Shown: positions 1 through 37,968, numbered from the stretch's first letter. The stretch: 37,968 nucleotides of DNA from an uncultured Clostridia bacterium (GCA_944372715.1 CALVZZ010000048.1:1-37968), one strand, 5' to 3'. Translations and numbers: made by a program. Notes: a model not told the origin generated them from the sequence alone.

Positions 1-631
1 CTATACCACCGATAGTGTTATCATAGCCCGATACTTCAATACTAACATTATTGTTAGTACAATTTGTAATTTTAGTATTGGTTGCATATCCTACAACCCC
101 ACCAATTCTAGAAGAAAAAACATTTTCTAGTAATATTTTACCTTCAAATAAAACAATATTTTTAATTTCAGCTCCATTTGTCATACCAAATAACCCATAC
201 TCAGTTCTTATGATTGAATTTTCGTTTTTTATTTGTAAATTTGTAATGTAAAAATAATTACCATTAAAATAGCCTTTAAACTCATTTCTTAAAATCTGCC
301 CAGAGTCATTTACTCGAGCATACCCACCAATGGGTACAAATTCTTCATTTTCTAAATCAATAGAGTTGGTCATTTCGTAATATAGACCACTTGTATCTCC
401 ATCATTTTGAACAAAATTAGAAAGAGCAAACATATCTTCTTTACTTGATATTTTATATGGATTTTGTTGTGTACCATTACCCCCACTATATTGTGGAGAT
501 TTTACTTCTTGCTCTGTTGCTGTAATTGTTTGGTTGGGAGATATATAAAACAAATTTAGGCACAAAAAAGAACTTACTATTGCAAAAATTATGTATTTTT
601 TAATAAATGCGCTTTTTTTCTTCCATATCAT
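1..631 (-). CDS. Secreted repeat protein (GLUG / beta-helix-like), 5' part only; the gene runs off the window start
   Basis: The minus-strand frame is open from ATG (629-631) to position 1. I checked every in-frame triplet and found no stop. It is absent from the supplied track because it has no stop inside the window. My translation is MIWKKKSAFIKKYIIFAIVSSFLCLNLFYISPNQ..., a basic N-terminus plus hydrophobic core (signal peptide). It continues with 'GNGTQQNPYKISSKEDMFALSNFV' and 'GLFG...IGGVVGY', which resemble the start of GLUG-motif repeat surface proteins. Confidence 0.55.
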   Translation of the reverse strand, partial: MIWKKKSAFIKKYIIFAIVSSFLCLNLFYISPNQTITATEQEVKSPQYSGGNGTQQNPYKISSKEDMFALSNFVQNDGDTSGLYYEMTNSIDLENEEFVPIGGYARVNDSGQILRNEFKGYFNGNYFYITNLQIKNENSIIRTEYGLFGMTNGAEIKNIVLFEGKILLENVFSSRIGGVVGYATNTKITNCTNNNVSIEVSGYDNTIGGI

Positions 632-769
632 AATTTTACTATATAAGATTTTAATTTTTTTAACAAGCAAATATAAAAAATATTAGTTTATGATTGATTG
701 TATTAAAAATATGATATAAACTATAACCAAATTTATTTAAAAATAATATAACTATTGCACGAGGTAAAA

Positions 770-3241
770 ATGTTAGAATTAAAAAATATTTCAAAAACTT
801 ATTCAATGGGCGAATTAAAAGTTGAAGCATTAAAAGATATTTCAATTTCTTTTAGAAAAAATGAATTTGTTTCAATTTTAGGTCCTTCTGGTTGTGGAAA
901 GACAACGCTTTTAAATATTGTGGGTGGACTTGATAAGTATACTAGTGGAGATTTGATTATTGAAAATAAATCTACAAAAGATTTTACTGATAAAGATTGG
1001 GATGCATATAGAAACTCCAAAATTGGTTTTGTTTTTCAAAGTTATAATCTTATACCACATTTAACTGTTCTTGAAAATGTTGAGCTATCTTTAACCCTTT
1101 CTGGAATTAAGGCAAAAGAAAGAAAAAGTAAAGCCAAACAAGCACTGCGAGATGTTGGACTTCTTGATGTCATCAACAAGAAACCAAATCAGCTATCTGG
1201 TGGACAAATGCAAAGAGTCGCAATTGCAAGAGCACTTGTTAATGACCCACAAATAATTTTGGCTGATGAACCAACCGGTGCTTTGGATAGTGAAACTAGT
1301 GTACAAATTATGGAAATATTAAAAAATATTTCTTCTAAAAAATTAATTATTATGGTAACACATAATAAGGAACTTGCAGATAAGTATAGTACAAGGATAA
1401 TAAACATCTTAGACGGGAAAATAACAAACGATTCATCCCCTTTTAATCCAAAGAAAAAAGCTATGATTGTAAATAAAAAAGATAAAACTTCAATGAGTTT
1501 ATTCACAGCTTTTAATCTTTCCTTTAAAAACCTGTTTAGCAAAAAGACAAAAACTTTTTTAACTAGTTTTGCAGGAAGCATAGGAATAATTGGAATAGCA
1601 TTAATTTTAGCTGTAAGTAACGGTTTTACAGGTTACATAAATAACATTCAAAGAGACACATTAAGCAATTATCCCATATCAATTTCGAGTATTGCAATAG
1701 ATTATAATGCTTTGACAGGTGGAACTTTGCCAGACTTGCCAGAAAAAGGTGAAGAAGGAAATTTAACCATATATGACATTTCAAAAATAATTGGTGAATT
1801 TGGACATTTTAATTATTTATCTCCAAAGTTTGTAAACTACATTAACGACTATTACAAAAAAGATCAAGCCAAAGAAGAACCAGAACTTTCATCTTTAAAA
1901 ATTCAATATTCATCCAAATTAAATATTTTAACAGAAGTAAATGGTAACATTATAAAATTAGACACAAGCACAACAACAAGCAGTATATATGGAACAACCT
2001 CTTCATTGTTTTTTGAAGGGTTTGATGATAAAAACTTTGTTCTTTCTTACTATGATGTAATTGAAGGCACCTATCCACAAAATCAAAATGAAATTGCTTT
2101 AATTGTTGGGGAAAACAATACAATTTCAAAACAACAATTAGATAAATTAGGCATAACCTACACTTCCAACCCAGATGGTACATTTCAACCTATAAGTACG
2201 GAAGATTTTATTGGCAAATCTTACAAAGTTATAGTAAATGACGATTATTATGTTCCTGTTTATGACTCAAATTCAAATTTGATTAGTTTTAAAAAGAGTG
2301 AAGAATATTTAGATTTATACAATTCGGCAAATTCTATAACACTAAATATTAGTGGAGTGTTAAAATTAAAAGAAGACGCAACTTCTTCATTGTTTGATGA
2401 AGGATTAATGTATTTGCCTGAATTTAGTGAGATGTATAAAGAAAACTGTAAAAATTCATTAATAGCAACAAAAACATTAGAAAATCAAACAATTTATGAA
2501 CCATTTGAAATTGATGTGAGTGAATTAAAATCTTTTTTAGGAAACAGCAATCCTTTTGTATTTACAGACCCTAACTCAATGAAATTTATAATTGAAAATC
2601 AATATGGAATTGAAATTACACTTGAAGAGGTTTTGGATTTAGCTCTTCAATCCGTTGGTGCAAGTTCAATTCCTACAGGTATATTTGTATACCCAACAAC
2701 TTTCGATGCTAAACAAAATTTTATAAATTATGTTTCCGAATGGAATTCTTCAAATGATGGATTAAAGAATAAAATTGTATACACAGATGTAACAGGTTTT
2801 TTAACTTCTACACTCGGTCAACTTGTAAACATTATATCCTATGTACTAATTGCTTTTTCAAGTGTATCACTTATCGTTTCTTCAATAATGATTGGTATCA
2901 TAACTTACACTTCTGTTATTGAAAGAACAAAAGAGATTGGAGTTCTAAGAAGTATAGGCGCAAGAAAAAAAGATATTTCAAGACTCTTTAATGCAGAAAC
3001 TGCAACAATAGGTTTTATTTCTGGAATTATTGGAATTGCTGTGACATATCTTTTCTGCCCAATTATAAATATAATAATCAATACAGTTGCTGGAACAAAT
3101 GTTGGTCAAATTGCAATGTTAAACCCTTTGCACGCAATAATTTTAGTTCTAATAAGTGTTGTTTTAACATTGATTAGTGGATTTATCCCTAGCAGAATTG
3201 CATCAAAAAAAGATCCTGTTGTTGCACTTAGAACAGAATAA
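770..3241 (+). CDS. ABC transporter with fused ATP-binding domain and FtsX/MacB-type permease
   Basis: Track ORF 755..3241. I prefer ATG 770, with GAGG at 761-764 as SD; 755 is a TTG. Motifs: Walker A 'GPSGCGKTT', ABC signature 'LSGGQMQRV', Walker B 'IILADEPT'. The C-terminus has 'ERTKEIGVLRSIGARKKDI' plus three hydrophobic helices typical of FtsX/MacB permeases. These follow TM1 and a large (~400 aa) extracytoplasmic domain. Confidence 0.9.
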   Translation: MLELKNISKTYSMGELKVEALKDISISFRKNEFVSILGPSGCGKTTLLNIVGGLDKYTSGDLIIENKSTKDFTDKDWDAYRNSKIGFVFQSYNLIPHLTVLENVELSLTLSGIKAKERKSKAKQALRDVGLLDVINKKPNQLSGGQMQRVAIARALVNDPQIILADEPTGALDSETSVQIMEILKNISSKKLIIMVTHNKELADKYSTRIINILDGKITNDSSPFNPKKKAMIVNKKDKTSMSLFTAFNLSFKNLFSKKTKTFLTSFAGSIGIIGIALILAVSNGFTGYINNIQRDTLSNYPISISSIAIDYNALTGGTLPDLPEKGEEGNLTIYDISKIIGEFGHFNYLSPKFVNYINDYYKKDQAKEEPELSSLKIQYSSKLNILTEVNGNIIKLDTSTTTSSIYGTTSSLFFEGFDDKNFVLSYYDVIEGTYPQNQNEIALIVGENNTISKQQLDKLGITYTSNPDGTFQPISTEDFIGKSYKVIVNDDYYVPVYDSNSNLISFKKSEEYLDLYNSANSITLNISGVLKLKEDATSSLFDEGLMYLPEFSEMYKENCKNSLIATKTLENQTIYEPFEIDVSELKSFLGNSNPFVFTDPNSMKFIIENQYGIEITLEEVLDLALQSVGASSIPTGIFVYPTTFDAKQNFINYVSEWNSSNDGLKNKIVYTDVTGFLTSTLGQLVNIISYVLIAFSSVSLIVSSIMIGIITYTSVIERTKEIGVLRSIGARKKDISRLFNAETATIGFISGIIGIAVTYLFCPIINIIINTVAGTNVGQIAMLNPLHAIILVLISVVLTLISGFIPSRIASKKDPVVALRTE

Positions 3242-3279
3242 AAATTAACAAAGAAATATATTAATGAATATATATTTCT

Positions 3280-5202
3280 ATGAAAAAATCAAAGAAAAAA
3301 ACTTTAATCACTTGTGGCAAAAATTGTTCAATTTCAAAAGAAGCAATTATTGAAAAAAATGTTATTTTAGGCGATAATTGTAAAATTGAAGGAAAATGTC
3401 ATATTTTTTCTGATGTTAAAATTGAAAATTCAACTATAAAAAATTCAATTATAAAAAGCAAATCAAATATTATAAACAGTTACATAACAGATTCTCAAAT
3501 TGATGAGAATTGTTCTGTTGGCCCCTATTCTCACATAAGAAATAATTCAAATATTGAAGAAAATTGTAAAATTGGAAACTTTGTTGAAATTAAAAATTCC
3601 AAAATTGGAGCAAGAACAAAAGCTTGTCACCTTGCCTATATAGGCGATGCTGAAATTGGTGAAGATTGCAACATTGGTTGTGGCGTGATTTTTGCAAACT
3701 ATAATGGTTTTGAAAAATATAAAACAATTGTTGGAAATAGAGTCTTTATTGGTTGTAATTCAACCATTATTGCTCCTTGCATACTAAAAGACGAATGTTT
3801 TATTGCTGGTGGTTCAACAATTACACAAAATATAGGAGATAGAGAACTTGCAATTGCTAGAAAGCGTCAGGAAAATAAACAATCTTTTTATAATCCTTAT
3901 TTAGAAAATTTTAAAAGAGCTAAAATTTACTTTGGCACAGATGGAATTCGTGGAGTTTATGGAAAAGACTTAACACCACAACTTGCTGAAAATGTTGGAA
4001 ATGCTGTTTGTCAAATAAGAGAAAATGCAAAAATAATTATAGGCAAGGACACAAGAACAAGTGGCACAAAATTAAAAAAATCTTTTATCAAAGGAGCTGT
4101 TCAAGGTGGAGCAACAATTTTAGATATTGGAGTTGTTCCAACATCTGCCATATCTTACTTGACTAAAACCTTAAACTTAGATTATGGTATTGTTATAACT
4201 GCTTCTCATAATCCAAAAGAATATAACGGAATTAAAGTTTTTGGTAATAATGGTGTTAAAATTTCTGATTCAGAAGAAATAAAAATTGAAAACAAATTAA
4301 GTTCTAAAATTAACAGATTAAATGGAAAATGCTTAAATGTTACAAAAGAAGTAGCATTGTACGAAAAGTTTTTAAAATCTGCCGCAACAACAAATTTAAA
4401 AGGTCTTAAAGTTGTTCTAGATTGTGCAAATGGTGCAAGTGGAAAAATTGCTCCCAAAATTTTTAAACTTTTGGGTGCTTGTGTTCAAGCTATAAACACA
4501 AAAGGAGAGATAAACTTAAATTGTGGAGCAACTTGCATTCAAACATTACAAAGCAATATGAATGGTGCAGATTTAGGATTTTCTTTTGACGGCGATGCCG
4601 ACAGAGTCCTTATGGTTGATAAAAATGGAAAAGTGATAGATGGAGATAAAATTATATATTTACTTGCACTTTGGTACAAAAAAAATGGAATAGATATCAA
4701 AAAAGTTATTGGAACAATTTTAACAAATTCAAAAATTGAAGAGTTGTTGATTCAGGAAGATATTGAACTTGTTAGAACACAAGTTGGCGACAAATACATA
4801 ATTGAAGAAATGTTGAAGTCTGGAAAAACAATTGGTGGCGAACAAGCTGGACATATTATTATTGGCGACAAGCATATTACAGGTGATGGTATTTTGACAG
4901 CTATTATTCTTTCTTCAATATATGTTACAGACCCCAACTTTTTTGAAAAATGTTTAAAAATTCAAGTTTATCCACAAGCTAATGAAGAAGTAAAAACAAA
5001 AAATTTTAAAGCAAAAACTGTTTTAGAATCAGAAAATGTGAAAAATATAATTTTAAAAGCAAAAAATTATGGTAGAGTTATTGTAAGACCAAGTGGAACG
5101 GAACCAAAAATAAGAATTATGGTTGAAAGCATTAATCATTCTAAAGAGCTAGCAAAACAAATTAAAGAAGAAATAGAAAAAGTTGTTGATAAAATGGTAT
5201 AA
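3280..5202 (+). CDS. glmM: Fusion protein: GlmU-type GlcN-1-P N-acetyltransferase (left-handed beta-helix) domain (3280..3918) plus phosphoglucosamine mutase GlmM (3919..5202)
   Basis: aa ~80-205 match the C-terminal acetyltransferase half of GlmU by eye ('GNFVEIKNSKIGARTKACHLAYIGDAEIGEDCNIGCGVIFANYNG..KTIVGNRVFIG'). aa 214-640 carry all GlmM motifs: 'GTDGIRG', phosphoserine loop 'TASHNP' (Ser codon 4204-4206), 'FDGDADR', 'GGEQAGH', 'RPSGTEPKIRIMVE'. There is no uridyltransferase domain. There is no obvious SD before ATG 3280. Confidence 0.85.
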   Translation: MKKSKKKTLITCGKNCSISKEAIIEKNVILGDNCKIEGKCHIFSDVKIENSTIKNSIIKSKSNIINSYITDSQIDENCSVGPYSHIRNNSNIEENCKIGNFVEIKNSKIGARTKACHLAYIGDAEIGEDCNIGCGVIFANYNGFEKYKTIVGNRVFIGCNSTIIAPCILKDECFIAGGSTITQNIGDRELAIARKRQENKQSFYNPYLENFKRAKIYFGTDGIRGVYGKDLTPQLAENVGNAVCQIRENAKIIIGKDTRTSGTKLKKSFIKGAVQGGATILDIGVVPTSAISYLTKTLNLDYGIVITASHNPKEYNGIKVFGNNGVKISDSEEIKIENKLSSKINRLNGKCLNVTKEVALYEKFLKSAATTNLKGLKVVLDCANGASGKIAPKIFKLLGACVQAINTKGEINLNCGATCIQTLQSNMNGADLGFSFDGDADRVLMVDKNGKVIDGDKIIYLLALWYKKNGIDIKKVIGTILTNSKIEELLIQEDIELVRTQVGDKYIIEEMLKSGKTIGGEQAGHIIIGDKHITGDGILTAIILSSIYVTDPNFFEKCLKIQVYPQANEEVKTKNFKAKTVLESENVKNIILKAKNYGRVIVRPSGTEPKIRIMVESINHSKELAKQIKEEIEKVVDKMV

Positions 5203-5246
5203 ATAAATCTTTGAAAAAAATATTTCAGTGTGTTAAAATAACACTG

Positions 5247-5591
5247 ATGGAATTTAAAGTTGTAAATTTAAAGGAAAATAATCCTTCAGTAGAACTAGCT
5301 ATTGCTAATTTAGAGATAGAATTGGAAATTGCTAAATGTTCCAATATTAAAGCAATAAAGTTTATTCACGGTTATGGTTCACACGGTACAGGAGGAGCAA
5401 TTTGTTTAGCTGTTAGAAAAAGAATTGTTGATTTATGCAGAAAAAAGAAAATAAAATACTACATAACCGGTAATGAGTGGACAATTGAAGATGCCAGAGC
5501 AAGAGAAATTATATTTGAATGTCCAAACATTAATATTGACGAAGACTTAGGACATCATAATCCTGGAATAACGATTGTTTGTATACAATAA
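5247..5591 (+). CDS. Small Smr-like domain protein
   Basis: Track ORF 5211..5591 starts at a TTG; the first ATG is at 5247 (MEFKVVNL...). 'AIKFIHGYGSHGTGG' and C-terminal 'NPGITIVCI' resemble the Smr/MutS2-C HGxG core. The upstream LDLHG-type motif is degenerate ('VVNLKE'). The start codon is uncertain. Confidence 0.5.
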   Translation: MEFKVVNLKENNPSVELAIANLEIELEIAKCSNIKAIKFIHGYGSHGTGGAICLAVRKRIVDLCRKKKIKYYITGNEWTIEDARAREIIFECPNINIDEDLGHHNPGITIVCIQ

Positions 5592-5596
5592 AATTT

Positions 5597-5637
5597 AAAA
5601 AAATTCAAAATTTGCTTAAATTTATTTTGAATTTTTT
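5597..5637 (+). terminator. AT-only hairpin plus T-run downstream of the Smr-like gene
   Basis: aattcaaaat (5602-5611) pairs with attttgaatt (5624-5633). The stem is extended by flanking A/T runs and followed by T6. The stem has no G:C richness, so it is weak. Confidence 0.35.
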
Positions 5638-5673
5638 ATTTTATTATGCTTTACTACTTGTGATGGAGGGTAT

Positions 5674-6582
5674 ATGAAAAAATTTTTTATAACAACACTT
5701 GTTGCAAGTTCAGTTTTAGCCACATCATTGTTTTTTGGTGGTTGTGGAGAAACACAAACAAACAAAATGTCGGCGAATGAAGTTTATGCAATGGGAATGG
5801 TCACAGCAGTAAACTTTTTACAACAAAACAATTCACAAACAACAACCTTATCAGCAAGCTTATCTGAAAACACAAAACAAGAACTAATTCAATATGTTTC
5901 GATGTTTGAAAATGTTTTGCAGAATGGTAGAATTCATCCTATTGTTACGGACAACACAACATCGGATGATGCCTATGCGAACTATTCTAAAAAAATGAGT
6001 ATTACACTTGGTGATGAAATTTATAATATGTACTATAATGAAACAATTAAAGGTACAGAAACAGAGTATGACGAAGATGAAATTGAAAGAGATACAAATT
6101 CCACACTACTTGGAGTTGTTGTTATGGACAATGTAATTTATAATGTTGTTGGTGGAAGAGAAGTTGAAGAAGAGGAAGGAGATGGAGTTTTAGAAGTAGA
6201 AACTGAAATTTCACTTATAATATCAGAAGAATACATACCTGTTTCTCAAAATCAAGATATAAATTCAATTAATTTAAATGGATTAAATAATTATGTTAAA
6301 ATAAATCAGCAAATAGAAAATGACGAAACCGAATACGAATATACAACAAAATCTGGAAACAACTTAAAAACAACTTGTATTTCTTGGGAAAACGAAAGAA
6401 ACAGAGAATGCCTTGAAATTGAACTTGAAGAAAACGGCACAGAGGTTGAATACAAAATAAGAAAATATGACCAAAATAAGTTTAGAGTTGAACACGAAAG
6501 CTCAAATGGTGAGTTTGAAGGAACAATGGAAAATGTAAATGGAGAATGGAAATTTAGAAACAGAAACGGTCAAGAAATATAA
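5674..6582 (+). CDS. Putative lipoprotein, acidic, unknown function
   Basis: GGAGGG SD lies upstream of ATG 5674. The N-terminus 'MKKFFITTLVASSVLATSLFFGGCGE' is a signal peptide with a lipobox-like L-F-F-G-G-C. The rest is D/E/N/T-rich with no motif I recognise. Confidence 0.7.
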   Translation: MKKFFITTLVASSVLATSLFFGGCGETQTNKMSANEVYAMGMVTAVNFLQQNNSQTTTLSASLSENTKQELIQYVSMFENVLQNGRIHPIVTDNTTSDDAYANYSKKMSITLGDEIYNMYYNETIKGTETEYDEDEIERDTNSTLLGVVVMDNVIYNVVGGREVEEEEGDGVLEVETEISLIISEEYIPVSQNQDINSINLNGLNNYVKINQQIENDETEYEYTTKSGNNLKTTCISWENERNRECLEIELEENGTEVEYKIRKYDQNKFRVEHESSNGEFEGTMENVNGEWKFRNRNGQEI

Positions 6583-6611
6583 AAAAGAGCTTTAACTTAA
6601 GCTCTTTTTTT
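6581..6611. terminator. Bidirectional intrinsic terminator between the convergent lipoprotein gene and thyX
   Basis: An 8-bp stem aagagctt (6585-6592) / aagctctt (6599-6606) has a 6-nt loop. It is flanked by an A-run upstream and a T-run downstream. Confidence 0.6.
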
Positions 6612-6618
6612 ATAAACA

Positions 6619-7797
6619 TTAAATTTCTCTTGTTTCATTTACGCCGTCAATAAAGCCACAAGGAGAAGTACACTTGAAGTTATTAAATGTGCATCTTGCA
6701 CCCTTTGTATAAGATTGCATTTCACTTGCTCTTGGATGAGAATTCTTTTGTAAATTCTCAACATACTTTTTGAGTGTTTCATTTGTTTGGTTGTTAATTT
6801 CAAGTTGAGCAAAAGTACACTTTCTTTCCATCATTTTTAAAACAAAATTGTCAAATGAGCCCATTTCATTTACAGAAATTAAAAGCCCTTGTGGATAAAC
6901 CCTTGCTTGTTTTTGACAATCTTCCGTCCATTCCTTGATTAAGTCTTTATCGTGCATTAAAATTGGTGGTACATAAAATTCATCGTCATCTTTTAATTTA
7001 AACGAATAAGATAATGTTCTATGCCTTTGTGCTTGAGCTAGACAAGCAAAACTTGTTGTATAACTTGTTGCATAAACATCACCAAAATATTCTACCAAAT
7101 GATCATTAAAATTCATTAATGACAACACTCTTCCCTTACTATCAGCAGAAATAAGCTCATCAAAATATGGAGTTGTCTTTTTAATACATTCACAAAAATC
7201 AATCATTGCTGGCTTTAACATCTTATAAAATCTGTTCTGTTGATTATCGTCTTTATTTATCTCTTTTTGCATCATATGGTATATATAATTTAGTTGCCTA
7301 TAAGTTGTTGAATAAACCATTGATGTTGGTGTGAATACTGAAATGAGATATCTAGCATTTTCCTGAGCAAGTTTTTCAATTTTTTTCTCTGTAAAAATTT
7401 TTGGATATTTTTCTTGATATTTGTCTCTTATAAGTTTTTTAAAAATATCCAGCCATTTATCATAAAGTTTTTTCTCATCTTCTTTTAAAATCATTTTTGT
7501 GTATCTTGCACTTTTTTCACTTGTGGTGTATTGCTTTTCATTGTTTAACACCATTGCTAATGCTTTGGGAATATCTTCTAAATACAAGTTTATCATTGCG
7601 TGGTCAAAAACACTATGATGTCCACTACTTTTTGTTTGAACAGCCCTTTTGTTTGTTTTTTCTACATCTTCATTCACAAGTTCGTTAAAGCTTCCTGGCA
7701 TATAACACACTCCAGCATTGTGTCCACTAAACAATTCAATTTCTTCCTTGCTTGAAACATAATTGGGTTTTGTTGAACCTATAATTGAGATTTTCAT
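6619..7797 (-). CDS. thyX: ThyX-family FAD-dependent thymidylate synthase, atypically long (392 aa) with non-canonical motif order
   Basis: Track ORF 6619..7833. I prefer ATG 7797 (MKISIIG), preceded by AAAGGAGAA. ThyX hallmarks: 'SSGHHSVFDH', 'SEKSARY', 'AQENARYL', 'QRHRTLSYS', 'ARVYPQG', 'ERKCTFAQLEI'. The C-terminal tail is Cys-rich ('RCTFNNFKCTSPC'). Confidence 0.7.
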   Translation of the reverse strand: MKISIIGSTKPNYVSSKEEIELFSGHNAGVCYMPGSFNELVNEDVEKTNKRAVQTKSSGHHSVFDHAMINLYLEDIPKALAMVLNNEKQYTTSEKSARYTKMILKEDEKKLYDKWLDIFKKLIRDKYQEKYPKIFTEKKIEKLAQENARYLISVFTPTSMVYSTTYRQLNYIYHMMQKEINKDDNQQNRFYKMLKPAMIDFCECIKKTTPYFDELISADSKGRVLSLMNFNDHLVEYFGDVYATSYTTSFACLAQAQRHRTLSYSFKLKDDDEFYVPPILMHDKDLIKEWTEDCQKQARVYPQGLLISVNEMGSFDNFVLKMMERKCTFAQLEINNQTNETLKKYVENLQKNSHPRASEMQSYTKGARCTFNNFKCTSPCGFIDGVNETREI

Positions 7798-7817
7798 AAT
7801 TCTCCTTTGTTTTTTTA

Positions 7818-7846
7818 ATGATATCATTAACAATACACATTGTCAA
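7818..7846 (-). promoter_or_regulatory. Sigma-70-type promoter for thyX
   Basis: The minus strand reads TTGACA (7846-7841), a 17-nt spacer, then TATCAT (7823-7818), about 20 nt upstream of the SD/ATG at 7797. Confidence 0.5.
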
Positions 7847-7850
7847 TGAT

Positions 7851-7876
7851 AAAAAAAGCACAAAATATGTGCTTTT
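7851..7876 (-). terminator. Intrinsic terminator ending the prmC-prfA-NDK-like transcription unit
   Basis: Stem agcaca (7857-7862) / tgtgct (7868-7873) has a 5-nt loop. On the minus strand it is followed by a T7 run (the A-run at 7851-7857 on the plus strand). Confidence 0.5.
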
Positions 7877-7915
7877 CATAATTTTAAAAATTATAAAGTT
7901 ATTGTCTTAACTTTT

Positions 7916-8377
7916 TTAAAACAAATTTAATATTTCTTCTCGTGCTGATTTAGGACTGTCTGATGCGTGAATAACATTTGCCGTTGTTGTAAGTTGCTCA
8001 AACTCTTCATCTGTCAAAATTTTATACTTTTCCCTGCTAAGAGCAAATGATGGACGAAGAACTTCTTTAACCAAACTTCTTGTTCTATCAATAAACTCTT
8101 GTTCTGTTTCTTCAATTTCGCTAGAAACAACCATAACAACACATTCGGGATTGAATTTATATATACCTTTTACATCACCTTGAGTCATATATCTAACTAG
8201 GCTTTCATAAAAAGGTTTTCCTTTATGTTCTTTATAATGCTTTTCTATCTTATCAAGAGGCAAAACACATTTCTTTACATCTTCAATTTTTATTTTATTC
8301 TTAATTAAAATGCTATTTAATTCTTTTAATTTATCTGTGAATCCTGGTTTCAAAATAAACAATGAGTAAGTATTCAT
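7916..8377 (-). CDS. Divergent nucleoside diphosphate kinase-like protein
   Basis: 'LFILKPG' (NDK has 'IKPDG'), 'KHYKEHKGKPFYESLVRYMTQG' (NDK has 'HY.EH..kPFf..Lv.fm.sG') and C-terminal 'NVIHASDSPKSAREEILNLF' (NDK has 'N.iHGSDS.esA.rEI..wF', with the catalytic His). The central Kpn-loop/'TIRGD' region is not recognisable. Confidence 0.6.
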   Translation of the reverse strand: MNTYSLFILKPGFTDKLKELNSILIKNKIKIEDVKKCVLPLDKIEKHYKEHKGKPFYESLVRYMTQGDVKGIYKFNPECVVMVVSSEIEETEQEFIDRTRSLVKEVLRPSFALSREKYKILTDEEFEQLTTTANVIHASDSPKSAREEILNLF

Positions 8378-8385
8378 ATTTTCTC

Positions 8386-9456
8386 CTATTTTCCTGCTTC
8401 TTCCAACTTTCTTTTTTGATCTTCTCTTTGAAGTTCGTTAGACAACTCTTCAATGTTTCCATCAAGAAAATCATCCATATTGTATATACTATAATTTATT
8501 CTATGGTCCGTTATTCTTCCCTGTGGATAATTGTATGTCCTTATTCTTTCACTTCTGTCACCTGTTCCAACCTGACTTCGTCTATTTTCTGCATATTCTT
8601 TATCTTGTTGAGTTTTGTAATAGTCATAAAGCTTTGATTTTAAAATGCTCATTGCTCTTTCTCTATTTTTAATTTGAGAACGCTCATCTTGACAAGCAAC
8701 CACAATACCTGTTGGAAAGTGAGTAATTCTTATAGCACTATCAGTTTTATTTACGTGTTGACCACCTGCACCACTGCTCCTATATGTATCAATCTTGATG
8801 TCCTTATCATTGATTTCAAAATCGACATCTTGAACTTCTGGGAGAATTGCAACAGTTGTTGTTGAAGTGTGAACCCTTCCTTGTGTTTCCGTTTCAGGAA
8901 CTCTTTGAACACGATGCACCCCACTTTCATATTTTAAAAACTTATAAGCATTTTTACCCTTTATTAAAAATACTGCTTCTTTAATTCCTCCCAGCTCTGT
9001 TTCAGACACATCAATCATTTCCACAGTCCAATGTTTACGCTCTGCAAAGCGAGTATACATTTTCATTAAAACAGCACCGAACAATGCAGATTCTTCACCA
9101 CCTGCCGCAGACCTTATTTCCACAATAACATTGCTTTCATCATTTTCATCTTTTGGCAAAAGTAAAACTTTTATTTCTTCTTCAAGCTCTTCAATTTGCT
9201 TTTTAATTTCAAAAAGTTCCTCTTCAAAAAGCTTTTTCATTTCCACATCTTTTTCTTCATTTACAATTTTTTCAGCTTTTTCTTTTTCGTCAACAAGCTT
9301 TTGCATTTTGTCGTGCGCTATTGCTATATCTTCAATGGAATTTCTTTCTTTAACAAGTTTTTTCCATTCATTAATATCAGCAATAATTTCTGGTTTTGAT
9401 ATGAGCTCCGTAAGTTCATCAAACCTTTTTTTTATCTTAATTGTTTTATCTAGCAT
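8386..9456 (-). CDS. prfA: Peptide chain release factor 1
   Basis: Universal 'SGAGGQHVNKTDSAIRITHFPTG' GGQ motif. RF1-type tripeptide region 'RVQRVPETETQGRVHTS' (P-x-T). The N-terminal coiled-coil domain is present. The ATG is 1 nt after the prmC stop. Confidence 0.95.
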   Translation of the reverse strand: MLDKTIKIKKRFDELTELISKPEIIADINEWKKLVKERNSIEDIAIAHDKMQKLVDEKEKAEKIVNEEKDVEMKKLFEEELFEIKKQIEELEEEIKVLLLPKDENDESNVIVEIRSAAGGEESALFGAVLMKMYTRFAERKHWTVEMIDVSETELGGIKEAVFLIKGKNAYKFLKYESGVHRVQRVPETETQGRVHTSTTTVAILPEVQDVDFEINDKDIKIDTYRSSGAGGQHVNKTDSAIRITHFPTGIVVACQDERSQIKNRERAMSILKSKLYDYYKTQQDKEYAENRRSQVGTGDRSERIRTYNYPQGRITDHRINYSIYNMDDFLDGNIEELSNELQREDQKRKLEEAGK

Positions 9457-9457
9457 A

Positions 9458-11158
9458 TCAACCTCTTTGGACTATAATAATTCTCTGTATTCCAGAATAA
9501 TCTTTAATTATTTTAACACTAAAATTCTTTTTTGAAAAGAACTTTTTTACGCTTTTTTCTTGTCCTTTGCCAATTTCAAGCAAGATGACACCACGAGCAG
9601 ACAAATAATTTTCAAATTGTTCGCTTATTTTTTTATAAAAATAAAGTCCATCTTCACCACCATCTAATGCTATTAAAGGGTCATAGTCCTTAACTTCCCT
9701 GTCTAACTTTTTAATGTCTTCGCTTTTAATGTACGGTGGATTACAAGTTATAATATCAAACTTTTTACTCTTTTTTAGCTCTGAAAAAAGATCACCACAT
9801 ATAAAATTTATTTTAACATCATTGTTTTTTGCATTTGTTTTTGCAACTCCTAAAGCCTTCTCACTTATATCTATTGCAGTAACCTTTGCACTTGATTTTT
9901 TTGCAATTGTTATTGCAATAGCTCCACTGCCTGTGCATAAATCCAAAACGCTTAATTTTTGTTTCCCTATAATTTTTAACGCTTCTTCAACTAATATCTC
10001 TGTTTCTTTGCGTGGAGTTAAAACATCTTTATTTACAAAAAATGGAAGACCATAAAACTCAGTTTTACCCAAAATTTTATCTATTGGTTCACCTTTTACT
10101 CTTCGCTCTAAAACTCTTTGAATTTTTTTATAATCAGACCTAGAAATTTGTGTTAATAACTTAATTTCTGCTCTGTTTTTATTTAATACGCTTGCAATCA
10201 ACCAATCTGTTTCTGCGCTGTCTGTTATTCCTGCACTTGCTAATTTGTTTTTAACTTCTGAATAGCATAAAGAAAAGGCGATATTACCACCTTGGCTATC
10301 TTCATTAATGACTTCTCTTTTTAAATTTTCTAACATTAATTTCCCTTCACTTAATCCTGTGTTGGCAGTTTGAATTTCCGTACTTGATGGTTTACTATTA
10401 ACAAAAAAGCTTGTAATTAATATTGGATACCTAAACTTTAAAAAAAATTTATCGAACAGATAACATATTTCATAAACAATACTTGCTTCTAATAAAAATA
10501 TTCCAACATTTACAAAAGCTTTTAACCAAAAGCTTACCTCAATTCCTAATATTGATACCACAAAATAATTTAAAATCCAACAAAAAACAATAAAGTTTAA
10601 GTAATTTGTTGCTCTATGAGAGCTTAATTGAATTTCTCCATTTAAAACTTTATTACCAGCAGAGTTAAATTTATAGAGTTTTCTCATTGATGAAAAAGAA
10701 TACAAAAAAGCTAGTAACAACACAAACATTGCAACTTTAACTAATGCAATCACCAATTTTTTTACAAATATGGACAAACTTGCCCCTGCAATGTAATACC
10801 CCAAATGAGTTGGAATGATACCTAAAAATATCACAGATATACATATTGCAAGCAATAAGCTTATTGTGCCAAAAACATAACTTGATTGAATATTTAAACT
10901 TTTGGAAACTCTATCATTTAATCTAGGGATTGGTGTATTTTTAATACTTAAATATAACCCCCAAAAAAAATAAAATGTTCCAAAAATTAAATATTCAATT
11001 CCTCTTAAAAATGGTATTTTATGGTTTGGAATTGGAGAATATTTAGTTTTAAAACTTTGTAAAAAAATAGAACCATTTGTTCTCACCATACATAAAACAG
11101 CATTGTTTCCAACGAAACAAAGATTTCCGTTAAAGCTTGGATAAATAAAAGATTTCAT
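9458..11158 (-). CDS. prmC: Fusion protein: degenerate DUF1385-like membrane domain (about 10330..11158) plus release-factor glutamine N5-methyltransferase PrmC/HemK (9458..~10291)
   Basis: The C-terminal half has SAM motif I 'VLDLCTGSGAIAI' and the catalytic 'NPPY' ('IITCNPPYI'). The N-terminal ~275 aa are polytopic, with 'KIPFLRGIEYLI' as in DUF1385 (YqhQ family). The family's 'HGAEHK' and 'HPRCGT' positions read 'NSAGNK' and 'SHRATN'. It ends with TGA. Confidence 0.85.
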   Translation of the reverse strand: MKSFIYPSFNGNLCFVGNNAVLCMVRTNGSIFLQSFKTKYSPIPNHKIPFLRGIEYLIFGTFYFFWGLYLSIKNTPIPRLNDRVSKSLNIQSSYVFGTISLLLAICISVIFLGIIPTHLGYYIAGASLSIFVKKLVIALVKVAMFVLLLAFLYSFSSMRKLYKFNSAGNKVLNGEIQLSSHRATNYLNFIVFCWILNYFVVSILGIEVSFWLKAFVNVGIFLLEASIVYEICYLFDKFFLKFRYPILITSFFVNSKPSSTEIQTANTGLSEGKLMLENLKREVINEDSQGGNIAFSLCYSEVKNKLASAGITDSAETDWLIASVLNKNRAEIKLLTQISRSDYKKIQRVLERRVKGEPIDKILGKTEFYGLPFFVNKDVLTPRKETEILVEEALKIIGKQKLSVLDLCTGSGAIAITIAKKSSAKVTAIDISEKALGVAKTNAKNNDVKINFICGDLFSELKKSKKFDIITCNPPYIKSEDIKKLDREVKDYDPLIALDGGEDGLYFYKKISEQFENYLSARGVILLEIGKGQEKSVKKFFSKKNFSVKIIKDYSGIQRIIIVQRG

Positions 11159-11214
11159 ATACGAATTATTGTCTATTATTCTACTTTTTAAACTACACTA
11201 TTTTATAATAATAC

Positions 11215-11243
11215 TTGTATTAATAGTTTTTTTATGATAAAAT
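11215..11243 (+). promoter_or_regulatory. Sigma-70-type promoter for the 11262 gene
   Basis: TTGTAT (11215-11220), a 17-nt spacer, then TAAAAT (11238-11243). The AAAGGAGAA SD and ATG 11262 lie downstream. Confidence 0.45.
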
Positions 11244-11261
11244 TCCTTAAAAGGAGAAAAT

Positions 11262-12695
11262 ATGAAAGTAAAAAGTGGATTTTTAATGTATTTATTCATA
11301 TTTTTAGGACTTATATTGGGTGCGTTCTTAATTATGGTATGCATAATGATGTTTATTCCTGGGACAAGTATATTTGGATTAGAATGGGTAAGCAATAATA
11401 CACAATACACATACACCACTTATGAAAATGATTTTAAAGAGATATCTAATTATGACACTGTAATTATAAATGCAATTTCAAAAGATCCCAAAGGTAATAC
11501 AATTGAAAATGGTTACTTTGACATTGAAATAAAGAAAGGATATCGAGATGCAACATCTTCAAATTTAGTTGTTACAAACAAATTATATGGTCTTGCAAAA
11601 ACATCTGATATAACCAACTTTGATATAAGTATTGAAGAACAAACACCAAATGGACAAAATCAACTAGTGATAAATATTCAACAAGTCAACACTTGGCTTG
11701 CAAATACATCTAGTTGTATTGCAGTTTTAACCATTCCGGCAGAACAAAACATAAGCAATGTAAACTTTATTGTAAATACAAAAAGTGGAACAATTGATTT
11801 TGGTGGAAATGTTAATAGAGATAACGAACCCGTTGCTTTAAATGTTAAAAGTTTGACAGCAAAAAGCGAAAGTGGTGCTATTTTGGTTAAAGATTTAACA
11901 ACTGCCCCAAGCTTTATAGACTTTTCAACAACAAGCGGAAACATTCAATTCTCTTCTAATAGTTTTAAAGCCGAAACAATGTCTTTAAAAACAGAAAGTG
12001 GTAAAATAACATTGCCAAACACTTTAATAGATACACAAGCTCTAACTTTAAGCACAAACACAGGAACAATTACAGGTGGAAATGTAAACGGAAACTTAAC
12101 TTTAGACACTCAAATTGGAATTGTTAGACTTGGAAATGTTTATGGAAACTTAAATGGAACGGAAAAAATTGATGGAACAGACATTAAAGTTTCAAATATA
12201 AGAGGAGAATTGTTAATACCTTCTGCAAAGAATTTAATATTAACAGCAAAAAATGTTGATGGAAACATCAATATAAATTCAGATAAAGCTGTAATAAATA
12301 TTGGTGAAGAAAAAGTGGGTGTAAAATCAAGTGCTATTATAAGTGTAAAATCTGGGTCAATAAATCTTTTTGTTGAGAGGAGAAATAATAACGAACTTAA
12401 CATCACAACAGAAAGTGCAAAAGTTAAAGCAATTTTTGAAACATTTACTGCTAACAGAACAATAACAACTGTAAACGGTCAAATAGAAATTGTTTTAAAT
12501 CAAAATGCTTCCCTTGATTTGATTGCAGAAACACATTCAGATACAAATTTAAGTTGGGAAGAAGAAAAAATAAATAATGAAATTTCATTAAAACTAATTC
12601 GTGGACAGGGTATTTACAATAATTCAATTTTGAAATTGAAATCAAACAATGGCAGAATTGATGTAACCAGAAAGGTTGATGTTTCTTTTAATTAA
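11262..12695 (+). CDS. Membrane-anchored DUF4097/Toastrack-like beta-repeat protein (putative adhesin fold)
   Basis: Strong SD. There is one N-terminal TM ('FLMYLFIFLGLILGAFLIMVCIMMFI'). Iterated short beta-strand repeats follow: 'SGTIDFGGNV', 'SGAILVKDL', 'SGNIQFSS', 'SGKITLPN', 'TGTITGGNV', 'SGSINLFV', 'NGQIEIVL', 'NGRIDVT'. These are typical of DUF4097/LiaF-C-like domains. Confidence 0.6.
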   Translation: MKVKSGFLMYLFIFLGLILGAFLIMVCIMMFIPGTSIFGLEWVSNNTQYTYTTYENDFKEISNYDTVIINAISKDPKGNTIENGYFDIEIKKGYRDATSSNLVVTNKLYGLAKTSDITNFDISIEEQTPNGQNQLVINIQQVNTWLANTSSCIAVLTIPAEQNISNVNFIVNTKSGTIDFGGNVNRDNEPVALNVKSLTAKSESGAILVKDLTTAPSFIDFSTTSGNIQFSSNSFKAETMSLKTESGKITLPNTLIDTQALTLSTNTGTITGGNVNGNLTLDTQIGIVRLGNVYGNLNGTEKIDGTDIKVSNIRGELLIPSAKNLILTAKNVDGNININSDKAVINIGEEKVGVKSSAIISVKSGSINLFVERRNNNELNITTESAKVKAIFETFTANRTITTVNGQIEIVLNQNASLDLIAETHSDTNLSWEEEKINNEISLKLIRGQGIYNNSILKLKSNNGRIDVTRKVDVSFN

Positions 12696-12838
12696 TTTAA
12701 AAGCGTTAAAAGCGTTGAGTGTATTTGAAGCACCAACGCTTTTATTATTTTAATTTCATCTTTGCTTTTCCCCTTAGCTAATTCCATTGCTATTGCCGTT
12801 CCAATTACTGCAATTTCTTCTGGACTAAAATTACTCAT
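12692..12838 (-). CDS. Small 48-aa ORF below the track cutoff, resembling small clostridial DUF6774-type proteins
   Basis: My translation is MSNFSPEEIAVIGTAIAMELAKGKSKDEIKIIKALVLQIHSTLLTLLN*. The pattern 'EE(I/L)A.I..AIA..LAKG.S.DEI..L......Q....L' matches, from memory, small conserved Clostridia proteins. There is no clear SD. Its 3' end overlaps the terminator hairpin and the last 4 nt of the convergent gene. Confidence 0.4.
   Translation of the reverse strand: MSNFSPEEIAVIGTAIAMELAKGKSKDEIKIIKALVLQIHSTLLTLLN
12709..12750 (+). terminator. Intrinsic terminator of the 11262..12695 gene
   Basis: aaagcgttg (12709-12717) pairs with caacgcttt (12734-12742), with an inner gtg/cac extension. It is followed by ttttattatttt. 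Confidence 0.5.
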
Positions 12839-12881
12839 ATACTATTTTATGTATTTATTGAATAAAATTGTTTTGTAACAC

Positions 12882-12910
12882 TTGATTTTTTTTTGAATAT
12901 GCGTTAGACT
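12882..12910 (+). promoter_or_regulatory. Candidate promoter for the 12985 gene
   Basis: TTGATT (12882-12887), a 17-nt spacer, then TAGACT (12905-12910). This would give a ~70-nt leader containing the short GC hairpin at 12936-12949. Confidence 0.35.
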
Positions 12911-12984
12911 ATGAGAAGTAAATAAGTTTGTAATAGCTTGCACGCAAGCGTTTTAAATATTTTTTAAAGGGAAACATATTTTAT

Positions 12985-13923
12985 ATGATGTTCAAAAACT
13001 CAGTTAAGCTACTAATGGCTAACTTTGCAACAGTTTGGAAACTACTTTTATATAAACTAATAGTACTTGGCATTGCCACAGGTCTATTCTTTATTGGTTT
13101 TTCTTATATTTCTGGTACAGAAAGTTTTATAAATCTTTGGGATAGTGTACTTTCATTTTTGTTTTCTTTTAATGTAGGCGCAAGCATATTAGAACTATTA
13201 CAATCTTTACTTAATATCTTTCAAGTTTTTTTTGCTTTCTGCATAGACATAGCAATAAACAATACGGGTATTTTTATTCTGTATTTCTTTAATTTTGTTA
13301 TTCTTACACCATTTTTATGGAATTTATCCAATATTGCAATAGGAGAAACTCTTTATGGTTATATGGCAAGTTTAACTAAATATTCCTTTGTTGGTTCTAT
13401 GATAAGAAAGCTCGGAACAGCTTGCCTTTATTCCCTTCTTAAACTTGCAATTATGCTTCCTATAAACATCTTGATAATTTCAGGTTTTTATGGAATATTG
13501 ACACTTGTTACATTTGGTGGAGTTGTTGCAATTTTGGTTCCATTTTTAATGTTTATTTATTTAATTGCTTTGGTTGGGCTGAAAATTACATTGTTCTCAG
13601 GTTGGATGCCTGCCACCATTGTGTACAACTGTAATGTTATAAGGGGTTTAAAGCTTGGTTTTAAAGCTGTTTTTAGAAGATTTTTTAAAGTATTTTCAAC
13701 TTCAATAATCATTGTAGCAGTGATTCTTTCAATTAATTTAATTTTTGGAAGTTTTTCCTTTATTATTACCATACCAGCTGGTTCGGCAATAATATTAATT
13801 TTCCAAATGGTAATGTTCTTTGGAAGTCAAGGAATGCGTTATTATGTTGATTTAGATACTATATTATCACCCAAAAAACTTGAACAAACCGACAAATTAA
13901 AAAAGATAAAAGATATTATTTAA
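12985..13923 (+). CDS. Polytopic membrane protein, unknown function
   Basis: A 312-aa ORF made almost entirely of hydrophobic helices (at least 6-7 by eye). I recognise no catalytic motif. The start is ATG 12985 or 12988. Confidence 0.7.
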   Translation: MMFKNSVKLLMANFATVWKLLLYKLIVLGIATGLFFIGFSYISGTESFINLWDSVLSFLFSFNVGASILELLQSLLNIFQVFFAFCIDIAINNTGIFILYFFNFVILTPFLWNLSNIAIGETLYGYMASLTKYSFVGSMIRKLGTACLYSLLKLAIMLPINILIISGFYGILTLVTFGGVVAILVPFLMFIYLIALVGLKITLFSGWMPATIVYNCNVIRGLKLGFKAVFRRFFKVFSTSIIIVAVILSINLIFGSFSFIITIPAGSAIILIFQMVMFFGSQGMRYYVDLDTILSPKKLEQTDKLKKIKDII

Positions 13924-13953
13924 TTGAATTAAAAAACTATTAAAATATTTTAC

Positions 13954-13980
13954 GCCATAATGGTTTTATGGCATATTGTT
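13954..13980 (+). terminator. Short hairpin plus T-rich tail after the membrane protein gene
   Basis: gccataa (13954-13960) pairs with ttatggc (13966-13972), followed by atattgtttt. The stem is short and the T-run interrupted. Confidence 0.3.
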
Positions 13981-14002
13981 TTATGTAAAAAGGAGATTTA
14001 AA

Positions 14003-15784
14003 ATGAATAATGACGAACTAAATGTCGAAACAAAAGAATTAAAAACAAACGCAAAAAACAAAGTTTTGAAAACAAAAAAAGCAAATAAGCTAGATGTAAA
14101 CAGTGAAATTGTACAGGTTAAAGAAAGCAAAGGAAAAAAAGTTAAAATTACATTTCTTGGTGGAGTTGGAGAAATTGGTAAAAATATGACTGCATTTGAA
14201 ACAGACAACGAAATGATTGTAGTTGATGCAGGCTTGACATTTCCCGGAGACGAATTGCCAGGAGTTGATGTTGTAGTTCCAGATGTTTCCTACCTTGTTG
14301 CCAACAAGAAAAAATTAAAAGCAATAATTTTAACACACGGTCACGAAGATCATATTGGTGGACTTCCATTTGTTCTTTCCGAAGTTAATGTCCCAATTTA
14401 TGGTTCTAGGCTTACACTTGCTTTGGTGGAGAACAAGTTAAGAGAATATCCAAAAATAAAAGCAAAAATGGTAACTGTTAAACCTAAAAATGTTTTAAGG
14501 CTTGGTGATTTTACAATAGAATTTATTAAAGTTAGTCATTCAATTGCTGGAAGTTTAGCTCTTTGCATTGGAACTCCTGCTGGCAATATAATACACACAG
14601 GTGATTTTAAAATTGACTTTCAGCCAATAGATGGCGAAATGACTGACCTTATAAGATTTGGAGAATTGGGCAAAAGAGGTGTTTCACTCCTGATGTGTGA
14701 AAGCACTAATGTTTGCAGAAAAGGTTACTCAATGAGTGAATCCACCGTTGGTAAAGAGCTTGAAAACATATTCAAAGCTCATCCTGACAACAGGTTGATT
14801 GTTGCTACATTCGCTTCTAACATTCACAGATTACAACAAATTATGAATTTGGCAGAAAAATATAAGAGAAAAATAGCTTTCACAGGAAGAAGTATGATTA
14901 ATGTTTCCGAAGTTGCATTAAAAATTGGAGAGCTTTTCTTTGATAGAAATAACATTATAGATATAGATAAAATTGACAAGTATGCAGATAAAGAACTCTT
15001 AATTTTAACAACAGGAAGTCAGGGTGAACCAATGAGCGCTTTAACAAGAATGGCTGCTGGAGAATTTAACAAAGTTCAAATTGGAGAGAATGACTGCATA
15101 ATAATATCTGCTTCCCCCATTCCAGGCAACGAAAAAAGTGTATATAATGTTATTAACCATTTATTTAAAAAAGGTGCTGATGTTATATATGATGAGCTTG
15201 CCGATGTACACGTTTCTGGTCACGCCTGCCAAGAGGAAATTAAAACTATACACTCTTTAACTAAACCTAAGTTCTTTATGCCAATACACGGTGAATATCG
15301 TCATTTAAAACAACATAAGGAACTTGCAATGAGTTTAGGAATGAATGCAAGAGATATAATTTTACCAGACCTTGGAATGCAAGTTGAATTAACACCAAAT
15401 TACATCAAGCAACTTGGCTTTACAAAAGCAGGTGTAAAACTTGTTGACGGTATTGGAGTTGGCGACCTTGAAAGTAATGTTCTTAGAGAACGCAAACAGC
15501 TTTCAGAAGATGGCTTTGCAATTGCTGTAATCAATGTATCAGGAACTTCAGGCGATGTTATTGGAGATCCTTTTGTAATTACAAGAGGCGTTGTATATAA
15601 TGATGAAGCAGATAGTTTTGTTTCTGACTTAAAAACAAATTTAATAGCATTTATGAAAAATCTTGATGTTCAAGGAACAGAACCAAGTCTACTTAAAAAC
15701 GAAGTTAGAAAATATATGTCAAATTTTATATTTAAAAGAACTAAAAGACGCCCAATGACATTAGCAATAGTTCTTGTGGATTAA
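14003..15784 (+). CDS. rnj: Ribonuclease J (metallo-beta-lactamase/beta-CASP RNase)
   Basis: Track ORF starts at 13976. I prefer ATG 14003 after AAAGGAGA. Motifs: 'LGGVGEIGKNM', MBL motif 'THGHEDHIGG', 'HTGDFK', 'HVSGH', 'PIHGEYRH'. A ~50-aa Lys-rich N-terminal extension precedes the conserved core. Confidence 0.9.
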   Translation: MNNDELNVETKELKTNAKNKVLKTKKANKLDVNSEIVQVKESKGKKVKITFLGGVGEIGKNMTAFETDNEMIVVDAGLTFPGDELPGVDVVVPDVSYLVANKKKLKAIILTHGHEDHIGGLPFVLSEVNVPIYGSRLTLALVENKLREYPKIKAKMVTVKPKNVLRLGDFTIEFIKVSHSIAGSLALCIGTPAGNIIHTGDFKIDFQPIDGEMTDLIRFGELGKRGVSLLMCESTNVCRKGYSMSESTVGKELENIFKAHPDNRLIVATFASNIHRLQQIMNLAEKYKRKIAFTGRSMINVSEVALKIGELFFDRNNIIDIDKIDKYADKELLILTTGSQGEPMSALTRMAAGEFNKVQIGENDCIIISASPIPGNEKSVYNVINHLFKKGADVIYDELADVHVSGHACQEEIKTIHSLTKPKFFMPIHGEYRHLKQHKELAMSLGMNARDIILPDLGMQVELTPNYIKQLGFTKAGVKLVDGIGVGDLESNVLRERKQLSEDGFAIAVINVSGTSGDVIGDPFVITRGVVYNDEADSFVSDLKTNLIAFMKNLDVQGTEPSLLKNEVRKYMSNFIFKRTKRRPMTLAIVLVD

Positions 15785-15785
15785 T

Positions 15786-16358
15786 ATGGAAACATTGAAA
15801 AAATTGAGAATTTATGCAAAAGATAATTTTATTCCAATATTGCAAGAACAAACAGAAGATGTTTTAATTAAAACTTTAAAAGTGGTAAATCCTAAAAATG
15901 TTTTAGAAATTGGAACTGCAATTGGGTACTCTGGAAGCATAATTGTTCAAAATTCTAATGCGCACTTAACCACAATAGAGCTTGATAAAAATAGATATGA
16001 ATTTGCAAAAACAACATTTAAAAATTTTAATATCTCTTCAAATGTTACTCAAATTTTAGGTGATGCAAATGAAATTATTGTAAATCTTCAAGAAAAATTT
16101 GATTTTATTTTTCTTGATGGACCAAAAGGGCAATATTTAAAACAACTTCCCATTTTATATAATCTACTTAACGAAAATGGTGTGTTATTTGCAGATAATA
16201 TCTATTATCACGGTTGGGTTAATAATAATGAATACCCAAAACATAAACATAGAACAGCAATATTAAGATTAAGAAAGTTTATAGAAGAAAGTAAAAATAT
16301 TTTTAAAGATTGTCAATTCCTTAATGATGGTGATGGAATTATGATTGCAAAAAAATAA
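15786..16358 (+). CDS. Class I SAM-dependent O-methyltransferase, family 3 (YrrM/TrmR-like)
   Basis: ATG 15786 lies 2 nt after the rnj stop; the track start at 15774 is a TTG. Motifs: SAM motif 'VLEIGTAIGYSG', 'FDFIFLDGPKGQY', 'LFADNI'. Confidence 0.8.
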   Translation: METLKKLRIYAKDNFIPILQEQTEDVLIKTLKVVNPKNVLEIGTAIGYSGSIIVQNSNAHLTTIELDKNRYEFAKTTFKNFNISSNVTQILGDANEIIVNLQEKFDFIFLDGPKGQYLKQLPILYNLLNENGVLFADNIYYHGWVNNNEYPKHKHRTAILRLRKFIEESKNIFKDCQFLNDGDGIMIAKK

Positions 16359-16398
16359 ACAGCTTACTTGGAACCCCCTTTTAGCTGTTTATTTTTTT
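16357..16398. terminator. Bidirectional terminator between the methyltransferase gene and gyrA
   Basis: aaacagct (16357-16364) pairs with agctgttt (16383-16390), followed by T7 (16392-16398) and preceded by an A-run. Confidence 0.55.
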
Positions 16399-16406
16399 AC
16401 TTGCCA

Positions 16407-18974
16407 CTATTCATTATCAAAATTTTCATCATTGTTAGTGTCTGTAACTTCTGTATTTTCTTTTAATTCATCAACTTGCACAGCATTATCTGTTATTTGT
16501 TTATCATCATCTTCATTTTGTTCTTCTTCGTGTTCCGTCACTGCAAAAGCAACAAGCTTTGCATTGTCTCTGAGTTTCATCACCCTTACTCCCTGACTAA
16601 CACGACCGATAATACTAATATCCTTAACAGGAGTTCTTATAACTATTCCACTATCTGCAATAAGCATTAAGTCGTCATTTTCACAAGCTTGAACAAGTCC
16701 AACAAGATTACCTGTTTTTTCATTGAAAATACCTGCTTTTACACCCTTTGCGCCACGAGATGTCAACCTATATTCGCTTGCAGGTGTTCTTTTACCATAA
16801 CCATTTTCTGAAATTGTAACAACCATACTATCAGGTTTTACAATTGCCATACTAACAACATTTTCTCCTTCATCTAGGGTCATACTTTTAACACCTAAAC
16901 TATCTCTACCAACTTCTCTGACATCTTTAACACTAAATCTTGCACATTTACCACTTGTTGAAGCTATTAAAACTTCTTCTTCACCACTTATATAGCTTAC
17001 CCCTATAAGTTCATCTCCTTCATTAAGTTTTATTGCAATTTTCCCAGACTTCCTTATATTTTCATATTCAGACAATTTTGTCTTCTTTATAAGTCCTTTT
17101 TTGGTTGCCATTATTAATGAACCCTGTCCTTCCTTATCCTTTGGCATTGGAACAATTTCAGAAATCTTTTCATCTTGTGATACTTGTAATAAATTTATCA
17201 TTGCTCTACCCTTTGCCTGTCTTGAAGATTCAGGAACTTCATATGCCTTTATGCTATAAACTTTTCCTAAGTTGGATAACATTAACAAATCCGAATGTGA
17301 ACTTGTAATATATACCTTTTCAACAAAATCTTCATCTTTCGTTTTATGAGCCGTAATTCCAACTCCACCACGACGCTGAGCTTTATATTCACTTGCACTC
17401 ATTCTTTTAATATAACCTTGATGGGTCATAGAAATTACAACATCTTCTTCTTCTATTAAGTCAGCTATATCAATTCCACCTAAGTCCAAACTAATTTCTG
17501 TTCTTCTTGGTGTACCATATTTCTGCTTAACCTCTTCAAGTTCTCCCCTAATTATTTGTAGTATTTTTTGTGGGCTTTGCAAAATACTATTAAGCTCTGC
17601 AATCAAGCTTTCAATCTCTTTAAGTTCTTCATTAAGTTTTTCAACTTCCAAGCTTGTAAGTCTGGATAGCTTCATTTCAAGAATTGCATTTGCTTGTTTT
17701 TCAGAAAGTTCAAAATTTTCCATCAGCTTTTGCATAGCTTCTTGTTTATCTAACGAGTTTTTAATAATCTTGATTACTTCGTCAATATTAGCAAGCGCTA
17801 TAACCAAGCCTTTTAAAATGTGTGCTCTTTCTTCTGCCTTTCCTAAATCAAACTTCGTTTTTCTTATCAAAACATCTTTTTGATGTTCCAAATAATAATA
17901 CAAAATTTCTTTAAGATTTAAAATTCTTGGTTCTTTTCCGACCAAAGCTAACATTATAATTCCACTACTTACTTGAAGTTGAGTGTGTTTGTAAAGCATA
18001 TTCAAAACAACTTGAGCATTAGCATCTTTCTTCACATCAACCACAACTCTCATACCATCACGGTCAGATTCTTCCTTGATATCAGAAATACCTTCAAGCC
18101 TTTTATTTTTAACAAGTTCTGCCATCTGCATTATAAATCTTGCCTTGTTAACTTGATAAGGAAGCTCTGTTATGATGATTCTTTGTCTGTTTCCTTCTTC
18201 TACAATTTCTGCTCTGCCTCTTACAACAATTCCACCTTTACCTGTCCTATATGCGTGTTTAACTGCCGTTCTTCCCATAACTATACCACCCGTTGGATAG
18301 TCTGGTGCAGGTATGATTTTAATCAAATCATCAATATCAATATCTGGGTTATCAATTAGAGCTTGGACACCGTTAATAACTTCAATTAGGTTATGTGGTG
18401 GAATATTTGTTGCCATACCAACAGCAATTCCATCTGCCCCGTTTACAAGAAGATTTGGGAATTTTGCTGGTAAAACTCTTGGTTGCATTAAAGTTTCATC
18501 AAAGTTTGGATAGAAATCAACTGTATCTTTATCAATATCTTTTAACATTTCAGAAGCTATTGGTGAAAGTCTTGCCTCCGTATAACGCTGAGCAGCAGGA
18601 CTATCGCCATCAACAGAACCAAAATTTCCGTGACCATCAACAAGTGGTTCACGAATTGAAAAGTCCTGAGCAAGCCTTACCAAAGCGTCATAGACAGAAC
18701 TATCACCGTGAGGGTGATATTTACCCATAACTTCACCAACAATTCTTGCGCATTTTTTATAAGGTTTGTCAGAAAAGTTATTCAATTCTCCCATTGAAAA
18801 CAGTATTCTTCTATGAACAGGCTTTAAGCCATCACGAACATCAGGTATTGCTCTTGATACATTTACAGCCATAGCATAAGAAATAAAAGATTTTTTCAAC
18901 TCATCTTCCACTTCAATCTTTTTTACTGTTGTGTCTTTAAAAATTTCTTCTAAACTTTTTTTGTCTTTTTCCAT
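16407..18974 (-). CDS. gyrA: DNA gyrase subunit A
   Basis: 'YAMAVNVSRAIPDVRDGLKPVHRRILF', active-site region 'AAQRYTEARL', and C-terminal beta-pinwheel repeats. It ends in an acidic ~45-aa tail. Confidence 0.97.
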   Translation of the reverse strand: MEKDKKSLEEIFKDTTVKKIEVEDELKKSFISYAMAVNVSRAIPDVRDGLKPVHRRILFSMGELNNFSDKPYKKCARIVGEVMGKYHPHGDSSVYDALVRLAQDFSIREPLVDGHGNFGSVDGDSPAAQRYTEARLSPIASEMLKDIDKDTVDFYPNFDETLMQPRVLPAKFPNLLVNGADGIAVGMATNIPPHNLIEVINGVQALIDNPDIDIDDLIKIIPAPDYPTGGIVMGRTAVKHAYRTGKGGIVVRGRAEIVEEGNRQRIIITELPYQVNKARFIMQMAELVKNKRLEGISDIKEESDRDGMRVVVDVKKDANAQVVLNMLYKHTQLQVSSGIIMLALVGKEPRILNLKEILYYYLEHQKDVLIRKTKFDLGKAEERAHILKGLVIALANIDEVIKIIKNSLDKQEAMQKLMENFELSEKQANAILEMKLSRLTSLEVEKLNEELKEIESLIAELNSILQSPQKILQIIRGELEEVKQKYGTPRRTEISLDLGGIDIADLIEEEDVVISMTHQGYIKRMSASEYKAQRRGGVGITAHKTKDEDFVEKVYITSSHSDLLMLSNLGKVYSIKAYEVPESSRQAKGRAMINLLQVSQDEKISEIVPMPKDKEGQGSLIMATKKGLIKKTKLSEYENIRKSGKIAIKLNEGDELIGVSYISGEEEVLIASTSGKCARFSVKDVREVGRDSLGVKSMTLDEGENVVSMAIVKPDSMVVTISENGYGKRTPASEYRLTSRGAKGVKAGIFNEKTGNLVGLVQACENDDLMLIADSGIVIRTPVKDISIIGRVSQGVRVMKLRDNAKLVAFAVTEHEEEQNEDDDKQITDNAVQVDELKENTEVTDTNNDENFDNE

Positions 18975-18975
18975 A

Positions 18976-19263
18976 CTACACCTTTTTTAAAGTTCTTTCA
19001 ATTTTCGCTTTTCTTATTGTATTGATTAAATCGCTATCAAACAAAATTTCAAGTTGTTCAACACAATTTAAAACATCGGCAATTTCTTCGTTTATATTTG
19101 GTAAAACATCTTCAACGCTTTTTTCATTAAAATTTTTATATCTTAAATATTTACACAGTTCTTTTGTAAGCTCACTCATTTCTTCAATTGCCATCATAAT
19201 TTGAGCATCTTCACCCCAAACATCTAAAAACTTTTTATATGCTTGTTCAAACTCCTTATTCAT
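18976..19263 (-). CDS. Small MazG-like all-alpha NTP pyrophosphohydrolase family protein
   Basis: A 95-aa ORF with a GGGGGA SD. It has two acidic helix motifs typical of MazG-type domains: 'AIEEMSELTKEL' (E-E-x-x-E) and 'INEEIADVLNCVEQL' (E-E-x-x-D). Its start is 8 nt after the gyrB stop and its stop is 1 nt before the gyrA ATG. Confidence 0.6.
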   Translation of the reverse strand: MNKEFEQAYKKFLDVWGEDAQIMMAIEEMSELTKELCKYLRYKNFNEKSVEDVLPNINEEIADVLNCVEQLEILFDSDLINTIRKAKIERTLKKV

Positions 19264-19271
19264 ATATCCCC

Positions 19272-21203
<1,932 letters not shown>

Positions 21204-21263
21204 TTAAAAAACAACTTACCATACTTCCAAAAAGGATTTTAATGGCTCATTTTTAGCATATAT

Positions 21264-21292
21264 ATTATAATATACTTTAATAGAAATGTAAA
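21264..21292 (-). promoter_or_regulatory. Sigma-70-type promoter for gyrB
   Basis: The minus strand reads TTTACA (21292-21287), a 17-nt spacer, then consensus TATAAT (21269-21264), about 70 nt upstream of the gyrB ATG. Confidence 0.55.
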
Positions 21293-21334
21293 GAAAAAAG
21301 TAAAATAAAAAGTGATTAAAAATGTAAATAATAC

Positions 21335-21363
21335 TTGCAAATCGTAAAACATTGTGTTAGAAT
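21335..21363 (+). promoter_or_regulatory. Sigma-70-type promoter for rpsF-ssb-rpsR
   Basis: TTGCAA (21335-21340), a 17-nt spacer ending in TGT (extended -10-like), then TAGAAT (21358-21363). The leader to ATG 21440 is ~70 nt. Confidence 0.6.
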
Positions 21364-21439
21364 TTAGCAGTCTTTAAAAAATTAAAGCACTTCTTGTTTT
21401 CGAAAGAAAACCTAAATTAGACCAAAAGGAGGATTTAAG

Positions 21440-21721
21440 ATGAATAAGTATGAACTTTTATACATCATTTCAGCAGATTTAGCAGAAGATAAGCGTGAAG
21501 CTTTAATCGAAAAATTTAAAGCATATGTTGAAAATAAAAATGGTGTTGTTGAAGGGATTGACAGATGGGGAATTAAAAAATTTGCTTATCCTATCAATTT
21601 TAAAAACGAAGGTTTTTATGTGTTAATGAACTTTTCAGCACAACCAGAAGTTGTTAATGAAATGAATAACCTTATGAACATAACAGACAACATAGTTCGT
21701 CAAATGTTTGTAGCAAAATAA
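21440..21721 (+). CDS. rpsF: 30S ribosomal protein S6
   Basis: 'MNKYELLYII...', 'WGIKKFAYPI', with an AAAGGAGGA SD and the conserved rpsF-ssb-rpsR context. Confidence 0.95.
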   Translation: MNKYELLYIISADLAEDKREALIEKFKAYVENKNGVVEGIDRWGIKKFAYPINFKNEGFYVLMNFSAQPEVVNEMNNLMNITDNIVRQMFVAK

Positions 21722-21732
21722 TAGGAGAAATT

Positions 21733-22143
21733 ATGAATAAAGTTATTTTAGTTGGGAATCTAACAAAGGACCCAGAACTTGCAACAACAAATAGTGGTGT
21801 TTCTGTTTGCAGATTTGTTTTAGCTGTTGGTAGAAGATATCAAAATGCTGACGGAGAAAGAGAAACAGACTTTATTAATATTGTTGTGTGGAGAGGTCAA
21901 GCAGAAAACTGTCATAAGTACTTGAAAAAAGGCAGTAAATGTGGTGTTGTTGGAGTTCTTCAAACTAGAAGTTATGACGCCCAAGATGGCTCAAAAAGAT
22001 ATATTACAGAAGTTATAGCTGATGAAGTAGAATTTTTGAACACAAAAGCTTCTGGGGACTCAGCTGACTATAAGGAATCAAACACGAAGAGAGCTGATGT
22101 AGCCGACCTTGAACCAGTTGACGACGACAGCTTACCATTCTAA
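21733..22143 (+). CDS. ssb: Single-stranded DNA-binding protein
   Basis: OB-fold N-terminus 'MNKVILVGNLTKDPEL...TDFINIVVWRGQAEN' and an acidic C-terminal tip 'DDDSLPF'. Confidence 0.95.
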   Translation: MNKVILVGNLTKDPELATTNSGVSVCRFVLAVGRRYQNADGERETDFINIVVWRGQAENCHKYLKKGSKCGVVGVLQTRSYDAQDGSKRYITEVIADEVEFLNTKASGDSADYKESNTKRADVADLEPVDDDSLPF

Positions 22144-22155
22144 AAGGAGAATAAA

Positions 22156-22410
22156 ATGACAGAAGTTGTAAAAGAAGAAAAGGCTAAGAAATTTAAACGC
22201 CCTTCAAAGAAAAAAGTATGCGCTTTTTTTACAGATAAATCTTCTGCAATAGATTATAAAGATGTTGCAAAATTAAGAAGATATATAACTGAAAAAGGCA
22301 AAATTCTTCCAAGACGCCAAACAGGTACTTGTTCAACTCACCAAAGAGAACTTGCAATTGCAATTAAAAGAGCAAGAATAATGGCATTACTTCCATTTAA
22401 GGGGGAATAA
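22156..22410 (+). CDS. rpsR: 30S ribosomal protein S18
   Basis: '[43 protein letters not shown]' with an AAGGAGA SD. Confidence 0.95.
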
Positions 22411-22418
22411 AACTCATA

Positions 22419-22448
22419 ACACAGCTTGTACATTAGCTGTGTTTTTTA
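22419..22448 (+). terminator. Intrinsic terminator of rpsF-ssb-rpsR
   Basis: acacagct (22419-22426) pairs with agctgtgt (22435-22442), followed by T5. Confidence 0.6.
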
Positions 22449-22449
22449 T

Positions 22450-22486
22450 AAAAAAAGGACAAAAGTTTAAGCTTTTGTCCTTTTTA
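22450..22486. terminator. Second hairpin, a bidirectional terminator serving the convergent AT-hook gene
   Basis: ggacaaaag (22457-22465) pairs with cttttgtcc (22472-22480). It is flanked by A7 upstream and T5 downstream, 2 nt from the stop at 22488. Confidence 0.6.
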
Positions 22487-22487
22487 A

Positions 22488-25151
22488 TTATTTATTATCG
22501 TCATTATTTTCTGTTGTTTGAACAGAATCTTGAACATTGTCAATAGATGGATTATCTGATTGAGATGTTTCAGTATTATCTAATTGTGAAAGTGTTATAC
22601 CTAAAGCATTATTTAATTCTGCTTGTTGACGTTGCAATTTTAAATTTTCTTCCAAAATTTGCTCATTAAGTCTTTTTATTTCATCTAAACTGTCCTGAGT
22701 TTTTCTTGGTCTACCACGTTTTTTAGCTTGCTTTGGTGATTGCTCTGATTCAGACTGTACTTTTTTTGGTCTTCCACGCTTCTTTGGTTCTACTGTTTCA
22801 GAACTTTCAGTTTCAACTTTTCTTGGTCTACCACGCTTTGCAGGAGTGGTTTCTTCTGTAACATTTTTCTTTGGACGACCAACTTTTCTTGATGTTGACG
22901 AATTTTTTGCTGGTCTACCAACCTTATTTTCTGATGTCGCATCCTTTTTAGGTCTACCTACTTTATTTTTTACTTTACCTTCTTCTTGTTGCTCTTCAAC
23001 TTTTCTAGGTCTACCTCTACCCTTCTTTGGTTTTTGATCTTCTTCGGTTTGAACTTTTCTTGGTCTTCCACGTTTTTTAGTCACATTTTCAGTTTCATTT
23101 GCACCTTCATCTTGAACCTTTTTAGGTCTGCCTCGTCTTTTAGGTTGAGTTTCATCAACCTTCTCTGTTGCTTCCTTCCTAGGTCTACCACGTTTCTTTG
23201 GTTCTACCACATCAACATTTTCAGTTTCAACTTTTCTTGGTCTACCACGTTTCTTAACTTCTTTATGTTCTTCATTTTCTTGTTCATTTTCTTGAACAGA
23301 TTCGTCAATTTCATTGCTTTCAGAAGATTCTTCAACTACATTTTCTTGATCGGTTATCCCTTCAAGCTGATTCTCCTCATCGCTCAGATTTTCCACAGGT
23401 TGTTGTTCTATATTTTCTTCTTGTACAACATTATTTTCATTGTTTTCAGGTGGGAAATAATTACCATCTTTATCATAAACACCACCAAACTCATCGTGAT
23501 AATTGCCATCTGGGTCGTAATATGTACCATTTGCGTATCTATAATAACCTTGGTCATCATAATAGCCACCATACTCGTCATATACAGGTTCTTCGTTAGC
23601 TTGCTCTGATTGTTGAGCAGAATCTACCTGTTGAGCCACATCATCATCTTGTTGAGTTTCTGCTGTTTCGCTTTTACTATCCTTTTTGCCAACTTTAACC
23701 TTTTTAGCCTCTTCTCTTAAAGCTTCATTAAAGTATTCGTATTCACCATTAGATACACCTGCATTGTCAAGAGCTTTCCTAAGATCTGCAATTTCCTTTT
23801 TTTGTGCTTCTATTGTGAAATTTGCCTGTTGCAATTCTTCGGATATACCATCTTTTAATTGGATGATAGCTTGTTTTTCTCCATTAACTTTATCTTCAAT
23901 AGATTTGTCAATTTGGTCATAAACTTTCTTAGAGAATGTTTCATATTCAGCCTTCATAGCTTCTTCAACAAACTTTCTTCTCTCTTCAAGTTCTGCCCTT
24001 TTGTTTGATATTTCAGTTTGGAGTGCTTGTACTTCATTGTTAAATCTTACAGTTGAATCATCAAAATCTCTTTCCAACTGCTCTTGCTTCTTGATTTCAT
24101 CTTGCTGTTGTTTTTTGATGTAGTTTCCTTCAATACGGTTTGTTGATTCTTCCTGTTGCTTTCTTAACCTATCAACATTTTCCTTACTTGCTTGAAGTTT
24201 TCTCTGATAATCTTTTTGTGTATTTTCATAGTTTCTTTTCAAACTTTCAACTTCACTTTCAAACTGTTGAATTTCTCCTAGGGTTCTTTGTCTGAAATTC
24301 AAATATGTTTCAGTTTCCTTCATAGCTCTATCAAGAACTAAGCTTCCATCAATTCCCATACTTGAAAAATCAAAAACTTCGTGTTCAACTGCATTAAGTC
24401 TTGCCTTTTCAAGTTCTTCTTGTTCTTGCCTTGCTCTCTTTTCCAAATATTCATTAAGAACAGAAATTCCCTTTTTAATTTCTTTCCTTGTGAAAAGAAC
24501 TTCAAAGTCAACATATTCAGGCATTGTTGTTACAGCTTTATCCATCTTTCTATCAAAATAATGAAAATACAAATAAAACTTACTTATATTTCTATCTTGC
24601 CTTGCCCTTAATAGCATTATAAAAATTACATTGATAATGAAAATTATTGATGGTATAACAAGAACTTGTGCAAATTCAAGAGCAGAAAAAGCTGATGATG
24701 AAACATAAGCTAAACCAATCACAAACGACACTGCCATTATCGCATAATTGATTGCCCCCAAATTCTTTATATTTGAAGAAAATGAACTTGTTCTTAAAGG
24801 CTTTTCAATAATATTATATGGAGACATATAAAAACTTGGATCTTTTTCTCTATATAACATATATTGATGCCAATGGTATCTTAATAACTTTGGTGTCTTT
24901 TTCATCAAATTATTAAATTCAATCAAATTATTTTGGTCAATAAATTGATTTGTGTTTAACCACCTATTAAGTTTATATAAAATTCTTTCCATTCTCATTT
25001 CATAACTAAAACTTGACTTAATTATGAAAAATACAATCATAAGAAGTTCAAAGCCAACTGCCAAATAAAACAAAATGTCCCAAGTGATAGTCCCAGCCAA
25101 ACCTGTCAAGAACTTTCTTATTTCCAAAACTATATCTGCCAACCCTGACAT
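22488..25151 (-). CDS. Large membrane-anchored coiled-coil protein with a C-terminal array of 11 AT-hook motifs (887 aa); no characterised homologue known to me
   Basis: Track ORF starts at TTG 25205. I prefer ATG 25151 (MSGLADIV), preceded by AAGGGGGAA. There are three hydrophobic segments in the first ~200 aa. A long E/K/Q-rich heptad-like region follows, then a Tyr/Gly/Asp-rich stretch and an acidic stretch. Then come 11 copies of [KR][KRV]GRP[RKA]K. Confidence 0.8.
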   Translation of the reverse strand: MSGLADIVLEIRKFLTGLAGTITWDILFYLAVGFELLMIVFFIIKSSFSYEMRMERILYKLNRWLNTNQFIDQNNLIEFNNLMKKTPKLLRYHWHQYMLYREKDPSFYMSPYNIIEKPLRTSSFSSNIKNLGAINYAIMAVSFVIGLAYVSSSAFSALEFAQVLVIPSIIFIINVIFIMLLRARQDRNISKFYLYFHYFDRKMDKAVTTMPEYVDFEVLFTRKEIKKGISVLNEYLEKRARQEQEELEKARLNAVEHEVFDFSSMGIDGSLVLDRAMKETETYLNFRQRTLGEIQQFESEVESLKRNYENTQKDYQRKLQASKENVDRLRKQQEESTNRIEGNYIKKQQQDEIKKQEQLERDFDDSTVRFNNEVQALQTEISNKRAELEERRKFVEEAMKAEYETFSKKVYDQIDKSIEDKVNGEKQAIIQLKDGISEELQQANFTIEAQKKEIADLRKALDNAGVSNGEYEYFNEALREEAKKVKVGKKDSKSETAETQQDDDVAQQVDSAQQSEQANEEPVYDEYGGYYDDQGYYRYANGTYYDPDGNYHDEFGGVYDKDGNYFPPENNENNVVQEENIEQQPVENLSDEENQLEGITDQENVVEESSESNEIDESVQENEQENEEHKEVKKRGRPRKVETENVDVVEPKKRGRPRKEATEKVDETQPKRRGRPKKVQDEGANETENVTKKRGRPRKVQTEEDQKPKKGRGRPRKVEEQQEEGKVKNKVGRPKKDATSENKVGRPAKNSSTSRKVGRPKKNVTEETTPAKRGRPRKVETESSETVEPKKRGRPKKVQSESEQSPKQAKKRGRPRKTQDSLDEIKRLNEQILEENLKLQRQQAELNNALGITLSQLDNTETSQSDNPSIDNVQDSVQTTENNDDNK
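22689..23255 (-). repeat. Imperfect tandem coding repeats (period ~39-63 nt) encoding the AT-hook array
   Basis: The plus-strand core 'cttggtctaccacg(t/c)tt' and variants (ggtcttccacg, ggtctacctac, ggtctgcctcg, ggacgaccaac) recur 11 times. Each encodes K/R-G-R-P-R/K-K on the minus strand. Confidence 0.8.
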
Positions 25152-25191
25152 ATTTCCCCCTTTTATTACAAAAAGATTTAAAATCAATGTT

Positions 25192-25220
25192 AGTATAACA
25201 CACAAAATTATTTTTAACTA
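25192..25220 (-). promoter_or_regulatory. Candidate extended -10 promoter for the AT-hook gene
   Basis: The minus strand reads TGTTATACT (TGn + TATACT, hexamer at 25197-25192), about 40 nt upstream of ATG 25151. The -35 is poor (TAGTTA at 17-nt spacing). Confidence 0.35.
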
Positions 25221-25271
25221 ATATTTTTTGACAATTTTTTAATATTTTTTAATTATTTTTTTAATATTTTT

Positions 25272-28200
25272 TTATTCATTTATTTTTATTAATTCAAACT
25301 TATTAAAATTATATAAATATAATTCATCAATCTTTATTTTAAATGCTTTTTCTACAGCCTTTTTATAAAGCAAAAGTTGAGTTTTATATTTTTTTACAAG
25401 TTTTTCATTATCTAATATTGAGGTCAATTTATAATCTACAATAATATTTTTTGCCCCCAAGCTTAAAAGATCTATTACCCCTTGAACAAGTATTTTTTCT
25501 TCACTACCATTTTTTATTATTTCATTTTGATTAACATACATCATAAATCCCTGCTCTTTAAAAATGTTGTGGGAACCCGTTTTATTTAAAATATCTTTTA
25601 TTATTTGATAAGCTTTTAATATTTTATTTTTATCAATTTTTTCTGGTATTTCAATGTTTAATGACTTTTCATTAAAATCAATTTGTTGCATTAAATTATG
25701 ATATTCCGTTCCTATTGTTGAAAAATCTTCTTTCAAGTGCTCATTTATGTAAAAATACTTTGGGGAAATGTTTTGACTATAACCTCTTTCTTCATCAACC
25801 AACCTACTAACAGAATTTTTTAAGGCAATACTTGTCTCTTTTTCAAATGGATATTTAAAGTTAAAATATCGTTTTAGTATTTCTTTTACTTTTTCATCAC
25901 TTTTCAAAGATTTATTTTGAATTGAGTTTAAATTAAAATTGATTGATTCATAAATGTTTATATTAAAAATTTCATTTTTAATTGATAAGTTTTCATTTAT
26001 ATTTTTAATATGGTTGCCACTTAGACTTCCAACAACAAGATCTAAAAAAGATTTTTGTTTAAAAACATCGTAATCGTTACTTATTTTTTTAAAATCACCA
26101 GCAGATGAGCCAACAATAAATAAATGGTTTTTTGCCCTTGTCAAAGCCACATATAAAATTCTCAACTTTTCAGCAAATTCATTCTTTTTTTGAAGCCCTT
26201 TTAAAATGTCATAAACAAGTGAAGGTTTGTCGTCAGGCATTTCTTTTATTCCAATACCTAATTTTTCATTAAGAACAATGCTATTATTTGTAGCATTTTT
26301 TGTTAAATCTGCCCCAGAATTAACAAGAAATACTACAGGATATTCTAATCCTTTGCTTGAATGTATAGTTGTTACACTTACGCTATTGCTTCCATAAGTA
26401 TAGGCAGGTGCAATAACCAAATTCTTTTCTGCAAAGTCCAAAAAGCCAACAAGATCATAATTATATCCATTTTTTAAGAAGTCGTTTACAAACTTTGTTA
26501 TGTTATTTCTATCTTTAATTTTAAATCTTTGTATAAATTTTGTTTTATTAATAATGTTAGTAAGCGCTACATAAATACCATAAGAAGAAATTTCAAAATT
26601 AAAATCTTCATACAATTTCAAAAAATCTTTTATTTTTTGTTGCAATTTGTCATCAAAATTGTATTTTATCATTTTTTCATAAAGAGTATTTCCGTCAATT
26701 TCAGCAATTTCAGAAAGCTCGTTTAAATTTACATCACCAAATTCCCTAATTGATGATGCAAGTGAAACATCGTCATAGACATTAACAGCCAAATTTAATA
26801 AATTTAAAATTATTTTAACTATATTATTTGAATATAAATACTCTCTTGAATTTGCTTGCACAGGAATACCAAATCGAGAAATTGTCGAACAAAACTTGTC
26901 TAAGTACTTGCCTCTTGCATTCAACAAAATTGTAATGTCCTTAAAATCTATTTTCCTAATGTTTTTGTTATCATAAATTTCTTGTCCAACCAACTCAGAA
27001 ATTTTTTCAGCTACAATTCTAGCCTCAGACTCAGCAACAGCTTCTTCTTGACTTTCAATTTGAACATCTTTCACACTATAAACACTTGGTGCAACAATGT
27101 CTGCCTTATCTTCCTTTCTTTTAATTATTTCAATATTTACTGCTGGAAAAGTGTTAGAAACATTTTTATATTCAGCTTTCGGATTAAATTTAGATGTGTT
27201 TTTGTAATCTATTCCAGAAGTAAGCAAAGTCATTACATTTTCAAAAATTAAATTAACAAAATTTAAAATTTCCGATCTACTTCTAAAATTAGAATTCAAA
27301 GCTAAACTTATGCTGTTATTGTCCAATTTAAAACTTTCCTGTATACCCAAAAAAATTTCTGGATTAGCTTGACGAAAAGCATAAATACTTTGTTTAACAT
27401 CGCCAACCATAAATCTGTTTCTTCCATTTGAAAGTTGACTTAAAATTTTTTCCTGAATCAAGTTTGCATCTTGATATTCATCAACATATATTTGTTTAAA
27501 TTCCTTTTTTAAAGAATTTAATGTTTTTTCGTCAGAAATAAGTTTTAACATATATTTTTCTAAATCATTAAAATCTAAACAATTTAAGTCTTTTTTATAA
27601 TTTTCATAAATATTGTTATATTTTTCATAAACATTTAAAACACTTTCTACTATATTTTTACTTTCAGACAAAAGGCTTGAAATATTCTCTTCCGACAATT
27701 CTAAATTTTTTAAACTAGTTTTATACACATTTATCTTTTCTCTTAATCTTATAATTTCTTTATAAACAAAATTTTCTTCATCTTTTGCCAATCTTTGAAA
27801 AGATATTTGCAAAACTTTATTATAATTGTACAAAAAATCCAGTTTTTTATCTGTTTCACTAAGCATAGAAATAATACCATTTATGTATGAAATATATTTT
27901 TCTTGCCCTTTTGCCTCGTCTAAAATTTTATTTGCATCAGATATAAAAGAAGAAATTTTAAAACACAAACTATCATTTAAAAAATTTTGTATCTTTTGCT
28001 CATCTTTATACATTGAAAGGGAAACATTTTTTAACCAAACCTCCCCATTTGCCAAAGATGAAACAAATTCATTTATAGTTTTAATAACCTGTTGCAAACT
28101 TTTATCCGTTCTATCATTTCCATAAAGTTCCAATAATTTATTGTAACACAAAGGATTCTCTTGATAAAATTGTTGCATTGCCTCTTTTAGTGCCTTTGCT

Positions 28201-28586
28201 TTTAAGTTTTCAATTTCCAACTCATCAATTAAAGAAAATGAAGGATCAATACCCAAAATATAAAAATACTTTTTTATCTCTTTTTGAAAAAAACTGTGTA
28301 TTGTAGATATATTTGCAACAGGCAAATCATCTATTTGTGATAATATTTCCGGATTGCTTTCGGCATTTTCATATATTGCATTTAATAACCTTTGCTTCAT
28401 TTCTTCAGCAGAAGACTTCGTATATGTTAAAACCAAGATGTCTTTAACCCCAATTCCATCTTTTATTATCCCTTTTATGATTTTTCTAATCATTACAGTA
28501 GTTTTCCCACTGCCAGCTGATGCAGACACAATCAAATTTTTCCCAAAAGAATTAACAACTTCATCTTGCGCTTCATCTTTAATCAT
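25272..28586 (-). CDS. addA: ATP-dependent helicase/nuclease subunit A (AddA/RexA)
   Basis: UvrD/PcrA-type motifs 'VSASAGSGKTTVM', 'VDEYQDAN', 'VGDVKQSIYAFR', 'TIHSSKGLEYPVV', 'YVALTRAK'. The C-terminal PD-(D/E)XK nuclease has 'GVIDLL...IIVDYKLT'. I prefer ATG 28586 (GAGGA SD) over the track's TTG 28604. It overlaps the addB stop by 8 nt (ATGATTAA). Confidence 0.9.
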   Translation of the reverse strand: MIKDEAQDEVVNSFGKNLIVSASAGSGKTTVMIRKIIKGIIKDGIGVKDILVLTYTKSSAEEMKQRLLNAIYENAESNPEILSQIDDLPVANISTIHSFFQKEIKKYFYILGIDPSFSLIDELEIENLKAKALKEAMQQFYQENPLCYNKLLELYGNDRTDKSLQQVIKTINEFVSSLANGEVWLKNVSLSMYKDEQKIQNFLNDSLCFKISSFISDANKILDEAKGQEKYISYINGIISMLSETDKKLDFLYNYNKVLQISFQRLAKDEENFVYKEIIRLREKINVYKTSLKNLELSEENISSLLSESKNIVESVLNVYEKYNNIYENYKKDLNCLDFNDLEKYMLKLISDEKTLNSLKKEFKQIYVDEYQDANLIQEKILSQLSNGRNRFMVGDVKQSIYAFRQANPEIFLGIQESFKLDNNSISLALNSNFRSRSEILNFVNLIFENVMTLLTSGIDYKNTSKFNPKAEYKNVSNTFPAVNIEIIKRKEDKADIVAPSVYSVKDVQIESQEEAVAESEARIVAEKISELVGQEIYDNKNIRKIDFKDITILLNARGKYLDKFCSTISRFGIPVQANSREYLYSNNIVKIILNLLNLAVNVYDDVSLASSIREFGDVNLNELSEIAEIDGNTLYEKMIKYNFDDKLQQKIKDFLKLYEDFNFEISSYGIYVALTNIINKTKFIQRFKIKDRNNITKFVNDFLKNGYNYDLVGFLDFAEKNLVIAPAYTYGSNSVSVTTIHSSKGLEYPVVFLVNSGADLTKNATNNSIVLNEKLGIGIKEMPDDKPSLVYDILKGLQKKNEFAEKLRILYVALTRAKNHLFIVGSSAGDFKKISNDYDVFKQKSFLDLVVGSLSGNHIKNINENLSIKNEIFNINIYESINFNLNSIQNKSLKSDEKVKEILKRYFNFKYPFEKETSIALKNSVSRLVDEERGYSQNISPKYFYINEHLKEDFSTIGTEYHNLMQQIDFNEKSLNIEIPEKIDKNKILKAYQIIKDILNKTGSHNIFKEQGFMMYVNQNEIIKNGSEEKILVQGVIDLLSLGAKNIIVDYKLTSILDNEKLVKKYKTQLLLYKKAVEKAFKIKIDELYLYNFNKFELIKINE

Positions 28587-31500
28587 CTTTATCCTCGCTT
28601 TCAAAAAAGTCCTTTTTAATTTTATATTGTTTTTTCCTCATTTCATCTTCTTGTGTAATCTTACATATCGCCCCAAACTTACAAAACTTACAAGCTTCTT
28701 CTCCGAGTGGACTAGGTTTTATGTTTCCTTGTTCCATTTCCTCTATTGCCTTAACTGTTATACTTTCTGCATATTTTTTCATATTGTTAAAAGTCTGCCA
28801 ACTTAAAGCAGAACTAGAATACTCAATAATGCCATCTTTTATATTTTCTTTGTTCGTTTTTATTTTTAGTCCTTTAATAATTCTACTTGTTGGATTTTCA
28901 AAGGTTAATGTGTTATCAAATGCTTTTAAAATTTCTTCATTGTCAACATAAAAGCCATTAAGCTTTTTATCTTTTTCGTTATTTTTAATTTTTAAATAGA
29001 AAACGCCAACAGGAATTAAATTTGTTTCTTTTTCAACAAATTTTAAATATAAAAACAATTGCAATTTTTCACCATAATAAAGTTCTTCAAAATTGCCCAA
29101 ATCTTTTCCACCGGTTTTATAATCTACAATCCTAAAATAATCTTTATATTTATCAATTCTATCAACCACCCCAACAAGATTATATTGATTGTTTTTGGTA
29201 TCAATTTGATATTTTATTTTTTTCTCACAAAGATATGGAACAAATGATGAGTTTAAATATGTTTCTGATAAAAACTCCAACAAGCTTTTCATTTCCTTAA
29301 TAATATTTTCTTTGTTTGGAAGATTTTTTTTCAAATTAAATTTATAAAACTTATCTTCTTTGAAAATTTTTGATATAACTTCATCAAAATTAACATTTTT
29401 TACATCAAAAATTACATTTTCTAAAAATTTATGTATAAAATTCCCAATATCAGCAGGTGTGATATCTGATAAAACTTTTTCTTTCAAATTTAATTTATAC
29501 GAACAAAAATGTTTGAATGGACAGCTTAAATATGTTTCAATCTGAGTAACTTTTAATTTTTTATCTATCAATTTTTTTGTATAAACATCTTCTTTTTTTC
29601 CATACTCCATTAAATCTATTAAGGATTTGTTGACAATATCATTAAATCCATCAAATTCAACATCTTGACCATCAATAGATAAGTACGCAAGCTGCAGTGC
29701 TTGTTTTGACAATTCTTCTCCTGTCTGTATATATTTATCACTTGACAAGTGTAAACCTTGCCCATTATTCTCAAATATTTTTTGCAAAGATTTTATAACA
29801 CTTGATGGCAAATTTTGCTTTTCACCATTGTCAAAAAGCGGATAACTCACAAACAATTTTTCATCAAATGCTGACATAATAGACAAAAGCTTAAACTTGT
29901 TTCTTCTATTAATCATTTTTATAGTGGGTTCTATACTTTTTCCAATCTCTATCCTTTCAATATCTTTATCCGTTAAAACCCCACAATCAGAAAGGTAGTT
30001 TGGCAAATCCGACTCAGTTGCCCCAATTACAAACAAAATTTTATTTTTAGGAATAAAACCAGATGTTGCATCAATCACAACAATATTATCCACAGATGCT
30101 GGAACTGTAGAAATTTTTTGAGAAGAAAAAGCTATGTCTAAAATTTTTATAAAATCAGATAATGTTTCATTTACTCCCATTGTTTTTAAATTATCAATAA
30201 TGGAAATAATTTTATCATAAAGTTGAATATAGATTTTTTCTTGTTTAATTTCATTGTTTTTTGCATAAGCATTTGAAAAATTTATTATTTTTTCTTTAAA
30301 TTCGTAAATATCAATAATATTTTCTAAAAAATCAATATAATTTTTGCAATTTTTATAAATATTTAATAATTTTGAAAGTTTTTCAAAATTATCTTTAATA
30401 AATTTTATATTTGCGTTTATATCATATTTATATATTTGATTAATTAAATCACTTTTATTTTCACATTCACAAAATGGCGACAAAATATAACTAATTAAAT
30501 CTTCTTTTTTAAAATTATACAAGAACAAATTTAAAATTATAAAAATAAATTTAATTGGAAATAGTTCTTTTAAAACTATATTGTTATCTAAATAATATGA
30601 AAAATTTAAACGATTAAATATTTTTTCTATATATGCTGAATATTTATCAAGACCAGCAACTGCTATTTGAATATCCTTATATCTATAACCACAAGTAAGG
30701 AGTTCTTTTATTTTTCTTGCAACCATCTTTACTTCTTCTTCCATATCTGATGCTTGCCATAATGCAATGTTGTTAGTGTTATATTTGTCCACTTTATAAG
30801 CAAACAGATTTTCCAATATTTGTCTACTTTCTGTTTGCAAAGAACAAGGAATTTCAATTACATTTAATTCTGTATTTAATGCCTTAATTTTATTCCACAA
30901 ATCATTTTCATAAACATAGGCATTTGCTTGCAAAAAAGGTTGCGTCAAGGCAACAACAACCTCCTTTGCAACTTCATTTAATCTAGTTAAAATTGTCATT
31001 CCCTGATTTGTCAATGAGTCAAAACCAACAAAAAGCACTGTGGTGTCTTTTAATTTAATATCACCTAATGCATTATCAAGTTCATTTAAAACTCCTGCCG
31101 AATCCAACCTTCCATTTAACAATTTTTCATATTCATTATATATCAAAAATATATCATCAAGTTTTACCTTTAAATTTTCCTCATTAACCTGAAATTTTTC
31201 AAACGGACTTATACAAGCAGATTTAAATTGTGAAATTGTATTCTTAATTTGTTCGCAAACACCAAAGTTAACCTCTTTAAAACACTTTAATTCAGCTTGC
31301 TTTCTGATTATTGCAAGTCTTATTAAAATTAAAGTTCCCAAATCAGAAACAGATTCCTTTTCTATTCCTTTTTGAGATAAAATTGATTTAGCAAATTTTG
31401 CTATACCCATTACCTTTACATTAAAAAGAGATTCCACATTCAAAATTTGAAAAATATTTTTTTCTAAACTTAATGAATATCTATCAGGGGTAATGACGAT

Positions 31501-31587
31501 ATATTTATCTGAAAAAGAATTTGGAACAATTTGTTTAATTGCACCAATTTCTGCATCTATAAAATTATTTGATTTTATTATTTTCAC
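28579..31587 (-). CDS. addB: ATP-dependent helicase/nuclease subunit B (AddB/RexB) with Fe-S cysteine staple
   Basis: The position upstream of addA with translational overlap supports the call. The C-terminal RecB-like nuclease has 'VGVVDRIDKYKDYFRIVDYKTG'. Four Cys ('YLSCPFKHF' and 'CKFCKFGAIC') match the AddB iron-sulfur cluster pattern. It has a GTG start at 31587 without an obvious SD, so the start is uncertain. No N-terminal P-loop is visible. Confidence 0.85.
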   Translation of the reverse strand: MKIIKSNNFIDAEIGAIKQIVPNSFSDKYIVITPDRYSLSLEKNIFQILNVESLFNVKVMGIAKFAKSILSQKGIEKESVSDLGTLILIRLAIIRKQAELKCFKEVNFGVCEQIKNTISQFKSACISPFEKFQVNEENLKVKLDDIFLIYNEYEKLLNGRLDSAGVLNELDNALGDIKLKDTTVLFVGFDSLTNQGMTILTRLNEVAKEVVVALTQPFLQANAYVYENDLWNKIKALNTELNVIEIPCSLQTESRQILENLFAYKVDKYNTNNIALWQASDMEEEVKMVARKIKELLTCGYRYKDIQIAVAGLDKYSAYIEKIFNRLNFSYYLDNNIVLKELFPIKFIFIILNLFLYNFKKEDLISYILSPFCECENKSDLINQIYKYDINANIKFIKDNFEKLSKLLNIYKNCKNYIDFLENIIDIYEFKEKIINFSNAYAKNNEIKQEKIYIQLYDKIISIIDNLKTMGVNETLSDFIKILDIAFSSQKISTVPASVDNIVVIDATSGFIPKNKILFVIGATESDLPNYLSDCGVLTDKDIERIEIGKSIEPTIKMINRRNKFKLLSIMSAFDEKLFVSYPLFDNGEKQNLPSSVIKSLQKIFENNGQGLHLSSDKYIQTGEELSKQALQLAYLSIDGQDVEFDGFNDIVNKSLIDLMEYGKKEDVYTKKLIDKKLKVTQIETYLSCPFKHFCSYKLNLKEKVLSDITPADIGNFIHKFLENVIFDVKNVNFDEVISKIFKEDKFYKFNLKKNLPNKENIIKEMKSLLEFLSETYLNSSFVPYLCEKKIKYQIDTKNNQYNLVGVVDRIDKYKDYFRIVDYKTGGKDLGNFEELYYGEKLQLFLYLKFVEKETNLIPVGVFYLKIKNNEKDKKLNGFYVDNEEILKAFDNTLTFENPTSRIIKGLKIKTNKENIKDGIIEYSSSALSWQTFNNMKKYAESITVKAIEEMEQGNIKPSPLGEEACKFCKFGAICKITQEDEMRKKQYKIKKDFFESEDKDD

Positions 31588-31678
31588 AAATACATTTTAT
31601 CATTTTTTTTCATTTTCGTAAAGTGTATTTTATTTTGCATAAAAAAATATGCAAACAACTTTGTTTACATATCTTAAT

Positions 31679-32458
31679 TTAATTTGATTTTTTAATCTTT
31701 TTTTGTTGATCAACCTTTTCTACAAATGCTTTTAAGGAAGATAACTTTTCCCCTTTTATTTTATGTGATAAATCTTTTGCCTTATCACTTCTTAATTTGT
31801 TTAATTCTTCTTTAATCAAAAGCTTTTCATTTTTTAATATTTCAAAATTCTTTTTTAGAATTTCTAATTCCTTTTGTTTTCTAACAAGTTCAACCATTAC
31901 ACTTCTTAATGATGCATTTGCATCTTCAAACTCGGCAAAAATTTTATCTTCTGCCTGCTCAATAGCTGATTTTTTTATTAATCTGACAAGACCCATAAAA
32001 AGCGAGTTTATTTCAGAGTCAGTAAGCAACTTTTTTTTAGGAGACATTGTCACAACCTTACATTTTTCTTCTTTTTCAACATTTCTATATTTATTTTGTA
32101 ACCTTAACATTTCTTTGACATTACCATTTGCCAAAGTACAACACGCACTTCTAACAGAATAACCTTTATTCAATAAATCTTTAACCTTTATTGACAACTC
32201 TTTGGTTTCTGTATCTGAAAATGTTTTCACTTTTAAAGGATTATGTGAATCTATATTAATATTTAGTGATAATCTTTTTTCTTTATTAAAACTCAATTCT
32301 TTAATTGTTTTATAATAATAGTTTCTAACACTATTGGGCTTCCTGTTAAACATATTTGCAAAATAAACAAAAGCTTTTGATAGTGGTAAATTTTTTTGTT
32401 TAAACTCTTCAACAATATTAAATAATTCTTTTGTTTCTTTATCATTCCACATCCACAT
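31679..32458 (-). CDS. Myb/SANT-like DNA-binding protein with C-terminal coiled coil (RsfA-family-like)
   Basis: GAGGTGA SD before ATG 32458. There are two W/F-x-(D/T)-x-E-T-K-E-L type helix-turn-helix repeats: 'WNDKETKELFNIVEEFKQKNLPLSKAFVYFANMFNRKPNSVRNYYYKTIKE' and 'FSDTETKELSIKVKDLLNKGYSVRSACCTLANGNVKEMLRLQNKYRN'. An E/K/L-rich coiled coil follows. Size and layout resemble the Bacillus RsfA family. Confidence 0.5.
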   Translation of the reverse strand: MWMWNDKETKELFNIVEEFKQKNLPLSKAFVYFANMFNRKPNSVRNYYYKTIKELSFNKEKRLSLNINIDSHNPLKVKTFSDTETKELSIKVKDLLNKGYSVRSACCTLANGNVKEMLRLQNKYRNVEKEEKCKVVTMSPKKKLLTDSEINSLFMGLVRLIKKSAIEQAEDKIFAEFEDANASLRSVMVELVRKQKELEILKKNFEILKNEKLLIKEELNKLRSDKAKDLSHKIKGEKLSSLKAFVEKVDQQKKIKKSN

Positions 32459-32540
32459 ATTTCACCTCTATAAAATTTTAGACACATTTTAGTATGTTTA
32501 TACAGTAATTTTTTAAGAACTATTTTTATATATTATAAGT

Positions 32541-33401
32541 ATGAAATATTTAATTTTTTCACCTATTCATTCTTTAATTAAAATACAAAATGAAAGTTTT
32601 GAAATTGATGAAAACTCATATTTAGAGTTAGACAATCCAGAAGATTTGCTTGTTTATCCTTTAGAAAAACACTATTTGCCAACAATTTTACAATTAAAGA
32701 AAGAATCAAACAAAAACACATTTGGAAATTACACCATTTACAAAGTGGAATTTCAAACAGTTCATAGTGGGGAAAACTTTCTAATAAAGAATATAAATGG
32801 TAAATTTGCAAGTCTTTCAGGAAAACCATATGTTTTTACAGTATCAGATAACTCTAATTCAAAATCATTTAAAATTTTATACAACATAGAAAATCCTGAA
32901 ATTATTTCAATTAATGGAGTATTTGCACTGCAAGGGACATTAAATGACAGTGATTATCTATTAATTTATGTAAATGATAGTTTTACAGAAATAATAGGAG
33001 AAGTTCAAATAGAAAAAAATAAAATAAGTTCAATAATTAATTGTTTTAACATTGCCAAACACGGAAAAAAATTAGATTTAGAAATTAACACAAATAAAGC
33101 AAAAATTATTTCAGATGAACTATTATACTTAAAGAACAAACCACAAATACCAAAACATACAGGTGCAAGAAATTTTGCCTTTTTAGAAGCTGTTATGTGC
33201 AAGGATTATAACTTGGCAAGAAATTTTTTGGAAGAAAATTTAAGTAAAAAGCTTTCAGATGACCATTTACAAATGTTTTTCAATGATTTTGATAATATAA
33301 CAGCAATTTCTAATGATGAATTTATTTTGTTTAAAAAAAACACTCCTGTTGGAGTGTTTAAGTTAAAAAATGTTAATGGCAAAATAGTCGATGTTGTTTA
33401 A
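32541..33401 (+). CDS. Hypothetical protein (286 aa), no recognisable domain
   Basis: A long uninterrupted ORF with codon usage like its neighbours. There is no signal peptide or TM and no motif I recognise. There is no SD; an A/T-rich -10-like TATATT (32529-32534) sits 6 nt before the ATG, so the mRNA may be leaderless. Confidence 0.55.
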   Translation: MKYLIFSPIHSLIKIQNESFEIDENSYLELDNPEDLLVYPLEKHYLPTILQLKKESNKNTFGNYTIYKVEFQTVHSGENFLIKNINGKFASLSGKPYVFTVSDNSNSKSFKILYNIENPEIISINGVFALQGTLNDSDYLLIYVNDSFTEIIGEVQIEKNKISSIINCFNIAKHGKKLDLEINTNKAKIISDELLYLKNKPQIPKHTGARNFAFLEAVMCKDYNLARNFLEENLSKKLSDDHLQMFFNDFDNITAISNDEFILFKKNTPVGVFKLKNVNGKIVDVV

Positions 33402-33405
33402 TTTT

Positions 33406-34902
33406 TTATTCATAATCATCATCAATATCAAATATCTCATTAATCTCGTCAATATCTTTTTGCGTTGGCATATCATCTGTTTGCTCTGAAAAAATCATAT
33501 CTTCAGAAGGTTGTTGCTCGTCAAAGCTTTCTTCCTTAACCATTGAGTTTCTTTTTGGGGCTTTTTTATCAAGATCCATAAAAGTTGTATATTCTCCATA
33601 CCACCTTAGTTTTACCACGCCAGGAGAACCATTTCTATGTTTTGCAATGATAACTTCACAAACTCCGGGTTCATCATCATTGACAACATCATTATACATA
33701 TCAGCTTTATATATAAACATAACAATGTCAGCATCTTGTTCTATTGCACCAGATTCACGAAGATCGGATAGTACAGGTCTATGATCTTTTCTTGTTTCAA
33801 CTGCACGAGATAATTGAGAAAGCAATATTATTGGCACATCAAGCTCTTTAGCAGCAATTTTTAAATATCTTGTAATTTCACTAATTTCTTGTTGTCTGTT
33901 GTCCGTGTTGGTTTTACCACCACTGTTCATAAGTTGAAGATAATCAATCATTATAAGGTCTAACCCCTGTTCCCTTTTTAATCTTCTACACTTTGACAAA
34001 ATATCACTTGGAGTATTCATACTTGAATCATCAACAAAAATTCCTGCTTCTGCAAGCTGTTTATTTGCTTGCCATAATGCTTTCCATTCATTAGTATCAA
34101 GTTTGCCTTTTAATGCCTTTTCCATACTAACACACCCAACAGAACAAAGAGAACGCTGTGCTAGTTGAATTTTTGGCATTTCAAGTGAAAATATTGCACA
34201 TTTTTTCTTTTGATTTATTGCAACATTATTGACAATATTCATTGCCAAACTAGTTTTACCAACACCAGGTCTTGCTGCAAGTAAAATCAAATCCGAATTG
34301 TGCAACCCGTTTAAAATTTCATCTAATGCTGTGAAACCTGTTGGCATTCCGTTTACAAGTGTTGGATCCTTTGCTATCATATCAAATTTGTCTATTACAC
34401 CTTTTAATGCTCCACCAATATGTTCTAAGGAAGAAATTTCTTCATTTTGTGCAATGTCAAAAATTGTTTTTTCTGCAAAAGAAATTCCGTGCCCTGCATC
34501 ATCATTATCGTAAGCTGTTTCTATTATTTGTTGCCCTGCATAAATCAACTTTCTTAACAAGGAATCCTTTTTAACAATGTCAACATAATGAGAATAGTTC
34601 ACAGCACTTGGAACAACATTTGTAAGAGATGTTATGTAATCAATGCCACCAATGTTTTCTAAAATATTTTTGTTTTCCAAAGCTTCTGTAACTGTGACAA
34701 AATCAATGGGTACATTTGTTTGATAAAGTGATTGCATTGTATCAAAAATGCTTTGATGTGTTTCGGAATAAAAATCAGCAGGTTTTAGCCTTCCCATAAT
34801 ACTAATTGCACATTCATTATCTATCAATAAACAGCCCAAAACTGCTTGTTCAGCTTCTATGCTGTGTGGCATTATTTTTACATTCATTTTTTTATCTTTC
34901 AT
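33406..34902 (-). CDS. dnaB: Replicative DNA helicase (DnaB family; DnaC in Bacillus nomenclature)
   Basis: 'PHSIEAEQAVLGCLLIDNE', Walker A 'AARPGVGKTSLAMNI', 'IMIDYLQLM', 'SQLSRAVE', 'DLRESGAIEQDADIV'. I prefer ATG 34902, 6 nt after AGGAG, over the track start 34908. There is an extra acidic ~55-aa C-terminal tail. Confidence 0.93.
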   Translation of the reverse strand: MKDKKMNVKIMPHSIEAEQAVLGCLLIDNECAISIMGRLKPADFYSETHQSIFDTMQSLYQTNVPIDFVTVTEALENKNILENIGGIDYITSLTNVVPSAVNYSHYVDIVKKDSLLRKLIYAGQQIIETAYDNDDAGHGISFAEKTIFDIAQNEEISSLEHIGGALKGVIDKFDMIAKDPTLVNGMPTGFTALDEILNGLHNSDLILLAARPGVGKTSLAMNIVNNVAINQKKKCAIFSLEMPKIQLAQRSLCSVGCVSMEKALKGKLDTNEWKALWQANKQLAEAGIFVDDSSMNTPSDILSKCRRLKREQGLDLIMIDYLQLMNSGGKTNTDNRQQEISEITRYLKIAAKELDVPIILLSQLSRAVETRKDHRPVLSDLRESGAIEQDADIVMFIYKADMYNDVVNDDEPGVCEVIIAKHRNGSPGVVKLRWYGEYTTFMDLDKKAPKRNSMVKEESFDEQQPSEDMIFSEQTDDMPTQKDIDEINEIFDIDDDYE

Positions 34903-34911
34903 AAACAACTC

Positions 34912-35163
34912 CTAGTCCGAATATGGATCTTCCTTTTTTGGCTTTGCCATTTTTTTATCTTGTATTTTTTTATAAACAAATTCTAGTAATAACACACCAA
35001 AACCACCAATAACAACAAGCAAAAAGATGTTAAGAAAATTGTTCATATTTAAAAAATATGTAAAACAAAAACTTATAATTGCTAAAAATGGTAATAAAAT
35101 TAAAAGCCAGATAAATATTCTTTTTACATCTTTTTTATATTGTTTTTTTATTTCTTTTTGCAT
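34912..35163 (-). CDS. Small basic membrane protein (83 aa), two TM helices
   Basis: ATG 35163 lies 1 nt after the upstream gene's stop; the track start at 35205 overlaps that gene. The layout is a K-rich N-terminus, 'IFIWLLILLPFLAIISFCFTYFL' and 'IFLLVVIGGFGVLLLEFVY', then a K-rich tail. Confidence 0.55.
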   Translation of the reverse strand: MQKEIKKQYKKDVKRIFIWLLILLPFLAIISFCFTYFLNMNNFLNIFLLVVIGGFGVLLLEFVYKKIQDKKMAKPKKEDPYSD

Positions 35164-35164
35164 T

Positions 35165-35812
35165 TTACACCTTTTTTGTTTTTGATTTTTTCTTTTTAAA
35201 ACCAAATAAAATTAAAATTATGCTTGTACAAGTTATTATAAGAGAAATTGCAATAATTCCATTTGCACTCATACCATCAGCAGATATAGCACTTTGAGGG
35301 ACATAATATGTCAATATTTCATTTTCTATTTCAACAGACATACGACAATACCCATCTTCTGTGTTATACCCATCTAAAAGTTTAATCCTCTCACCTTCAC
35401 TAATAACAATGTCTAATTCATTGTAGTTTTCACCAACTTTTTCATACACATTAACATCTTTGATTATTGTTGCATTTGTATCAAGTTTTACATTATTGGA
35501 GTTAATAGCATTGTCTATTACATAAGCTTTTAAAATATAAGCTGAGCCTTCATTGTATGCAATTTCATAAAAACTATAATCATTAACCACAGAACTTAAA
35601 ACTTCAAAAACCTCTCCGTGCACAACCCTTATTTCTTCTTCGCCAACTTTCATAACATCAGATAAGCTTGGAGAATTATAAAGCCTAGTGCTAACAGCAA
35701 CAACCCTAATATGTGTTGGATTTTGAAGATTTTCATCAGCAAAAACAGAAAAAGAACTGCCAATGGACATTGACAGCATAATTGCCATTACCAAAACAAT
35801 TAACTTTTTCAT
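35165..35812 (-). CDS. Secreted protein with C-terminal membrane anchor, possible SH3b-like repeats
   Basis: Signal peptide 'MKKLIVLVMAIMLSMSIGSSFSVFA'. There are two segments of the type 'V...T.LY..PS.....V......V..GE.F.V......Y..I.Y....AYI...YV'. The C-terminus has TM 'GIIAISLIITCTSIILILFGF' plus a KKKKSKTKKV stop-transfer. ATG 35812 is chosen because the predicted promoter leaves GTG 35818 untranscribed. Confidence 0.55.
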   Translation of the reverse strand: MKKLIVLVMAIMLSMSIGSSFSVFADENLQNPTHIRVVAVSTRLYNSPSLSDVMKVGEEEIRVVHGEVFEVLSSVVNDYSFYEIAYNEGSAYILKAYVIDNAINSNNVKLDTNATIIKDVNVYEKVGENYNELDIVISEGERIKLLDGYNTEDGYCRMSVEIENEILTYYVPQSAISADGMSANGIIAISLIITCTSIILILFGFKKKKSKTKKV

Positions 35813-35820
35813 ATTCACAT

Positions 35821-35848
35821 TTTATACCAACTTACCAAATAAAGTCAA
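35821..35848 (-). promoter_or_regulatory. Sigma-70-type promoter placed so that the envelope-protein/dnaB operon mRNA would be leaderless
   Basis: The minus strand reads TTGACT (35848-35843), a 16-nt spacer, then TATAAA (35826-35821). An alternative is TAAAAT at 18-nt spacing. Only 6-8 nt separate the -10 from ATG 35812, and there is no SD. Confidence 0.45.
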
Positions 35849-35897
35849 GATTTTATCAAATATCAAACAAATCTCATATAATTTAATGGAGATTTTT

Positions 35898-37604
35898 ATG
35901 TGTGGAATTTTTGGTTATATAGGAAAAAATAATGCAAAAGAAAAACTCATTGAAGGATTAGAAAATTTAGAATATAGGGGTTACGATTCATCAGGAGTTG
36001 CAATTGTACAAAATGGTCAAGTACACATTGTTAAAAAAGCTGGCAAAGTATGTGTTTTGAAGGACGAATTAATGGACTCCGATATCAACGGAAACTGTGG
36101 CATTGCACATACAAGATGGGCAACACACGGATTGCCAACACAACTTAATGCACATCCACATACTGACAGCAAAAACACACTTTGTTTAGTACATAATGGG
36201 ATTATTGAAAACTATTTAGAATTAAAAAGTGAATATAACTTGACAACAAAAACACAATCTGACACAGAAATAATTGCTGAATTGATTTCAAAAATTGATG
36301 AGAAAAAAAACCTTGACAAAATAAAAAAAGCTTGTAATTTACTGAAAGGTTCTTATGCCCTAGCAGTCATCTTTAAAGATGAACCAGAAACAATTTATTT
36401 GGCAAAAAAAGAAAGTCCAATAATGGTTGCCTTAGGAAATGACGGTGTTTATATTTCAAGTGATGCAAATGCTTTTAAAAAATATGCAAATAACTTTTAT
36501 ATTTTAAAAAATAATGAATTTGCAAAAATATCAAATAATAATATTGAATTTTATAATAAAAATAAAAAGATAAACAAAAAAACTAATAATATTGAAAAAA
36601 CATTTTCTTTTGAAAATAAAAATAAATATTTGATGCAAGATGAAATTATGCAAACTCCTGATGCATTAAAAGAAACTGCTCTTTATTTTGATAATTTTAA
36701 AAATATTAAACATTACTTTGATAATGTAGACAAAATATATTTAATTGGTTGTGGAACAGCCTATCACTCTTGCCTTTTAGGAAAAAAATATTTGGAGTTT
36801 TTAAACGTTCCAATATTTACAGAAATTGCTAGTGAGTTTAGATATTCAAAAATTAAACCATCAAAAAATTCTCTTTGCATTTTTGTTTCACAAAGTGGAG
36901 AAACAGCAGATACTATTGCCTGTGTAAAAAAATGTAAATGTAAAACACTTGCAATTACAAATGTTCCAAATTCATCAATTACTTTTAATTGTAAGAAAAC
37001 TATACTTATGAAAGCCGGTTGGGAAAGAGCTGTTGCCTCAACCAAAGCCTACTGTTGCCAGCTTCTTGTTTTTTACTTAATAAAATGCTTACTTAAAAAC
37101 GAAAAACCTAAGTGGAAACAGCTTGTAAGTTCTTGTAGGAAATATTTGAAAAAAAATAATATAAAAGATATTTCAAAAAAAGTTCTGAATTTTGAAAAAA
37201 TAATGTTTATAGGTAGACAAGAAGACTATGTAACAGCAATGGAATCTTCCTTAAAGCTGAAAGAAATATCATATATAAACTGTATTGCTTGCCCAAGTGG
37301 AGAACTTAAACACGGAACTCTTGCTCTTGTGGACGAAAACACACTTGTTATCTTAATATCAACAAAGCATTCTTTACACAACAAAAATTTACTAAGCAAA
37401 CAAGAAATAGAAGCAAGAATGGGTTGTTGCTTTGTTGCTAGCAACATTGCCGACTCAAAAATTGAACTTCCAAATCTAAGTTCTGACCTATTGCCAATTT
37501 TATCAATTTTACCATTTCAACTGCTTGCCTGTGAAGTTTGTATATCAAAGGGTTACAATCCAGACAAACCACGAAATTTATCTAAGTCAGTAACAGTGGA
37601 ATAG
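35898..37604 (+). CDS. glmS: Glutamine--fructose-6-phosphate aminotransferase (isomerising)
   Basis: N-terminal nucleophile 'MCGIFGY' directly after the ATG (GGAG SD at 35888-35891). Motifs 'GIAHTRWATHG', 'LVHNGIIENY', SIS-domain motifs 'SQSGETADT', and the C-terminus 'SKSVTVE'. The track ORF start at 35763 is an upstream read-through. Confidence 0.95.
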   Translation: MCGIFGYIGKNNAKEKLIEGLENLEYRGYDSSGVAIVQNGQVHIVKKAGKVCVLKDELMDSDINGNCGIAHTRWATHGLPTQLNAHPHTDSKNTLCLVHNGIIENYLELKSEYNLTTKTQSDTEIIAELISKIDEKKNLDKIKKACNLLKGSYALAVIFKDEPETIYLAKKESPIMVALGNDGVYISSDANAFKKYANNFYILKNNEFAKISNNNIEFYNKNKKINKKTNNIEKTFSFENKNKYLMQDEIMQTPDALKETALYFDNFKNIKHYFDNVDKIYLIGCGTAYHSCLLGKKYLEFLNVPIFTEIASEFRYSKIKPSKNSLCIFVSQSGETADTIACVKKCKCKTLAITNVPNSSITFNCKKTILMKAGWERAVASTKAYCCQLLVFYLIKCLLKNEKPKWKQLVSSCRKYLKKNNIKDISKKVLNFEKIMFIGRQEDYVTAMESSLKLKEISYINCIACPSGELKHGTLALVDENTLVILISTKHSLHNKNLLSKQEIEARMGCCFVASNIADSKIELPNLSSDLLPILSILPFQLLACEVCISKGYNPDKPRNLSKSVTVE

Positions 37605-37630
37605 ATATGAATTTGCGAAATCAAAACATT

Positions 37631-37660
37631 AAAAAAACACCAACACAAGCTGGTGTTTTT
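37631..37660. terminator. Bidirectional terminator between glmS and the last ORF
   Basis: acacca (37637-37642) pairs with tggtgt (37651-37656), flanked by A7 and T5. Confidence 0.5.
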
Positions 37661-37671
37661 CATTTAGTTTA

Positions 37672-37968
37672 TTATTCTCCTACTGAGAATGTCATATTTA
37701 TTGCTTCTGTAATATTGAAACTACTATTCATTCTTGCTAATTGGTAAGATACTAAAATATTTTTTGTTCCATTCTTAGGAATTACCACTGTTCCACTGCA
37801 AGTATCTGTCCCCTTTTCAAATCCTGTTTGTGCAGTTGTATCATTATCTACTTGAATTTCTGAACCCCCATCAATTTGCATTTTTGTTGTAAATCTTTGA
37901 GATGCCTCTGTATCAAATTTTATACCATCAAGTACAAATGTCAAATCTTTTTCTCCTGTGTTAGTAAC
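37672..37968 (-). CDS. Hypothetical protein, C-terminal fragment (the gene starts beyond the window end)
   Basis: The frame stays open from the stop at 37672 to the window edge. The track's 'M' at 37944 is an internal TTG, and upstream codons read ..TNTGEKD. The sequence is T/S/N/G-rich and beta-strand-like, possibly a secreted Ig-like domain. I recognise no motif. Confidence 0.45.
   Translation of the reverse strand, partial: VTNTGEKDLTFVLDGIKFDTEASQRFTTKMQIDGGSEIQVDNDTTAQTGFEKGTDTCSGTVVIPKNGTKNILVSYQLARMNSSFNITEAINMTFSVGE

What the first reader, a model, noticed from the sequence alone, without database searches (positions are those of the whole stretch)
22488..25151. Membrane-anchored coiled-coil protein ending in 11 AT-hook (GRP) motifs: candidate nucleoid-to-membrane tether
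The translation shows a clear series of regions. (1) Three hydrophobic segments lie in the first ~200 aa. The TM1-TM2 loop and the flank after TM3 ('RARQDRNISK..') are K/R-rich, so the positive-inside rule puts the long C-terminal part in the cytoplasm. (2) About 330 aa of E/K/Q/R-rich heptad-like sequence follows (coiled coil). (3) A Tyr/Gly/Asp-rich stretch 'YDEYGGYYDDQGYYRYANGTYYDPDGNYHDEFGGVYDKDGNYF' spans 23448..23588. (4) A ~64-aa acidic stretch follows. (5) Eleven copies of [KR][KRV]GRP[RKA]K occur with a 13-21 aa period (22689..23255). (6) A short terminal coiled coil ends the protein. R-G-R-P flanked by basic residues is the AT-hook core, which in HMGA-type proteins inserts into the minor groove of A/T tracts. 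In bacteria it is uncommon; Myxococcus CarD is the best-known case. I know of no characterised bacterial protein combining a polytopic anchor, a long coiled coil and a multivalent AT-hook array. In a genome this AT-rich it could bind nearly anywhere and physically couple DNA to the membrane. Possible roles are nucleoid anchoring or segregation, occlusion, or DNA transport. It lies directly downstream of addB-addA on the same strand, with no hairpin terminator in the 120-nt gap. Its neighbours include gyrBA, ssb and dnaB.
Basis: partly seen in the sequence, partly recalled or inferred. Interest (0 to 1): 0.7.

Follow-up and report, generated by a model that had tools for sequence, protein, structure and literature searches.

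The report
ZorA-like membrane stalk with AT-hook tail
This gut-Clostridia gene encodes a membrane protein whose base is a distant relative of ZorA (the membrane subunit of the Zorya anti-phage motor), followed by a long stalk and 11 DNA-binding AT-hooks, and it nearly always sits just after the DNA-repair genes addB-addA, so it may link DNA to the membrane.

Summary
ORF 22488..25151 (-) encodes 887 aa with three hydrophobic helices, a long helical stalk, a Tyr/Gly-rich block, an acidic stretch, 11 GRP AT-hooks (0.09 expected; Pfam AT_hook E=4.6e-22) and a terminal helix.

- The N-terminal 250 aa are the best-conserved part of an unannotated family, found in 172 species genomes of Christensenellales-like gut MAGs. 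Three tests indicate a remote ZorA homologue of the MotA/ExbB/TolQ type: Foldseek, a PDB profile search, and hhalign (probability 90%, nulls below 1%). It has no Pfam or PADLOC hit, lacks ZorA's ion-filter residues, and has no ZorB-like gene nearby.
- addB-addA lies directly upstream on the same strand in 71 of 75 informative loci, although AddA identity falls to about 30% and other neighbours change.
- AT-hooks are under selection: 73% of hook columns are identical among close relatives, against 17% of spacer columns. They occur in only about 60% of full-length homologues; about half of the hook-less ones have a strongly basic tail of another kind.

Best reading: a ZorB-less ZorA-type stalk, possibly pentameric, that holds AT-rich DNA at the membrane and works with AddAB. 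The architecture is well supported. The function is inferred.

The parts
22488..25151 (-). Complete CDS: 887 aa plus stop codon.
   Evidence: ORF list and translation. Homologues share the same start.
25156..25163 (-). Shine-Dalgarno sequence (AAAGGGGG), 4 nt upstream of the ATG.
   Evidence: Sequence read. An SD-like motif occurs in 72 of 77 homologous loci.
25207..25234 (-). Promoter-like match TTGTCA-16-AATAAT in the gap after addA. This is weak evidence only.
   Evidence: Consensus scan: 10 of 12 positions match. Such matches are not enriched over shuffles in this AT-rich region.
25083..25151 (-). N-terminal helix, aa 1-23, predicted to lie outside the cell as in ZorA.
   Evidence: AF2 helix 2-21. 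Low K+R content across the family.
25011..25082 (-). TM1, aa 24-47.
   Evidence: Hydropathy. AF2 helix 24-47 with pLDDT above 93.
24762..25010 (-). Membrane-proximal cytoplasmic domain, aa 48-130. It carries the family's invariant or near-invariant residues E51, N62, N75, F79, N80, K84, P87, R91, W94, Q95, R101, Y108, P118 and S122. It aligns to ZorA's equivalent domain.
   Evidence: Conservation table. In the HMM and hhalign alignments, R101, P105, P118 and T121 match ZorA R108, P112, P126 and T129.
24696..24761 (-). TM2, aa 131-152. It keeps a stripe of small residues (positions 135, 139, 142, 146) but lacks ZorA's GIIGTF motif.
   Evidence: The residue mapping from the alignment is my own.
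24609..24671 (-). TM3, aa 161-181, with near-invariant P167.
24354..24608 (-). Highly conserved block after TM3, aa 182-266 (A206, P211, D215, E217, L219, F220, E224, I225, P230, L232, Y235, F262, G266). It includes the first stalk helix, aa 230-253.
   Evidence: Conservation. AF2 model.
23700..24353 (-). Coiled-coil stalk, aa 267-484. Helices span 267-335, 339-463 and 475-484, which is about 30 nm if extended.
   Evidence: AF2 full-length model. pLDDT is mostly above 90 to about aa 430 and falls to about 57 by aa 463; the 475-484 helix is about 48. Conserved E324, E352 and E402.
23595..23699 (-). Disordered linker, aa 485-519.
   Evidence: AF2 pLDDT below 50.
23442..23594 (-). Tyr/Gly/Asp-rich mini-domain, aa 520-570. 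It consists of about 7-aa D-x-D-G-x-Y-Y repeats predicted as beta-hairpins. Its function is unknown.
   Evidence: AF2 pLDDT 87-94 with short strands. Nearly invariant among close relatives. No significant Pfam or PDB sequence match.
23262..23441 (-). Acidic disordered stretch, aa 571-630: 22 D+E against 1 K+R.
22698..23261 (-). Array of 11 AT-hooks, aa 631-818, with the pattern [KRV]GRP[RKA]K: 64 K+R against 30 D+E. Disordered.
   Evidence: Pfam AT_hook E=4.6e-22. Motif positions. Hooks conserved while spacers vary. No DNA-level tandem repeat.
22563..22697 (-). Conserved C-terminal helix, aa 819-863 (DSLDEIKRLNEQILEENLKLQRQQAELN...).
   Evidence: AF2 helix 820-863 with pLDDT 80-90. Invariant among close relatives. 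An 'EIDxLNxEMxxLL'-type helix ends many distant homologues.
22452..22485 (.). Hairpin terminator, usable in both directions, between this gene and the convergent rpsR.
25272..31587 (-). addB (28579..31587) and addA (25272..28604), the conserved upstream partners on the same strand.
   Evidence: Pfam hits ADDB_N, PDDEXK_1, UvrD-helicase and UvrD_C. Synteny in 71 of 75 informative loci.

Best explanation
The gene encodes a member of an uncharacterised, chromosomally inherited protein family of Christensenellales-like gut Clostridia.

**Architecture.** The first ~250 aa are a remote homologue of ZorA, the A subunit of the MotA/ExbB/TolQ class of 5:2 membrane motors. The layout is the same as in ZorA: an N-terminus outside the cell, TM1, a cytoplasmic membrane-proximal domain, a TM2-TM3 hairpin, and then a long cytoplasmic helical stalk. 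By analogy with ZorA, I infer that the base oligomerises, probably as a pentamer, and that the ~30 nm stalk is a coiled coil pointing into the cytoplasm.

**No sign of an active motor.** The ion-filter residues of ZorA are not kept and no ZorB-like gene is nearby. The base is therefore most likely a structural, non-rotating scaffold.

**The tail.** Beyond the stalk lie a small Tyr/Gly beta-hairpin module, an acidic spacer, a disordered array of 11 AT-hooks and a conserved terminal helix. The hooks are inferred to bind the minor groove of AT-rich DNA. The local genome is about 29% G+C. A pentamer would carry up to 55 hooks, which would give high-avidity, largely sequence-independent capture of DNA close to the membrane.

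**Link to AddAB.** The gene is kept directly downstream of addB-addA across an order-level clade. I infer that it acts in the same process as the AddAB helicase-nuclease, by holding or presenting chromosomal or incoming DNA at the membrane for end processing and repair.

**Shown:** the anatomy, family conservation, ZorA similarity, selection on the hooks, and the synteny.
**Inferred:** oligomeric state, DNA binding, and the functional link with AddAB.
For: **Anatomy and AT-hooks.**

**Family.**
- 172 species genomes encode a relative.
- 172 clusters at 50% identity match at E<1e-30.
- No member occurs in 2.9 million viral contigs.
- The rest of the window is housekeeping genes.

**ZorA homology.**
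- The AF2 model of aa 1-334 has pLDDT 93.5.
- The top four Foldseek PDB hits are ZorA (E=4.5e-4 to 2e-3, probability 1.0). ExbB, TolQ, PomA and MotA follow. A separate full-length model gives the same result.
- The viral structure library gives nothing (best E=0.22).
- A sequence-only profile search of 177,635 PDB sequences ranks ZorA first, at equivalent positions (E=0.18).
- hhalign against a ZorA alignment gives probability 89.7-90.1% and score 49.5. Reversed alignments score 14.5 and 30 block-shuffles score at most 19.6.

**Topology.** Positive-inside counts across 25 diverse members. ZorA's own topology, from PMC11946911.

**Selection on hooks.** 47 of 64 hook columns are identical, against 18 of 107 spacer columns, in four relatives. 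Copy number changes by gain or loss of whole hook units.

**Synteny.** addB-addA lies immediately upstream on the same strand in 71 of 75 informative loci. AddA identity falls to 28-36% and downstream genes differ.
Against: - The ZorA link is remote, at 10-17% identity. No Pfam MotA_ExbB or PADLOC ZorA model matches.
- ZorA's filter residues T147 and S184 align to Ala/Met and Leu/Phe.
- No B-subunit gene lies in the window or is conserved in 80 loci.
- A pentamer is pure analogy. No multimer modelling was possible.
- AT-hooks are absent from about 40% of full-length homologues. Only about half of the hook-less ones have a strongly basic tail. DNA binding may therefore not be the family's core function.
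- Four lineages keep the gene away from addBA.
- A gap of 70-250 nt always separates it from addA, so it may have its own promoter.
- No LexA box lies upstream in any of 77 loci.
- There are no experimental data of any kind.
Confidence: 0.5

Rival explanations
1. It is a simple nucleoid-to-membrane tether. The N-terminal helices only anchor the protein. The coiled coil dimerises. The AT-hooks hold the chromosome at the membrane for segregation, occlusion or anchoring. The position next to addBA has no functional meaning.
For: Membrane segments, a cytoplasmic tail and AT-hooks are all present. The neighbourhood is rich in replication genes. The 70-250 nt gap and a promoter-like site allow independent transcription.
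Against: The 'anchor' and its cytoplasmic loops are the most conserved part of the protein and resemble ZorA. The addBA linkage survives where all other neighbours change. Many homologues lack hooks.
Confidence: 0.2
2. It is a stripped-down relative of the Zorya defence system. The ZorA-like base senses envelope disturbance or DNA entry at the membrane. The hook-bearing tail captures incoming AT-rich foreign DNA. AddAB, which degrades linear DNA that lacks Chi sites, serves as the nuclease effector in place of ZorC/ZorD.
For: ZorA is the closest solved structure. In Zorya, the ZorA tail controls a DNA-binding protein and a helicase-like nuclease (PMC11946911). Here a helicase-nuclease is the conserved neighbour.
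Against: There is no ZorB, ZorC, ZorD or ZorE and no PADLOC match. The ion-filter residues are lost. The gene sits among housekeeping genes, not in a defence island. Its divergence appears to track that of AddA within a fixed gene order, which suggests vertical descent. It is absent from viral contigs.
Confidence: 0.12
3. It is an active ion-driven 5:2 motor. A MotB/ExbD/ZorB-like partner is encoded elsewhere in the genome, and rotation of the stalk does mechanical work on bound DNA.
For: The fold and topology match the A subunits of 5:2 motors. TM2 keeps a stripe of small residues at the positions that face the B-subunit helix in ZorA (my mapping).
Against: The transmembrane helices are the least conserved part of the domain. 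The GxxGT motif and the T147/S184 equivalents are missing. No partner gene is linked in 80 loci. Pfam MotA_ExbB does not match any of 15 members even at E<=10.
Confidence: 0.08
4. It is a cell-division or envelope scaffold in the manner of EzrA. The conserved base and stalk are the functional parts. The charged, repetitive tail is a variable spacer or a general polyanion binder (RNA, polyphosphate, anionic lipid), not a dedicated DNA binder.
For: The base, stalk and terminal helix are conserved family-wide, whereas the tail chemistry varies. There are 0 GRP motifs in 75 of 186 full-length homologues, and weakly basic tails in about half of those.
Against: Within the hook-bearing clade the full [KR]GRP[KR] core is under clear purifying selection. 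There is no Pfam or NCBIfam similarity to EzrA, DivIVA or other division proteins. The conserved neighbour is a DNA enzyme.
Confidence: 0.08
5. It is an extracellular surface protein whose tail binds extracellular DNA or the cell wall.
For: The Tyr/Gly repeats weakly resemble cell-wall-binding and MORN-type repeats in one homologue (E=0.07 and 0.23, below threshold).
Against: The positive-inside distribution is strong and conserved. The homologous ZorA tail is cytoplasmic. There is no signal peptide or sortase motif in the translation.
Confidence: 0.02

Closest known systems
ZorA of the Zorya anti-phage system (ZorA5B2; PDB 8qyd, 8qyy, 8vvn)
   Same: - Three transmembrane helices with the N-terminus outside the cell.
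- A helical membrane-proximal cytoplasmic domain between TM1 and TM2.
- A long cytoplasmic helical tail that starts just after TM3.
- ZorA is the best structural and sequence-profile match.
- Both are associated with DNA-targeting activities.
   Different: - Only 10-17% identity, with no HMM-level membership.
- It lacks ZorA's beta-hairpin insertion, the GIIGTF motif and the T147/S184 filter.
- There are no zorB, zorC or zorD genes.
- The tail helix is about 235 aa, against about 500 aa in ZorA. It continues into about 400 aa carrying a Tyr/Gly module and AT-hooks, which ZorA lacks.
- The context is housekeeping, with vertical inheritance.
ExbB / TolQ / MotA / PomA (A subunits of Ton, Tol and flagellar stator motors; Pfam MotA_ExbB PF01618)
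   Same: The overall fold and the ExbB/TolQ-type three-helix topology. These proteins fill most of Foldseek ranks 5-45.
   Different: The Foldseek E-values are weak (0.08-2). There is no PF01618 match. These proteins have no long tail and always work with a B subunit carrying a transmembrane Asp. No such subunit is linked here.
Eukaryotic HMGA proteins and Myxococcus CarD (AT-hook DNA binders)
   Same: The R-G-R-P core flanked by Lys/Arg, repeated in a disordered region next to an acidic stretch.
   Different: HMGA has 3 hooks and CarD has 4, and both are soluble. This protein has 11 hooks on a membrane-anchored stalk. The CarD_TRCF domain is absent. The statements about HMGA and CarD rest on my own knowledge.
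Bacterial chromosome-to-membrane tethers: Noc (amphipathic helix plus ParB-like DNA binding), RacA-DivIVA, FtsK/SpoIIIE
   Same: The proposed outcome is the same: DNA held at the cytoplasmic face of the membrane. Like FtsK, this protein has a polytopic N-terminus, a long linker and a C-terminal DNA-binding part.
   Different: There is no ParB, HTH, DivIVA or FtsK motor domain. DNA binding would rely on multivalent minor-groove hooks. The membrane part is ZorA-like. The comparison rests on my own knowledge of those systems.

Membership tests
AT-hook (Pfam PF02178) | R-G-R-P core flanked by basic residues, scoring above the Pfam gathering threshold. | tested here: met
   75.5 bits against a cut-off of 17.4, E=4.6e-22, 8 stretches. 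11 GRP motifs, 8 of them with the full RGRP core and 3 with VGRP.
AT-hook (Pfam PF02178) | Binds the minor groove of AT-rich DNA. | not testable with these tools
   Needs EMSA or footprinting with netropsin competition.
ZorA / A subunit of 5:2 motors (MotA/ExbB/TolQ superfamily) | ExbB-type topology: N-terminus outside, TM1, cytoplasmic helical domain, TM2-TM3 hairpin, C-terminus inside. | tested here: met
   Hydropathy, AF2 helices and family-wide K+R distribution.
ZorA / A subunit of 5:2 motors (MotA/ExbB/TolQ superfamily) | Fold similarity to solved A subunits. | tested here: met
   ZorA takes the top 4 places (E=4.5e-4, probability 1.0, target-normalised TM-score 0.47-0.56). ExbB, TolQ, PomA and MotA follow. 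The viral library control is empty.
ZorA / A subunit of 5:2 motors (MotA/ExbB/TolQ superfamily) | Sequence-profile similarity. | tested here: met
   hhalign probability 90%, score 49.5, against nulls of 19.6 or less. ZorA is the top PDB hit in the profile search, but only at E=0.18. This is remote similarity.
ZorA / A subunit of 5:2 motors (MotA/ExbB/TolQ superfamily) | Match to the curated family models (Pfam MotA_ExbB PF01618; PADLOC ZorA models). | tested here: not met
   No hit at E<=1 or E<=10. The newer ZorA family PF28082 is not in the Pfam copy used. The close homologues returned carry no precomputed PF28082 annotation.
ZorA / A subunit of 5:2 motors (MotA/ExbB/TolQ superfamily) | Conserved TM2 G-x-x-G-T motif and the polar filter residues that contact the B-subunit Asp (ZorA T147 and S184). 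| tested here: not met
   The aligned positions are 139 (Ala 67, Ser 16 of 111; Met in the window) and 171 (Leu/Ile/Val; Phe in the window).
ZorA / A subunit of 5:2 motors (MotA/ExbB/TolQ superfamily) | Adjacent gene for a B subunit (single transmembrane helix with Asp, usually with a peptidoglycan-binding domain). | tested here: not met
   None in the 38-kb window. No downstream gene family is shared by more than 12 of the loci with a complete gene. A partner encoded elsewhere in the genome could not be excluded.
ZorA / A subunit of 5:2 motors (MotA/ExbB/TolQ superfamily) | Pentameric assembly around a B dimer. | not testable with these tools
   No multimer prediction was available. Needs AF-Multimer, native mass spectrometry or cryo-EM.
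Zorya defence system | zorA-zorB operon with effector genes (zorC/D, zorE or zorF/G), usually in defence islands with patchy distribution. | tested here: not met
   No PADLOC hits for this protein or for the three unannotated neighbours tested. Housekeeping context. Fixed synteny across 71 of 75 loci.
CarD / HMGA-type AT-hook regulators | Soluble protein. CarD has an N-terminal CarD_TRCF RNA-polymerase-interacting domain. | tested here: not met
   AT_hook is the only Pfam hit. Three transmembrane helices are present.

The most novel reading that the evidence does not exclude
A ZorB-less ZorA-type pentameric stalk is a housekeeping device in a whole order of gut Clostridia. It physically couples AT-rich DNA (chromosomal breaks or incoming DNA) to the membrane and hands it to AddAB. 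It would be either the ancestral, non-immune form from which Zorya's membrane sensor, tail and DNA effector logic was recruited, or a domesticated Zorya remnant. Either way, it would be the first 5:2-motor A-subunit homologue with its own DNA-binding tail and a role in DNA repair or DNA handling.
Probability: 0.22. Interest if true: 0.85.

Novelty: new variant of a known kind. Interest (0 to 1): 0.72.

Why it matters
ZorA-type proteins are known only as parts of ion-driven 5:2 motors and, with their long tails, only from the Zorya anti-phage system. Four consequences would follow if this reading is right.

- A vertically inherited ZorA relative in a housekeeping context, with no B subunit and its own multivalent AT-hook tail, would widen what this protein architecture is understood to do.
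- It would give a concrete candidate for how some Firmicutes connect DNA to the membrane.
- The very stable addB-addA linkage suggests an accessory factor for the AddAB double-strand-break pathway that has not been described.
- The family is confined to abundant but almost uncultured gut bacteria (Christensenellales-like MAGs from humans, livestock and poultry). It carries no Pfam, NCBIfam or PADLOC annotation, so it is currently invisible to automated annotation.

Tried and rejected
**Database searches that found nothing**
- NCBIfam and PADLOC scans of the protein gave no hits.
- Pfam scans of the N-terminal domain of 15 members at E<=10 gave only scattered chance hits and no MotA_ExbB.
- Searching the 5.8-billion-protein database with a diverse N-terminal profile, to find sequences bridging to ZorA, returned only family members, mostly fragments.
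- Searching with a ZorA fragment returned only short ZorA pieces. I used these to build alignment A3.

**Search for a ZorB/MotB/ExbD-like partner**
- Pfam scans of 20 window ORFs found none. The unannotated ORFs upstream of addB were inspected only by eye.
- Clustering all ORFs within 4 kb downstream in the loci with a complete gene gave no family shared by more than 12 loci.

**Regulation and repeats**
- No GAAC-N4-GTTC (LexA/SOS) box occurs in 77 upstream gaps.
- Tandem Repeats Finder on the hook array found no unit-length DNA repeats, so the array is not a recent duplication.

**Tyr/Gly module**
- Pfam and PDB sequence searches gave nothing significant. One homologue weakly resembles Choline_bind_1 and MORN_2.

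**Other**
- No relative was found in viral contigs.
- Three literature searches found no description of such a protein.
- I rejected an extracellular reading and a plain low-complexity-drift reading, for the reasons given under the rival explanations.

Full report

Yes. The window holds an ORF at 22488..25205 (-), 905 aa from a TTG. The ATG at 25151 gives 887 aa. It follows a strong Shine-Dalgarno sequence (AAAGGGGG, 4 nt upstream) and coincides with the start of the homologues, so I take 22488..25151 as the gene.

The translation contains 11 GRP tripeptides at aa 636-815, spaced 13-21 aa apart. Eight have the full RGRP core and three have VGRP. From amino-acid composition, 0.088 GRP are expected. 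None of 100,000 shuffles of aa 631-820 gave five or more. Pfam AT_hook (PF02178) matches at E=4.6e-22, with 75.5 bits against a cut-off of 17.4.

Hydropathy and AlphaFold2 agree on three membrane helices at about aa 24-47, 131-152 and 161-181.

Three small corrections apply. The continuous helix is about 235-255 aa rather than 330. The gap after addA has no terminator but does contain a promoter-like match, which is not statistically meaningful in this AT-rich DNA. A strong hairpin terminator at 22452..22485 follows the stop codon.

**2. The gene belongs to a sizeable, unannotated family**

NCBIfam, PADLOC and Pfam (apart from AT_hook) give nothing.

- A search of 5.8 billion proteins with the first 308 aa found 17 relatives. 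All were unnamed or 'hypothetical', and most appear incomplete.
- A profile search of 1.84 billion cluster representatives found 347 hits at E<=0.001, of which 172 were below 1e-30. In the full-length listed hits, typically 600-1400 aa long, the domain lies at the N-terminus.
- A scan of one genome per GTDB species found relatives in 172 species. I fetched the best 80 loci.

These are metagenome-assembled genomes labelled Clostridia, Christensenellales, 'Christensenella sp. UBA...', or Candidatus Caccopulliclostridium gallistercoris (87% identical over the N-terminal domain). They come from human, chicken, ruminant and other guts. None of 2.9 million viral contigs encodes a relative.

**3. What is conserved**

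The conserved core is not the tail. It is the N-terminal ~330 aa, and within that the cytoplasmic parts rather than the membrane helices.

- Invariant or nearly invariant residues cluster in the TM1-TM2 loop: E51, N62, N75, F79, N80, K84, P87, R91, W94, Q95, R101, Y108, P118, S122.
- A second cluster follows TM3: A206, P211, D215, E217, L219, F220, E224, I225, P230, L232, Y235, F262, G266, R275, A276, E279, E281.
- In the membrane helices only P167 is near-invariant. TM2 has a stripe of mostly small residues at 135, 139, 142 and 146.

**4. The N-terminal domain is a remote homologue of ZorA**

An AlphaFold2 model of aa 1-334, built on 111 family sequences, is very confident (mean pLDDT 93.5, pTM 0.72). 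Several tests point to ZorA.

- *Structure search.* Foldseek against the PDB puts four ZorA chains of the Zorya ZorAB complex first (E=4.5e-4 to 2e-3, probability 1.0, target-normalised TM-score 0.47-0.56). ExbB, TolQ, PomA and MotA chains fill most of the next forty places.
- *Replication.* A second, full-length model gives the same ranking.
- *Control.* The same query against predicted viral structures finds nothing (best E=0.22, probability 0.16).
- *Sequence only.* An HMM of the family searched against 177,635 distinct PDB sequences returns ZorA as its three best hits (E=0.18-0.8). Family positions 102-206 align to ZorA 108-217, so that R101, P105, P118 and T121 fall on ZorA R108, P112, P126 and T129.
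- *Profile against profile.* I built a ZorA alignment from database fragments. Comparison with two different family alignments gave 89.7% and 90.1% probability (E about 2e-6, score 49.5). The match spans TM1 to TM2 in one comparison and the second part of the cytoplasmic domain through TM2, TM3 and the start of the next helix in the other.
- *Nulls.* Reversed alignments score 14.5. Thirty block-shuffled ZorA alignments score at most 19.6, with probability 0.8% or less.

The published ZorA structure has exactly this layout: three transmembrane helices, a membrane-proximal cytoplasmic domain (residues 48-127 and 207-222), and a tail from residue 223 that forms a pentameric coiled coil about 70 nm long (PMC11946911).

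**5. It is not an ordinary member of that family**

- Pfam MotA_ExbB does not match any of 15 members even at E<=10, and no PADLOC ZorA model matches.
- ZorA's hallmark TM2 motif (PGIxTGxGIIGTFxGL) is absent.
- Using the hhalign alignment, ZorA T147 falls on family position 139 (Ala in 67 and Ser in 16 of 111 sequences; Met in the window). ZorA S184 falls on position 171 (Leu/Ile/Val; Phe in the window). These two residues form the ion-selectivity filter that contacts ZorB Asp26, and they are not kept.
- The small-residue positions of ZorA TM2 (G143, T147, G150, G154) do align with the family's small-residue stripe (135, 139, 142, 146). This suggests TM2 still packs tightly against another helix. 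That is my inference.
- No B-subunit gene is present. Pfam scans of 20 window ORFs found no MotB, ExbD or OmpA-like protein. When all ORFs within 4 kb downstream in the loci with a complete gene were clustered, no family was shared by more than 12 loci. A partner elsewhere in these genomes cannot be excluded with the tools at hand.

**6. The rest of the protein**

The full-length AlphaFold2 model shows, in order:

| Residues | Feature | Confidence |
|---|---|---|
| 230-253, 267-335, 339-463 | stalk helices | pLDDT mostly above 90 to about aa 430, then falling to about 57 |
| 475-484 | short helix | pLDDT about 48 |
| 485-519 | disordered linker | pLDDT below 50 |
| 520-570 | compact set of short beta-hairpins (the Tyr/Gly block, about 7-aa D-x-D-G-x-Y-Y repeats) | pLDDT 87-94 |
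| 572-815 | disorder (acidic stretch, then the hooks) | pLDDT below 50 |
| 820-863 | terminal helix | pLDDT 80-90 |

The Tyr/Gly module has no significant Pfam or PDB sequence match. Its role is unexplained, although it is almost invariant among close relatives.

**7. Are the AT-hooks functional or drift?**

Both answers apply, at different depths.

- *Within the hook-bearing clade.* Among the 80 loci, nearly every complete homologue with at least 47% N-terminal identity has 3-11 GRP motifs. The two exceptions are a short 604-aa protein (L032) and a locus interrupted by Ns (L038). The deeper clade (46% identity or less, L067-L080) has none.
- *Across the family.* Of 186 full-length sequences, 111 have at least one GRP and 75 have none. 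The two sets pooled here overlap to some degree, so the counts include some redundancy. Among the 75, half have a strongly basic tail (net charge +10 or more per 60 aa), often Lys/Pro/Ala/Ser-rich in the manner of histone H1. Half do not.
- *Among four close relatives* (87-93% identical N-termini). The hook motifs are conserved by position while the spacers vary in sequence and length. 47 of 64 ungapped hook columns are identical, against 18 of 107 spacer columns. Copy number changes by gain or loss of whole hook units.
- *At the DNA level.* The array is not a recent tandem duplication.

So the hooks are selected for in this lineage, but DNA binding through AT-hooks is a clade-level elaboration, not the family's defining feature. 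A short helix of the 'EIDxLNxEMxxLL' type followed by Lys residues ends many distant homologues, but not all.

**8. Topology**

Across 25 diverse members, the TM1-TM2 loop carries on average 14.3 Lys+Arg (net +5.9). The N-terminal segment carries 1.8 and the TM2-TM3 loop 0.1. This places the loop, and therefore the whole tail, in the cytoplasm, as in ZorA. The extracellular reading is rejected.

**9. Genomic context**

Upstream on the same strand are AddB (ADDB_N and PD-(D/E)XK nuclease domains) and AddA (UvrD-type helicase).

- The arrangement addB-addA-gene is found in 70 of the 80 loci.
- Six of the remaining ten have too little upstream sequence. One of those six (L009) still shows the end of addA.
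- This gives 71 of 75 informative loci. The true exceptions are L011, L012, L020 and L032.
- The linkage persists while AddA identity falls to 28-36%.
- Other neighbours change: rpsF-ssb-rpsR is downstream in only three loci, and dnaB moves from upstream to downstream.
- The spacer between addA and the gene is always sizeable (71 nt or more, median 137 nt). It contains no LexA-type box in 77 loci.

Co-transcription is therefore possible but not shown. The rest of the window is housekeeping: prfA, prmC, ndk, thyX, gyrB and gyrA (by translation and by identity to L005), rpsF-ssb-rpsR, dnaB, glmS. It is not a defence island.

**10. Interpretation**

The best-supported picture is a ZorA-type membrane base that has lost, or never had, the ion-conducting features and the B subunit. 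By analogy it oligomerises, probably as a pentamer, and projects a ~30 nm coiled-coil stalk into the cytoplasm. At the end of the stalk are a small folded Tyr/Gly module, an acidic spacer, a flexible array of AT-hooks and a conserved helix.

In a genome of about 29% G+C, such an array, multiplied by the number of subunits, should bind DNA almost anywhere with high avidity. The unusually stable linkage to addBA argues that the protein takes part in what AddAB does: processing double-strand ends of the chromosome or of incoming linear DNA, close to the membrane.

The parallel with Zorya is suggestive. There, the ZorA tail controls a DNA-binding protein and a helicase-like nuclease. However, the housekeeping context, the apparently vertical inheritance and the missing Zorya components make a classical defence system unlikely.

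The architecture, conservation, homology and synteny are shown. The oligomeric state, DNA binding and the functional link to AddAB are inferences.

**11. Novelty and score**

I found no description of this family or of any ZorA relative with a DNA-binding tail. I rate it a new variant of a known kind: a divergent, B-less, tail-bearing member of the ZorA/ExbB structural class, fused to an AT-hook array.

Interest is 0.72. The combination would surprise specialists in both 5:2 motors and bacterial chromosome biology, and it yields direct, testable predictions. The function remains entirely inferential.

Noticed in passing
window 31679..32458 (-): A 259-aa ORF directly upstream of addB has no Pfam or PADLOC hit. 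It has a Trp-rich N-terminus (MWMWNDKETKELF...SVRNYYYKTIKE) that looks Myb/SANT- or RsfA-like, and a coiled-coil C-terminus. It is conserved at about 40% identity upstream of addB in 24 of 80 related loci. It may therefore belong to the same conserved gene cluster.
   Followed up: partly
window 23442..23594 (-), aa 520-570 of the protein: The Tyr/Gly/Asp-rich block is predicted with high confidence (pLDDT 87-94) as a stack of short beta-hairpins built from about 7-aa D-x-D-G-x-Y-Y repeats. It is almost invariant among close relatives, yet matches no Pfam family or PDB sequence. It is a possible new small repeat fold of unknown function.
   Followed up: partly
window 3280..5202 (+): A 640-aa ORF fuses an N-terminal hexapeptide-repeat (left-handed beta-helix acyltransferase-like) region to a complete four-domain phosphoglucomutase/phosphomannomutase (GlmM-like). 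This is an unusual fusion of two steps of amino-sugar nucleotide synthesis.
   Followed up: no
window 9458..11158 (-) and 6619..7833 (-): The PrmC-like methyltransferase ORF is 566 aa, with the PrmC domains only in its C-terminal half (aa 301-490). The ThyX-like ORF is 404 aa, with the Thy1 domain only at aa 39-188. Both have large unannotated extensions.
   Followed up: no
L011 10001..12505, L012, L020, L032: Four lineages carry the family gene without addBA upstream. In L032 the protein is short (604 aa) and ends just after the Tyr/Gly module, with no hooks or terminal helix. It is either a natural truncation or an assembly problem.
   Followed up: partly
databases: Most family members returned from the 5.8-billion-protein collection are fragments on short contigs. 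This suggests that this repeat-rich, low-complexity gene often breaks metagenome assemblies, which may be one reason the family has escaped annotation.
   Followed up: no
window 22418..22485: Two hairpins sit back to back between the convergent rpsR and this gene. One (22418..22443) matched the terminator scan on both strands. The other (22452..22485) matched on the + strand and, read on the - strand, sits directly after this gene's stop codon. Each gene therefore appears to have a terminator.
   Followed up: yes
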